Origin: Pecten maximus
Taxonomy: Eukaryota
Length of the DNA stretch: 64,000 nucleotides
Assembly (NCBI RefSeq): GCF_902652985.1
Contig: NC_047028.1
Coordinates: 27,404,001-27,468,000 of the forward strand
Reading direction: 5' to 3'
Position 1 is the first letter of the stretch. Every line of letters begins with the position of its first letter. Below the pieces are notes generated by a model that had not been told where the DNA came from, searched no databases, and saw only the letters and a list, made by a program, of their open reading frames with translations. Shown piece by piece: positions 1-64,000 of the stretch. The position numbers were made by a program, and so were the translations under genes.

Positions 1-16
1 ATTTCCACTTACCTAC

Positions 17-267
17 TGACGTCAAGTGCATGTGACCAGAGTCACGAGACTTATAATTACTACAGCTGATAATGACAACACACGATATATGTGTTGTATG
101 TGTGTCAGTTTACCTATGTGTATATATATATAGCGTGATACGACCTTGTTTATCAGTATATTATACAGTGTATATATGTTGATATGAACTAGGACTTTAT
201 ACTTTAAGATTATTAGCCATATCGAACATACTTTGATCAGACCTGTGGACAATATTTTAAGGTAGGT
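17..267 (+). promoter_or_regulatory. Putative promoter/5' non-coding exon of the 2812-4020 gene (perfect CRE, splice donor)
   Basis: TGACGTCA at 17-24; AAG|GTAGGT donor at 261/262; the matching acceptor (polypyrimidine + TAG, 2803-2804) lies 7 nt before the ATG. Pairing of the two sites is inference. Confidence 0.4.
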
Positions 268-679
268 TATTGTTGCTTAAAACTTAATATTTATAGGATC
301 CTATGTGTGTTATTCTACAACTCAATGCATTTTTTAGAATCCATGATAACGTTATACACAATAAGCGTGTTAACACAATAGATTTATATATGTTGCATGT
401 GTGTACTAGTATGTGTTGTCGTTTACTATGTATTGTTTCAAATTAATTATAACACGCATGGACTATCTCAGTGTTTACGACGAAAAGAAATCCTTAATTT
501 GCTCTTTATCATCAATATTGGATTCGCGTTATGTGATAGAACCGGAATCATTCTGTCAAATGTCATTTATCAATGCACATGTCTTTGTAGTTATGATAAT
601 ATACAGGATACGGTTTCATTAATATATATATATTAGCTTAAGGATAGTTCTTAGCTTAGAATTCCCTCTAGGAAAACAT

Positions 680-995
680 AACAGAATTAGAGGAGAGTTC
701 CATAATTAAGATTTTTACAAAATTTAAGGAGGATTCCTTCATAAGATTTTACAGAATTGAAGATGGGTTTCTTAACTTAGATTTTACAGAATTTAAGATG
801 GGTTCCATAATTAAGATTTTACAGAATTGAAGATGGGTTTCTTAACTTAGATTTTACAGAATTTGAGGAGGGTTCAATGATTTTAGATTTTACAGAATGT
901 AAGGAGGAATCATTAACTTAGACGTTACATAATTTAAGGACGGTTCCTTAACTAAGATGTTACAAAATTTAATGAGGGTTCCTCAACTAAAATTT
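680..995. repeat. ~35-bp minisatellite (AGATTTTACAGAATTTAAGATGGGTTCCATAATTA-like), ~9 degenerate units
   Basis: Unit repeats directly visible. Confidence 0.85.
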
Positions 996-2029
996 GTTCT
1001 TGTTAAATTCTGTAAGGCTTTCCTAATAATATGAATTCTTTAAGTAAATGACTTTCCTTAAATCGTGGAATATTGATGAAACTGACCCCTGACACCTAGT
1101 ATAGATTCTTAATATAGATAAATATAGATAGATATGATAACATTATACACTATAATTATTTAAGAACCTAAACTTTACATAAGACCTTTAATTCTCAATT
1201 TATAGCTACAAATGCATGTGATGCAGGGTTAACAGGTTGACGGAATATGTGTCCTGTGAACTATGTGAACTATAGTAATGTCATTTTAAGCACTTAGCTG
1301 TAGTGTATGGCATATATGATCGATTTGAATGACATAGCTTTGTAAGCAAAGACGTACGTGTTTATGTAATTATTGTGACGAGATATCCCGTCTATAATAT
1401 CTTTTAGCAGTCTAATTTTACTGGCATTATTGGGGGGAAACACTTTTCTGAGCATTCATTGTAATTGAAACAATTGTTTAAACTCTTTGGATGGAAAGCA
1501 ACAAACAAAGTTTGCAATTTGTACAATAAGAAATAAGCAGAAGCGTTTAGTGCTAAAATCGCTAAAAGGAGATGCTCGCTAAAATATGTAAAATTGCAGT
1601 ATGTGTTATGGGGAATTACTGGACATTGAAAAGGAAATCGCACTCAAAGTAAAGTACAAGAATTGTTTACTGTCACATTAGACAAACTTAAGTTACATAT
1701 TATTAACTTCACTGACCGTTGTGTAGTCATGTGAGGTTATGTCATTTAAAAATAAATACATATCGCCAAAATATCATTAAGAATTTTCAAATTTGATGGA
1801 CGTAGTGAAAATAATAATGGAATTGTTGATAACAGTAAGTGTACATTATCCTCGCTGTCAGGTGGTATTATAAAATTCTGATCTCGCTTCGCTCTTAATA
1901 CTCTAGAGTATAAATATCAGCTCTCATGAATTGTACATATATATCTATATCAGTATAATAAATGATAAACCATACATCAAACACATTAATATAAATATTT
2001 CATGATGACACGGTATGTAAATGATTGTA

Positions 2030-2670
2030 TGAATGTTTGGAGCCGGTATCACAGGGCGTTGAAACAAATTTCCAACACACGGTTTAAAATGTTTGTAAAT
2101 TACATGTTTATGATATAATGCATATAATTCATATCGATCGTTTGGTGTTAATTTAAACAATGCCCCGGAGACACGACACCATGACACGATATGGTCATGA
2201 TTGGTCATAAATATTTGGAACCAGAACGTTCAAAGAAATTTCCAACACACGTTTGAAATGTTTACATATTATTTGCCATGATACATAGTATAAATATATT
2301 GATCGATGGATGTTAATTTGAACAAGGCCCCTGAGGCCTGTATAGTAATATGTACTATATCGGGATATACGTTTTTTTGTATATATACATTCGACGCTGA
2401 GTTTAAATCGACATCTTTGATATCGGAGCAGTTGTATGTATTTGTCTGTATATTTGTCTGTATATTTGTATGTATATTTGTTGGGTTTAAAGGTTTCTAT
2501 CCTTGATATCGGAGCAGCCTTCTGTAAATTTCGAACGAGTGAAAATATTTGTCGCTGAGTGTAAAATTTTCCATCCTTGATATCGGAGCAGCCTTCTGTA
2601 AATTTCGAACGAGTGAAAATATTTGACGCTGGGTGTAAAACTTCCCATCCTGGACATCGGAGTAGCCTTT
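2030..2670. repeat. Intronic cluster of local duplications (~150-180-bp pair, 12-bp TGTATATTTGTC units, 74-bp tandem)
   Basis: 2030-2175 resembles 2210-2335; 12-mers at 2435-2480; CCTTGATATCGGAGCAGCC starts at 2501 and 2575, with a partial third copy near 2649. Confidence 0.8.
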
Positions 2671-2811
2671 TATGTATTTCGCATACATGCCAAACTTGAT
2701 TCCTTAGTATATGTTTTCTACGCGTATCTTTGAAATAGGAATAGCCATGTGTAACTTTTGAGAGACATTTTCCCTTATTTTTGGTCTTATTTTCCATTCT
2801 GTAGGTGAACC

Positions 2812-4020
2812 ATGGTACACGGTGGTGGATCCTGTTCCGGCGGGGGATATAGCGGTGGTGGATTCAGTGGTGGAACCTATATGTCTACTAATACTTACTA
2901 TAGAAACGGTCGTAGAAACGACTCGGAGGGCTGCTTAAAATGTATTGTATGTGTATGTCGCTGTATTGGGATATGTGTCTGCTGTAAGGGTCAGAGCCAT
3001 GTCGGCCAGATATTGATATTCTGGGCGTGGCTTGTGGTGTTATTTCTCATTACCGGATTGTCTGTGGGTCTTGGGAGATTTGGTCCTACGGATACGGCTG
3101 TCAGCCCGTCCGATATGATTATGATGAAGAGAGGAATCGACCCGACTTTCTGTGGGAGTGTGAGCGTACGAACCACGCTTCCTGTCAATACCTACCTCTT
3201 GCCTAAAGCTCCACAGATTGCGTCAGATCGTGTGAACTATTCATTTAATAAAACAACATCCATAAGTGACGACAGGTATGAATACTGGGGGTTTTACCTG
3301 ATTGCTGGTTCTGACATAACAGTTCTTACCTGTGCAGACTCCTTCGGTGATTTCTATATAGTCAAAGGAAAACACCAATTTGGACAATGGAAAAACGACA
3401 ATTATGATTCTGCCAATAACGAGAGGCATATACTCATAGGGGGATGTTCCTATCCGTTCTATAGCAGAACAAGGGTGTCCTACCACATCAGCACCACTGA
3501 TGAATACTACTTTGTCTTCGCCAATCATGGATCATCATCGATAGGTCTCGACCTTACATTCAATCTTACGCGTACTATATATGACTTGGGAGGCAATGAA
3601 AGCCTTCTTTGTGTTTCCGCAACATCATGTACCGTAGACCTGTCGAGCAGCGACTCCAAGCAAACCATTGTAGTATACGTACCACCGTTTGATGAATTTG
3701 ACTTTGACGTCACAACAGCGTGTTCCGCACTTATTTATGTTTATATTTTAATATTTTTCTTAATACCGTTCACGATTGGCAGTATTTTTACGGTCGTTGT
3801 GCTACACAGAAAAAGAAGAACTACCAGCACTCCTGTTAATGAGAGGAGGGAGCATCATGCCTTTTCAACAAATACCTCCCCGCCTCAATACCAGACGATG
3901 CCACGCGAGTCTGAACGCGAACATAAATTGACAACCCCGTCCTACGGTTTCCAGGACGACGGCATGGCCGTCCAACCCCCTTCCTATGAAGAGGCAGTCG
4001 CACGGAAGGATGGAATGTGA
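2812..4020 (+). CDS. 402-aa two-TM membrane protein with APD1-4 middle (DUF4793)-like luminal domain, Cys-rich juxtamembrane cluster and PPxY tail
   Basis: Long intact ORF, ACCATGG context, acceptor 7 nt upstream. Gly-rich N-terminus, CLKCIVCVCRCIGICVCC cluster, TM1 (ILIFWAWLVVLFLITGLSVGL), motifs YEYWGFYLIAGS and DEYYFVFAN recalled from the APD1-4 middle domain, TM2 (LIYVYILIFFLIPFTIGSIFTVVVL), PPQY and PPSYEEAV. Confidence 0.9.
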   Translation: MVHGGGSCSGGGYSGGGFSGGTYMSTNTYYRNGRRNDSEGCLKCIVCVCRCIGICVCCKGQSHVGQILIFWAWLVVLFLITGLSVGLGRFGPTDTAVSPSDMIMMKRGIDPTFCGSVSVRTTLPVNTYLLPKAPQIASDRVNYSFNKTTSISDDRYEYWGFYLIAGSDITVLTCADSFGDFYIVKGKHQFGQWKNDNYDSANNERHILIGGCSYPFYSRTRVSYHISTTDEYYFVFANHGSSSIGLDLTFNLTRTIYDLGGNESLLCVSATSCTVDLSSSDSKQTIVVYVPPFDEFDFDVTTACSALIYVYILIFFLIPFTIGSIFTVVVLHRKRRTTSTPVNERREHHAFSTNTSPPQYQTMPRESEREHKLTTPSYGFQDDGMAVQPPSYEEAVARKDGM

Positions 4021-6169
4021 CATCAGTGATGTGATTTATGATTGACACCATGGCGGTGCTGTTAAAAAACACGTTTTGCTCAAACTAGATTAGTCGGCCC
4101 ACATTGGCAACCTCGATATCTAGTCAAATGTTCGCTATAGAAGGCCTCTGGTAAGATACTATACTGGGGTAAAGAACCAAATCTATAAGGGCTGTAAGTT
4201 TGCGATTTCTTTCAACTTGTCTAATTTATGTTTTATTTTAATGATACACGTGAATTATTATCAAAGAGTTTACATTCACTTTTCGGTAGACAATATCAGC
4301 ATAACATCATTGTAACAATGGTGAATTTCAAAATGAAAATGACGCAAAAGGCGTCATACTAAAATGCTAGATACCAAAATGCTTCAGTTATACATGACCC
4401 CATTTCATTATGTCAGATCATTTGAATTTTGAATGGCATGTCTTTGGGTGAAATGAAAACACCATAGCTCAGCCATTAGCGCTGCGGAGCAGTGGGGCTT
4501 AAGTGAAGATCCGACGTGTGGTTTGCCAACCATTCGGGATCGTTTATGGGCGGCTCAGATCACAAACCGTCCTGTATTTGTGTCCTGTGACAAGAAGCAT
4601 TTACCAATTGATTTAGATAGCCTCCTTTCTTTTGTTCAGTGAGGTAGTCACCATGTCTATTCACGTAAAGATGAACCCGCCGGAAACGCAAAAGCATAAT
4701 AAGATGCAATGATTAGTTGAATGCGCCATAATAGCCGCGAACTTGTGTTTTTTTGAAATTCGGAACGAGTTCAGCCTTAAGTAGCAATAAAATAATTAAT
4801 TGTTCTCATCATAAGCACAGTTCACAAGAAAACCTCTGATCATCAATAATCCTCCATTGCCAAGCCATGCAAGTTTTACAATTTGGCGCACCTTTCTTCT
4901 GACAAAGTTATTTTCTAAAAAAAAAAAAGAATTATCTGTATAGCATGGATTCCGGATTCAAAGGAATAAAAATGAATGTAATATTCACATATCTAATAAC
5001 ACTTAACTTCTGTCCTTGATGATGTTGGCTGTGATAAAATCGTTTATATTATGTTATACTTTCTAGCCTTGTGAGATAAGTTATATAATTCCGGTAATAT
5101 TTATCTTCCATGTCCATTAATATGTGATTGTATATATGATGACAATACAAAATTATTGTGTCACCAAAGTAAACAATTGTATAATATTTACATATGCTGA
5201 TTCTAATCTGAAACTCGTAATGTTTTAGTGACGATTCAGATTGCTTTTATTCTGATACCCGTTTTAGAACTGCTTTTTGATGTTGTTTCTTTTCACTTGA
5301 AATATACAATAAAGAATATTCCCTAGTGAGTTAACATTATTCATGACTTATTTATCTTTTAGAATAAACACACATGTAACAAAGGAGATTTAACGTTTGA
5401 TTGACAACGTAGAATATACTACATGTATTTTGAATCAAGCTTTAAGCAGCACAATGATCTGTAGTCTGTGTCTTTAATGACCGATCAATATCACCCGTCG
5501 TTTATTGAGAAGCAGAACTCCTTCTTTGTTATTCGATGCCCAGTACATGTGGTTATTCAAAACAATTGAAACGCGGGTAAATATATCGACCTCTCTTGTA
5601 ACTCTTTTTTGTTTGTTTGTTTGTTTGTTTGTCTCCCCTTCTTCCTTACTAGGCATTTAATTTGTTGACTAATTGACCTTTGACCTGAAAGTAAATGTTG
5701 CAATTACCCGACTCTCTCTCATATGCGACCTCATTTTTTCCTCCCAACGTTATTTACTATACTAGTGGCCTGAATTAAGCGACCACCTGTCAGACGCGAC
5801 TAACGACCATCATTTCCGTGTCCCAAACACTGAAAAGGGACTTTTTTCAGTGAATTTCTGAATTTTAAAACGGAAGCAGAAGTCATAACCAATTAGAAAA
5901 ACCGGACGAACCTGTCCGTTTTTAAATATTGAAAGTTACTTCAGAAATGCATGATATTTCTTATTATTTCTAATAAATGTCTTCAATTCCTATTTTTTGC
6001 CCTGATAACACCCAAAAACGAACGAAACGACTTCATTTCTGGAAAAGGAGAGGAGATGGGGCGAAAAGACGTTCTAGCCATTCAGACGATTTTCACGAAG
6101 TTGTAATTGATAAAAATACAAAAAATTTCTTGTATTTGCTTGTATCTCCATTGATTCTAAGTCATGTGT

Positions 6170-6520
6170 CACAATGACCCAATGGCAGAGCACTGCACAT
6201 TTTCTTGGAATGATAAAAGTATAAACCGTCTTTCATTAAGATACTTAAACAGTTTAAATGTTATCGTCCAAACAAAGAGTTATTGCAAATAGAAAATATC
6301 GGACTTATTTGACCTTTGAACTTTGACCTTGAATATTAGTATGAGTCAGTTTTTTTCTTCGCACCACACATGTACCATGACTCTGACACTTCAAGTTATT
6401 GAGAAGCTATTTAGGTGTTTCAACATATTTGACCTCTGTGACCTTGAATATGGATCAAGATAATTTCTTTTCACAAATTTTTGTAGGGTTCATTCCAAGA
6501 ATCTATCGACAAGTTCTAGG
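6170..6520. mobile_element. Degenerate Helentron/HINE-like repeat remnant
   Basis: Repeated TTTGACCT..TGACCTTGAA motifs (6308-6333, 6428-6449), typical of mollusc Helentron-associated elements. Confidence 0.35.
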
Positions 6521-6589
6521 CCAGGTCCGCAGAAAGAATCTGTAAAAAGTACCAGATTACATAGTTTACCTAAATTCTATTCATTTATT

Positions 6590-6689
6590 TAAGGATTGAA
6601 TAATGTTATGTTGAGGTGTATGGGGGTATAAACATCAATAGGTCTTGAGACAAATTTTATGAACTCAACATAACTTTATTCAATCCTTA
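6590..6689. mobile_element. ~100-bp palindromic MITE
   Basis: TAAGGATTGAATAATGTTATGTTGAG ... CTCAACATAACTTTATTCAATCCTTA: 26-bp inverted arms with 1 mismatch. Confidence 0.6.
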
Positions 6690-7439
6690 TATTTATATTT
6701 TTTTGATATTTTGTACAATATTTTGTCTTTGACAAATAGGGACTTGTGCAAATCTACCACAGAACTTATCGAAATGTACGTTATCACTCTTCGTCTACAT
6801 ATGGTTAATACTTTTAGGATTTCTTTCGTGAACAAACTTAATAGCGAATTAAAACAAATATTAGTTTTAAAGGAATTTATTTCATATAAGTATGATCACT
6901 TTTGAAAAGGAATTAAAAATATATAGTCCAAGCTCAACAAATGTATTCCTACGCCGGACTTGATATAGTTCATTGAAAAATGACTCGAGTTAACTGTGGT
7001 AGGTTCATTGAGTCTGAATTGAGTGGAAATATAAATATTCCTTGTTGACTTCTCTGAATTTTACATTCGCTGTTTGAATATATTCAACCTTCCTATCTCC
7101 ACAGAAATACTGCTTTCGAGGTACCAATGAGCTAGCCAACGAAAAAAAACCAATATCTCAAACAATTCTCATTTGTCCAGAACTTCATGATCAGACGTGG
7201 TCTAATACATAGCTGTAATAGCATGATGCAAATAGGGCTGAGTTACTGCCTCTGATGAGAACGTTTGACCTTAGTCATCGAACGGAACAGACGTACTTGT
7301 GATAAACCTACGACTTGTTTCGATTTTGAACATTTGGCCAGTCCCCCAGATCTATGTAAGCTTTATGCAGCTTTTCGTGTGTGTGTTTCTTCAACAAACG
7401 TCTTGCTATCTTTACACTCAGACTTAACACTCTAGCACA

Positions 7440-8420
7440 GACAATACAATTCTTTTCAACGAATTCCGGCCCACATGGGGCAATATAGGAAATACAATCA
7501 CGAAGAGGTAGAGTGGCCAAAAGACATATGAATGGACATGTATTTATACTAATATAAATTACAAACATATAACAAAATTGCTTGTAACATGCTTCATGTT
7601 GTAACCTACGACTTGGAAGTCAGCTAGATTAGCTATTACAAAATCATTACACAATTGATACAGCAATAGTTTGTATTATCTTAAATTTGACATAGTGAAA
7701 TTAGATAACAACTTTAAAATATCCCCATCTTCATTATTCATCAACCAGATGTATTTTTGTTCTGGATCTAAATTTGAAAAATTGAGAGCTTTCATGCAAC
7801 ATAAATCAAATAGCTCATTCCTATCAGCATTGCATTTAGTACCTGATACTAGAAAGTGAGTTTCATCCTCGATACAGCGAGTTTCACAGTGTGTACATAA
7901 ACGTTCACTCCGGGAAATATTGTTATAGCGACCCTTTTCTATCATGAGTCTATACGCAGATATGCGTAGCTTAGCAATATGTTTTCTTGCATGAAAATTT
8001 GCTATAGATCTGGTATAGGGTTCAACCCAAAATTACATTTCAGGTTAAGGTAGCTTACCAGTTTCCCATCTAATATTTTTTCTCTTTTTTGATACCATTT
8101 TTCAATATAATATTTTTTCAAGTATTTTCTTATGAAACCCTCAAATTGAGTAGCACTGGAAAATCTATGTACTGTATTCTGCTGTATATTTAAAAATTGA
8201 TAATACAAATCTAATACAATTATGCCAAGAGTGATTATTATTTTGGCTTAGCAATTTTGAGCAATTGACAGCTTTTTGCCGTAGTGGGAATTTATCTATA
8301 GAGTGTTCAAGATGGAACCAGTATAAAAAGGTATTTTTTTAAGATATTAAAATTTACCGGGAATCTTTCAAGTTCAGAACGAACTGCAAAATTAGTACAA
8401 TGTTTACTTGCTCACTAAAT
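7440..8420 (-). mobile_element. Degenerate 3' fragment of non-LTR retrotransposon (RTE-X-like)
   Basis: Minus-strand translation gives TNFAVRSELERFP and AKLRISAYRLMIEKGRY...ERLCTHC...IEDETHFL, the post-RT CCHC-type region of LINE ORF2; frameshifts and stops present. Confidence 0.8.
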
Positions 8421-8834
8421 TTCCGCCCACACAAGTATTTACGCCTACTATTCTAAACAGTTAATGCATCAGGTGGAAAAAAAATTACACACTTGCTATT
8501 AAGATAATGATGATCTGTATTTCAATCAGATTAAAAGTGAATATTTATATATATGATGTTATACATACATAAATGAAGGAAATAGATATTAGAAACCTTC
8601 CTGAATGTGAAACAGCGATAAGTGAGGCTTAGGCCATCACGCTTTTCCGGACAGCGTGGCACGCCAATACGTCAGTGTTATTTATAGAGTGATGTACCAT
8701 TCAGTTTGCTTTGTAAAATACATGCACAGGGCATTTGACAAGAAAGCACTAGTTTAAGGTAATGTTCGTTTGGGGAGAGTTTTTGTTTGTTTGTTTTGGT
8801 TTTTTTTCCAAATAGGTAGGTAATACAATTCACA

Positions 8835-8971
8835 TTGCGTCACGGTAAGGGGGGAAAATAGGTCATGATTACGTCAAAAGTGAATTCACAGAACTGGCCA
8901 GGTGTGTGTGTGTTTGTATGTGTACTGAGGTGTGTGTATGTAAAACATGGTGACGACCAACAAAGGTAAGT
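8835..8971 (+). promoter_or_regulatory. Putative promoter/first exon of the paralogous pseudogene
   Basis: CRE-like TTGCGTCA (8835-8842) and TTACGTCA (8869-8876); strong donor AAG|GTAAGT at 8965/8966; acceptor CAG at 11231-11233. Confidence 0.45.
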
Positions 8972-10179
8972 AATCTATTCATTTGTGTTGTTTCTTACTG
9001 GGCGCATTCCAGGAGATCTGTAGCTAGATTACTTTTTTCCGGAAGCAGAATTATGGTAAATATTGTGGACAGAAATTCTAAAAAACGGTACAACTTCCAG
9101 GCCCCACTTCCACCATATTCCGTAACAAAATTCCTTTAATACACACTTATATAAGGAATATCTTGTCTATACTTTGTAGCACATGGACTTGTGTGTTAAT
9201 TTGTAAAACCGATTAGCAAAGACCTTTAATTCACACTTATATAAGGAATATCTTGTTTTTAGAAATTCTCAAATACGGAAAACTTCCATATTGGTTTTCT
9301 GTTTCGAGTATTTCGTAAAATACTTGGTACCAAATGAACTTCTGTGTTAATTTGTAAGACCTATTATTAGTAAAAGCAGAAATCTTTGACCTACATCACA
9401 GAAAAAAACAACAGCATTTGTCCGGGTTCTATCCCCTACCCTTTTTAACACTAAAACTTCATACATGAGTTCACCTTAATGAGGCAGTGTACCGCGTGCC
9501 AAAAGTCGGTCACTCTAACCGATATTGTGACTTTTGAACTACATCACATACAGATTTCAGAACTGTTGTGATTGAGTCCATACACACAAAATCCAGATTC
9601 TTTCTTCCATGCATGTGTGCAATACTTTAGATAATCAATTTTCTAAACCGTGTCATCCTGCAAAAAAAGGTGTAATATTTTCTTTTAGATATCATTTACC
9701 GGCTTTGGGTATCAAATATTCCTAATTCAGGAATAGAACCAACTTAATACAAAGTTTGAATAATTCATCTCATCAGTTGAAATAAGCACGGTTGATTTTA
9801 CACCCTAGAATGGGCGATATTATTGATCAAATTAGTCACATGAACTCTTTCACATCTGAACCCTGATATAAGATTAGTGATATTACTAAAATTCATATCA
9901 CCAAATGCAATCAAATAATTAAAAGGTGTTATCAGATCCAATTTCGTGGTAAAAGGATATCACTTATCAGTAAGCATCCATATGATTTATTTATCGTCTT
10001 AGGATTTCTAGGTATGTATTTAAATTTCACATTCGGTGGGGGACTGTAGTTCAATGATTTGTCTTGCTTGAATAAACTCAGTTTTTTTCGCTTTTGTAAG
10101 TTGATTATCATATAAATCTCTTGTTAACAATATACAGAAAAAGTATAAACTAGTAACTATATATGTAAGTGTTTGATGA

Positions 10180-10345
10180 TAGGAGCATTCCTTCGTTTCA
10201 ATAAAGTTTAAGTCGTCAAAATTAAACTTACCGGGAACTATGTATTTTTTCCAAGTAGTAAAAGTTATCATCTTGACATTATTAATATACGGCAGTTTTA
10301 CTCTCAAGAAAAACCAAAGAGTATCACTAATTACCTCAAAAACAT
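10180..10345 (-). repeat. Dispersed repeat, inverted copy of 35100-35300
   Basis: AGGAGCATTCCTTCGTTTCAATAAAGTTTAAGTCGTCAAAA...GTATCACTAATTACC is the reverse complement of sequence at 35110-35298. Confidence 0.75.
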
Positions 10346-11240
10346 ATGATATTGGTATACGATACGCCTTTCCCTATACATTTCTACGTTAATTTCATTC
10401 CATGTAGGCACAAACCCTCATATAATCATCGTTCGGACATAGATTTCATCAATATATTTTATGCATATTTCTGATATCCGAACGAAGGAACGCCGCTTTA
10501 AAGAACATATTTTTCAAAGATCACGTTTAGTGAGACCTTAGGTGTGATTAAGCAATAACGGAAAAGGGGTGTATCATTTCGTCAGTACGTGTGAGGGTGT
10601 GTGTGAGATTACATGCGTGTGTGCTCAATACGATCATGGTACCGTTAAACTTAAACCGAAACATAAACTTAGACATTATAAATAACACTCAACTACTGCA
10701 TAAGTGAAAACATAAAGATATTATATATCATGATACAAATAATATAATTAACAACATCAATATTAGTTTTTGATGGACAGGTCTTAATACAGCATAATAG
10801 TGTTGCGCGAAATTTAATATACGCAAACGAGTTTCCGACTTTCACAACCGCGAAATATTTACCCCGTCAAATTTAACAACAATACAGTATGTGATGTTAT
10901 TCTCTGAGTAGCTACTATATTATCCTTGTTTCGTTTACTTACTATTTAAATTTGAGTTTCTAAGTCTTGCAACAAATACGAAAGTTAGACAAACTTCTCA
11001 TCAGTCAAAGTAAACGATACTACATTGTTATCAATGAAGCCAACTTTGCAAAATATATCAGTATGTACAGAAATAACAAAAGTGCCGCAATACCTTTCTG
11101 TCTTCACAGGCTTCTTCGTCTAGCCTTAAGAGACAGAAAGACCTTGCAGAAGTCTTGATGTTTTGTTGTTTTTTAATGCTTTCCTTCGCAAGGAATTATT
11201 TTTACATTGCTAACATATTTTTTTACTGAACAGGTTGATC

Positions 11241-12553
11241 ATGGTTCACGGCAGTGGTTCTTGTTCTGGTTCTGGTTCTGGAGGAAGTGGTTGGGATAGA
11301 AGTAGCAGCGATACCTATATTAGCATTCCTACATGAAGAAGGAAACGTCGCTTAGATAGACACGGAAATGGATTGAGCTCCGACGATTGCAAGGAATGTT
11401 TTCCCGGTATCGGTCTCTGTTTTGGATGTAGAGGCAAACATCACGTTCATCGGATATACAAAATTTGGACTTGGCTTTTCATCGTGTCTTTCGAGACGGA
11501 AATGGTTGTCGGGTTTTGCCACTTCGTTCCAGCAGATATTCCCGCAAGTCCATCAGATGTGATTCCGATCACGCGAGAGATCCATCCGTCATTTTGAGAA
11601 GGTGTTAATATTGATACAACTCTCCCTGTTTGCACTTTTATTCTACCGTCACCGCCTGTCCTGGCGTCGACAAAGGTAAAAAACGCCATCACCCAGACTG
11701 CATTTGTGGCTGCCGAGGTACGAGTATTCGGAATTCTATCTTCTCTCCTGCTCCATCGTAGAACTAAGCATTTGTGGTGACGATGTCTGGGATATGTATA
11801 TCATCAGTGGAACTGGCAATTTTTATTTATGGCGAGATGATAACTATAACCAGGAACGTACAAAAAGGCCGTGTGAACAACCAAATCCTTCCGGGACAAC
11901 AATAAAGTACAGTTATCGTCAGTGATGAACACTACTTCGTTATAGCGAATCACAACTCCGGACCGTTAGGTGCTAGCATAACTTTCACATTGAACCGTAC
12001 AGTGTATGATTTGCGACATCGTGCAGAAGTCTGCAACAATTCAATGCACTGTCACGTTGACCTTTCGGGAGATAACGCGTATAAATGAATTGTTGTGCAC
12101 GTACCAGAATCTGATGAATTTGATTTTAACATGGAAACCACCTGTTTACGAAGAAATAAGGTTTCCATCTACATATTTTTGGTGGAACCTCTCGTTATTG
12201 GTATCTTTGGAACAAGGTTAGTAGTTTACTTTAAAGGTCGAGCCAACACAATGTGCAGAGCCGTATCTAAATATGAGAGTCCTGATCTCACAACATTACC
12301 GTCATCACAAGGTTATCAGACACCTAAAAATGACTGTCGAGCTAACACAACGTGCAGAGCCGTATATAGATATGAGAGTTCTGATCTCACAACATTACCG
12401 TCACCACAAGGTTATCAGACACCTAAAAATGACTGTCGAGCAAACACAATGTGCAGAGCCTTATATATATATGAGAGTCCTGATCTCCCAACATTATCCT
12501 TTCCACAAGACCCTCCGTCATATGAGGGAGCTGTTAAATCACAGTATAGTTGA
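11241..12553 (+). pseudogene. Decayed tandem paralogue of the 2812-4020 gene
   Basis: MVHGSGSCSG start, SPSDVIPITREIHPSF, TTLPV, RYEYSEFYLL, DEHYFVIANH, LNRTVYDL, VHVPESDEFDF and PPSYEGAV are colinear with the intact gene; in-frame TGA at 11334 and 11595 plus several frameshifts. Confidence 0.9.
12237..12510 (+). repeat. 99-bp (33-codon) tandem repeat, ~2.7 copies, in the pseudogene tail
   Basis: RANTMCRAVSKYESPDLTTLPSSQGYQTPKNDC unit repeated. Confidence 0.9.
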
Positions 12554-12829
12554 ATCAGCAGGAATACATGCTTATATCTAAACCTGAAATCGATTTCGTT
12601 TAGATAGACGCACATGCCGCATAATGAACACTGAACTGCATGATACTAAGTGAACAAAGTGATCAATCAACATTAAATTAGATGAAATACTATCATTTTA
12701 CTAATTGCTCAAATTAGTATAGCCATGTCTCAGACAAATGACCGACCATGACAACGTTACACATCACGGACAACATGGTTTACTATCAGGAACTTGCGTC
12801 TTGGAAATTAGTGTATTTAGTTGATTTGG

Positions 12830-12956
12830 TGGAAATAATCGCGTGCCAATATTCTCAATTGTTATTATATTCGCGTGTGGATAATTTCGCGGAGATTTAA
12901 TGATCGCGTAATAAGGGGAAATTTCCACGCCGCGAACATTTCCACTTTTACAGTAC
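12830..12956 (-). mobile_element. End of TA-flanked CTGTA-terminal MITE (Tc1/mariner-pogo type); relatives near 10770-10890, 18735-18900, 45600-45730, 52245-52540
   Basis: CGCGAACATTTCCACTTTTACAG|TA terminus with internal TTCGCG/CGCGAA repeats shared by all copies. Confidence 0.6.
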
Positions 12957-15900
12957 GTCATTCTAGGTCTCAGTGGTGCTTAGGATCAGAATAAGTTTTA
13001 ATTGGTATACATTAGAATGTGCCGTGGCGTATCACATTGTCTTCTGGTGTTAAAAGGCAGCAAAAATGTACATGTATCTGATCCCATTACATACAGGTTC
13101 CTTGCGTCAAAAATACTCCACTAATAGCAGAGTTAACACTGATATTCAATTGCATGATATTTTGTTTCATTGTAAAGGAAGCATATGATCTCAACACCTA
13201 TTCGGCTGTCGGTCGGATATTCTATCCTAGTATATCTATACTAAAACCTTCATTAAATGTATCACATCCTATGTAATAAGAACGTGTATCTGACATAACT
13301 TTGTGATTAACTTATCATATATATGTATAAGTTGTATATATATCATGCAAGAACAATATCTTTTTCATTACTGTGAAACATATAATTAACATGAATGTAG
13401 TTATAGACATATCCAGTTTAAAAGTTACAGTCGCTTAAATACTGCAAATATATCCTAATCCTGATATATGAACATTAAAAATCCGGTGCTTTTACTTGGT
13501 TACGATTTTAGATAAATAGCTACCTTAATGAAGACCTGTTTGAATATAATACATTGACATACTTACTGGAAACGGTCCCTCAAGTGGTCGACCTGGTTGT
13601 TTGTATTCATATAAGGTTCAGTTTATCAAAGAGCTGATCGAAACAGCTGTGAAAACCTTCCACGGTATAGTCAAACCAGAATGACCTGTCGTGTTGTCCT
13701 TTTCGTGGAATATTTAAAGTGGGTGGATTAATTTGTGCACAGATGTGTTAAAAAAACATTGAGTAGAAATACTACTGTGTCCAGCAGGGTGCTGCTTTAC
13801 ACCATTCGTTTTTGTTACAATTTTATATTGACAACACAGGAAATGTATGATTTATTTTTGATGCATGGTTTACACATACATTATGTATTCAAGTAACTAT
13901 GTGATCAATGGTTAACAGTTTTGTCACGAAATCTAGACCAGTATAAATACTAAATGATGCAGCTGATGATAGGTTTGTTACATTTTATACAACAAACAGA
14001 TATACATGTATATATATATATATACAAAACACCTATTTCCCCTAAATGACTATAGACTCGTATGTAATCAATATGCTAATCAAAGTTCAACACGACAGGT
14101 CAGTCTGGTCGGACTTTACTGAATTAAAATTTAAAATATGTTGATGTTAGCCTTTAAAAATATCGGTGACTGATCACTGGAGGTCTACGTCATCCACTTG
14201 CTACTTAGATAATTACTGGGTAATACAAACAATATAAACAAACATAGAACGTTATATTGAATTTTTTCTTTATTATGCCATACATAATTAAAAACGAATT
14301 AAACACAAAAAGCAATATAACCATGAAAAGTTTGATACCAATGACGACAATAGAGTGGTAATCTCTATACTCTTGTAGCGGATACATCATTCATTGAACT
14401 CGCCATATAAGTTATTTTTTCGATTTGGAATACTTCTGGAAGTATCAAATTTATTATTCTTCGCGAATATTTATTCGGTTGTACCCTTTTACCAAATAAA
14501 CTTTAATTGAACTGAATCCTTGTCTTAACACTACATTTTTATTAAGAACAATTTACCCATTCAAATATTAATAAAATATACAGAAGCAATCAATTATCCG
14601 GGAAAATTACAGTGATTGATACATTATGCACGTCAGACATGAAATCACATATTGTAATAGTATTATAGATAATCAGAATTGTTTAAAAGTTTGATATATA
14701 AATCGTACGTACAGTTCATAACAATACTCGTTTTTAAAACTTGTAGATCTGTGACACTGAACAGTTACGTTAACAGCAAGATAATTCTAAAACATAAAGA
14801 AAACAAATTCAAAAGCAATAAAACAAAGAAATATTCACCTATAAGACTGATATGTAGAGATCAGAGAAGTATTACACCGTCAAAATAATCCAAATACATC
14901 AGGCAACATAACCCGACACAATAGGTTATACACAGATTGTCAGTATTGTTAAAAAGATTCTTTTGTAAAGATTTGAATACTGTGTTGTACACTTGTGTAC
15001 GTCTTAAATCGTATCTTTAAAACACTACATCAATACCCAACGCCATTAAACGTTGATGTTCAGACTACGTCTCTACAAAGACTTGCGTAGTAGGTGAAAA
15101 AATTCTAGATTCAACTGTAATGCCTTTCACTATTTTATGGAATGTAACCGTTTTACTAACGAAAGGCATATTTTGTTCCAAAACCTAAATAATCTGAATG
15201 TTACAATAAGTTAATAAGTTATGTAATATGGAAACTCACAAATTTCCGTTGACCTTAATAGAAATATCTTTAGATATGTGCAATGTTTTATCAAATCCAG
15301 TAATTATATAATAGGTTTTGAATTTTGTAATTTTGATCAGTTTATTTAGTAAACCGTATATTATATCAATTTTGTTATTATCCATATAAATGTAACTATG
15401 CCTTGTAATACACTGTATATATGTTGGGAAAGGCGTTGATAAGTTGTTGTAACTTGTGCCTAATCCCATGTCTATGTTTTGACAATAAATATGTTTAAGC
15501 TAAAACTGTCTTCAAGATTTAATATGGAAATGACTGCGTAGAATTTGACATATATAAGATTTATGTGCAATTAAATTTGAAATCAATAAAGTGGATCTCT
15601 GATTAATAGTCTTAAGCAAAAGTGTTCAGTATACAATTATTGCGTATTGTAAACAGCATATAATTAAACCCTTTCTATCTATAACGACTTCTCTGTTTAG
15701 GAATGAATATATCAATATGACATATGATCTGTAAATAAATTCAAACTGACAAGAAGTTGTAGAATAGCACGTAAAACAACACAACACCATTCGGTATACT
15801 TGTAGAATGTGACAGAGGTTTTCAAATACACAATTTTTTCCAGATGAAATAAGATTTTATACATTCCCGTGTTGGGACAGTGGTTTGTTACTGATTGACA

Positions 15901-16398
15901 GGTATGGAAATAATTACATAATGTATACAATATAATATAACAAGATAATCAATTACATCAAATATTAACACGGAATGTGTCTTTGAGGATACGTAAAGGA
16001 TGACGCTTGACAGGGGAAAACATTTCAGGCATAAATACTCGCAAAAGTAAATAATTTTAGAAATAAAATTGATGTGATATTCAGGAAAAGGTATCGAAAC
16101 TTTAAGTTTGTGTTCACTTCGTGTTTTGAATTATCTATTTATTAATTCAAAACTTGCATCTACTTTTAATTAATATTTGGAGGAAAATATGTCAATCTAG
16201 CAAATAATAGCGTTATTATCTTTTATTTGGAACTATTGTAGAACATGAAATACTTATCTCGATTAAAAAGAAATGCAAAACGCTAGGTAGCTGGAAATTA
16301 TATATATATATATGTGAAATATGTACATATCCTTTTGTTATGCAACACTTTTATTATGCATTGAAATAGCATACGGTTTTATCTCTACATAGTTAAAC

Positions 16399-16597
16399 TG
16401 GTTTATTTTTGTTTAACGTCCTATTAACAGCCATGGTCATTTAAAGACGTGCCAGGTTTTGGAGGTGGAGGAAAGCCGGAGAACCCGGAGAAAAGCCACC
16501 GGCCTACGGTCAGTACCTGGCAAATGCCCCACGTAGGTTTCGAACTCGCAGCCCAGAGGTGAAGGGCTAGTGTTAACGTGTCGGGACACCTTAACTA
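16399..16597 (-). mobile_element. tRNA-derived SINE, family A
   Basis: Reverse complement matches 51870-52080 and 59899-61345: B-box GAGTTCGAAACC, core CTCCGGG(TT)CTCCGGCTTTCCTCC, tail GCTGTTAATAGGACGTTAAAC. Confidence 0.9.
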
Positions 16598-18418
16598 GTG
16601 CACCTTTTGGATGAGCATTACATGGAATGTGTAGTATTTTAATTAGTTTGCTATTCAGTTATATTATTTTATATTTAATTCATCACGACTCCTTTAATTT
16701 ACTCTGTAAGCACAAGAAGTGCATAATATATAAATGTAAATAACATATTATATATATACATCGAGATTCATAATTAAACATAAGATTCACGCTTTCATAG
16801 ATTCTATGTCGTCCGCTTGGTGTTATGAAGGCCTCGAAAATGGTTTAAAGCTTTACTTTTATCTAATTCTAATGACAAGCAATTATCACAGAAAAACACA
16901 TAATTGGAGTTCCAATGAAGTTAAACATACGTACAACCACACATCAAAGACTAAAAACAGAGGTAAAATGCAAATAGTTATAAAGATTTAAAACAAAATA
17001 CCTTCAGTGTCAACAAAACATTACATAAATCTAATATCTCATGGACTGATATGATTGAAAGTGTGTAAAAACACGATTGATTAGATGATGAAAGGAATGT
17101 ATAGACAGATAAATATTTATTTACATTTCCAAGATAAATGCAGATAGAAAAAACTATAGTATTAAAGGGCACAATTATATAAGGTCGTATTAAAGTTTCA
17201 CTTCATCATTGGAATGATGGCAATGGCATTTTCACAATATGATTATCTTACCATTTACAATGAAACGTGTAAAAAATAAAAATAAAAAAATGAAATAAAC
17301 AAAAATGCTACAATGAAAAATCATAAAATGGATAATACAGCGATATGGAATGTACTAATATGGTGATAAAATAACAATTATATATTTTTTTAAATATACA
17401 AAGAAACTTTGCTATGGCAAACTCATAAATGAAAGACATGGTACCTTTTCTTCAAACGGTACAAAATAGCACACAACTCATTAAATATTACAGCTGCTAA
17501 AATTGAATCGCTACTAGTCATTCATAGAAAAAAACAACTGAAACCAACCTACTAGCGCCAAATTCAGATATATCGGTCATCTCCGTTAAGGGTCGGAATT
17601 AAGTGTGATTCCGAGTATTGACGGAATTAACCGAAGCTTTGGGATTTTCGCTACCAACCATGTAGAAAAAAGTAAATACTTGCAAGCTACGAAGTTTAAA
17701 AAACAACGTTTTTTACGTCTGATTATTATAGAAAAAATGTAGACAACAAACATGACACATATCAAATGCGTTAAATATCAAGCGAAGCGTAGATTGTCAT
17801 ATATAAGCAAGGCATTTTTTTCATTTTATATACAATTGTGTTCAGTACTTCAAATCATGACGAACACAAGAACAGCTTTATTTCATACGAATTAAAAAAG
17901 ATATAGAAATGTACATTCTGATTGACCATAGACAACAAAACATCAGACAATAACAGACCTACAAGAATATTTAAAAACTGAAGATTTCTCTCAAATATAC
18001 CATTCTACAGAAACCCGTTGTCTCTTGGTATTTCACTCAATTCATACACTCCGGATTCTTATCGCATTAAGACACCTTGAGTGTGACAAGCGAGACAACA
18101 ATGTCTGTTATAAAGTATGTGCTTTGTTGAAATATTAATGAACCGTTAAGGAAGTTAATAAGCCTTCAGTCAATCAAAAAAAATTCTTCTAATATAAGAT
18201 AGTGATTATACAGTTTTTGGGATCGATATATAAAATGAATAAGCATGCGTGATTGATGCTATACTTTTTACCTTGTTTGAGCAAAAAAGGTGAGAAAAAT
18301 ACAAAAAAAAGTTTAGAATAATCCTTGCCGTTGTTTTTACATGTTCAAAATATAGCGTATTTGGTACAAGCTCATGGCAAATTGACAAAGTCAAATAATC
18401 AAACAATAAACAATCTGC

Positions 18419-18449
<31 letters not shown>

Positions 18450-19065
18450 TATGTGAAATACACACCCTCATCATCTCACAGCAACATGTAACATTTTCAA
18501 AATACAAACTAAAACGAAATCATGACGCGTAACACTGCGTAGTCTGTATAACATGTTAAATCTCCATAGGTGGATCTCTAAAAATTGTACAAATTACCAT
18601 AACCGTAACATAGTAAAAACTTCAGCACCCAATCATGAATATCATAATATTGTTTAATTTATTGAATCATCGTCCAGGTACGATTCATACCAGAAGTATA
18701 TCCGTACCTAAATGACTATTCAAGAATTCACCTTAAACTGTAAATCACCTAGATTTCGCGATAACTTAATTTCGCAGATCACCTTTTCAGACACATTCGC
18801 GAATATATGATTTTGCAACCACTGAAGTAGAAAATGACTTTAAATTCGCTAGTGATGATCTATTCTTGTGAAAATACATGTCCAGCTTTTCAGGGAAACA
18901 ACTTTTAAGTTGAAGAAATAAATTGAAAATATCTTTCAATGCTTTGTTTCACTTTTATCATCATAATTGCAGATTTTATCAAATTTGACCAGTTAAACCA
19001 CCGCTTACAAAAACAATGGGGAAATTTAAAAGATGACCTGGTATATTTTGCTGTAAAACATGTAA

Positions 19066-19236
19066 TAAACAGAATATCTAAAAGTATCTTTAGTAATACC
19101 ACATTTATTTCACTCGTGTGACTAATATTTTAATACTTTTCACTCGAGCTGCGTACCCGTGAAAGATTTTAAAATATTAGCCCCAATCGTGAAAGAGGTT
19201 TGGCAATACTGAACACACTCTAAGATATCCTCTATT
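19066..19236. mobile_element. Palindromic non-autonomous element (relative at 47355-47480)
   Basis: Imperfect foldback centred on TTTCACTCG...CGTGAAA with AGAATATC/GATATCCTCT ends. Confidence 0.5.
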
Positions 19237-21001
19237 AATGTTCTATTACACATAATAAAGTTATATGAATTAAGACGTACGATGTATTTGTGAGTATATA
19301 TTCTATTGAAAGAAAATCGTAAATAAAATTTTGCTATTTTTGTTCAAAATCGTACATTGATAACACTCAATATAATAATTATCTAACATGCTACATATCC
19401 CTTTTAAAGACAATATATTTATACATTTTTAATGAAAAATAACCATATTCGTGTGGTCTCTAAAGCAATATATTGCTGATGAATCAAGCTTCCACTAAAC
19501 CAATTGTCTTCATATATGTTATCTTACCCTTCTCATATCTCTATAAAGTTTTGCGGAGATATTATGCAAATTCCTATCATTGTTGGGTTTCTTTTTCCAT
19601 CGTGAACGCCGTGTGATTGTATGTATTTCAAAACACAAGCTACCACTTAGTTGTAGATGTGCTGAAATATATTACTGTATACATTTATAGGTATGGAATC
19701 ACAGTTACAAAATGTACGTTTTAACAACGATGGCTGGTAAAACTTTAAAAAGAGATTCCTACAAACTACAACAAAAGCTGTCAAGAAGTGAAAACCTGAA
19801 CATGACGATTTCGTAATATATATCATAACAGCATTATTGAAAGAATTTATAAATCATAACTTAGATATTCTAGCCAAGTAGCGCGATGGCATAGTGCATA
19901 TTTTTGTATCTTGGAAACAAGACAAATAGCAGAGACGCTATGGCCAAATGCAGATCTTTGATAAATAAACAAACCTTAAAACTTTGTGGTCCAATGTACA
20001 TCTGAGTAAAGTAAACAAAACTTAAAGCAGAGACGATATGGTTCAATGCACATCTTGGTCAAGTAAACAAAACTTGTAGCATACACGTTGTGATTCAAAG
20101 CACAAAGAACATTTGTGTCTCCCATAAAAAAAGAAAATCGCACATTTTTCACGATCATGGTTTTTGTCCTAAATGAATTAGGGACAATGAAATGCCAGTT
20201 TTTTTGTAATATATACACAATGTAATACAATGACTTCTGTATTGAAGGCTATAAAGTTGGTCATTATGTCCATGCAATGGCCTTAATATCATTTATAAGC
20301 TAGCTGCACTAATGTTTTAAGTACACTTTTTCTGAATTCACTCAAAATTCTACTTTTAATCATAATAACCGTAAAAGGTTATGTTTGAAAGAAACTTTCC
20401 TGAAACTTCAATCTGCTTTATCAGCCTATCTGTAACTACTGTACAAATGAAATATATTTTATTGGTTTTGGAAAATATGTCTCTTGAATTTCGTATCTAA
20501 CGTTCTTGCTGCTAAATTTTACTTATTTCAATTGCCCAGTGTCCTGACACTTATAATAAAAAAACATACTTTGATACACTGGCTTTGTTAGTGTATGGAG
20601 TACATAAATTATGTCTATCATATATAACAGATTGGTTATCAAGCTTGAGTTTCCATCATTAAATGGTGTTACATGGTTATATACTTCTATACCACACAGA
20701 CTTCTGAAAAATTGAGCAACCAGACATTTTCAATTGCAATTGCAGTTCCACAAAGAACATTCTATCTACAGTATAATGCCCTTCATTATCTGTATATCAT
20801 CAGGTACTAATGTGATTAAAATCATATGTTCACGACTCCGTTTACCACGTGACTACGTCTTCGCACTTACATGGTAAACGAAGTATTGGATAGATTATTT
20901 TAATCAGATTATCAAAATATGTTTGTTTATAAGTCACGTTTCATCATGCAAGCACATATCTTATATTTACTAATACTTTCCCTCTAAAATCACATTTCCG
21001 G

Positions 21002-22534
21002 TCACGTGTCCCTTTCAAGGTCGCTCATCCTCAGCTTCCGGTCTCCCGACGGGTAGTCGCTATACTCATTGTCCACAGTAAACGGTACGTCATCAGTTTG
21101 GCGGGCGTACCGGTAATACCTCCACCGCAAAACCATTGTACGTCTGAACCGGAGCACAAGAGCGATAATTGCGATGAGCACAATAGTTACAATTGCAAAT
21201 ATAATACCGTTCGTTATCCTACTGGACACTTCGGTGTGGTCAACACAAGGAAGGTCGCTGTCGTCAAGTTCTAGTACACTTTTATGGCTAAGTTCTGGTG
21301 GACTCGCGCACATCATTTGTGACGTCATCGACCGCTTATTCCACACATGCGGCTTCGATAGCCATTTCAACGCGCAGTCACAGTGGAGAGGGTTGTTGGC
21401 GATATTAAATATTGCCAAGTGTTCCCAGCTTCCAAGACTTTCCGGAAACGTTGTAAGGCTACAATTGCCGAGTAGAAGAGTATGCAAAATTTTTTGGTTT
21501 GCAAAAAGCCCATCTGGAAGACTTTTCAGTCCTTGGTTACCATTCAAATATATTGTTCTAAGCGATTTTAACTTCCGGAAAACTCCTGGCTGTATTTCTG
21601 TCAGAGCGAGATCATAAGACATATGGAACATAGTTAAACCTGGAAAGCCAATCATTGCGTCAGATGTAATAGTGTCTATGCTGTTACCACTTATGAAAAT
21701 TTCAAGTAGGCGATTTAAGTCATTTAACGGTGGAAATTCTGTCAACTTGTTGTTATCTAAAAATATATTGTTTATTTTCAGTGCTTTGTTTTCTCCGGTA
21801 TCATTGACAATAAATGCTTTGTTGCTTATTATCGAAATTTGATTGTCCGATAGATAGAGAGATTTGAGTGAGACACAATAAGCGAAGTCGTGGGCGTTCA
21901 CAATCTTGATGCGATTTCCGGACAGATGAAGTCTCATTAAATTAGGAAAATTTCTTAGAATTCTCCTCGGCACTACTTCTAATCCGTTGTGTCCTAGGTC
22001 CAGGGTTGTTACGCCGGGAAGGAGGCCAAAGCTATCCGAATATATAACAGTAATCTTATTATAGGATAAATTGATATGTATTAGTTTGGACATGTTCCAG
22101 AACGCATGTGTGTCTAACGTTGATATATTGTTGTGGGATAGTTCTAATGTTAGCAACGCCGGCAGATCAACGAACGTCCCAGGTCTTACGAACTCAAATA
22201 AATTCTCTCTTATACTAATCTGCTGTAGTCCATCCATTCCTTGAAAAGTGTTGTTTTCTATGATTTCGATACCGCTATTGGTAATTAACAAGATTTCCAA
22301 GTTTTCAAAAATTTGCAGCCTCGAATTGAGAACGGTCAGATTGTTACCTACTATATGCAACTTTGTTATCAAAGACGCGTTAAGAAAAGTATCTGGAAAA
22401 TCTGTAACGTCGGAACAATTACTGACCGTACCAGCAGTTAGATTGCAATTACAACTTCCGGTACAACTAATAACCACACTGGAGGAAATACCAAACACGG
22501 TTGTTAGGCACAGCAGTAGGAGCACGGTCGCCAT
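21002..22534 (-). CDS. 510-aa LRR type-I transmembrane protein, Tartan/Capricious-like (no Ig/FN3/TIR)
   Basis: Signal peptide; LRRNT CTGSCNC...C; ~13 LxxLxLxxNxI repeats; LRRCT NNPLHCDCALKWL...CASPPEL...C; TM GIIFAIVTIVLIAIIALVL followed by a basic stop-transfer; ~50-aa tail. Acceptor TTTTCAG at 22546 just upstream of the ATG. Confidence 0.95.
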   Translation of the reverse strand: MATVLLLLCLTTVFGISSSVVISCTGSCNCNLTAGTVSNCSDVTDFPDTFLNASLITKLHIVGNNLTVLNSRLQIFENLEILLITNSGIEIIENNTFQGMDGLQQISIRENLFEFVRPGTFVDLPALLTLELSHNNISTLDTHAFWNMSKLIHINLSYNKITVIYSDSFGLLPGVTTLDLGHNGLEVVPRRILRNFPNLMRLHLSGNRIKIVNAHDFAYCVSLKSLYLSDNQISIISNKAFIVNDTGENKALKINNIFLDNNKLTEFPPLNDLNRLLEIFISGNSIDTITSDAMIGFPGLTMFHMSYDLALTEIQPGVFRKLKSLRTIYLNGNQGLKSLPDGLFANQKILHTLLLGNCSLTTFPESLGSWEHLAIFNIANNPLHCDCALKWLSKPHVWNKRSMTSQMMCASPPELSHKSVLELDDSDLPCVDHTEVSSRITNGIIFAIVTIVLIAIIALVLRFRRTMVLRWRYYRYARQTDDVPFTVDNEYSDYPSGDRKLRMSDLERDT

Positions 22535-24199
22535 TTTCTTCGGATCTGAAAATAAATGTAAGTTATATATAAACTGTGTTAAGAAGTTCTACAAGTGCAT
22601 AGTACGTTTATATTAGTTTTGTTCTCCTATCGTCTAAATAGATAAGGCATTTGGCTAAAGCACAGTCGTCTGCTTCTGCTTAGTATCTATAGAAAAAAAA
22701 TATTAGCCCCTACTCCTACTATATCACTTTAAGATCAGACGATGTATCGGCTGTGACACGGAAGTAAGCTATTGATTGGTCGACAATTAGAATTCGTATT
22801 TTTACAGAGCTGTCGACCAATCAGATTGCTCCTTGCATACCATTTTCTCATCTTTAAATCATTGTCTCACGTCCAAAGTTAACATGCATTTATATTTAAG
22901 GATTCCAAACCAAGGTACGTTACTGAACTTAGTGTGCATTTGATATTTTAGTCACATTTAACTTAAATTCAAAGTAGATCGAAGCTTACCCCTGACTTCC
23001 GAATTTTCAAGTGTTAAACCTTGTTGATATAGCAGGACCAGGGACTATTATTTTGTCTTTGAATATTAACTAGAAGCAGACGCCTGTGACTATAGCATGG
23101 GGAAACAACAAATTTATCATACGAAAATTACACATTGTTACTATAGATTAAGCTACATTATAAGTGTCCATGTGTTTACCAGGATATACTGGCGTAGTGA
23201 CTATATACATGTATATACAGGTAAAATTTCAGGGATTTGACACCAATTTTTTCCTTTCCTTTCCAACGTTTTATGTTGTACAAAGCTATGCGTTGTATAT
23301 TTAATGCACATCTATACTCATTGTGCACAAGGGCCAGTGCTAGCAATGACTATATGGCTGTGCTCTTACGTAATTTTTGTTATTATTTTTATTCTTATGC
23401 TATATAATCGTAATACCAGCCCCTGTGCACCTTGAGGAAAGGTCAAGCTCTTTATTAACTTTGAGTTGTCCGACTCAATATGTCTAGTAGAAATATGTAT
23501 CGGTTCCCTGTAAGCGAACATTATAGAAAGAAAATACATTATGTACCTTAATTTCAGCGCTATTGATTAAATGTAACTTTACATTTCAGATTTCTTAATT
23601 AGATCAGTCTCAAAAAAATCCAAAATAAAGGTACATAATATCTACATTTGTATATCAACATGAGTTCGTACTCATAATAGTACAATATTTATATCAACGT
23701 GAACGCCTCGTGTTCGGCAACCCTTCCTATGTCGGGTGGAGATTCACGATTAATTAAGACTCTGATTTAGACGTGAATTATCAGTATATCTTTTTCAATC
23801 TTCACAACTTAAATACAATTATTCAAGCAGAAAGAACAGGTCCACATCTCTGGTTTTAAGGTATCGTTTTGCCAATAAGAGGTCTATAATCGTTTTTTTT
23901 TTCTGAGGCTTAATTAGAGGCTCAGCAATCTCTCAATTCGAAGTTGGTGAATATATTTACTACCTACACGAATTATCAAAATGATGTCTCAGCGTGATTA
24001 CGTACCCTATATTACACAAAATGAAATCATATTGAATTTATCTAAATGAAATGTATTGTGTCACAATGATGTCTGATCCTGAGTACCAATACGTACCCAA
24101 TATAGCACAATTAATATGACATGTTTGAAGGTCACATTTGGTCGACATAACTTATTAATCTTGTCGGGAGTTTTTGTTTAAACTTTATTTCAAAATCAT

Positions 24200-24433
24200 T
24201 GCAAAACATGTCATACCAATTGCAACCGATATTCAGCACACCTATTGGCCCGGGATGAAGCGCGCGGGGAATCTTACTCTTAATGTTGGAAGAAACCAGA
24301 TTACCCAGGGAATATCACGTGGTTGGGAAGGTGACCCAATACCAATTCACGTCCGAACACGGAATGGAATCGAACCTCGGTCGCCCAGGTGAAAGGCAAG
24401 TGATCAGTTACCATTGTGCCACCCAACCACCCT
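24200..24433 (-). mobile_element. tRNA-derived SINE, family B (V-SINE-like), diverged
   Basis: Reverse complement has A-box GGTGGCACAATGG and B-box GGTTCGATTCC; homologous to 29789-30005. Confidence 0.8.
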
Positions 24434-24666
24434 TGTTGGAGTTGATAAATCATTTAAAGGTCATCGATGGAAGTTAATAATTGTACAATAAATGTCATCT
24501 GTAGGTAGCTTTGGACGGTGAAAGGCAATTTTTCATTTTTGAAATAAGAAAAAATAAAAATAGGGAATTTTAAGTAAAAATGTATAGAAATTCAATAATC
24601 ATCAATAAATTACTGTCATGAATGTCAATTTTATAAATATATTTTGGGAGAACCCTGTGTTAATTT

Positions 24667-24805
24667 CAATCATAAACTATCATTTTATTTTACAATTTCA
24701 TCAATCATAAACTATCATTTTATTTTACAATTTCATCAATCATAAACTATCATTTTATTTTACAATTTCATCAATCATAAACTATCATTTTATTTTACAA
24801 TTTCA
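24667..24805. repeat. Perfect 35-bp tandem repeat x4
   Basis: CAATCATAAACTATCATTTTATTTTACAATTTCAT starts at 24667, 24702, 24737 and 24772. Confidence 0.95.
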
Positions 24806-26069
24806 GAATACCTATGTGGGTATTCTACACCATTATTCAGTGAATTAATTGATTAAGCTATTTATATATCTATTCATATACAGTGTATCTCTAATTTTAA
24901 CTATATCGACCCGGTTGTTATGGCGTGGTTACATTGAATTCTATGATAATGTGAAGCCGGTCCTAAATGGTCAATAAAATCAGGATAACCTGTTTTTTAC
25001 TTTTTGTAAATGTTAATACAAAACTGAAAAGCATATCTCAACACCTTTCATTGTTCAATATATCACGTGACACAGCAACTTGGTTTTTCCTACATCATAA
25101 CACAGGGACCTGAGCAGTTGTTACAGTCTAGGTGTATTGAGAACGCAGAGGGTGTCATTTTTATCGATTTTTTTATCTAGCTACCCCCACCCCCCAACTT
25201 CATCCCCAAAGCCTTAAATTGTGCTATACAAACTAAGAAAGGTTCACATACACGTAGATTGTAACAAATTCTCAGGTCCCTGTGCTTTAGAATAAAATCT
25301 TTGTAAACAGCAAGCATATATTTTAAAATGTGTGAAAGTGAAACTGATCGATAATCAATTACCTTTAAGAGGGACACTGTTGACGGCCATAGGGACATGA
25401 GAATGGCCTAGGTTTGCAGGGACATGGTGATTTGTTACAACCCTTTAATCAGATGTTTGGGGGGTGGATTAACGTTCTGTAAAATGACACCTCCTATTCG
25501 TTATACAGAACCAACAGGTTGGCATTGTGTACGGCATGAATGTTCCCCTTCAACACGTCCAAAAATGTCACAGGCCTCTGTACGATCTAGGATCCCAAAA
25601 CAGAGCGACTGGCTGTAGCAAAGACCCAGGGCCCTGTGTACATCCGATTCCATTCCATGTCCGCGGCCAATTCTTGGCAAGAATCAATTATGTGAATGGC
25701 CCATTGTGTCCTAATTGTTTAATACATGTACGTATATGTATAGCTTATATATAATATTAGATAAGCACTTGGCCCCAGGGCAGATGAACATACATGGGAC
25801 ACCTATACAATTAGTCTAGACTAGTACTTGTATATATACTTACCTATGACTTCACTGAATATCTCATGTTCATGACACCGTATTGTAACTAGATACCAAC
25901 TATTAGTCAAGTGTAGCGGAGTCAGAGATCTTAGTGTAATGTATTGTAGGCCGCAGAATATAAAGACTTCTATAGTTATATATTATTTATAAAATCAATA
26001 TCAATGAGACAGTATATATGGTAACATTCCCGTTTACCAATTTAAAATCGAGCAATATGTGCTCCAAAT

Positions 26070-26345
26070 CACACAGGTGACATCACCCGGTACACAGCAC
26101 ACTTACTTAGCACACCTGTCTTACCTGTGTACACCTGTATGTTGATTAGCCTTGTAAGTATCTTTTGGTTCAGACAGATCTGCAAAACGTGATGCTATAA
26201 AGCTACCTGGTAATGGATGTTGTGAACGTGACGTGATGCCTGGTCTCTACATAGCGAATTACTACAACGCAATCCTGCTCGGAGTCGATCAATAAAATGG
26301 CGACATCTTCCGGTTATAGGAAAGGGGCCCGCGGAGGGGGAATTA
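26070..26345 (-). promoter_or_regulatory. Putative promoter and non-coding exon 1 of the LRR gene
   Basis: Minus-strand donor CAG|GTAAGA at 26125/26124 (alternative GTAAGT at 26106); YY1-type CGCCATTTT near 26295-26303, ETS CCGGAAG, GC-rich patch, clustered CAGGTG E-boxes. Confidence 0.5.
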
Positions 26346-26867
26346 AATGTCTTGTCATTTTGATGTCCCTGTGAAGGAGAGAGTATTTTCTGATTACCCT
26401 CCAATTTATACAAGTGGTTCGAATGTAGAAAGTATACTTTACACGAATTCCACGCTAAATACAAAATGTTAAGGGGATAGGACAACTTGAGGAAATAAAG
26501 AACTGATTGTCATGAAATTTGACACGAGTGATCTTTGTGCCATCATTTTCTTTGTAAAAAAATGCTTTTCTATGCTGATTTCTGTCTTAACATTTTGTAA
26601 CAGGGGAAATTCTATTTCAATTGGTAAATTATTATCTTAGGGGCATTTTTATCTCGCTAAAATATGGTAATTTCAACATTTGATGCAAAAAGAAAATATC
26701 GTCATGCATGTAATTAGATCCATATAACACTTTTTCTGCAGTGAAAGATTATGACAAATATTATATCAAAACGTTAACAATCTGTATTCAAATGTAGGTC
26801 TGACGTTCGGTCGGAATTATTTTTCTCCAGAGATGGCATTTTATGACTTTTTCACATCCCATTAATA

Positions 26868-28164
26868 CGATGGCCGATATCGGACGGGCAAAACAGTCTT
26901 ACTAGTAGTACGTTTTTGACACAAAATTTGTACGTACATATTTTTTTGTACAAATTTATTTAATACTTCTAAATATCAATTAACATTCTTTCCTATCTTG
27001 ATTGATTGCCTTGTGGTCGTATGTTGACTGCATCCGATAGAAATACGAGAAAACAATTAACTTTTGTCACATTCGCACGAGGTAAACCAGACATATTTCG
27101 GTTTCGTGTGATACCATTCTTCCATGACGCTGGCTGAATATTAAAGCCAAATACTTCAAAAGAAATGATTACATTTCGAGATCTTAGCATTTTTCTGACT
27201 TAATATACTGTATATCAAACATTTTATCGCGAATCAAAAACTGGAGGAAAATGTGTATTTATGAAAGTAAATGGGATATTCCCAAAAATAATAACTGGGT
27301 CCGACAGACCAAGAGTCATATAATGCAACGGGCGTGTTATCAGTCAATACAAAATGGCAGAACGCCGAATGCTTGAGCCTGCCAAAACACAGACAGATTC
27401 TGCCAAAAGAAACGTAAATGGGACTGGAATCGGCAAAACCCGAGTATTTCCTAGGATGTATCACACGTCTCTGGCTTTTGAACATTGTCAACTTCACCGA
27501 TGTTTGTTTATTTTGTTGAGTTATTACGCGCATATTCTGTTGATATGTTTAAATTAAAGCATTAACAGGCAAAATTCTTCACGTATACTCGATATGTAAA
27601 CAACGGTCATGTGTGTGCAGTGCACGTTCTCATAGCCTCGTTCTCGGCTCATGACAAATCTTACGATAAAAGAAATGCGGCGAGTTAATTTTATACACAG
27701 GTCCTCCCGTCAAGCGTCCAGACCAGTGGTCATTTTAATATGAGAGCGTGAATGAGCATCTTGGACTGCCATTAATACATGTGTGCAACTAGAATTTTAG
27801 GTTATTTGGGAGTATGTGGCTTTAAATTCGAGCAGATAATTAATTGGGTTCTGGCTTTAATTACCTTATGAGGCAAAATCAGCATACGACCGCATGGTAA
27901 TCAATCAAGAATAAAAGGAATGTTAATTGATATTTGAAAGTAGTAGATGAATTTGTACACAAAATATGTACGCTACAGATTTTGTGTCAAAAATGTGTTA
28001 CTAGTAACAGGTTTTTGACACAGGATTTGTACGTACACTTTTTGTGTACAAATTTATCTACTACTAGCAGTAGATATTTTTGACACACAATATGTACGTA
28101 CATTTTTCGTTGACAAAAACGTACTACTAGTAAGACTGTTTTGCCCTCACGATATCGGCCATCG
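26868..28164. mobile_element. TA-flanked foldback MITE (Tc1/mariner-type) with long TIRs
   Basis: TA|CGATGGCCGATATC..GGGCAAAACAGTCTTACTAGTAGTACGTTTTTG ... CAAAAACGTACTACTAGTAAGACTGTTTTGCCC..GATATCGGCCATCG|TA; inverted similarity extends ~125 bp. Confidence 0.85.
27145..27821. mobile_element. TTAA-flanked non-autonomous DNA transposon (Kolobok-type), nested in the MITE
   Basis: TTAA|AGCCAAATACTTCAAA ... TTTGGGAGTATGTGGCT|TTAA; AG..CT termini with TTAA TSD; interior homologous (inverted) to 37880-38164. Confidence 0.75.
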
Positions 28165-28469
28165 TACAATAAACATTTATATTGCCACTTTGATTCTGAT
28201 GATATTTATTCATTTTGTCAGATTTAATAATTTGAGGATAATTTAGCATTATTTGGAATGAGTGAGGTTCCAATACTCATTGTCACAATTCTATATCAGC
28301 AAATACAACTTAACAAACAACAAATATCAATTTGGGAGAAAGTGTGGGCTGGGCGGCTCATGGGGTCCTTGAGCCCGATTGATAGTTGAACCTTGGGTAC
28401 TGTTGGGCCTTTTCGTTTGAGCGGAGAAAGGGTCATCTATATAGAAGAATACTGTTGAATTTCAAACAC

Positions 28470-29380
28470 AAATGAATATATTAAAATTTGCATAAAACTA
28501 GTCATGTTATATATCAAAATGTTTGTCTGAAAATGTAGTTTCTTAAAATTACCAATAGTTCCCTGTTAGATCCTAACAGTTTCTTCTGTAGTTACTTTCT
28601 GGTAATATGTAGCATGGAATAATTCTAAGTCACACAAATAACCAAACCTGAAAAATAGCCCAAGCTGTTATGCTCACAAGTATCTATAGTATAGGGTAGG
28701 AACATTTGTTTGACAGGATTTGATTTAATGTACGTATATTGTTTTGACCTTGAAATGCAAATGGCGGCTGTAAATGATATTACACAAACATTGCATTAAG
28801 AGAGGCATTTCTATCAATACAAATCCCCCTATATCAAACTTTAAAGACACTTGATCATAATAAGAAGGAACTTGTTAAGACAAATTGTTAAACTGGTGAG
28901 TTCGGGGCCATTTTCAGAAATAAGCATATTTTACCCCAAACACAACGGTTGAAAACAATGTTTTCTAAAATCAGTCTTCTAGCCATATATAAAGTTCTTT
29001 GTAGTGTCTAACAAGAGCATTTGTGATGTTTGAAATACCTCCCTTTTTTATCCTAGATAATACCTCCTTATGTGCCATATTTGTGTGATATCATTCATCA
29101 CCACCATTCGCATTTCAAGGTTAAATTAAAAGCAATGTTTATACGTCAAATATGGTCAAACCAATGCTCCTATTTTGTGCTTTAGACACTTGTGAGCAAA
29201 ACGACATGGCTATTTTGTGCAATATATGCGATACAAATCAGCTCATTATGTCCCCCGGAAACATGCATTTTTCGCATGTTTTGATGCAATTTATAAACAG
29301 CTTAACAAATTACATGGCTAGTAATGAAACATAGTTACTAAATTGCACCATAGTAGGAATTATTAGGCTTGTAAAACATC
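28470..29380 (+). repeat. Dispersed repeat with internal inverted segments; internally deleted copy at 34545-35075
   Basis: 28625-28762 matches 34662-34805 and 29150-29375 matches 34805-35072; internal IRs CCTTGAAATGC/GCATTTCAAGG and GCTCACAAGT/ACTTGTGAGC. Confidence 0.75.
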
Positions 29381-29788
29381 ACTGTTTTGACTGGATTTGC
29401 TGTTTGGATGCCCCTCAAGGCTCGTCTGAATCCAACATATACTAATCAGGTCCGCCCGGAACCCGGCCATGACCATGCGTGGACGGCCATCTTCGTTCGT
29501 CTTACGCTCGCTGACACGGGTGAACACATTTTTTATGCACGATTTTCATTTCATATCAAATGTATTGGCCAGACTTCAATAAAAGATAGGATAATATGAC
29601 ATTGTGCCCTAGCTGTAAATGAAAATGAATCCCGGCATTTATAAAACTACAAAAACATGTATATACCGCAGTAACTCAGCCTAACTACATGTATATATAT
29701 AGCTATCCATTTCACCACCTTGGCCAGTTTACCAAGGTAGTATAGAATCTCCCCACTGCCATGTGAAACCTGCCATAAATCCTAATAT

Positions 29789-30005
29789 GGATGGTCGGGT
29801 GGCACAGTGGTAACTCATTTGCCTTCACCTAGGCGGACGGGGTTCGATTCCCTAATCGGAAGTGAAAAAGGTATGGGGTCACCTGCCCGACCGCGTGGGT
29901 TTCCACGGCTACTCCGGTTTCCTCCCTTAGTATGCCCCTCGCGCGCAACAAGTGTGATTAATATATGTTGATAAAAAGTTTTTTCGCAATTGTTAAATAA
30001 ATGAA
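29789..30005 (+). mobile_element. tRNA-derived SINE, family B (V-SINE-like)
   Basis: A-box GGTGGCACAGTGG, B-box GGTTCGATTCC, central CGCGTGGGTTTCC..CTCCGGTTTCCTCCC, AATAAA tail. Confidence 0.85.
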
Positions 30006-32647
30006 GGTTGCATAAATGAAGGTTACACTCCTAATGTAAATGTCAATACTGATCTAAGATAAGTGAATATTTATTACAAATTAAACTTCATCACTACAGA
30101 TAAACACCTAATTAATAGCTTTATTAATTGTATAATTATAATGCTCCCCATCCAAATGTCCCACTGCTCTGATTTGCTATTTAAGACATCAGTTTCGGAA
30201 TTGGAGGACATCAAGATCTCATGAGCCGTTAAATTGGTTAATTTACAGACTCGCACGGGCCTAACAGCTGGTGTGAAGTTACACTTATACCCTCAGTGTT
30301 GGAATTTCGACAACCAACCTTCCCCCTCCCCCCATCTTCATAGAATCCTCTGTACCAAAGTCGCGAATCATCAGTGGGTCTGCGCCTCCTAGCAGGGATA
30401 ATATATCTGGGTGATTAACTCTGGTTCTCATCTGAGTTGTCAAAGTGAGCTAGTTGGAGAGTAACTCTCAATAGAGTCTATCCTAGCCTTCTGATGATTT
30501 AGAGTTTGTCTCCCTTGGTTCACGAGTGCCCTCTGGTCGTCATGGAAGCCACGGACGATGACGTCCCTATGTACTATTCTATAGGTCCCTCCCGACTCCT
30601 TCCGGATCTTGTATACAGACATGCTAACATTTGGCACACTAAGGATAGTTTTGGTTCCTTAGCTGATTTGTCAACCAATTAACCACATATACCAATGTTC
30701 CTCATCAAAACTTGATCACATACCTCTAAACTCGGGCGTCATTGATATACCGAATTTTAATCTAGCCCCCCAAAACGTCTGAAAATGTGCTATACACACT
30801 AGGGGAGGTCCAAATACATGTAGAATGTAACTAATTCATTTAAAAAAGAAATAATTTCCTGTTGATAACCCACACTAAGATACCATCCGTTCTATTTGTG
30901 TATGTTGGCATTTGGAAATGTCACTCATGTATATGGGACATCACCGAATTGGTGTTGTTATATAATTCGTCTGTTTGCTGCGGCGAATGTCCAGTATTGA
31001 CGGTATATTGTGATGAATTACTGCTATCACAAGTCCGTATCTTACATCACGGTAACTAATGGTAACTAATGTCACCGCTTTCGGCTATCTCGTGTTGTCA
31101 CATTGTCGCGTTAGTTGGGGCGACAACGCGACAAAATCCATCCAATCATCTTCCATGGTCGATATAACAGAAAGAACATCGCAAAACCGGTTTGGTAACG
31201 GTAGCATTGGAGGTCTATGAAGTCTATGAAGTGTATTAATGCGATATGAATCACTCATAAATGATACATTACGAGATAAAGGATTTGCAACCGAGCATGA
31301 TATCTATGTTTTAATACAGTTCCTAAGAGTTATCCCCCTTTGAGCCCTGTACATATAATGTAGTCAAGAGCCATGCCAGTCTGTGCACAGGCGTCTACGT
31401 CTAGTTAGAATTCATAGTTCAAGTTTCAAGTTATCTGAGTAATCAAGTTAGTGTTTTTGATTATATAGTGAAAAGATTGGTCGGAACCAACAAAATACTT
31501 CGAATTAAACAGGGTCTTCGAGTTATATGATTTCGAGTAAACAAGGTTCAACTGTACATATAAAAATATTTCATACTGCGAATTATTTGTACAGAAATGC
31601 AGAAGCCTGTTTGTGGTCTGTGTTAAAATGTTAACTGTAAACATGTTCAGTCGGTATTAATATTTTGTGTCTGTATACGTGTATGTCACATATATCAGCA
31701 CGTCTGCTCTGAACCAAGGTAAGATCACGGGAGCAAACCTTAAACTCGCAGATATGGCGGCGTTATTGTTGTGTAATGCGGTTTGGTTAGGATTTTTTTT
31801 TATCTAAATGTATTTTCTTATATTTACATTATGATTATTTTATATTTTATCTGTTAAAGCCCCCAATGATTAAAGAAACAAACAGTTTTTTTACCCAGAA
31901 GTGACGTCGGAGAGAGAACAGCTGTTTTTGCGGGAAATTGTCAGACAGTTCTTCGCACGGTCTCAGCAAACGTCATAACAACAACATAAACAAATTAAAG
32001 TTCCATCTACGACACTTATTCTGTGAGAACTTTTTGGGTGATTTGTATGTTTTGAACATTTAGGAGACTGTAACAGCATTGGATTTATGTAAATATGACA
32101 TGGATCGTGTTTATTAAAAAAAACCACGAGAATAAACAAAACTCCGACGGCAGAGCGTACTAGATTATGTACCCGCGATAACGTGGTCCCCGGCATTACT
32201 ACACACTATGATGAGGCCAATGCTGTTATGAAAAATGAATACAACTTTCGCCAATGCTTTCAAGCATACTGAATGTAAATATTTTTCTGATTAACTACAC
32301 ATTCCGCCAGTATACATACAATACTAACAACTCAAGAGAAAAAACACACGCATTTGTTTGTTTGTTTGTTTGTTTCTGCCTTTCTTTTCATCACACCTAT
32401 GGCCAATATATAGATGATATATCACGAGAAGTAGCCAGTGCAATGAAAACATGAAGTTATGACGCCCAACACATAGTAAGATATTGGCAGAGCAACAATA
32501 GACAGTAACGGATGGAAAACTAAGAAGCAAAACTCATATAACAGGGCGCAAATTTTCCAGAAGGTAAAAAATCGAGAAAATAAGTGATTCTCACAGATAC
32601 TGTACATATGCTAGCTAAGGTCGCTGTTTACGAAAAAAGGAAACTAA

Positions 32648-32688
<41 letters not shown>
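32648..32688. repeat. (GA)n microsatellite
   Basis: ~20 GA units. Confidence 0.95.
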
Positions 32689-32997
32689 CATGGAAAAAGC
32701 AATGATACGCTTAGGTAGTGTAGCAGTGAAATTAGACAAAATGCTTCAACCTTGAAAACCATATTTTTGTAAGATATATACGAGAATTATCGTTACCAGG
32801 ACCAAATAGGCCTATATCAGCACACTAGTTCCACAAGAACGGTCTGAAACTGTTGAGAAGACTGCAGTGACTCATTTGTATAATATGTAAAAGAGATCAG
32901 TTATAGCAAAATATACAGGAAACAAACTGGAGGCAGTTTTTGTTCCTAAGGAGAAAGTTACAGCATCTGTGAGGGGAATTATTGAAGACATGTTATA

Positions 32998-33300
32998 TCA
33001 GTCAGGGTCGTATGAAGACGGATGTCAAGGAGACAGCAACAGTCAGGGTCATATGAGGATGGGTTTCAAGGAGACATCAAATGCCAGGGTCTTATAAGGA
33101 CGGGTTTCAAGGACATAGCAGAGGCCAGAGTCATAAGTGGACAGGTGTCAAGGAGACACCAACAACCTGTGTCAGATGAGACGGGTGTCAAGGAGATACC
33201 AACAGCCAAGGTCATATGAGGATGTTTGGCTTGGAGACGTCAACAGTCAGGGTTACATGAGGACTGGTGTCAAGGAGATACCGAAAGCCAAGGCCATGTG
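32998..33300. repeat. 39-bp minisatellite, ~7.5 degenerate units
   Basis: CAGTCAGGGTCATATGAGGACGGGTGTCAAGGAGACANCAA-like unit repeated. Confidence 0.9.
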
Positions 33301-34024
33301 TGTACATGGGCCAGTGAAACAAGAAGTCAACAATAGAAGGAATCAAAGCACAAAAATAAGAGGCAGAGCAGCGAAGAAAGTGTCTGGAAGGTTGTTTTGC
33401 TTTAAATGCATATCAACTTGTCTATTGTTTTCCGTCTTACATACAACTTCACTAAATATTATATAATAACCTATACATTATTTAAATGTGAATGACTAAT
33501 TGAAAACAGTTCAGACTGCCTTCAAATAATTCCGGCTAAATGATACTGCCTAAGAAGGATACATTGCAATTATAACATATATTGGATTTCTATCGTTTAT
33601 TATTGTCGCAGGGTATGTGAGAGCACAACTTGTAGTATTCTGCCCAAAATGAAAGCTGTAAAATAAATTCTTGATAGTTTCATCACATGAATCTTCATTG
33701 ATGTGTTAAATAACTTAGACCGTCATTAAAAAAAATAATAACAATACATTTTCCATGGTGATATACAATATAAGAGATATTTAAGCACCCGAAAATAATG
33801 CAGTAAACGACAAAACATGTCTACACCATAGAATCTAGTTTTTGTCAGATCATTGTATTACGTAATAGTATAAGCGTGTCATGTTGTATTTGTCAAGCAG
33901 CCAGTCACTGCACTTCGGCTGTGAGCGTCCATAATCTGCATCCTGTCGACATTGCCTTATCGCCGCATCACGTATACGCTATCTGCTCCGCGCAACAGTG
34001 AAGGTGTGGTTTCTCCCATTCAAC

Positions 34025-34108
34025 ATGGCCAGAGGAATGTCAGCATGCTTGACGGCCATTTTCACATGCACAGTACTTTTGTTAGCTGTCTCTGCCCAAA
34101 CCCTACAG
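34025..34108 (+). CDS. iGluR/IR-family gene, coding exon 1 (signal peptide); model join(34025-34108,48673-48714,50606-50806,51499-51728,52697-52785,53002-53738,54769-54843), ~485 aa
   Basis: CAACATGG Kozak; MARGMSACLTAIFTCTVLLLAVSAQTLQ; phase-0 donor CAG|GTAAGA matches the phase-0 next exon; CpG-richer region just upstream. Confidence 0.75.
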
Positions 34109-34544
34109 GTAAGAGTATTTAGTATTCTCCCGGAGTTCTTTTTTTTTAGATTTGTTAGATAACTTGATCATTCTAGGGACTGGTATCACCTGCCCAGCTT
34201 GTAAAGTTTTGAAATTTTTAATTCTGTTCTATTTACACATAAATATATCATAATATTTCGACGCGTTGCTGATACCATAAATGTGTGGATGATATAAAAT
34301 CACATTTGGGCAAGAAAGGATGGTAAACATCCCAATTTTGGACATAAATTAAGGTTGGAAAAGGCTAAAAATAAGATACCGACTCGATCGCTGCAAAAAG
34401 TTTAGATCAATTTCAATGCATTGTGCACGTACGCTACATTGTGCCCCGACAGCGTAGCTGGGGTTGTCAACCGGCGTGTGTCGTTCTGACGACTTAAGTG
34501 TCACCGATATATGAGAATAAAGTTGCATTTTAAACACGAATAAA

Positions 34545-35075
34545 TATCTACAAATATTGCACTTAAAATAGTCATGTAATATACCAAATGTTTGTTTGGG
34601 CATGTAGTTTCTTAAAATCACCAATGATTTGCTTTGTGGTAAGATGTTGCGTGGCATGATTATAAGTCACACAAATGATCAAACCTTAAAAATAGGTAAT
34701 CTGCTATGCTCACAAGTGACTATAGCACGGGAAAAGAATATTTGTTTGACCGAATTTGACTTTATGTACGTATAAACACATTTTGTATGACCTTGAAATG
34801 CAAATCTGGTCAAACCAATGCTTCTATTTTTGCGTTTTAGACAGTTGTGAGCAAAAAAAGTATGGTTATTTTGTGCAACATATGTGATGTAAATGAGCTA
34901 ATTGTGTCCCCCTGAAACATGCATATTTCGCATGTTTTGTTGAAATTTACAAACAGCTTAACAAATTACATGTACATATCAGCAGCGAGGCCATGGGTTT
35001 GCCATGATACATACTAAATTTTTATCAAGCTGCTTCTGTTAAATCACACCATAGTAGGCATTACAGGCTTGTGCA
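34545..35075 (+). repeat. Second, internally deleted copy of the 28470-29380 repeat
   Basis: Direct sequence similarity. Confidence 0.75.
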
Positions 35076-37699
35076 AGAAAAAGGTGTATAACTACCGTAT
35101 GTCTTTGCGGTAATTAGTGATACCTCGGGTCGGATTAAGAATTTTCAGGGCTTAATACTCGAAGAACTTTGATTTATCTTGAGAGTAATACTGCCGTATA
35201 AATGTTAAGATTATCTCTTTTACTACTTTGAAAAAAAAAGTTTCCAGTAAGTTTATTTTTGACGACCTAAACTTTACTAAAACGAAGGAATGCCCCCTTA
35301 ATGCAGAAATTAGGATTATGATGAAAATGACAATTATTACAAACTCGTTTTCAGGCTTGATTAAACAATATTTACTTGGTAAAAAGTTAAATGGCATCAG
35401 TGCAAATTATGAATTAGTTACACTGCAGATTACGAACATAACCCACCAGGCACAGATTGCCGCGTGGAACGAGTAAGCCTGCGTATTATTTCAAACAAAT
35501 GTACATACTTGACCTAGGTCAGGCGTGGGGAGCACCAGACTGATTCTGTCAATCATAACAAAACATATGTTTCTTTGGAAAGCACAGACTGAATCTGTCA
35601 AGCATAACAAAACCCATGCTTTATTTGCCCCATCAAAGATAAATAGACTGCCAGGGTTGGGGAGCTATGGCGTCAACTAACACAATTAATACTCTCGTTC
35701 AAAATTAAATGTTCATCTTATTTAATTGAATTTTGCTTGTAACAAGCATTTTCATTGGCTGAGAAATTTATCAGTCCACAACGTAGCAAAATGACGTCGC
35801 CGTTTCATAACGTCACTTTTGATTGGCGGATGGAGCAGCGTAATGATTTTTAAGAGAAAAGAGTTCACCAATAAAATGAAATAATTTTTTTTCTGGAATT
35901 ATAAGGATTAACTTAAATACATCTTTTGTGTTTTGGAGTTATTTAAAAAAAAAAAGAATAGTTTCAAATTTAAAAACAAAATAGATTAAAGAAACTTTCC
36001 TGGTATGCTCTCTACATTGTTATGCACTTTGCAAGCCATTCTGTCAGATTTTGGGTCGAATATTGATTATGACTTCCTAAGTGACGTCGATGATTTTAGA
36101 TTATCCTAAGTTCTTGACACGTTTGGATTTGTGTAGCAGACATGTACCCTGTTTTGTTTGGAATCTTTAATGTGACGTTGCCTAAGGAAAGACCAGAACC
36201 AGTACGGGTAACACATAATCCCGATTTAGCCCGCCGGTGAATGAATAAATAAAGTTTATCAATTCAAAAGAAAACTAGAATACCAGAAAACAAACAAACT
36301 GAGCAAAACATGTGTGGAACAAATAGACACAAAACAGATGGTGTGCTCCAGATATGCTTACCATGAATGCAATATAGCTGAATCGGCGGTAGAAAAGGGA
36401 AGCTGACCAGATTTCTCCAGGAAATAATGATAAAAAAAAACGTCTTGTAAGAGAAGGAACATTTAGTGGGCAAGTTGTCCTAGTCATTAATCTATGTTTT
36501 ATTAATATTGCAAACGTTTTGGTCTGCGAGCAATTGACGAAAATCGTGGCTTGTGCGAAGAACAAATTTTGCTTGGAAGGACGAGTTGGGAGCTTTGCAT
36601 TGAATACGAACTTTTCTGGAGGACTCAGTCGAAGCAAAAAATACAAACAAAATGTGCCAAGCATTATTGTGAATCAAGAAATTACATCTACGCTTCTAAT
36701 CTGCTTGAACTCTATCTCGAAAAAATAGGAAATTGGGAGCATTCTTGAGACGTCCGAACCAGGGAAAAGAAATTATATTTTCCAGTCAGGTTATTGGTGT
36801 CAACAAGCACTCGGCTGTTCGAACAATGTAATCCAACGTAACATCGCCAATCATTCTGGGAAAATAACTTGCACCACATCTATTTTCCAAAATTGTGTAT
36901 ATGAGCACAATTGGTTATGCAGCTTGCTGAGTTCAGCAGCCATTGACTACAAGTGGACATCTTCTATTCAGTAAAGATTGATCAACATCCACGAAAAAAA
37001 AAAAACCGCGACATGTGCACTTCTGAGGATATCAATCATGTATTGGCAGCAGACGTTACCAAATATGGCGGTGAAATTGACACCAGAAACGTATATATTT
37101 GTATACATGTATATGTATTTGAGTGAGGCCGAATATTTTTCTTTTTAGATTTCTTAATATCAAGATACCTCATCGAACTTTGTTCTCTGTTCCTCCCCAA
37201 CACCTGAGTTCAAACTGGATCTTGACAGTTGATGCACAGGTCAAAAGAAAGAATCTTGTGTTAGCAGGCGAGAAGAATTCAATCTGAGAACAAGTGTGTA
37301 TTAAATGCAATGTGTTTTATACACATTTGTTAGTTGTAAGTCATTATTCGCCGAATGTATTTGTACCGGACGCGAGAAAAGTGTACAGAGTATTAAGGGA
37401 GCAGTTTGTATTTATGTTCGTTGTTCAGGTATTTGTTTAAAATTTGTATGACGTCATCTGCCTTTTTCCTAATAATCAATTCAATAATCAGATGCATTAA
37501 TTTAAGCAAGACTATAGAATTTCAACAAATGAGCAAAAAATCACACAATGTGTGTCGTAATTTTTTTCTAATTTTTCGATGCAATTCGGTAGGGTGCCCC
37601 GAAAAAGTATTGATTATCTATTGATTTCTGTTTACCAGTAGAATTAGTTGAAGTTAACAGATTTACCTATCGTCGTTATAGAGTTTCAAAAAATATCCA

Positions 37700-38164
37700 T
37701 ACTGAAGGTTTTTTACGTTTATCTTTTGTATGACATTTTTTACAAGGATTACATTTTAGTTGACCATTTTCGAGAAATATGGAAAAAGCTAACCAGCAAT
37801 CCAATAAACGTCCGTTAAAATCAGAATTGGGGTCTATTCCTTTTTCTTCTCTGGCTAAATTCCAACAAATCAATTATTTTCCTAAGGAAAGCCAGGGGTT
37901 TGCAGATTCCAGTTCCTTTTTGTGTTGCTTTTTAGCAGAATCTGTATGCATTTTGATAACCTGCCCGTTGCATTGTGGGACTAATTTGCATAGTCGGACG
38001 ACCCACTTATTATATTTGGGAATTTACCGTATACCTTCATAAATGCACATTTTTTTTCCAGTTTTTAATTCGCGATAATTTGTTAGGTATGTATTAACTC
38101 TGAAATCCGTAAAGAGGCCAATATGTAAACATTTATATAAATATTTCTTTTGGAGCATGGGGCT
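37700..38164. mobile_element. Kolobok-type element end, inserted at the TTAA of a family-A SINE
   Basis: Ends TTTCTTTTGGAGCATGGGGCT|TTAA, followed immediately by the SINE 3' end ATGACCCTGGCTGTTAATAGGATGTTAAAC (38165-38213); interior is an inverted homologue of 27190-27455. Left boundary approximate. Confidence 0.7.
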
Positions 38165-38929
38165 TTAAATGACCCTGGCTGTTAATAGGATGTTAAACTA
38201 AATAAAACAAACCGTAACACTAACATCACTGTTATGAGTTAATGTTAGAAAAGGGCATGTCGACATTCGGTACTAGACATTTTAGCTGTGTGGGTTTGAG
38301 TGTGTAACGAAAACACTTCGGTGTAATGTTGGCCAACATCCTCATATGCCAAGCCTACGCGTCTTGTCTCTGTAATTCAAGTGCTTTCGAGCAGACATAA
38401 GAGTAAGGTGTTGTATAAACCGGGAAGAATCTTAGATATTGACCTCGAGCTTCATCCTCAGTTAATATTTGATTCTACCAGGTCGGTACATTGCATGACA
38501 CCATATCAACCTCAACAAAGTTCCATAGTTGATAATTATGTTCCGATGAAGTATTATGATTTATAATGACTGCCTTTTTGTTGTTCAAAAACTGAATTAT
38601 CTATACTACTTTTTAAGTGGCAAACTTAATTCTGCTTCTTAACTTTAACTTTTATTTTCAATAAATAGTGTTGATTTTTTTCAACCATAAGTTTCTCCAT
38701 GCTTTAGATAGAGTCTAATTGATTAAGTAATTTTTCCTTGAATAAGTCTGGCCGGCGAATTGATGCTTTACATCAATATTATCTAGTTTGAATTGAGAGC
38801 CATTTGGAAACGGAAACATTTCAAATTCGAAACAGATCACAAAATGTCGATAACAATACATGCAATATGAATGAATGGCTACAGTTCAAAATCGACACGA
38901 ATAACAATTAAATGTCGACAAGAATACAT

Positions 38930-39180
38930 TCTACAGTGACATCTGACTTTACCGACCACAGACTTTAACGATAATATCCAACAAAACGACAACATACTCC
39001 TTTGTCATCGCCAACACTGACTTTACTCACCACTGACTTTAATGACATCATGTAATATCCGACCATATCCACTAGAACAACAACATTCTCCACTGTCATT
39101 GCCGACACTGACTTTACTGACCACTGACTTCACCGACATCTGACGCATTGCCGCGGCCCTATACAGTGTCGGTAAAGTCA
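38930..39180. repeat. Degenerate CACTGACTTTACCGAC repeats with a terminal inverted copy
   Basis: Six direct copies of CTGACTTTA-like motifs, then GTCGGTAAAGTCAG at 39168-39181. Confidence 0.65.
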
Positions 39181-39271
39181 GGTTTCATATATAAATCCAT
39201 GGTAACCAAGATAGTTAGACTAGCCGGAAATAGCACGGAGGACGGTAAAAGTATGTCCAGCAAAAACGGTA

Positions 39272-39730
39272 CTGTACGTGTACATATTTAGCGAACTCAT
39301 ATTTTAGCTCTCCGAGGGTATGTAGACTTATTAGCGCACTCTTGAATTCGCGCAATCGTCAATATTTTTTCTTAGATTAGCGGCAATACACTTTTCTGTA
39401 ACAAATACATGCCATCCAAACTTTGAATTCCCTTCAGACTCACATATAACGCTTAGCGAAACAATTGGAGCAATGTCGGAGTATATAGATCATGTTATCA
39501 TTACGTACGTCAAAAACGTCCAAGATAAGCTGCCGCTGAATGCATCGTCACAGCCTGCTTTATGTATATTTGACCTATATAAAGCTCAATGGGTGAAATA
39601 TCATATAGCAATTTGTCGTGTATGCACAATGATAGGTCGGAGAAATTTTAGCGCTGCACTGAATTGGCGCAATGACTTGAGCGCGAAAGGCGCTAATATT
39701 ACAATACCGCTAAAATAAGTACACGTACAG
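39272..39730 (+). mobile_element. TA-flanked MITE retaining a pogo-like DDE_1 transposase fragment
   Basis: TA|CTGTACGTGTAC ... GTACACGTACAG|TA; interior translates CHPNFEFPSDSHITLSE/NWSN...MSEYIDHVIITYV...QPALCIFDLYKAQ. Confidence 0.8.
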
Positions 39731-40800
39731 TATACCAAGGTGGGGAAAAGTAATCATGAAATGGATCCTAAAACTGAAACAAATCGGAATCCAAAAACAA
39801 CATTTAACCACTCGAACACTCTCTGTGATGTTATTGTTGTAAGGAACGACAAAAAGTGAAAAAATATATATTTCAAAAATCACCTTCACCTTCATGTCTT
39901 CATATTTAGAAGTTTGTCTTAGGACGAAGACCGATGTTCGTCGCAAAATAAAAAGTTTTCTTTAAGATTACATAAGGTATATCTCTTGGACGCTTCTAGA
40001 ACATATATGCACATCAAACGCAAAGTACCGTTGGGATATATGGTTTTGTGGTCATCGGTCAAGGATGGGGGGGGGGTCTAACTTAATCATTATGCTTGAT
40101 GTTTAGATAAAACCAACAAAATATATGTAGAATAGTGACTCTGTATATTCACATCATATACGCTAAGTTCTTAAACAGATGAGAGCTTCGTGGTCATCTT
40201 CAAGGGCCAAAGGGAGTTCAGATTTGCTATTATGACAAAACAATACATATGTTTGGTGTAATTTCAAGTCATTTACTACATATAAGCTCACGATCACATG
40301 TTATCCAATTGACAGTTTGTGACAAAGGTCACAAAGTATAAGACGAAGTCTTCTTCAACTCTAATAATGCTACAATAAGAAGGTAATTGCGTAACGTCTT
40401 CTCTCCCTCTCTGACCTTGGCCTTCAGCTCTTAATCGCATTGTGGTACATATGTCTTAGGCTGTCATGAGTTCCTTCCCTAGTCCTGGGTATCTGTCGTT
40501 TGTTAAACGTCCTGCTATGTCCTCAGTTATATCGAAACTGCTGTAAATCTAGTCTGGCCAAATAATGTACAAAGTAAGTCTGTCTAGTCTAAACTCTAGC
40601 CTACACTTCAGCTGATGCCTAATAGACGCCTTCCGTGACTGGCAACATTTTATGGCTAGCCCTACTTGACCAGGGCTGTCAAATTATTCCCGATCTTTTT
40701 TTATTTAGCTCCAGACATCCTGGTACTAATGGTGCAAAACAATTGGCCTGCAATTTGGCCATAACTGATGATAGATGCCGTGTATCAGAAATTATCCATA

Positions 40801-41460
40801 CAACATTGTGAACAAAACTCATCAGTAAATTCAGTCACATGAATTAACATGACTCATATGAAAAGCTTGCAATATTACTACGCAGTAAATAACGTTTTGT
40901 CCCTATGTCTAGTTCCACTACATAGTACAGTACCCTGATAATTCTATAATACATACAGATGTTTAAACATACACTATGCAATAATGTCATTGTTTCATTT
41001 GAAATACATGTTTATATATGTAATTAGTGAGCAATCTGTTACCTTACGCCGTGCTCTATGAACTTCATAACACTCTGTAACAAAGCCATTTTACCACAAA
41101 AAATATACTAAAACTTTTACCTAGAATAATAACTAACGGTCAACTTAGTATGGTATAGTTATATAGTGTAATATATTCAAATATTACGATAACTGTCAGG
41201 ACTATAGAGTCAATAAGGGTAACAGATGTCCATTTCTTAGTAAAAGACAATGTGACACGTATATTGCACAGCGCCATTCATATATCTTAGTACCTACTTT
41301 CAGACAAGGTAAGCACACTCATTTCATATTAGCCACATAATTACTTCCCGTCAAGGTAAAAACGCTCATTTCTTATTTACGTCTTACTTCCGGTCAAGGT
41401 AAACACATTCATTTCATCTTTATGACTTACTTCCGGTCAAGTTAAAATACTCATTTCATG
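40801..41460 (+). repeat. Left copy of ~660-bp direct duplication flanking the LINE
   Basis: Matches 43611-44270 at constant offset 2810 with 4 substitutions seen by eye. Confidence 0.95.
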
Positions 41461-43611
41461 TTTTTTTTTTTTTTTTTTTTAGTTCCAGACAAACATATAC
41501 ATCGATACTCTCTTAATTATGTACATGTAATCAATTTTTATGAATACTCCTACATTTTTGGTGTATTTTAAATCTATTATAATCTACTATTACATTCTTA
41601 ATTATTGGGCAGTATAGTGTATGTAGAATTGAAAACAATCAACCAATGAATATATTGCCTGGAGCTAATTGAAAAATGGGATTGGGGGATAGTTTGGATA
41701 AAAAGTAGAAGCTGATTTTGAAAAGGAAATACAAAGATAAGAGAGAAAGGAAACATAAAAGGAAGAAGAGAAGAGGGAACGAGATTTCCGACGAAAGCAA
41801 AGGCAATTTCTGAAAGGGTGACAAAAAAATAACTGACTATTGCTAATAAAAACATTTAATGGAAAAGAAACGAGTCCAACAAAAACACAAGCAAATTGAA
41901 AAAATATAAAAATTAATTACGTTGGTAAATTGAAATCTATTTCATAATGAAAGACACTACCTTAATGTAATGGTTATATTTATTTTCTAAAAGCTGAATG
42001 GTAAGCACTGAAATCCTCAATAAAAGTAGCTTCCTTGTCACATTTTTTTGCTAAGTATCTCTCGATGTTATATGAAGTTTTAAGGTTACTAATTAGAGTG
42101 GGTAAGTACAGAGCTTTACCTAAACACTTTTGACAATAAATATAGTGCTTCATATTTAGTATTATAATATTTTCTGCTCTGTTATTTTGGTGTGGGTTTT
42201 GTGACATTTTACCAAAAATGAAATCTTTTTTACATACATTAAATGTCTCATTACAAGTAGCTTGCAACCAAATTTGGAAAGCCATAATTAAATTTTGGAC
42301 TTTATTACATTCCCAAAGTACATGCTGTATTGTTTCTTTTTCTATGAAGCAGAAATTACACAAATCAGACTGAACAAAATGAATCTTTTTCAAATAAGTG
42401 TTTGTAGCTAAGACATGATGATTAATTCTAAATTGCATCCATTGTAGTTTTGAATTTTTATTTGTGTCAAAAGGCAATCTGTATATTTGTTTCCATTCCT
42501 CAATAGGTATATTTCCAAATATGGTGTCCCACTTTGCTTGGCCTGTAGGCAATACATTATTTTTATTCAATACATTATACATATCTCTTGTACCTTTTTT
42601 ACTTTTAATAACAATATCAATATACAGTGGTATCAATGGTAATGTAAGTGTTTTTTCAAAATTCCATCCTAATCGTTTGACTGCCAATATAATACCATTA
42701 TAATCAAGGAAGTTAGTATTTAAATTAAAAGCTTCATTAAATTCATTCTGTTGAAGAAAGCTGCCATCTTCTTTAAGTAAATCATTTATAAAAATCACAC
42801 CTTTATCAAACCATTGCTTATAATATACAGTATTATTACCTATTTTTATTAAATCATTATACCAAATTGGTAGAGATAATATTTGTTCTGGCATAAATAT
42901 TTCAATTTTCCCTCTCAATATATTCCACGCATTAAAAACATCAATCCAAAATTTGTTATGAAGTACATTTTTGATATTATATTCAATATATCTATTTCCT
43001 AACGTTAAAAACTTATTTCTATTAATTTTTGTAAAAAGAAGTGTCTGCCAATTTGAACTTTTAAGACAAATATTTCTAATCCATGTTGATTTTAAGGCCA
43101 TTTCAAAATGTTGGATATTAACCATTTTCAAGCCACCTTCTTCATAACATTTCACAATAATATCTCCTTTGACCTTTGCTATTGGACTTCCCCAAAGGTA
43201 TTCATTGAACATATTTTGAATCTCTTTCATAGTAGATTGGTTAGGTGATGGTAATCCTATAAATAAGTGTGTAAGTATTGGTAGTAGCAGTGTTTTTATT
43301 ACGGTTACTCTACCTATCGGAGTTATATATCGTCTATTCCACTGTTTAATTAGTGCCTTTAATTTAGCAATTTTTTCTTTGAAGTTAGACTGAACTATTT
43401 TACTGAGGTCAACATTGAAGTTAATTCCTAAAAGATTAAAATGTGTTAAACCCCATGATAGAGCAAGATTATTGACTAATTTCTCTGAACTGTATTTTTT
43501 ACTTCCTATCCATATAACTTGTGTTTTTGTGTAGTTTAATTTGAGTCCCGATATTTCCCAGAAGTAATTAAGTTCTTTTAAAGCATACCTAAGTGATGTT
43601 TCAGTACCATC
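41461..43611 (-). mobile_element. 5'-truncated L1/Tx1-clade LINE (RT C-terminal part, zf-RVT region, 3' UTR, poly-A)
   Basis: Stop-free ~545-codon frame (41980-43611) with ISGLKLNYTKT, LLGINF, GRVTVIKTLLLP, EEGGLKM, QFRINHHVLATN, CNFCFIEKETIQHVLWEC; T20 at 41461-41480. Confidence 0.95.
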
Positions 43612-44270
43612 AACATCGTGAACAAATCTCATCAGTAAATTCAGTCACATGAATTAACATGACTCATATGAAAAGCTTGCAATATTACTACGCAGTAAAT
43701 AACGTTTTGTCCCTATGTCTAGTTCCACTACATAGTACAGTACCCTGATAATTCTATAATACATACAGATGTTTATACATACACTATGCAATAATGTCAT
43801 TGTTTCATTTGAAATACATGTTTATATATGTAATTAGTGAGCAATCTGTTACCTTACGCCGTGCTCTATGAACTTCATAACACTCTGTAACAAAGCCATT
43901 TTACCACAAAAAATATACTAAAACTTTTACCTAGAATAATAACTAACGGTCAACTTAGCATGGTATAGTTATATAGTGTAATATATTCAAATATTACGAT
44001 AACTGTCAGGACTATAGAGTCAATAAGGGTAACAGATGTCCATTTCTTAGTAAAAGACAATGTGACACGTATATTGCACAGCGCCATTCATATATCTTAG
44101 TACCTACTTTCAGACAAGGTAAGCACACTCATTTCATATTAGCCACATAATTACTTCCCGTCAAGGTAAAAACGCTCATTTCTTATTTACGTCTTACTTC
44201 CGGTCAAGGTAAACACATTCATTTCATCTTTATGACTTACTTCCGGTCAAGTTAAAATACTCATTTCATG
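43611..44270 (+). repeat. Right copy of ~660-bp direct duplication flanking the LINE
   Basis: See 40801-41460. Confidence 0.95.
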
Positions 44271-44635
44271 TTAACGATTTACTTCCGGTCAAGGTAAACA
44301 CGTTCATTTTATCTGGATGACTTACTTCCGGTCAAGTCAAAATACTCATTTCATATTTAGGATTAACGTCCGATCAAGGTAAATACTCATTATATATATA
44401 TGACGTACTTTTGGTCAAGGTAGATACACTCATTTCATATTTACGATTTATTTCCGGTCAAGGGGAATACACTTTTTTCATTTTAACGACTGACTTCCGG
44501 TCAATGTAAATGCACTAATTTGATATATAAAACTTACTTCCGGTCAAGGAAAATAAACTCATTTCGTATTTACGACTTAATTCCGGTCAAGGTGAATACA
44601 CTCATTTCATATTTACAGCTTGCTTCTAGTCAAGT
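44103..44635. repeat. ~43-bp minisatellite, ~13 units (first 4 duplicated at 41293-41460)
   Basis: TTACTTCCGGTCAAGGTAAACACACTCATTTCATATTTACGAC-like unit. Confidence 0.95.
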
Positions 44636-47600
44636 ATCCACTTAAAAAAAAAAATAACCTACAAATATCCCAACAATTTAAAGGCAACTACTTCCTATTG
44701 TAACATGAGTAATCCACAGTCATTGAATCGCTTCCAATGTCTTACGCTAAAAGTGTATAATGTTCGACGCGAGGACACAGTTTAATATCAGGAATTCCGT
44801 AACTTAAAACAACACCAAGATAGTTTAAAGTCCATCCAGGGTCGTTTTTAACACTTGTAAACACAGAACAGCTTGTCAAGTAACAACACTGTTCAGATGT
44901 CATCTAGGATTCGTTTTCAATTACATTGTTCACAGTTCAACAGGGGTCAATGAATTACAACAACGTCAACATTGTTTAAAGAACATCAAGTATATTTCCA
45001 TCTCAGTATAGCCGTATAATTTAAACGTTAAACATTTATCATTTCGATACGCAATCTTTATGAACATAACAAAAAAGTTTTGTTTTCATTTCATAACAAC
45101 AGATCTTCACAATATTATATCAACTTTGTTATCTTTATAACATTAAGGATAGATTCTTAATAGTTTCATTTCGTCATGTCACACGTTTTAAATCTCTTTG
45201 AGAAACTTACGGATGTAGGCATATGAATCATGTATTATTACGTGTTCACTTCCTGCTTGTGACAGCTATAATGGACTAATAACTTATTCTATTGTGGACA
45301 TCCCTTTAAATTCTTTAACAGGTTGATCCAACACGCTAGTCTCGGCGAATTTGCCAGCTGCAGGACATTCTCCTAAAAAAAATACAAAGTTCTGCATTTC
45401 TTCTTTTAATATACCGATCTCTCTTATAAATAGCTCTGCTAGTTGTCTCTCGTGCTTGAAAGATCGTCAAGGTCAGATGTGCTATGCTGATGTAGCTATC
45501 ATCTGTTGGTGAGATCTTCTTTGCTTTTATTCTATGTCCTCCTTCGGTGCTATTTCGCTTGCAGACAATCCAAATCCAAATTTCCTTATTGCACTAACCC
45601 TTCACTTCTGCAAATCACTTATATTTCGCGTTGGATTTATTTTCGCGTTTATACGCGAGGAGAGTCAATCGCAAATTCCAATCCTTCTGAACTATTTGTT
45701 CGAAACTAACATCTACGAAGTTTGCGATTAAATCTTATAAATTATGTATGTTGGTGTTAGAGCTATTTGGGTATTATATTTTGCATCTGTTACGTTGTAA
45801 AAACAGGGAAATAATTGTGTTTGTATGTCTTAGGCGAGCGATGGCCACCATCTTTAGAACTCATTTCAAATTGAAGTGTGCTCCATTTTACAATATCGTA
45901 CCTATTTAGTACAACTGGTACGAACCCGATAAAGGAAAATATAGTATGTGTAGGAGAGTGAAACCCACAGTAGAGTCGGACGCTTCCGATACTCTGATTT
46001 ATCACAAATTGCGTCTTGGCTTAATAACCTGTTTTCGCCTTTGCTTCAATTTTGTAAGATTCTAATTTTATTTTTGTTTTTGATTCATCCGAAAACATTG
46101 AGGAGGAGATAATGTAAATGTACACACTAGCCTATATCTAATAACGGTATTGATATACGTACAATGGTACTCATACCACAGACATGTGTGGTAGATGTCA
46201 TTGTCTTGTAAAATGTCCATAGGTCAGTATCAGTGTCAAAAAGGACTGGTATATTTCCGTCAAGGCGACTCTTGCTACACACACTCGACGATACACAATT
46301 TAGATTTTTGTTGACGAAAGTTTAGCAAATGGATTTTACAATCTAATGTGACGCCAACATATGTACTGGTATGATGATAAACAGGATGACATATACTTCG
46401 GCATATAATGACGATAATTTTGTTAATAGTTTACAAAGTATGTGTCGGATATCGGGCACAGAAGGCAAATGAGTATACACAGCTCCCTCCATCATTGAAA
46501 ATGATGCATTTAATGCTTATTGTTATTTATTCTAACTATCAGGAAACAGGTTACTATAAATGTACATATTTTAACGGTAGTCTTATTTTAGTGTTTTTCG
46601 CGCTGCAGAAGCATTCCGCTAAATTGTGATTTTGCTAAGTGTAGTTTATTTACCTTGGTTTCTATGGCGATTACTGTTGGTGTGCTAATTCATCATTCCG
46701 TTAATCTTTTGTATCAGGGGTTTCCTGTTTGACGAATGTCGACAGTCCTCTTTTTGATGGACACCAACTCGCCCTGAAGGGCACCTGACAGTCCGTCCTG
46801 ACAACTCTGGTCATCAGTTCTTTAAATGTATTCCTAGGCGATTTTAACATGTTTGATGTGAATATATTACAAACAATGCATAGAGGGTGGACTCAAATGG
46901 ACATATTTATGTGCATAATGCAATTTTCTCGACTCTTAAACATTCAATAGTATCCGATTATCCGATTATCCCCATTTGTGTACATTCGTCACACCCAAGT
47001 GGACCTTTTCAACACATTCCGAATCACTGCACACTGATTGTTGTTTTGTCAGTGATATGTTTCCCATATTAACATATACATCATACATCATACATGTTAC
47101 CTATATCATGTTTTTGTCGATCTCAATCTGATACATTCCAAGAGTAATTTTGTACAAGACACACATTGTCAAGATATGTTACCAAGTAAGGAATACAGTA
47201 AACCCAAATATAATCAAGTCAATTACATCATACGGCTGGTTCGTGGAAACAACCATCGTTGTCAACATTGCAGGTTGAAGAAGCAGGAATGATACCATTC
47301 AGAAATGTTCGTGCACATGATGTATTGAAAGTACTTGAATTGATCAGTACATGTATTAACATCTCATCCATGACAGAATATTTCGATATTTTTCACTCGT
47401 GCTTTGCACTCGTGAAAATATCGATAGTCATACTCGTAAAATATGTTATATTCAACTAGAAACCATTTAATATCTTCTTTATATTTTCAACTTAAACAGT
47501 TGATTTCACAACGACGTCAAGTTTACAAATCTGTGTAAAAACGTGACATGCAGCTATGTCACAGCAAATATCAAGGCTTAATTTCTACCAGAGTGTCTAT

Positions 47601-47885
47601 CCCCTTCAATCCCAAAGGAATGTACAAAAGACACACAAGTCATTAGCTCATTTTCGCCTAAATTGATAGAACAGTACATCATACAGCTGTTTCGACCTTC
47701 AAGGACTCGTCAGTAATACCAACTGTATAACGTTTTGATATCTAGGAGGGGATGGATAAAACTATTATAGGTAAAAATACTATTGTATGGTGAGGCCCCA
47801 TTATTAAAGGAATTTCACCCTAACATTTTCGAAAATATAGTCATGCTAAAACATTATAATCTGCGTACCTAAAGATATTACGTTT

Positions 47886-48005
47886 CCGGACTCTGTCTGT
47901 TGTATGATCCGGACTTTGTCTGTTCTGTAATCCAGTCTCTGTCTATTCTGTAATCCGGTCTCTGCCTATTCTGTAATCCGGTCTCTGTCTTTTCTGTGAC
48001 CTGGT
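47886..48005. repeat. 23-bp tandem repeat x5
   Basis: CCGGTCTCTGTCTATTCTGTAAT-like unit. Confidence 0.85.
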
Positions 48006-48672
48006 CCTATTCATTCTTTACATTGTTAGGTTTCGTTCTGGTCCAGTGTGTAGCGATGGCTACAGTCTTAATAGCTCTACAGGGACATTATCAATTGACC
48101 CTGAAATGCAAGGCAGACACGTTCAGCCAAACACCTCAACTCCTTCCTGGCATAATAGCTGGTGCAAGCGCTTTACATCATTATTTCGGTTACAATTACA
48201 GATTTGAGATTTCCTCTCGAGAACCCGCGTGTGGCGGAATCATGGGAATACTCTTATGAGAAAATAGATAGAGGATTATAAAAAGATTTTCCACCTCCAG
48301 GCCTACTGATATTTACTCGAAATCCAGAGTAATTCTTCTGAGTGGGAATATACAATGTCTGACCTATATAAGCGGAAAATGAAAATGAGATGAACTTGGC
48401 AACAGAGTTGTAAGCTTGGGGTTCCTGAACTGAGTTAAGATGAGATATTGGTTACGTACAGCAATTCTGCATATAAATGTGACTTGTAAACATTTGCATG
48501 AAGATAAACCTATACCTGAAAATATAGAATAATATAATAACATCTTAGACATTTCCCTCGCTTAACCACAGATCTCAGCGTTTTGAAATGCTAAAGGTCA
48601 AATTTGTTATTTCTACATTTTGGTTTTATCTTACTACATGTATAATAGGTTTTTTTTCTGTTTTTTTCACAG

Positions 48673-48714
48673 CCGGGTTCTTCCATACCAACATATACCG
48701 TCACAACAATACTG
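48673..48714 (+). CDS. iGluR/IR-family gene, exon 2 (start of S1)
   Basis: Polypyrimidine-CAG acceptor, PGSSIPTYTVTTIL, GTAAGT donor; joins to give VTTIL-HEPY, like the canonical VTTILEEPY. Confidence 0.85.
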
Positions 48715-49749
48715 GTAAGTAAATATATACCATATCAACAACTTATATAATTACAAGTACAATGTGTATATCATCTGTAGATATACATCATATAACGAAA
48801 CGAAAAACCACAGCTTAATTGCTATACGTCTCAGTAACGAAAGCCAGTGTTGTGTAATATTGCCTTAAGTGTTCTCAGTGTGTCATAGAGCTACGAAGTT
48901 AAGTAGATATTCGCCGTAACAATCTCATGAACTCGGCCTATCCCAGTTCAGGCGTAGTCTGATTCCAAATTAGGACCGAATTGAGTGGATGAATAGCGGT
49001 TGGTTTCAGGTTCAACAAGCCTGGTAATTTGAAAGTCCTTTCATGCAATTAATGACATGCAAAACTATCCTATGATATCATCATATATCAGTAGAATTGT
49101 AGAATATAGTTTACAAAAAGGTACTTAGTTCTGAAAACAGTGTTGTTGTAAATGTATATTGAATCTTAAAATAACTTTTTTTAACATGTGCTCTATTCTC
49201 CATTGCTCTTGTATATGGAATAAAACTACTTTTTATACCTAACAAGCATATGGATATCCTCCTATATTTAAACATAACAAGTTGGTACTATTCATGCACA
49301 ATATAGTGATTTATGTTATAGTGTCTTAAAGAAACACGAGGGTACGTTTCATTGCACTTACTATATAGATCATCATCTATAAGCAGATTATAGATCGGTA
49401 GCATATTTAATTTTTTGTCTGTTTTTTTATATTTTTGTTGTTGTTTTTTTGTTGTTGTTTTTGTTTGTTTTTGTTTTTGTTTTTTTTTTGCTTTGCATGT
49501 GAATTTATTATTGTTTTTTTATTTCTTTATTACTTCTTGACATTTTTATTTCGATTCTCACATAAAGTATTCACATATTACAGAAAGAAATAAAGACAAC
49601 TTTCACACACACACATGCATACATAAACTGTATATACATATATATATATCTTGAATACAAAGTAGGTAGCTTAGCTATAGCTAATAGGTGAATAAAACAA
49701 CTTTCATAGAAGGCAGCATAATCAGTATGAAATTATGTGTCAGAAGTGA

Positions 49750-50340
49750 TGACAAAAATGCATGAAACAGTTCTTTTCTGTCTATTGATCAAAAAGATTA
49801 CGAAAAAGCCTCCATTTGTGAGTGAATAAAGTGTACCTACCATCTATGGTTGATGTTCATTTTCCCATATTGTAATAGTCCAGTTTAGTAAGTAAATAGT
49901 AAGTATTCTCTTTACACATTCAAATATGAGTTGTTCCCCTTTACCACACTGTTTATCAATATATTGTTTAATAATGGGTATTATAAGGTTATGTTTTCCA
50001 AACAATATTGGCTTTTTTGACAGATTTAAATATAAAGAGGTTTTTTTCAAATATCCAATTTTCAAGTAATATCCAAAGCCTCTCAACGTATTCACAAACA
50101 CAAAACATGTGTAAAAGTGTTTCAATTTATTCTTTATAAAAGGTACAAGAATGATCATCATATATATTTATTTTAGTTAGAAGGCATTTGTTGTCAATAC
50201 TTTATGTATAACTCTGTACTGGAGCGATCTCATCGAGACATCATTTGTTGTTCTAAACACTGTTATTTGAATTTTCAATTTCACTAGTTCTGCATGTGAA
50301 TATTGTGAACTATTATTGAATCAATGGGACCCCCATTTCA
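49750..50340 (-). mobile_element. Old degenerate L1/Tx1 3' fragment
   Basis: Minus strand reads FRTTNDVSMRSLQYRVIHKVLTTNAF*...SCTFYKE*IETLLHMFCVCEYVERLW (zf-RVT remnant); T/GTT-rich tract at 49410-49490 may be its tail. Confidence 0.75.
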
Positions 50341-50605
50341 TTTTCGTAGGGCGCTTGTTGAACCTTAAGGAGTATTGCCGACTGAAATGACCGACACCAT
50401 CGAACAAAAAAGACAAAAACATAATTAAAAATATTTTATAACAAATAACGTATTTGTCCAAGCAAAGAAGTATAATAAAATACCGAAAGTGTTAAGTTAA
50501 ATGAATTAATATAATTTTGGGGTTTACGAAAAGAGTTTTAGTGTTTGATTATTATTTTCCTTCTGGATAAATAAAGCACTAACATAATTAAAATGTTATT
50601 CACAG

Positions 50606-50806
50606 CACGAGCCCTACATAATGATGAACCCCAAATCTACGGACAATTCCACTAAATACATTGGCATCGTTAAGGATATTCTCGACAGGATCGGTCAGAT
50701 ACTCGATGTCAACTTTGAGTATATCCATGTGGGGGATGACGATTTCGGTCATAGACACCGCGTCTTCGGAAACTGGAGTGGCATGGTGGGTCAATTGATT
50801 CGTAAA
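50606..50806 (+). CDS. iGluR/IR-family gene, exon 3 (S1)
   Basis: CAG acceptor; HEPYIMM...YIGIVKDILDRIG...FG...NWSGMVGQLIRK; GTAAGT donor, phase 0. Confidence 0.93.
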
Positions 50807-51498
50807 GTAAGTAGCAAACATACTCCTCCGTAAAGTAGGTTTTATGACCTTAATAACATTTGCATCAAGTCGTTCTTGTAATAGAAAGTTTCAAGCACTT
50901 TTTTAAGCAGATGAAAATTCCTTTGGAATGGAGCTCTTCGTAAGGTAGGTACCCCGTTCTTCAGTAAGAAGGTGTTACGTCCTTCGTTAAGTAAGTATAA
51001 GTTTTGCATGATTGGCATCAAGTCCCTCGTTAAGTAAGTATTAAGTCATGCGTAAAGCAGGTATCGCGTTCTTTAGTAAGAGGGTGTCAAGTTCTTCGTA
51101 AAGTGTTTTTGTAAGGTAGGTATAAAAACGTTTTCAATATTGTAATCAGTTGAGTAATTTCTTCAAACCTGTTGTCTGTTTATATTTTTCGTATGAAATG
51201 TACCAGTCTATACCTTCTCATTGTCCTACTGACCTGGCCACATTCAACAACAGCATATATAGAACTAAAACCTTAGTTGCTCAACTGGTTAAGTATTTGT
51301 CCGATAGAATAAACGGTTAGTTTTACTTGAAAAAGAGTGATTAACATAAAAAGAGGGTTGACTTCATTGACAAGGTTTGGAAACATTACTATTGGAAGAG
51401 ATTGCATTGATAACGAGTATGATTACAATAGTGGGAGAAACTTTAGTCCACATTGCGCATGACGTCATTTATGACAGATAATTCCACTTTTCTAATAG

Positions 51499-51728
51499 GA
51501 AGCTGACATCGCAGCGTCACTGAGGGTAACATCTCAACGGGCCAAGGATATTCACTACTCACAGACGTTTGCAACAAGTGGTGTGAGCATTTTACTAAAG
51601 AAGCCAAAGATCCATTCCCAAGCACACAACACCGCCACACTTCCATTCCAACCATTCACTGTTGGAATATGGGTGTCCATCATCGTGGCATTCGTTATTG
51701 TATCACTGGTATTGTACGCTATTGGCAG
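51499..51728 (+). CDS. iGluR/IR-family gene, exon 4 (S1 end, M1)
   Basis: EADIAASLRVTSQRAKDIHYSQTFATSGVSILLKKP...PFQPFTVGIWVSIIVAFVIVSLVLYAIGR; TAG acceptor, GTAGGT donor (phase 2). Confidence 0.93.
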
Positions 51729-51869
51729 GTAGGTTCACTTTGTTCAGAAACGCTTCGGTATTGTAATAATAATAATAAGAATCTTTTACAAGTAAACACA
51801 TAAATGACATGTTGATTAAGATGTGGTAGGCAATCTCGTCATGATAGAAGCTAGAATCATTCCTTATAG

Positions 51870-52080
51870 AGGCCACGGTGGCGAAGTGGTTAAGGTGTCC
51901 CAACACTGTATCACTAGCCCTCGACCTCCTGGTCGCGAGTTCGAGATACACGTGGCAGTTGCCTGATAATGACCGTAGATCTGTGTTTTTAATCAGGGTA
52001 CTCCGGATTTCCACCACCTCCAAAACCTGGCACATCCTTAATGACCCTGGCAGTTAATATGACGTTAAACAAAGAAAAAC
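51870..52080 (+). mobile_element. tRNA-derived SINE, family A (intronic)
   Basis: A-box GGTGGCGAAGTGGTTAAGG, B-box GAGTTCGAGA, core GGGTACTCCGG, tail GACGTTAAAC + A-rich. Confidence 0.9.
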
Positions 52081-52696
52081 TAAAGCAATCCCGTCCTTAC
52101 TTGTTATTTATGCCGTTGTATTGTCATACAATTATATATATTACATGGAAAATGCAATGAACGGTCTTGCTATAGTATTAAAAGTCATGATAAATGACAA
52201 TGATTGTATTGAAACTAATAAATATTACATCCTTAATAACGTATAGTTCTGTAAATTATTAAGATTCGTGTGCGATTAATTTTCGCGTTAATACGCTAGG
52301 AAAGTCAATCGCGAATTCAAAACCAATTATTTGTGCGAAAATAAAACCTGCATGGATGGAGGCCAAGCTATCAGTTACCAATATAGGAGTATTGTAGAGT
52401 CTATGATTATAAAAGTTCATCATTCTCGAAGTTTAAGTCATTTCTAGATCAACGTTCGCGAAATAATTATTCGCGAATATATCTGAAAAGTTCGGGAAAT
52501 AAAGTATTCGCGAAATCTGAGTCATTTAAGAACTTCAGTAATGGACATCTTAATTGTACTCAGATATCGTGAGTATTCTCTTTTGCCAATCGTGCATTCT
52601 CGGCTGTTACTCTGATAGATCAGAACGCCAGTCCTCTAACTATAAAAGACTATCGCTTAAGGTTAATTTGATAACTTATATGCTACAAATTTGTAG

Positions 52697-52785
52697 GCTT
52701 AATCCGGAGGAGCGAGTTACTGAACGTGGGGAAAATAACATTGCTACCGCCTTCTTCATGACCTTCAGCATGCTGTCATTACAAG
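52697..52785 (+). CDS. iGluR/IR-family gene, exon 5 (M2 pore loop)
   Basis: RLNPEE...NIATAFFMTFSMLSLQG; intron phases 2 and 1 fit the neighbours. Confidence 0.92.
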
Positions 52786-53001
52786 GTTAGTAGTAAAGAA
52801 TTCACATTTTTTTTATTATTATCATTAAAAAATTCGCATATTAGCCTCGCAGAAGACTTCTATGGAGCGCAGATTCATTATTACTTCTCATTTAGCAGTA
52901 AAACTTTAATATAATCTTTGTGGTATTTACTTGTTATCTTATTATTTCGAATTAGTTTTCAACTTAAAATGATCTATAAAAGCTGTATATCTTGATTTCA
53001 G

Positions 53002-53738
53002 GATCTCGTTTGACTCCTACCTCACATGCTGGCCGCACCTTGGTGTGTTTCTGGTGGATTTTTGTCTTGGTTACGCTCATTTTGTATGCTTCCAGTCTCA
53101 CGTCCATTTTGTTTTTGAAGTCCCCGGATGTTGAAAATCCACTTCCATTTTACACCTTTGAACAAATGACAAAGCAATCTAAAATAAAGTACGGCACCGC
53201 CAAATCTGGTTCTGCGAAAAGCTACTTCAGGAAGTCCTCTGGAGCGCTCGAACGACAAATATACAAGCTTTGGAAAAGTAATCCAGACCTTTGGGTGCCG
53301 TCGATTGAGGAAGGGGTTGCCAGGGTGAAAAATGGTAACGGGGATTACGCTCTGGTCTTGGATAGCGAATTCGCATATTACACGGCGGCAAAAACCTGTG
53401 GCTTGGCTGTGACAGGCAAATTGTATTTGGAACGGTCATACGCCTTCGCCTGTGGACCAGACACCGATATTTGTCGTCAGCTCGATCATGCTATTCTCGA
53501 TATGAAGGAAAACGGTGAGCTACTTATGATCGCAGACAAATGGATGAGTGGACCTTGTGGCAGCTATGCCGACCTATCGACGCCTGAACGCTACATCCCG
53601 CCGACGTTGGATGCTTATCTAGACGTGAAACACATGGATATAACACGATTCACGTTGCCACTAGCCAGCATATTGTGTGGAGTGATAATAAGCATTCTGG
53701 TAGCTGCAATAGAGAAATTCCGGTCCAAGTCCAAAGGG
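53002..53738 (+). CDS. iGluR/IR-family gene, exon 6 (M3, S2, M4)
   Basis: PTSHAGRTLVCFWWIFVLVTLILYASSLTSIL, QSKIKYGT, SIEEGVARVKNG, YALVLDS, DHAILDMKENGELLMIADKW, M4; GGG|GTAAGT donor at 53738/53739. Confidence 0.95.
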
Positions 53739-54398
53739 GTAAGTCGTCAAGCACGCGTAACTTTACCTCAAGAGGCATGAGTTTGTGTAAAGTTCTAATA
53801 TTACAAAAAATATAATCGTAAAATTTTACCGTTTTTTTCTTAATGTACTCATTTGAATTTTCTGGTGAATGACGTACTGTTATATATGGCGACATTTTAT
53901 CTACTAAACTTCGGGTTGTCGCAGTTTCTGAAGGCGACAAAGCGACAAGGCGACAAGGATTTTATTTCTTTACTCAAGACACCATCATAAAACAAATTTA
54001 CATTTTCATCTCGTCTAAATTCATTAAAGAGTGCATATCAAGTATCTGTTTGTTTACATGTTTGAGGCTTTATTCCAATAACCTCATCACAATAGAATAT
54101 CCCTGTTACTATGACAATGGAAAAATTAGGTATTTACTTACAACACATAATTGGGGGAAACAGAATAAGGAAAGATTGTGCAAACCCGGTCCCGGATGTG
54201 GTAGGTGTGTAGGAATATATCAAGGAATCATGTATTTTGTTCGGCGGACATCAATTTACTCACAAATGATGCCGAGCAAAATTCGATCACTGCTGTTGAA
54301 ATTAATGAATTGTTATAATAAAAAAAAACACATACAATGTATTTGAAAAAAATTAGATTTTTCTCTATGAGAAGAATGATTGTCTGTTAATTTTACCT

Positions 54399-54472
54399 TA
54401 GCCCGAGTTTTCTCTGGCCCTGTCACCATGTCTGGTGTAGGTTGGTGACAGGGCCAGAGAAAACTCGGGCTA
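54399..54472. mobile_element. 74-bp perfect hairpin, AcademH-like mini-element
   Basis: 30-bp perfect arms TAGCCCGAGTTTTCTCTGGCCCTGTCACCA, 14-nt loop, TAG..CTA termini; 9-bp flanks ATTTTACCT/ATAGTACCT (7/9 match). Confidence 0.7.
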
Positions 54473-54768
54473 ATAGTACCTCTGACTGCAGAAAACGTGA
54501 TTTTGTTTTGAAAAATAGTTCCCTAGTTACAAAATGGAATCATCTCACCTTACGTTCGAGGTTATGTGACTGACGTCACATTCGCGATGTTCCGGGTAGT
54601 GAACAGATCCAAAATTTAATTTAAGCTGCAAAGGAGTACTAGTAAAGAAGCCCTCACAAACCTTTTGTTACGAGGCACACGTGTTCTTACAGTAAACATG
54701 TTTTATATATACACACATGTATTGTATTTCTATATATTTATATCTTGTATTTTGTCCTTGTGTTGTAG

Positions 54769-54843
54769 ATTGCCCGGGGAGCACGTATTCCTGCACAGGA
54801 AGATAAACAAGGCTTCAGCAACAGCCCAGACATCGATATGTAG
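54769..54843 (+). CDS. iGluR/IR-family gene, terminal exon 7
   Basis: Pyrimidine-rich TAG acceptor at 54767-54768; phase-0 IARGARIPAQEDKQGFSNSPDIDM*. Confidence 0.65.
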   Translation: MARGARIPAQEDKQGFSNSPDIDM

Positions 54844-55579
54844 TGGGCAACCGGGAATCCTCAAAAATGGAACTCTTCGATAACTTCAGTTTTGACAGTA
54901 TGCAGCTCTCAAACGTCTCCAGTGAACTGTAAACGTCAAAAATATAAAACGAATAGGTGCCTTTTATATGTATATCTATATTTCACAGTCACGAAACATC
55001 TAAATATGGTTATAATATGGACACTTTAGTGTATAACCATCAAACTGAAGCAAGGCTAATACTTATTCTTGTTTGAAATTGATTACGTTTTCAACCTTTT
55101 AAATAATGTAGAAAACAAAGGTAACTTAGGTTCGGCATGTTTAAACAGATTTATTATGCTGAAGAAGATACACAGTATAGCTTGGTTTGACTGCTCGCTT
55201 CGAGTCTCCTTTCACGGCCGAATGCTGTGATCAGAGGAGGCTGGATTTACCCTGCCTTTCATGGGTCTAAGTCTTGTTTGTACGCCATGCTCGAATGTTC
55301 CACGGTTTGCTGAGCAGCACTTCTGTTGTCAGATGCCGCTGCAACAAACTCTTCCAATCTTAAGATGGCTGACCTTTACGCGTAACTTGTGTCGCCATAT
55401 TTGTGATTTGATGACGATGCTATAAGCACCTCCTAGCCTATTGCTGCCGTACATTGCATACCCACAGCGTTAATAGGAGTACAAAAGAGCAGCATGAGTA
55501 TGAGGCGCCGTTTTACTATCTAATCAGTATTTTACATCAAGAATTGGACTTTCTAACATAAAAATAGAGAGATTTCGGA

Positions 55580-58495
55580 CTATATGATTTAATTGTGAAA
55601 TTATATTACATAGTGTCATCGTTGCTTGATTTGATTTCATGATTATTTTACTAGTATATGATTTGATTGTATCATTACATTATATGATGTCATCATTGTA
55701 TGATTGGATATGATCATTATAATATATTATATGATTGGATCATTACATTATATAATTTGATTTTATCATTATATTATATAATTTGATTTTATCATCATAT
55801 TAAATGATGGCATCATTGTATGATTTGATTTGATCATCATATGATTAGGTTTTATCATTTTAAAATATGTTGTCATTATTGTATGATTTTATTTGATCAT
55901 TATAATAGATGATTTGATTTGATCATTATATTATGCTGTTTCACTAATACATTTCCATGTATCGTTTTATCGTTATATCCTTCTTTTCGTTATATCATTC
56001 TGTCTCAACATTATATCATGCTTTATTCACCATGTGTTTTAGTGTAATCGTTTTCATGGTTATATAATTCCATATTGTATCTTTCTACCATCCCTTCGTC
56101 ATATTATTAAAGCTTTTATCCATCTTTACTATTCAATCAGTATTGTATATCAAGAATCTGACATTTCTATCATAGAAAATAGAGAGATTTTGGATTGTAT
56201 GATTTGAGTGTATCATTATATTATATGATGTCATCATTGTATAATTTGATTTGATCATTATTATATGTCATGCCGTGGCGTCCAGCCTCCATCCGTCAAC
56301 AATTGACTTCTTCTTCTGAACCGCTGATCAGAATTTTACCAAATTTTGTAGGAAGCATTCCTAGGTGGCTGGGATTCAAATTTATACAAATGATGGGGCT
56401 GACCCCGTAGGGGCCTTTGGGGCGGGGCCAAAGGGGGTCTATTTGGTAATATTGATATTAATGACTTTTTCTCTGGATCTAAGCAATGTATGACATTGAT
56501 ATTTCAGCGGTAACATCCCTAGGTGGTTGGGATTCAAATTTATTCAAATAATTGTGTTGACCGAACAGGTGCCAGAGGGGCGGGGCCAGTAGGGGTCCAT
56601 TTGATAATTTTGATATTAACGACTTCTTCTCTGGACCTAAGCAATGTATGACATTGATATTTCAGCGGTAGCATCCCTAGGTGGCTGGGATTCAAATTAA
56701 TTGCATTTTTGAAACTCAAATGATAAACACATTCATGTTGTAAAAATAGAATCAGGGGTCTTTCCCCACCGTTGAAGATTTGTTTATTTTGTTATGTCTT
56801 TGAAACCGTTGAGGTCTTCATCCCAAAACCATATATAGCATTACTGGGCATGAAGAGATGAACATAATTGAGATGTAAAAGTAAGCCCAGGGGTCTATCC
56901 CCAATCCCATGGGAATTTGGGTTTCTTTAAACACAATCATGTTGAGTCTTGACATCGTTTCCAGATTATATCTTTGAAGCACCCCGTAATCATACATATA
57001 ACATTGTTAGACGTTAACAAATATAACATGAACATTATTTTAATGTTTGCTCAAATAAACCAAGTGAGCGATACAGGCCCTCTAGGCCTCTTGTATGATA
57101 TGATGTCATCATTATATGATTTGATTTGATCATTATATTATATGATGTCATCATTGTATGATTTGATTGGATCATTATATTTTATGATTTGATAATTATA
57201 TATGATTTGATTTAATCATTATATTATACGATTTGATTTGATCATTATTTTATATTAATTGATTTGATCATTATATTATATTATTTGATTTGATCATTAT
57301 ATTATATTATGTATTCTTTGTATGATTTGATTATTTTATGATATGATTTTATTTAATCATTATGATGTCATCATTGTATAATTTGATTTGATCATCATAT
57401 GATATGATTTTATTTGATCATTATTTAATATGATGTCATCATTGTAAGATTTGATTTGATCATCATATGATATGATTTGATCATTATATTTTATAATTTG
57501 ATTGGATCATTATATAATATAATTGGATTTTATCATTATATTATATCATTTGATTTGATCATTATATGATATGATTTTATTTATTCATTATGATGTCATC
57601 ATTGTATTATTTGATTTGATCATCATATGGTATGATTTGATTTGATCATTATTTAATATGATGCCATCATTGTTTGATTTGATTTGATCATCATATGATA
57701 TGATTTGAATTGATCATTATTTAATATGATTTGATCATTATATTATATAATTTGATTTTTTATCATTATATAGTATTTTTTGATTTGATCATTATATTAT
57801 ATGATTTTATTTTATCATTATGATGTCATCATTGTATGATTTGATTTGATCATCATATGATATGATTTTATTTATTCATTATTTAATATGATGTCATCAT
57901 TGTAAAATTTGATTCGATCATTATAATATATGATTTTATTTGATCATTAAATTATATAATTTGATTTGATCATTATATTATATGATTTGATCATTATAAT
58001 ATATGATTTGATCATTATATTATATGATTTGATCATTATAATATATGATTTGATTTGATCATTATATTATATGATTTGATCGTTATATTATGTGATGTCA
58101 TGATTGTAAGACTTGATTTGATCATTATATTATATAATTTGATTTTATCATTATATTATATGATTTGATCATTATATTATGATTTTATTTGATCATTATA
58201 TGATTTTATTTGATCATTATATTATATGATTTGATCATTATAATATATGATTTGATCATTATATTATATGATTTGATCATTATATTATATGATTTGATCA
58301 TTATATTATGATTTTATTTGATCATTATATTATATGATCTGATTTGATCATTATATTACATGATTTGATCATTATATTATGTGATGTCATGATTGTAAGA
58401 CTTGATTTGATCATTATACATGTATTACATAATTTGATTTTATCATATTATATGATGCCAGCATTATGATTTGATTTGATCATTATATTATGCTG
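55580..58495. repeat. AT-rich satellite (TGATTTGATCATTATATTATA, 21-26-bp units) inside a tandem duplication, interrupted by a HINE
   Basis: Arrays at 55580-55935, 56195-56262 and 57095-58490; unique flanks duplicated (55516-55580 vs 56128-56195; 55935-56125 vs 58490-58677). Confidence 0.95.
56263..57094 (+). mobile_element. Non-autonomous Helentron (HINE) with 158-bp internal tandem repeats
   Basis: CCTAGGTGG(C/T)TGGGATTCAAATT at 158-bp period; 3' GTGAGCGATAC-AGGCCCTCTAGGCCT hairpin-CTTGT; related to 63745-64000. Confidence 0.85.
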
Positions 58496-59898
58496 TTTCA
58501 TTAATACATTTCCATGTATCGTTTTATCGTTATATCCTTCTTTTCGTTATATCATTCTGACTCAACATTATATCATGCTTTATTCATCATGTGTTTTAGT
58601 GTAATCGTTTCCATGGTTATATTATTCCAAATTGTATCTTTATACCATCCCGTCATCACTATTAAAGTTTCCATCGTATATATATCTTCGTAGCGATTAG
58701 CATATATTATATTCATGTATATATATACATGTTATGCACGGTCAATTATGTCAGAGTTTATACCAGTAACTGGTAATTTCAATACATATTTTATGTTATG
58801 GAGTCATACACAAAAAAACAAAACAAAAAAAACAACAACAAAAAACCGAAAGCATACGCATCATAAACAGCATTATGGTTTATTCAGAGTACACTCCGGT
58901 TTTTTTTTCTATTATACCGTCATAACATAAAAGATATATTCAAGTTAATCCTTAAAAAAAAAATTAAAAATGTATTAATCCATTTCTGTTGTTCAGTGTG
59001 TTAAATATTTTAACGATTCGGTCATGAGAAGGGAAGCTTATCTACACCTGACTTACTTCATGATTTTCAGATGTCTTCATCAAGATATCATTTCTGCTTT
59101 GGAGAAAGTACCTGAATATGGTTTCGTGAGCTTCTTATAATACTGAAATACGAATTACATAAACCCAACAGGCCAAATAATAGAAAACAATAATTAATTA
59201 CATGTAGTTAATAAATTCCATTGCATGAAAGCAACACCTCTTAAAGAAATACATCAGCCATATTTCAATGCAATTATTCCAAGCTCGTAAATTATTATCA
59301 ACGTATTTTTTAGTATTAGTCAATATATTTATGTAAGTCACAGTTAAATGACACTTACAATAAATGCGGTCACACTAAATTCAAAGGCAGCACCACCATG
59401 AAGAAAAGCTGACAACTTTCTGTATATTGTTCCGAATGGTTCCTGCAAGCCACAAGAATCAAGCTACGACAAGCTCCATGGTTTAACGGACTATAAATGT
59501 CAACATAAACTACAGGAAAATATTATCTAATGTAATATTTTTAACAAATATGTCATAAAACAAAGGCTTTTCCTTAATTAGGAAAATTAAAAATGTCCCC
59601 AACAATATTTTTAAATACCCAGACCAGTGCATAACATTGTTTACAAATATTATTCGAGATAAACAGTGCTTTAAAACCAGAAAACATATATTTACAAAAC
59701 ACGATATATGCTGGTGTATCGTTATATCTTATCAATATACTATTTCACTATTTATAAGAAGACATTGTCGTTTCATGAGTATGAAATCTACAGTTATAGT
59801 CGCTTTATTGACGACCTAGAATGTTGTTACTGAAAGTGTGATGGTAGAAAATTCAAAGAGCTATGTACTTAAATTCAGATCGGTTAAAAGAAATCCAA

Positions 59899-61345
59899 GA
59901 CCGTGGTGGCCGACTGGTTAATGTGTCCCGACACTTTATCACTAGCCCTCCACCTCTGGTTGCGAGTTCCAAACCCACATGGGGCAGTTGTCTGGTACTG
60001 ACCGTAGGTCGGTGCTTTTTCACCGGGTACTCCGGCTTTCCTCCTCCTCAACAAGAGCTGTTGGAGAACAGCATAGCTCGTCTCGCAAATGTTTGTCAAT
60101 AAATAATTAAAATATATTAATTGGAATGGTTTCGCAAATTGCATTAATAATATTTATATTGTTTACTTGATCAGATTATGCTTTGTGAATTCATGCAATT
60201 TTCAAAACCATACCAATTTATATATATATAAATTATTTATTGACAAACATTTGGGAGACAAGCTATGCTATTGTAGATTAAATGAATATATTAAATACAA
60301 ATGTAATTGCTTTTGGACATATTTCTTCATTTTTTTGACAAAATATTATCCTAATGAGAGTTGTCTCCCTTGAAAAATGTGGACCGGTATAAATATGTCT
60401 ATTGTGAGCATTTTCACATTGTTTTATTTTCAGTTTCACCCCAAGAATGGATAGTGTAACTCCATAGGGACTCTTTTACCAAATATCAGCACCCTAGTAC
60501 AATCATAAGGTGATGTGTTAAATAGCTTTCAACATTTGCACAAAAATTAAAAAAAAAAAATGTGTTTTTTCCCCAAAAAAATATTTCAGTTGAACTCGGG
60601 CAAGGGATAGTTTAACCCCCACAGGGAACCTAATACCATGTATTACTATTCCTTTCAACACTCACAATATAAACTTAACACAAAGTCCAAAGATTTAAAA
60701 ACAAAAACAAAAAAACAGATTTAAAAAGAAAAATCCAATTTTTTTTTTAAAGTTTTACTCCAGGAAGGGATTGTCTTACTCCATAGGGACTCTATTGCCA
60801 AATATCAGCACCCTAGTACAATTATAAAGTGATGTATTAAAACCTCTTAACACTTAACCAAAAACTTGACGCAGAAATATTCTAAGTCCAAAAATTTGAA
60901 AATTCTGGTTTTTTCCCAAAAAAATCTTTTAGTTTAACTCTGGCAGGGGATAGTCTAACCCCAGAGGGACTCTATTGCCAATTATCAGCACCCTAGTACA
61001 ATTATGAAGTGATGTATTAATACCTTTCAACACTTGCACCAAAAACTAAACGCAAACATTTTCTAAGTCCAAAAATTTTTCAAAAATCTGTTTTTTTTCC
61101 AAAATATCTTTTAGTTTAACTCCGGCAGGGGATAGTTTGACCCCCACAGGGACCATATTACCATAAATTACTATGCCTTTCAACACTTGCACCAAAAATT
61201 TAACATTTGGAAAACCAACGCCGACGCCGTAGTGACGACATAAGCTCTCACTCTTCTTCGAAGAGACGAGCTAAAAACCTGGCACGTCCTTAAATGACCT
61301 TGGCTGTTAATAAGACGTTAAACAAATTAAACCAAACCAAACCAA
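59899..61345 (+). mobile_element. Family-A SINE split into 59899-60051 and 61274-61345 by a HINE insertion
   Basis: Head and core stop at CTTTCCTCCTCCTCA and resume at AAAACCTGGCACGTCCTTAAATGACC...GACGTTAAAC(AAACC)n. Confidence 0.9.
60052..61275 (-). mobile_element. Complete non-autonomous Helentron (HINE) with internal tandem repeats
   Basis: Subterminal IRs TAGCTCGTCTC (60074-60084) and GAGACGAGCTA (61263-61273); hairpins GCTGTT-GGAG-AACAGC and CTCTTC..GAAGAG; inserted in an A/T run with no TSD; ~180-bp internal repeats. Confidence 0.9.
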
Positions 61346-63344
61346 GAAAAAACTATCGTATCGCTTTGATGAATCTTGGATCTACCATTCCAAATTTAAA
61401 TAGCTTTCTTTACAAAAACGTGCAATCAAAAGAAAGGCAAATGATGCTATGTACATGCACGTGATTGGAAAGTGTGAGGGTAGAAAATTTAAAGAGCAAT
61501 GTACTTTAATTCAGATCGGCTAGAGGAAATCCAAGAGGTTGTTCGATCAGCGATTGTGGGAAGATTTGTTGAAATATTCTCGAAGAAATTAACATCCGTT
61601 AACCAGACAACTTCAATTCCTTGTAGAAAGGCACAGGTACTTGGCATGGACTCCTAACCAAGTCCCATTATAATACATAGTTAGGGATGTCATGTCCCTG
61701 TGTTACACTGGGACTGTTAAATATTGCCTTGTCTTATCCATTAGCGAGCGACTGAAAGCATGACCTGATGAAAAGCAGCAAAGAAAGTAGATGACAGAGA
61801 AAAGATGAGAATCTGCCGAGGTATGCTATTGACATACTTGTTCTTTCACTCAATGTACAAGGGATGTTATTTGTGATCTAATAATTTGTCTTCATAGTCA
61901 CTTTTTGATATTTTCTGAAAGGGAATCGTTGATGAAGAGATACAAACCTCACAGAACAAGCTCTACTGTGGTTAGCCAAGAAATGGTTAAAACATCTACA
62001 AACAATATCATATATTTCATCATAACAGACTTGTATATGAAACGAACAAGGTGACAATTGCAATGACAAGCCAAAGCAGTTAATATATTTTTCAAAATAT
62101 TTTAATTCTTAGAAGAAAATGTAACACATTCTTGTTGTTTTAGAGAGGTCAGTGTATTCAAAATCCATTTATAATAAATTTACCAGAAATTTTCATATAA
62201 TACAAAATTTCCCGAATTTTATCATAATGTGAAACCTTTAAAATCGTCCAGAATCAAATATTTGGTTGATTAATCATTTCCTTACTTGTGGATCCTATTA
62301 ATTAATTTACCATTTTCAAGCCTCCAATTTTGAGACAGTAACAACAGTTTGACAATGGGATTATCACATTTTGTCGATGCAAATGGTGAAATGTCAATTA
62401 CGTTTTAGAATATCAACTTAAAATTGGTGTTTTTTAATCGTCCAATTGCTGCAAATGTGACATATATTTTTTTCTGTAAATTACATAAGCATGCATCCAT
62501 AGGTGTCAGTGTGTGGAACAAGTATACACTTTTGTCCACATTTTATATAAAACATGCACATTGCTATTAATGAGACTAAGGCAAATTACATCAAGATTCT
62601 GTTAAAATACATAATTAAAATACAACTCTCATCTAAGTTTAGAAATAAAATTCAGGTAAAAAAATATCAAGTTTGTTGAAACACATCATTAAAATATTTA
62701 TCAGAACTAATTTTGATTGCTTTTCAACCATATATTCAAATTATTTTGAATAATTAATTTTGATTTGTCATAGCGATGAAGAACTGCACAAGAAACATGT
62801 GAACCTTTTAGTAAATAAAATGAGACTGAAGCTGTATCAAAAACTGTTCAGTGAAGTTAGAGACCAACAGTGTGGAAATCTGTAAGACATTTTAGAAAAA
62901 AACAAATGTCGATACAAAAGTTTAAATATTAAAGCAAGCTACAGTGATATTAAAATTCCATTGATTTTGTAAATTATGGGTAGAAAATTATATCAAAGTA
63001 AGTTAATGTCATATACTTCTGTAAACAAATTAATTTATCTAATGCAAAAATAAAAAAAACAGAATTGTGCATTTTGATGAAGTTTTAGAAACATTTTTTT
63101 TTAATTTCATACTTGTGAAATTTTTGACACAAGAATATACAATTTTTTTTTACCTGGTGTCCAACTGCCTACATACAAATATTCAGAGTTGCTTCCAACT
63201 ACCTACAGACAAAAGTATTTAAAGTTTGAGGATTTTTCACCTCTACAGGACAATGCGCAACATCATTATCAACCTTAGAGTGGGATGGACAGCCATCAAC
63301 TACAAGTCTTCTGGTAACTGTTAAGATATTATAAAGCCATAAAT

Positions 63345-63744
63345 TTTAAACTTCCTAATTCTTCTATACTAGAAACTTCCTAATTTTTTCTATATGAGAA
63401 ACTTCCTTATACTCTACAAGAAACTTTCTAATCGTCCTAAGCTAGAAACTTCCTTATTCTTCTATACTAGAAACTTCCTCATTCTATACTAGAAATTTTC
63501 CATGTCTTTGATGCTAGAAACTTCCTAATTCTTCTATACTACAAATTTCCTTATTCTTCAATACTAGAAACTTCCTCATTCTATACTAGAAATTTTCCAT
63601 GTCTTTGATGCTAGAAACTTCCTAATTCTTCTATACTACAAATTTCCTTATTCTTCAATACTAGAAACTTCCTCATTCTATACTAGAAATTTTCCATGTC
63701 TTTGATGCTAGAAACTTCCTAATTCTTCTATACTACAAATTTCC
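63345..63744. repeat. ~25-bp minisatellite with perfect 97-bp higher-order repeat (~2.9 copies)
   Basis: TACTAGAAACTTCCTCATTC starts at 63465, 63562 and 63659. Confidence 0.95.
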
Positions 63745-64000
63745 CCATCATTTGTACAATTCTGAAGTCCACAGTGTTTACCAATAACGCAAAAATGACC
63801 CCTTTTGGCCCCGCCCCAGAGGCCCCCAGGGGGTCAGCCCCATCATTTGTACAATTCTGAGTCCCCTACCCATAGGGATGCTTCTGACCAAATTTGGTCA
63901 AATTCTGATGTGTGGTTATGAAGAAGAAGTCAATTGTTGACGGACGGACGGACGACGGACGCAACGGTATGGCATAAGCTCACCTTGGTCCTTCGGACCA
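63745..64000 (-). mobile_element. HINE end (runs off the window)
   Basis: Reverse-complement homologue of 56263-56440; (GACG)n microsatellite, ATAAGCTCACC and hairpin TGGTCC-TTC-GGACCA. Confidence 0.85.

Follow-up and report, generated by a model that had tools for sequence, protein, structure and literature searches.

We characterized a seven-exon gene of Pecten maximus that encodes a 485-aa ionotropic glutamate receptor (iGluR) homologue without an amino-terminal domain (ATD). The gene is real, intact, spliced and expressed, and its product belongs to the molluscan IR-A family. Phylogenetic analysis indicates that the ancestry of this family likely lies on the AMPA/kainate side of the iGluR tree and not in IR25a, and that IR-A has likely been misfiled among insect-type smell receptors. 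On balance, we think it somewhat probable that the protein is an intact, ATD-less IR-A subunit, likely of AMPA/kainate-side descent and likely extrasynaptic, that would serve as one of the subunits in a cation channel gated by amino acids. The gene was already annotated and the family already named, and the loss of the ATD is neither new nor specific to scallops.

Gene structure and transcripts

In the window, i.e., the whole 64-kb stretch of DNA that was analysed, seven exons form a 485-aa open frame with GT..AG at every intron border. The intron phases had been noted to close the frame from S1 to M4, and they do. The conceptual product is 100% identical to P0001, the RefSeq Pecten maximus protein automatically named 'glutamate receptor U1-like'. 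The features of the gene are as follows.

33908..34024, + strand: 5′ UTR, at least that long (RNA contig X1 starts at 33908)
34025..34108, + strand: coding exon 1, 84 nt; ATG, signal peptide (residues 1-24, putative cleavage site), phase-0 donor
34109..48672, + strand: intron 1, 14,564 nt, without ATD exons; spliced out in X1, X5 and X7
48673..48714, + strand: exon 2, 42 nt, phase 0/0; micro-exon whose end lies at the first strand of S1; present in RNA
50606..50806, + strand: exon 3, first part of S1 (PF10613); present in RNA
51499..51728, + strand: exon 4, remaining S1 and M1; R118 = GluA2 480, R123 = GluA2 485
52697..52785, + strand: exon 5, loop between M1 and M2, and pore helix; Q/R site occupied by Leu
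53002..53738, + strand: exon 6, M3 (gate motif 2/9 conserved), S2 and M4 (PF00060); A287 = GluA2 655, D336 = GluA2 705
54769..54843, + strand: coding part of exon 7, 24-residue cytoplasmic tail and stop; joint 53738-54769 in 4/4 runs
54844..55578, + strand: 3′ UTR, at least that long (contig X17 reaches 55578)

Intron 1 also contains a LINE-like fragment and repeats. No tRNA was found by ARAGORN.

All six exon junctions are present in RNA contigs. The joint between exons 1 and 2, a 14,564-nt skip bordered by GT..AG, occurs in three of the four runs covering the region (X1, X5 and X7, from three studies); the contig of the fourth, X11, begins just 15 letters upstream of exon 3, and runs X17 and X19 extend only 176 and 200 letters 5′ of that exon. 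Letters 1-197 of X1 correspond to 33908-34104, the next 45 letters to exon 2 plus the shared border, and exon 3 follows from letter 243. Since these letters run contiguously, nothing lies between exons 1, 2 and 3 in X1. An RNA check of the 34108-48673 junction had been proposed, and it revealed a direct joint with no extra coding exons in X1, X5 and X7; the same joints exclude exon 1 as part of another gene. Within X1, an in-frame TAA (33932-33934) is located 31 codons 5′ of the ATG, and 33908-34024 is devoid of ATG. Read-through into intron 6, with a stop at 53780, was excluded because the RNA uses exon 7 in 4/4 runs. RNA and genome differ at 50770 (A>T, silent, 8/8 runs) and at 52737 (A>G, N200D, 7/8 runs), and exon 4 has zero differing letters in 8/8 RNA contigs. 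At 52737, where the resulting residue is that of two orthologues, an allele is more likely than RNA editing.

Absence of an amino-terminal domain

The original prediction of an iGluR homologue of ~485 aa without an ATD was confirmed by the open frame, the RNA joints and Pfam, in which S1 begins at residue 35 and ANF_receptor has no match. The protein lacks an ATD because RNA joins 34108 directly to 48673 and an in-frame stop precedes the ATG. As also predicted, the signal-peptide exon and the 42-nt exon leave only ~11 residues before S1: hydropathy and a predicted helix at residues 2-24 would place cleavage after about A24, and the S1 strand starts at residue 35. In the AlphaFold model (pLDDT 85.5), the signal helix passes straight to this strand, and GluA2 LBD-TMD structures rank first among the PDB matches. 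The first intron had been described as free of ATD-like exons, and profile searches gave no match there. Genome-wide, PF01094 yielded 71 matches, several upstream of canonical iGluR genes and none inside the window, and an ATD profile (25 ATD-bearing relatives) matched nothing at E<=10 across all 64 kb; the same profile strongly matches 2/10 short control loci. When intron 1 was scanned for splice sites of hidden ATD exons, nine weak candidates emerged, none of them used in RNA or ATD-like. Exon 2 may be the remnant of an ancestral ATD-S1 linker exon; its counterparts measure 42 nt in two paralogues and 114 and 99 nt, phase 0/0, in two canonical genes.

The S1-M1-M2-M3-S2-M4 order with PF10613 and PF00060 identifies the protein as a member of the iGluR superfamily. 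It lacks the ATD (PF01094) of canonical AMPA/kainate/NMDA receptors, and it departs from canonical AMPA/kainate receptors in its gate (2/9 SYTANLAAF residues retained), in Leu at the Q/R site and in R480/A655/D705.

Membership in the IR-A family

Orthologues (1:1) of 486 aa with 64-66% identity, likewise named 'glutamate receptor U1-like' in RefSeq, occur in Argopecten irradians and Mizuhopecten yessoensis, and the P. maximus genome harbors five further paralogues, six in all. Short relatives were found in other molluscs, a brachiopod, nemerteans and an annelid, and the existence of the annelid, nemertean and brachiopod members indicates that the loss of the ATD predates molluscs. Close relatives of the P. 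maximus protein include hemichordate proteins, and R123, C348 and C401 are invariant across 42 relatives. Word-index homologue searches with an exon and with three orthologues returned only 3 and 4 proteins, respectively; the wider family required phmmer and a 44-row profile.

The IR-A naming reportedly originates from Andouche et al. 2021. It is adopted in the available portions of PMC11682238 and PMC12837371, where IR-A is treated as an IR and complete ATD loss is not singled out. Two Babylonia relatives, P0031 and P0057, were matched by eye to BarIR-A.1 and BarIR-A.3 in Table S3 of PMC12837371. The P. maximus protein groups with P0031 in a molluscan clade of 15 rows (support 100/99), and both fall in an ATD-less spiralian clade recovered at 97/90 and 96/89 in two other trees. 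The scallop receptor is thus in the same clade as BarIR-A.1, and its 485 aa fit the 436-540 aa of all 19 IR-A proteins in Table 2 of PMC12837371; it differs from the IR-A literature in its changed pocket.

Origin of the family

In the phylogeny with IRs and kainate-binding proteins (KBPs) that the original prediction called for, IR-A adjoins AMPA/kainate receptors, apart from IR25a. The branch dividing IR-A from IR25/IR-like rows received 98/98 and 96/88 in two trees, in which the IR rows are five roughly assembled Pecten genes, arthropod IRs and named GluF sequences being absent. Monophyly of IR-A and IRs was rejected with broad sampling under two models (AU p=6.7e-6 and 2.7e-4), but not with mostly molluscan rows (AU p=0.16). 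The latter value leaves room for what the IR-A label implies, namely a true IR: a tuning subunit of IR25a descent requiring the IR25a co-receptor. In two published trees, IR-A falls within an IR clade of good support, clustered with IR25 and IR-B to IR-D, and ATD loss, an altered pocket and expression in sensory organs would agree with that placement. Tuning IRs do have a reduced or missing ATD and peripheral expression; however, insect tuning IRs retain ~200 N-terminal residues (PMC2924276), vs. ~10 before S1 here. Likewise, deuterostomes are considered to lack IRs, whereas hemichordates possess close relatives of the P. maximus protein, and PMC2924276 classed as GluRK3, rather than as an IR, a sequence from Aplysia that by eye looks like IR-A. 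Together with the rejection under broader sampling, these points make a true IR unlikely. Introns are uninformative on IR ancestry because the shared ones recur in NMDA or canonical genes. The predicted chemosensory, IR-like nature is therefore only partly upheld: the literature label, which files the family as chemosensory IRs, and probably the tissue role agree with it, but IR25a descent is unsupported by our trees.

The Phi class and 'bilaterian AKDF group II' (PMC6307864, PMC12226733) also lie beside AMPA/kainate receptors, and some Phi proteins likewise show weak SYTANLAAF conservation, but most (10/14 rows) differ from IR-A in carrying an ATD of >300 residues. According to PMC12226733, AKDF group II includes molluscs, annelids, cephalochordates and Ptychodera flava, and its data set contains an oyster member of the present family.

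As predicted for this molluscan receptor, 485 aa falls within the range of vertebrate KBPs (U1, 'probable glutamate receptor'; 460-490 aa), and both lack an ATD, carry Leu at the Q/R site and have a degenerate gate; they are possibly parts of one larger branch, but identity is just 24-27%. A 38-row mixture tree joined KBPs and IR-A in one 19-row clade (98/91), a link that depends on sampling, being unresolved in one tree and supported at 89-90 in two others; for a 91-row set, a quick tree only was built. An exclusive IR-A+KBP clade was neither found nor rejected (p=0.076), and a single ATD loss common to IR-A, vertebrate KBPs and hemichordate short receptors was rejected (p=0.005). IR-A and vertebrate KBPs thus likely lost their ATDs in separate events. 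In this sense the receptor was likely stripped down independently, as originally proposed, but the event was no one-off, given six paralogues and a loss predating molluscs.

KBPs bind kainate and domoate without homomeric current, and king scallops retain domoate. It is conceivable, albeit improbable in our estimate, that the scallop protein is a comparable subunit that does not conduct but has a binding or modulatory role, taking up amino acids or kainoids, e.g., domoate, and thereby modulating or buffering other receptors. The equal size and architecture, the 19-row clade and the chordate U1/KBP clusters that form the top Atlas feature matches are consistent with such a role, but the low identity and the influence of sampling detract from it, T655A would make glutamate-type binding weaker in the P. 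maximus protein, and domoate injection in this species elicited no differential expression of 'U1-like' transcripts.

A wider grouping may be entertained tentatively. IR-A would not be IRs but would belong, along with vertebrate KBPs, the short receptors of hemichordates and Phi-like proteins that retain an ATD, to a single ancient branch sister to AMPA/kainate receptors. This branch would have lost the ATD at least three times and would provide tentacles and gut with amino-acid sensors that do not depend on IR25a. Chemosensory iGluRs would then have arisen a second time, by convergence, and the orphan KBPs would gain an invertebrate handle.

Pocket, gate and possible function

Compared with its two scallop orthologues, which retain T480, T655 and E705, the P. 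maximus protein has T480R, T655A and E705D (GluA2 numbering); these changes and a one-residue deletion are private to P. maximus. Pocket divergence (4/10 sites vs. 41/276) is borderline and post hoc (p=0.048). Overall, P. maximus departs from the state common to the other two scallops at 41/276 sites, and the others do so at 54/289 and 47/282. A decaying duplicate under relaxed selection, with functionless pocket changes, might be suspected from the long branches and the private deletion and substitutions, but is very improbable given an open frame spliced in 8/8 runs, departures no more frequent than in the other scallops, and R123, C348 and C401 invariant across 42 relatives.

The protein is likely a peripheral amino-acid-gated channel subunit. 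The clamshell would grip the amino-acid backbone via R485 and D705. In P. maximus, T655A and T480R would shift ligand preference away from glutamate, whereas the scallop orthologues keep a glutamate-type residue set. The ATD serves in anchoring by synaptic organisers, and a receptor without one would presumably escape such anchoring. With a 2/9 gate, partner subunits are probably needed for opening, most simply other IR-A paralogues. Because the gate is degenerate and a paralogue lineage (P0007, P0197) has no recognisable pore motif, some IR-A members may not conduct. The pocket residues were interpreted by the rule in PMC12226733, and ligand choice is considered hard to predict from such residues (PMC13648236). 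Likely sites of action are chemosensory epithelia and gut. Gastropod antenna and lip are enriched for IR-A genes, bivalve tentacles have IR-A genes, and the entries of a digestive-gland table for P. maximus include 'U1-like' and 'glutamate receptor 3-like', which match P0001 and paralogue P0178 by name only.

Implications

The IR-A family is easy to miss, because an oyster survey listed iGluRs of 794-1224 aa only and a major phylogeny excluded sequences with <4/9 gate residues, a filter that removes the P. maximus protein. Should the origin of IR-A lie on the AMPA/kainate side, iGluRs would have lost the ATD and acquired chemosensory use at least twice, and molluscan 'IR' counts would combine two origins. 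Vertebrate KBPs would also gain testable invertebrate relatives. As natural LBD-TMD-only receptors, these proteins may reveal how a tetramer forms when the ATD is missing.

Gene structure and absence of the amino-terminal domain

The seven-exon gene at 34025-54843 (+), a 485-aa RefSeq "glutamate receptor U1-like" entry, encodes an intact, spliced subunit that lacks the amino-terminal domain (ATD). RNA contigs from 8 of the 19 runs containing the gene were compared with it, and every exon joint was seen, bearing out the gene model originally predicted. In three of the four runs over intron 1 (34109-48672), exon 1 is joined directly to exon 2, a 42-nt micro-exon (48673-48714), with no extra sequence; the fourth contig begins downstream of that joint. 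The 5′ UTR is transcribed and contains an in-frame stop. PF01094 (ANF_receptor), the Pfam model of the ATD, was not found in the protein by Pfam scan, nor in the 64-kb window by a genome-wide search that marks canonical ionotropic glutamate receptor (iGluR) genes in the same genome. Together with the exon 1-exon 2 junction, this upholds the predicted absence of an ATD. In the AlphaFold model, which matches GluA2 LBD-TMD structures, a signal helix (residues 2-24) is followed by the first S1 strand at residue 35.

Five more genes in the P. maximus genome carry the same large M2-M4 exon, and no ATD match was found near them. The micro-exon is common to the gene and two paralogues, a third having a 30-nt candidate, and in two paralogues a signal-peptide exon precedes it. 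Since two canonical genes have phase 0/0 exons (114 and 99 nt) ending at the same strand, the micro-exon is likely a trimmed linker exon; an exon ending there is present in 2 of the 12 loci examined.

Other observations in the window were as follows.

2809-4020 (+): 403-codon frame carrying APD1-4 N and M domains and resembling an E3 ligase
21002-22588 (-): one frame of 528 codons that contains numerous leucine-rich repeats plus an LRRCT, likely a membrane LRR gene
41980-43644 (-), in intron 1: 554-codon open frame with a zf-RVT match, a LINE-like fragment with related copies transcribed
About 51880-52070, 38165-38210 and 59900-60000: an interspersed repeat of very high depth that looks SINE-like by eye, in which ARAGORN calls no tRNA
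52737: A>G (N200D) in 7/8 RNA contigs, an allele or editing

Family membership and phylogeny

The best phmmer matches were mostly 450-520 aa with a hydrophobic start. Among the 30 identified by name, members came from molluscs (scallops, oyster, freshwater mussel, chiton, abalone, limpet, Babylonia, Biomphalaria, and cuttlefish) and from Lingula, Tubulanus, Lineus, Owenia, two hemichordates, and a frog. A Pfam scan of 26 relatives placed ANF_receptor in 9/9 long and 0/17 short proteins. Because the database proteins P0031 and P0057 match, by eye, BarIR-A.1 and BarIR-A.3 of PMC12837371, the family is the published molluscan IR-A clade, for which that paper gives 19 gastropod members of 436-540 aa. 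The gene is thus an annotated member of an already named family, and the headline is therefore not new. Two stored proteins, P0009 (Lineus, 989 aa) and P0022, carry two iGluR cores in tandem, as a natural concatemer or a fused gene model.

For 91 rows, of which 77 were stored proteins and the other 14 exon-chained Pecten genes, the S1-M4 core was aligned over 400 columns, excluding signal peptides. The Pecten IR25a label agrees with Lottia IR25a by eye, and the remaining IR labels were assigned by resemblance; three rows labelled "GluA" or unnamed in databases grouped among kainate rows. The main limit of this set is that arthropod IRs and named Phi sequences are not among its rows. In the quick trees of all 91 rows, a careful LG+G4 tree (52 rows), and a careful mixture tree (38 rows), the gene falls in an ATD-less spiralian clade on the AMPA/kainate side (97/90 and 96/89 in the careful trees, respectively), and all of these trees keep it separate from the IR25 and IR-like rows. 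P0035, an ATD-bearing long branch, falls inside this clade in both quick trees.

The original prediction favored a chemosensory IR-like receptor or a partner subunit, and the family is indeed published as IR-A; in PMC12837371 and PMC11682238, mollusc-centered trees put it inside the IRs. Our broadly sampled trees speak against this grouping: the branch parting the gene from IR25 and IR-like rows has supports of 98/98 (52 rows) and 96/88 (38 rows), and IR-A joined with five IR rows is rejected by AU test (p = 6.7e-6 and 2.7e-4). In a 33-row set without non-molluscan short receptors, hemichordates, and vertebrate kainate-binding proteins (KBPs), the best tree still separates IR-A from IRs (88/84), and the joint grouping is not rejected (p = 0.16). 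This loss of rejection when sampling is mostly molluscan may explain the published trees. A true IR25a-dependent tuning IR seems unlikely.

In the 38-row tree, KBPs group with IR-A, the short receptors of hemichordates, and four rows that bear an ATD (98/91), and four ATD-state changes are required. That set omits P0198, a database protein that drew KBPs in a 91-row quick tree and the 52-row tree; in those two trees the KBP position is weakly supported or left open. Neither IR-A with KBPs (p = 0.076) nor IR-A with hemichordates (p = 0.073) is rejected, and all three as one ATD-less clade is rejected (p = 0.005). Seven short iGluRs with a hydrophobic start (P0024, P0096, P0032, P0121, P0068, P0095, and P0077) are not placed within IR-A and lie close to kainate, AMPA, or delta-like rows; they are possibly further independent ATD losses.

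Ligand pocket, gate, and proposed function

The protein retains E402, R485, G653, S654, and Y732 (GluA2 numbering) and has F450, S478, R480, A655, and D705. In both of the other scallops with a full-length orthologue the residues are T480, T655, and E705, whereas P. maximus has R480, A655, and D705; all 8 RNA contigs covering the exons concerned agree at the changed positions. By the residue rule in PMC12226733, the orthologues would be glutamate-type and P. maximus mixed. Pocket changes (4/10 vs. 41/276) are enriched at a borderline, post hoc p = 0.048. Only 2/9 gate residues are retained, and fewer than four are retained in 7/27 family rows. Like KBPs, the protein has Leu at the Q/R site; a KBP-like, non-conducting binder is nonetheless doubtful in our judgment, and we give very little credence to a decaying duplicate, the gene being intact and spliced. 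P0007 and P0197, orthologues of a paralogue (L054, G000:C14:4.18 Mb), belong to an IR-A lineage without a recognizable pore motif, in which positions 653-655 read S-F-A and position 732 is His; it is likely non-conducting or strongly retuned.

We envisage an ATD-less subunit that would form a membrane tetramer, probably a heteromer with other IR-A paralogues, whose clamshell in P. maximus may bind a non-glutamate amino acid, opening a cation pore. It would likely act in sensory epithelia and gut. The evidence for this proposal is indirect. IR-A genes show enrichment in the antenna and lip of gastropods (PMC12837371) and occur in jingle-shell tentacles (PMC11682238). In the available P. maximus digestive-gland table (PMC8150855), ten ionotropic transcripts map to three proteins, the names of two matching the gene and a paralogue, and none of the ten is reported there to respond to domoate injection; the table is silent on co-receptors, as its naming might miss IR25a.

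A literature search, with subscription papers largely outside its coverage, found no paper describing IR-A as ATD-less AMPA/kainate relatives or testing IR-A function. The re-classification of IR-A, the repeated loss of the ATD, and the species-specific pocket are worth following.

What the first reader, a model, noticed from the sequence alone, without database searches (positions are those of the whole stretch)
40801..44270. L1/Tx1 insertion flanked by a ~660-bp target-site duplication
Seen: 40801-41460 and 43611-44270 differ at only 4 positions that I could find. The left copy ends exactly at the poly-T, and the right copy starts exactly at the 5' truncation point, with CCAT(A)CAA microhomology. 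The empty site reads CATGTT^AACG. Established: TPRT nicks at TT/AA-type sites and normally gives TSDs of about 7-20 bp. Inference: second-strand cleavage or annealing ~660 bp away, so retrotransposition duplicated host intronic DNA. The stop-free ORF indicates a young family. Alternatives are repair templated from the homologue or a haplotype-merging assembly artefact.
Basis: partly seen in the sequence, partly recalled or inferred. Interest (0 to 1): 0.8.

Follow-up and report, generated by a model that had tools for sequence, protein, structure and literature searches.

The report
LINE insertion between two 662-base host copies
A young jumping gene in the king scallop genome sits between two near-identical 662-base copies of ordinary host DNA, which is either a rare oversized landing-site duplication of a kind already known from human cells or an error made when the two parental chromosomes were assembled, and the public data I could reach cannot tell which.

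Summary
Window 40801-41462 and 43611-44272 (662 bp, 2810 bp apart) differ at 4 positions. They abut exactly a 20-T run and a 5'-truncated, minus-strand LINE (41483-43610). The LINE is L1-like: a full-length relative has one 1262-aa ORF with APE endonuclease, RT and a zinc knuckle, and its best solved relative is human L1 ORF2p, E 4e-93. The family is young, with most copies 99% or more identical. Of 17 other copies examined at both ends, 13 have TSDs of 9-41 bp, mostly 14-18, so 662 bp is a roughly 40-fold outlier. The 662-bp segment is otherwise single-copy. An independent individual carries the empty, single-copy allele on one contig.

I could not show that the duplication exists in a real molecule. 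No listed contig crosses either LINE junction. At least 2 of the 4 copy differences are variants seen among individuals. The assembly is a haplotype-collapsed wtdbg2 build of a 1.7%-heterozygous animal with Arrow gap filling. Other notes of this scan report the same pattern, including around Helitron-like elements.

My estimate is real giant TSD about 0.5 and assembly artefact about 0.45. If real, it is a natural example of a kind already known from human L1.

The parts
40801..41462 (.). Left copy of the 662-bp host segment. It ends at the LINE poly-A junction (J1).
   Evidence: 658 of 662 positions are identical to 43611-44272; no other full-length copy exists in the genome.
41463..41482 (-). 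Poly-A tail of the LINE, seen as 20 T on the plus strand. The two T at 41461-41462 are ambiguous between tail and target.
   Evidence: Other family copies carry tails of about 20-50 A at the same element end.
41483..43610 (-). 5'-truncated L1-like LINE: the last 2128 nt of a roughly 5.3-kb element. The 3' UTR is 41483-41979. The C-terminal part of the single ORF starts at 41980.
   Evidence: 99.6% identity to L012 over 2149 nt, with homology starting at 43611/43610; longer copies continue with LINE sequence; the full-length relative has APE + RT + zf-RVT and matches human L1 ORF2p at E 4e-93.
41980..43632 (-). Open frame of 550 aa. Its first 7 codons (43632-43612) lie in the right host copy and the rest is LINE ORF.
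   Evidence: ORF list. (zf-RVT, E 1.6e-5, below the Pfam cut-off). for the full-length ORF it matches.
43611..44272 (.). Right copy of the host segment. It begins at the LINE 5' truncation point (J2) and runs straight on into the downstream flank (AACG...).
   Evidence: the X3 contig joins 40807 to 43618 and continues to 44800. That is the empty allele.
41287..41462 (.). Four units of a 43-bp minisatellite at the end of the left copy. The insertion site lies inside this array.
   Evidence: families D2 and D3.
44097..44656 (.). The same minisatellite in the right copy. It continues for about 9 more units beyond the duplication boundary.
   Evidence: families D1-D3.
40796..40801 (.). Host bases CCATAC at the upstream boundary. 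They resemble the LINE end CCATC at 43607-43611 (imperfect microhomology).

Best explanation
A young L1-like LINE integrated by target-primed reverse transcription at a TT|AA site inside a 43-bp minisatellite. The plus strand was nicked at ...CATGTT|AACG. Its T-rich 3' end primed on the poly-A tail and about 2.1 kb of cDNA was made. The break on the other strand that was finally used lay 662 bp upstream, not about 15 bp away. Candidate sources are an unrelated distal nick, a replication-associated break, or break-induced copying from the reciprocal end. The cDNA end was joined there through a short imperfect microhomology, with the element truncated at that point. Fill-in of the 662-nt single-stranded stretches then left one copy of the host segment on each side of the LINE.

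Shown:
- the anatomy;
- the LINE type;
- the nick site;
- the family's normal 14-18 bp TSD;
- the single-copy empty allele in another animal.

Inferred:
- that both copies lie on one real chromosome;
- where the second break came from;
- how the ends were joined.

The allele is polymorphic, or private to the sequenced animal. The four copy differences cannot date it. They may be allelic variants brought in by recombination or by consensus polishing.
For: - The two copies abut the poly-A tail and the truncation point to the base.
- The target is TT|AA. The TSDs of the 13 other copies where one could be read all begin with AA.
- The segment is unique in the genome, so the LINE did not land between two members of a repeat family.
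- One 1378-nt contig of an independent individual (X3, depth 27.1, about the local total) runs flank - single copy - flank with no LINE. The duplication and the LINE are therefore absent together, and no duplication-without-LINE allele was seen.
- The J2 junction has 1 + 4 nt of bulged microhomology, found in 1.1% of random junctions by a post hoc definition. This is as described for 5'-truncated L1 joints.
- The window holds no N.
- The 0.6% difference between the copies is of the same order as the LINE's 0.37% difference from its closest relative.
- The kind is documented. TSDs over 100 bp occur in up to 10% of HeLa L1 events and in 57-91% of events in NER-deficient cells, reaching 6.7 kb (PMC5223499, passages). 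'Extremely long TSDs' go with 5'-truncated L1 (PMC2912911, passages). Tandem duplications of 1-10 kb are regarded as large TSDs (bioRxiv 10.1101/2024.12.14.628481, passages).
- One family member has a 41-bp TSD (L037), so the length distribution has a tail.
Against: - No contig listed crosses J1 or J2 in any of the 4 runs. The listed LINE contigs run on into full-length LINE at 43611. 502 pieces and 36 loose ends were not shown.
- Contig depth over the segment shows no clear 1.5-fold excess. In X1 it is 21, against 25.9 for the two flank haplotypes summed. In X5 it is 65.4, against 62. The flank figures scatter about 2-fold, and the tool warns against using them.
- At 40817 and 40966 the two copies carry the two states that also differ among the runs' contigs. 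That is expected if the copies come from the two parental haplotypes.
- The upstream flank (40428-40638) is a site-by-site mosaic of two haplotypes found in X1 and X5. The consensus here mixes haplotypes.
- The assembly (figures identical to Pecten maximus xPecMax1) is wtdbg2 + Arrow + scaffolding + Arrow gap filling. Heterozygosity is 1.71% and no haplotig purging is mentioned (PMC7191990).
- Unchecked notes of this scan report the same architecture around Helitron-like elements. TPRT cannot explain those.
- 13 of 13 other readable TSDs in the family are 41 bp or shorter.
Confidence: 0.5

Rival explanations
1. Assembly artefact (heterotype false duplication). The sequenced scallop is heterozygous for an ordinary insertion of this LINE with a TSD of about 15 bp. 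The collapsed-haplotype assembler kept the segment twice. One copy comes from the LINE-bearing haplotype (flank-X-polyT-LINE). The other comes from the empty haplotype (X-downstream flank). The two pieces were joined without N by consensus building or by Arrow gap filling. On this reading J2 is not a biological joint.
For: [quoted passage not shown] The word 'purge' occurs 0 times in the paper.
- (PMC9516828, passages): false duplications arise at borders between homozygous and heterozygous sequence. They are mostly separated by a gap and are 'sometimes connected by ... incorrect gap filling'.
- the left flank is a mosaic of two haplotypes. 2 of the 4 copy differences are states that differ among runs. 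No clear excess depth appears over the segment in X1, which with X2, X4 and X11 makes 4 runs of one 2019 sample, matching the paper's four 10X runs. No junction contig is shown.
- (unchecked notes) report the same bracket architecture around Helitron-like elements (609 bp, 3.8 kb) and other LINEs. I confirmed one of these, a different LINE family with 815-bp copies differing at 1 position.
- Only young insertions, which are the ones likely to be heterozygous, show it.
- Four of the six reported sizes (609, 662, 815, about 1150 bp) are near the 1024-bp node length of wtdbg2. That figure is recalled and comes from no call.
Against: - A sequence joint between the LINE end and 40801-like DNA has to come from somewhere. 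No standard overlap step creates it, and I could not derive it cleanly from the assembler's algorithm.
- The joint shows bulged microhomology (1.1% by chance). A consensus or alignment switch would also favour matching bases, so this counts for little.
- The window holds no N.
- The copies differ by only 0.6% here and 0.12% in L052, against 1.71% genome-wide heterozygosity. Polishing with multi-mapping reads would homogenise them, and local diversity in this segment is low (0-3 differences among the sampled alleles).
Confidence: 0.42
2. Real event, but the LINE cDNA bridged two DNA molecules. After priming at CATGTT|AACG on one chromatid, the cDNA end was joined to a broken end 662 bp upstream on the sister chromatid or the homologue. 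This makes a LINE-filled unequal exchange. If the partner was the homologue, the two copies differed at allelic SNPs from birth.
For: - (PMC7058536, passages): L1 events in tumours bridge sister chromatids and yield direct tandem duplications with an endonuclease motif at the 3' breakpoint.
- at the four differing sites the right copy equals the empty allele of X3 at 3 of 4. The left copy carries the A at 40817, which X1 and X5 contigs show in phase with the upstream flank, and the A at 40966, seen in X1.
Against: The same SNP pattern follows from later recombination, from polishing cross-talk or from the artefact. The documented cases are somatic and megabase-sized. Nothing here tells one duplex from two.
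Confidence: 0.06
3. A tandem duplication of the 662-bp segment existed first, and the LINE later inserted exactly at the joint between the two copies.
For: None specific. Tandem duplications next to minisatellites do occur.
Against: The LINE has no short TSD of its own. Its two ends coincide to the base with the copy boundaries. The only non-LINE allele seen has one copy. 13 of 13 readable family insertions make TSDs of 9-41 bp.
Confidence: 0.02

Closest known systems
Large target-site duplications of human LINE-1 (cultured cells, NER-deficient cells)
   Same: A poly-A LINE sits at a TT|A-type nick. It is 5'-truncated, flanked by direct copies of hundreds of bp of unique target DNA, and has microhomology at the 5' joint. 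Reported TSDs run from 100 bp to 6.7 kb, and the proposed cause is use of a distal, unrelated second-strand nick (PMC5223499, passages; PMC2912911, passages, citing Gilbert 2002/2005 and Symer 2002, which I did not see).
   Different: Those are engineered elements in HeLa or repair-deficient cells. This would be a natural, heritable (or at least germline-assembled) insertion of an ORF1-less L1-like element in a bivalve. It lies in a minisatellite, and its reality is not yet proven.
L1-mediated tandem duplications in tumours and L1-expressing clones
   Same: An L1 insertion lies at the joint of a direct tandem duplication, with an endonuclease motif and poly-A at one breakpoint. [quoted passage not shown]
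   Different: Those events are somatic and often kilobases to megabases long. The proposed routes are break-induced replication or sister-chromatid bridging. Here the size is 662 bp and the route is unknown.
Heterotype false duplication in long-read assemblies
   Same: Two near-identical copies lie on the same scaffold at a heterozygous structural difference. The copies differ at heterozygous sites. The assembly was made without haplotype purging (PMC9516828; PMC7191990).
   Different: Typical cases have an N gap between the copies and are larger. Here there is no N, and the copies are separated exactly by a complete insertion with biologically sensible joints.
L1 superfamily non-LTR retrotransposons (L1/Tx1 group)
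   Same: The full-length relative has an APE endonuclease, an RT and a C-terminal zinc knuckle in one ORF. It also has a poly-A tail, TSDs of about 15 bp and a TT|AA target. Its best solved relative is human L1 ORF2p.
   Different: No ORF1 of 80 aa or more was found in the 970-nt leader of the full-length copy. Clade placement within the superfamily (L1 versus Tx1) was not tested.

Membership tests
L1-superfamily LINE | N-terminal APE-type endonuclease followed by a reverse transcriptase in one ORF | tested here: met
   on the full-length relative L042: Exo_endo_phos at residues 8-214 (E 9e-9) and RVT_1 at 529-753 (E 2e-34); human L1 ORF2p E 4e-93 over residues 3-891, against E 2e-22 for R2. 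The window copy keeps only the part after the RT core.
L1-superfamily LINE | Poly-A tail, and TSDs of about 7-20 bp at a TT|AAAA-like target | tested here: met
   All copies end in A tails. 13 of 17 copies examined at both ends have readable TSDs of 9-41 bp, and 10 of the 13 are within 14-20 bp counting shared A's. All 13 start with AA.
L1-superfamily LINE | ORF1 upstream of ORF2 | tested here: not met
   In the 970 nt upstream of the 1262-aa ORF of L042, the longest sense ORFs are 74 and 80 aa of low-complexity sequence. Only one full-length copy was read.
L1-superfamily LINE | Placement in the Tx1 or the L1 clade by RT phylogeny | not tested
LINE giant TSD (large target-site duplication) | Direct repeats of unique target DNA abut the poly-A end and the 5' end of one insertion to the base, with no separate short TSD | tested here: met
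LINE giant TSD (large target-site duplication) | The empty allele has exactly one copy and no LINE | tested here: met
   X3 record 10 (1378 nt) lies on 40676-40807 and then 43618-44800 ('skips 2810').
LINE giant TSD (large target-site duplication) | Single DNA molecules contain both copies and the LINE, giving an extra copy of the segment in the carrier | tested here: inconclusive
   Only Logan contigs were available. No listed contig crosses J1 or J2. The depth figures (X1: 21 against 25.9; X5: 65.4 against 62, or against about 42) fit either copy number.
Heterotype false duplication (assembly artefact) | An assembly gap, or wrongly filled gap, lies between the copies | tested here: inconclusive
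   The window holds no N. The published pipeline, however, filled gaps with Arrow, so a former gap cannot be excluded.
Heterotype false duplication (assembly artefact) | The copies are told apart by heterozygous (haplotype-specific) k-mers of the sequenced animal | tested here: inconclusive
   The states at 40817 and 40966 differ among or within the runs' contigs. The states at 40807(C) and 41149(T) were seen in no contig. Contigs drop minor alleles.
Heterotype false duplication (assembly artefact) | Each copy at haploid read depth, with discordant linked or long reads across the joint | not testable with these tools
   This needs raw PacBio and 10X reads of the source animal. Only contigs were served.

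The most novel reading that the evidence does not exclude
The duplication is real and is one of many. In the king scallop germline, several young LINE families often finish integration at a second-strand break 0.6-4 kb away. This resembles human L1 in excision-repair-deficient cells. These elements would then routinely duplicate host DNA, exons included, as they land. The result would be a species-level shift in how TPRT intermediates are resolved and a steady source of small tandem duplications.
Probability: 0.15. Interest if true: 0.65.

Novelty: new member of a known kind. Interest (0 to 1): 0.3.

Why it matters
If real, this is a natural, polymorphic, invertebrate example of a giant LINE target-site duplication. 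That outcome is so far documented mainly with engineered human L1 in cultured or repair-deficient cells and in tumours. It would show that retrotransposition can duplicate hundreds of bases of host DNA in the germline. Together with the other cases noted in this genome, it would make second-strand break choice testable in a wild species.

If it is an artefact, it matters in a different way. It would flag a systematic error class in this widely used reference: host DNA doubled around heterozygous transposon insertions. That error inflates duplicate counts and could create false exon duplications. Either answer can be had cheaply from the existing PacBio reads.

Tried and rejected
- **Dispersed repeat or LTR-like part of the element:** rejected. 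The 662-bp segment is full-length only at these two places, and other family copies do not carry it.
- **LINE homology extending into the host copy:** rejected. One divergent copy (L040) aligned 30 nt further, but that is a weak chance resemblance offset by 1 nt.
- **The 40-46 bp matches of 40798-40843 on C17:** these belong to an unrelated repeat of more than 2.4 kb. I used them only to polarise two of the differences, and I do not rely on that.
- **X1 loose end before 40812:** I suspected a third allele. It is a paralogous locus on C6, so I dropped it.
- **Copy counting by contig depth in X1 and X5:** abandoned as evidence. Flank haplotype depths differ 2-fold in X1 (17.1 against 8.76). Flank contigs in X5 range from 23 to 65. 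The tool warns against such use.
- **Dating the insertion from the 4 differences:** rejected. At least 2 are shared with variation among the runs.
- **Survey of more family copies for long TSDs:** Fifteen loci (L013, L017-L022, L024, L025, L027, L028, L030, L032, L039, L040), mostly longer copies whose 5' ends lie outside my loci, were not evaluated; L012, L014, L015 and L016 were examined through the longer stretches L042-L045. Two rearranged copies (L034, L035) were not evaluated either. L043, L045, L046 and L048 gave no readable TSD. L045 is interrupted by another insertion, and L048 lies in a tandem repeat.
- **Pfam on large ORFs of the window** did not show whether the site is intronic.
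- **PMC4619696** turned out to describe an ordinary 15-bp TSD and is not relevant.
- **Supplements** were closed. Tables S1 and S2 of PMC5223499 (HeLa TSD lists) were not seen.
- **The search of earlier findings by place near the window** gave nothing.
Full report
**Observation**

The window has two 662-bp stretches, 40801-41462 and 43611-44272, that agree at 658 positions. The differences are at 40807, 40817, 40966 and 41149. Identity ends sharply on both sides.

Between the two stretches lie 20 T (41463-41482) and 2128 nt that are the reverse complement of the 3' part of a LINE (41483-43610). An open 550-aa frame runs on the minus strand (41980-43632).

The window contains no N. The 662-bp segment occurs full-length only at these two places in the 918,306,378-bp assembly.

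**The insert**

A search of the window's own genome found 48 matches among 40 scored candidates out of 248. Most are 99% or more identical. In 20 longer copies, LINE sequence continues upstream of the position equivalent to window 43610/43611. The window copy is therefore 5'-truncated exactly where the right host copy begins, with 1 nt (G on the LINE strand) shared.

A full-length relative (L042, about 5.3 kb) has:
- a 970-nt leader with no ORF of more than 80 aa;
- one ORF of 1262 aa with Exo_endo_phos, RVT_1 and a weak zf-RVT.

Its best solved relative is human L1 ORF2p (E 4e-93 over residues 3-891). R2 proteins score E 2e-22. It is thus an L1-superfamily element without a recognisable ORF1. 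I did not test L1 against Tx1.

**Normal behaviour of the family**

I could read both ends of 17 other copies, and 13 gave a TSD:

| Copy | TSD (bp) |
|---|---|
| L023 | 16 |
| L026 | 14 |
| L029 | 18 |
| L031 | 15 |
| L033 | 15 |
| L036 | 15 |
| L037 | 41 |
| L038 | 15 |
| L042 | 14-20 |
| L044 | 12-16 |
| L047 | 16 |
| L049 | 11-18 |
| L050 | about 9 |

These lengths are maxima that count shared A's. All 13 begin with AA. Four copies gave none: L043, L045, L046 and L048.

The window's target reads CATGTT|AACG on the plus strand, a TT|AA nick like the others. A 662-bp flanking repeat is therefore about 40 times the family norm.

**Reads**

All runs that hold the stretch are served as Logan contigs. 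I laid X1, X3, X5 and X6 on 40300-44800 (the single call allowed).

The clear result comes from X3, a different sample and study. One 1378-nt contig, at the full local depth of 27.1, lies on 40676-40807 and then on 43618-44800. This is the empty allele with one copy and no LINE. The LINE and the second copy are thus absent together in that animal. No allele with two copies and no LINE appeared.

The filled allele could not be confirmed:
- No listed contig crosses the poly-T joint (J1) or the 5' joint (J2).
- LINE contigs run on into full-length LINE at 43611.
- 502 pieces and 36 loose ends were not shown.
- Contig simplification tends to drop low-depth branches off high-copy repeats (my inference).

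Depth is unhelpful. The segment is at 21 in X1, against 17.1 + 8.76 for the two flank haplotypes. It is at 65.4 in X5, against flank figures between 23 and 62. The tool itself says not to use depth this way.

**The four differences**

| Source | 40807 | 40817 | 40966 | 41149 |
|---|---|---|---|---|
| Left copy | T | A | A | T |
| Right copy | C | T | T | C |
| X3 empty allele | T | T | T | C |
| X1 and X5 contigs joined to the upstream flank | T | A | not covered | not covered |
| X1 contig over the segment | not covered | not covered | A | C |
| X5 contig over the segment | not covered | not covered | T | C |

At least two of the four differences (40817 and 40966) therefore coincide with variation among animals. 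This fits several scenarios:
- two haplotypes assembled in tandem;
- a join to the homologue;
- a later crossover with an empty allele;
- polishing with reads of the empty haplotype.

The differences can neither date the event nor decide its origin. In addition, at 40428-40638 the window alternates site by site between two haplotypes that X1 and X5 both carry. The local consensus mixes haplotypes.

**Which genome**

The size and scaffold count of G000 are exactly those printed for Pecten maximus in Kenny et al. 2020 (PMC7191990, passages read). That paper describes:
- wtdbg2 v2.2 on PacBio CLR reads;
- Arrow polishing, and freebayes polishing with four 10X runs;
- scaffolding with Scaff10X and 3D-DNA;
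- heterozygosity of 1.71%.

Haplotig purging is not mentioned. Sample S1 (four runs, 2019) is therefore probably the sequenced animal, but this is my inference.

Ko et al. 2022 (PMC9516828, passages) describe heterotype false duplications at heterozygous borders. These are usually separated by a gap and are sometimes joined by wrong gap filling.

**Other cases in this genome**

Earlier notes of this scan (leads, not evidence) list similar brackets:
- around other LINEs: 816 bp, about 1.15 kb and about 4 kb;
- around Helitron-like elements: 609 bp and 3.8 kb.

I checked one myself. At C14:21344240-21351498 (L052), an 815-bp direct repeat with 1 difference brackets a 5628-bp element. The repeat is full-length only at that locus. 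The element has an APE+RT ORF and no DNA similarity to my family.

A pattern shared by unrelated LINE families could be biology. The same pattern around rolling-circle elements cannot be TPRT and points to a class-blind cause, most simply the assembly. I did not verify the Helitron cases.

**Mechanism if real**

1. The plus strand is nicked at TT|AA and primes on the poly-A tail.
2. The cDNA reaches 2128 nt.
3. The other strand is broken 662 bp upstream.
4. The cDNA end joins there by imperfect microhomology: 1 nt exact plus 4 nt after a 1-nt bulge. This pattern occurs in 1.1% of random junctions and was defined post hoc. At least 1 nt of exact overlap occurs in 48%.
5. Fill-in duplicates the segment.

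This matches what is described for human L1:
- TSDs over 100 bp occur in up to 10% of HeLa events. They occur in 57-91% of events in XPA-, XPC- or XPD-deficient cells and reach 6.7 kb. The authors propose use of 'a more distal unrelated nick' (PMC5223499, passages).
- Extremely long TSDs are coupled with 5'-truncated insertions (PMC2912911, passages).
- Tandem duplications of 1-10 kb are 'regarded as large TSDs' and attributed to break-induced replication (bioRxiv 10.1101/2024.12.14.628481, passages).
- L1 can bridge sister chromatids (PMC7058536, passages).

Gilbert 2002/2005 and Symer 2002 are known to me only through these citations. My four literature searches surfaced no report of such an event in a mollusc. 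None of them was aimed at that question, so I make no claim that it is not in print.

**Verdict**

The identity of the LINE, its youth, the target site and the single-copy empty allele are all established.

Whether the second copy exists in a real chromosome is open:

| Explanation | Confidence |
|---|---|
| Real duplication made during integration | 0.5 |
| Real, by bridging to the sister chromatid or homologue | 0.06 |
| Assembly artefact at a heterozygous insertion | 0.42 |
| Pre-existing tandem duplication | 0.02 |

Even if real, it is a new member of a known kind. I score interest at 0.3. It would be higher only if a genome-wide, read-verified excess of such events in scallop LINEs were shown.

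Noticed in passing
L052 = G000:C14:21344240-21351498 (6.05 Mb before the window): A different LINE family is bracketed by 815-bp direct repeats that differ at 1 position. The element is 5628 bp with an APE+RT ORF of 1154 aa and no long A tail. The repeats are full-length only at this locus.
   Followed up: partly
window 41287-41462 and 44097-44656: A 43-bp minisatellite (core ...TTACTTCCGGTCAAGGTAAA...). The LINE landed inside it. Four units are duplicated and about nine more follow.
   Followed up: no
window 40635-40843: This short stretch has diverged relatives on C6 (68.6% over 220 bp) and at three places on C17 (87-92% over 40-46 bp, inside a repeat of more than 2.4 kb). The upstream boundary of the duplication (40801) falls inside it. 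A plus-strand open stretch of about 61 codons ends in a stop codon at 40809-40811. It is unclear whether this is an exon or a transposon relic.
   Followed up: partly
window 40428-40638: The window sequence alternates site by site between two haplotypes that runs X1 and X5 both carry (12 variant sites). No laid contig has the window's combination. This looks like a mosaic consensus of a heterozygous animal.
   Followed up: partly
L037 (G000:C6:9134346-9138961): This family copy has a 41-bp TSD, 2-3 times the family norm. It is an intermediate case in the TSD length distribution.
   Followed up: no
L045 (G000:C17:33832521-33842069): This LINE copy is split by about 5.3 kb of other DNA. The two LINE parts overlap by 14 nt, as if another element had inserted into it with a 14-bp TSD.
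   Followed up: no
L043 (G000:C13:15472925-15482473): This full-length family copy has no detectable TSD within 3.87 kb upstream or 380 bp downstream. Possible causes are a target deletion, a 5' transduction or a rearrangement.
   Followed up: no
L042 3816-4785: The full-length element has a 970-nt leader without an ORF1. The leader and the 3' UTR are both rich in CT/GA low-complexity runs.
   Followed up: no
window 55551-58371 and 55909-56101 / 58466-58658: A dense satellite with periods of 21 and 26 bp lies in two blocks. A 193-bp pair at 95% identity, 2557 bp apart, flanks part of it.
   Followed up: no
window 2812-4020 (+), 21002-22534 (-), 52992-53780 (+): Host coding ORFs with Pfam support: an APD1-4-like E3 ligase, a leucine-rich-repeat protein with LRRCT, and a ligand-gated ion channel (Lig_chan) exon.
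   Followed up: no
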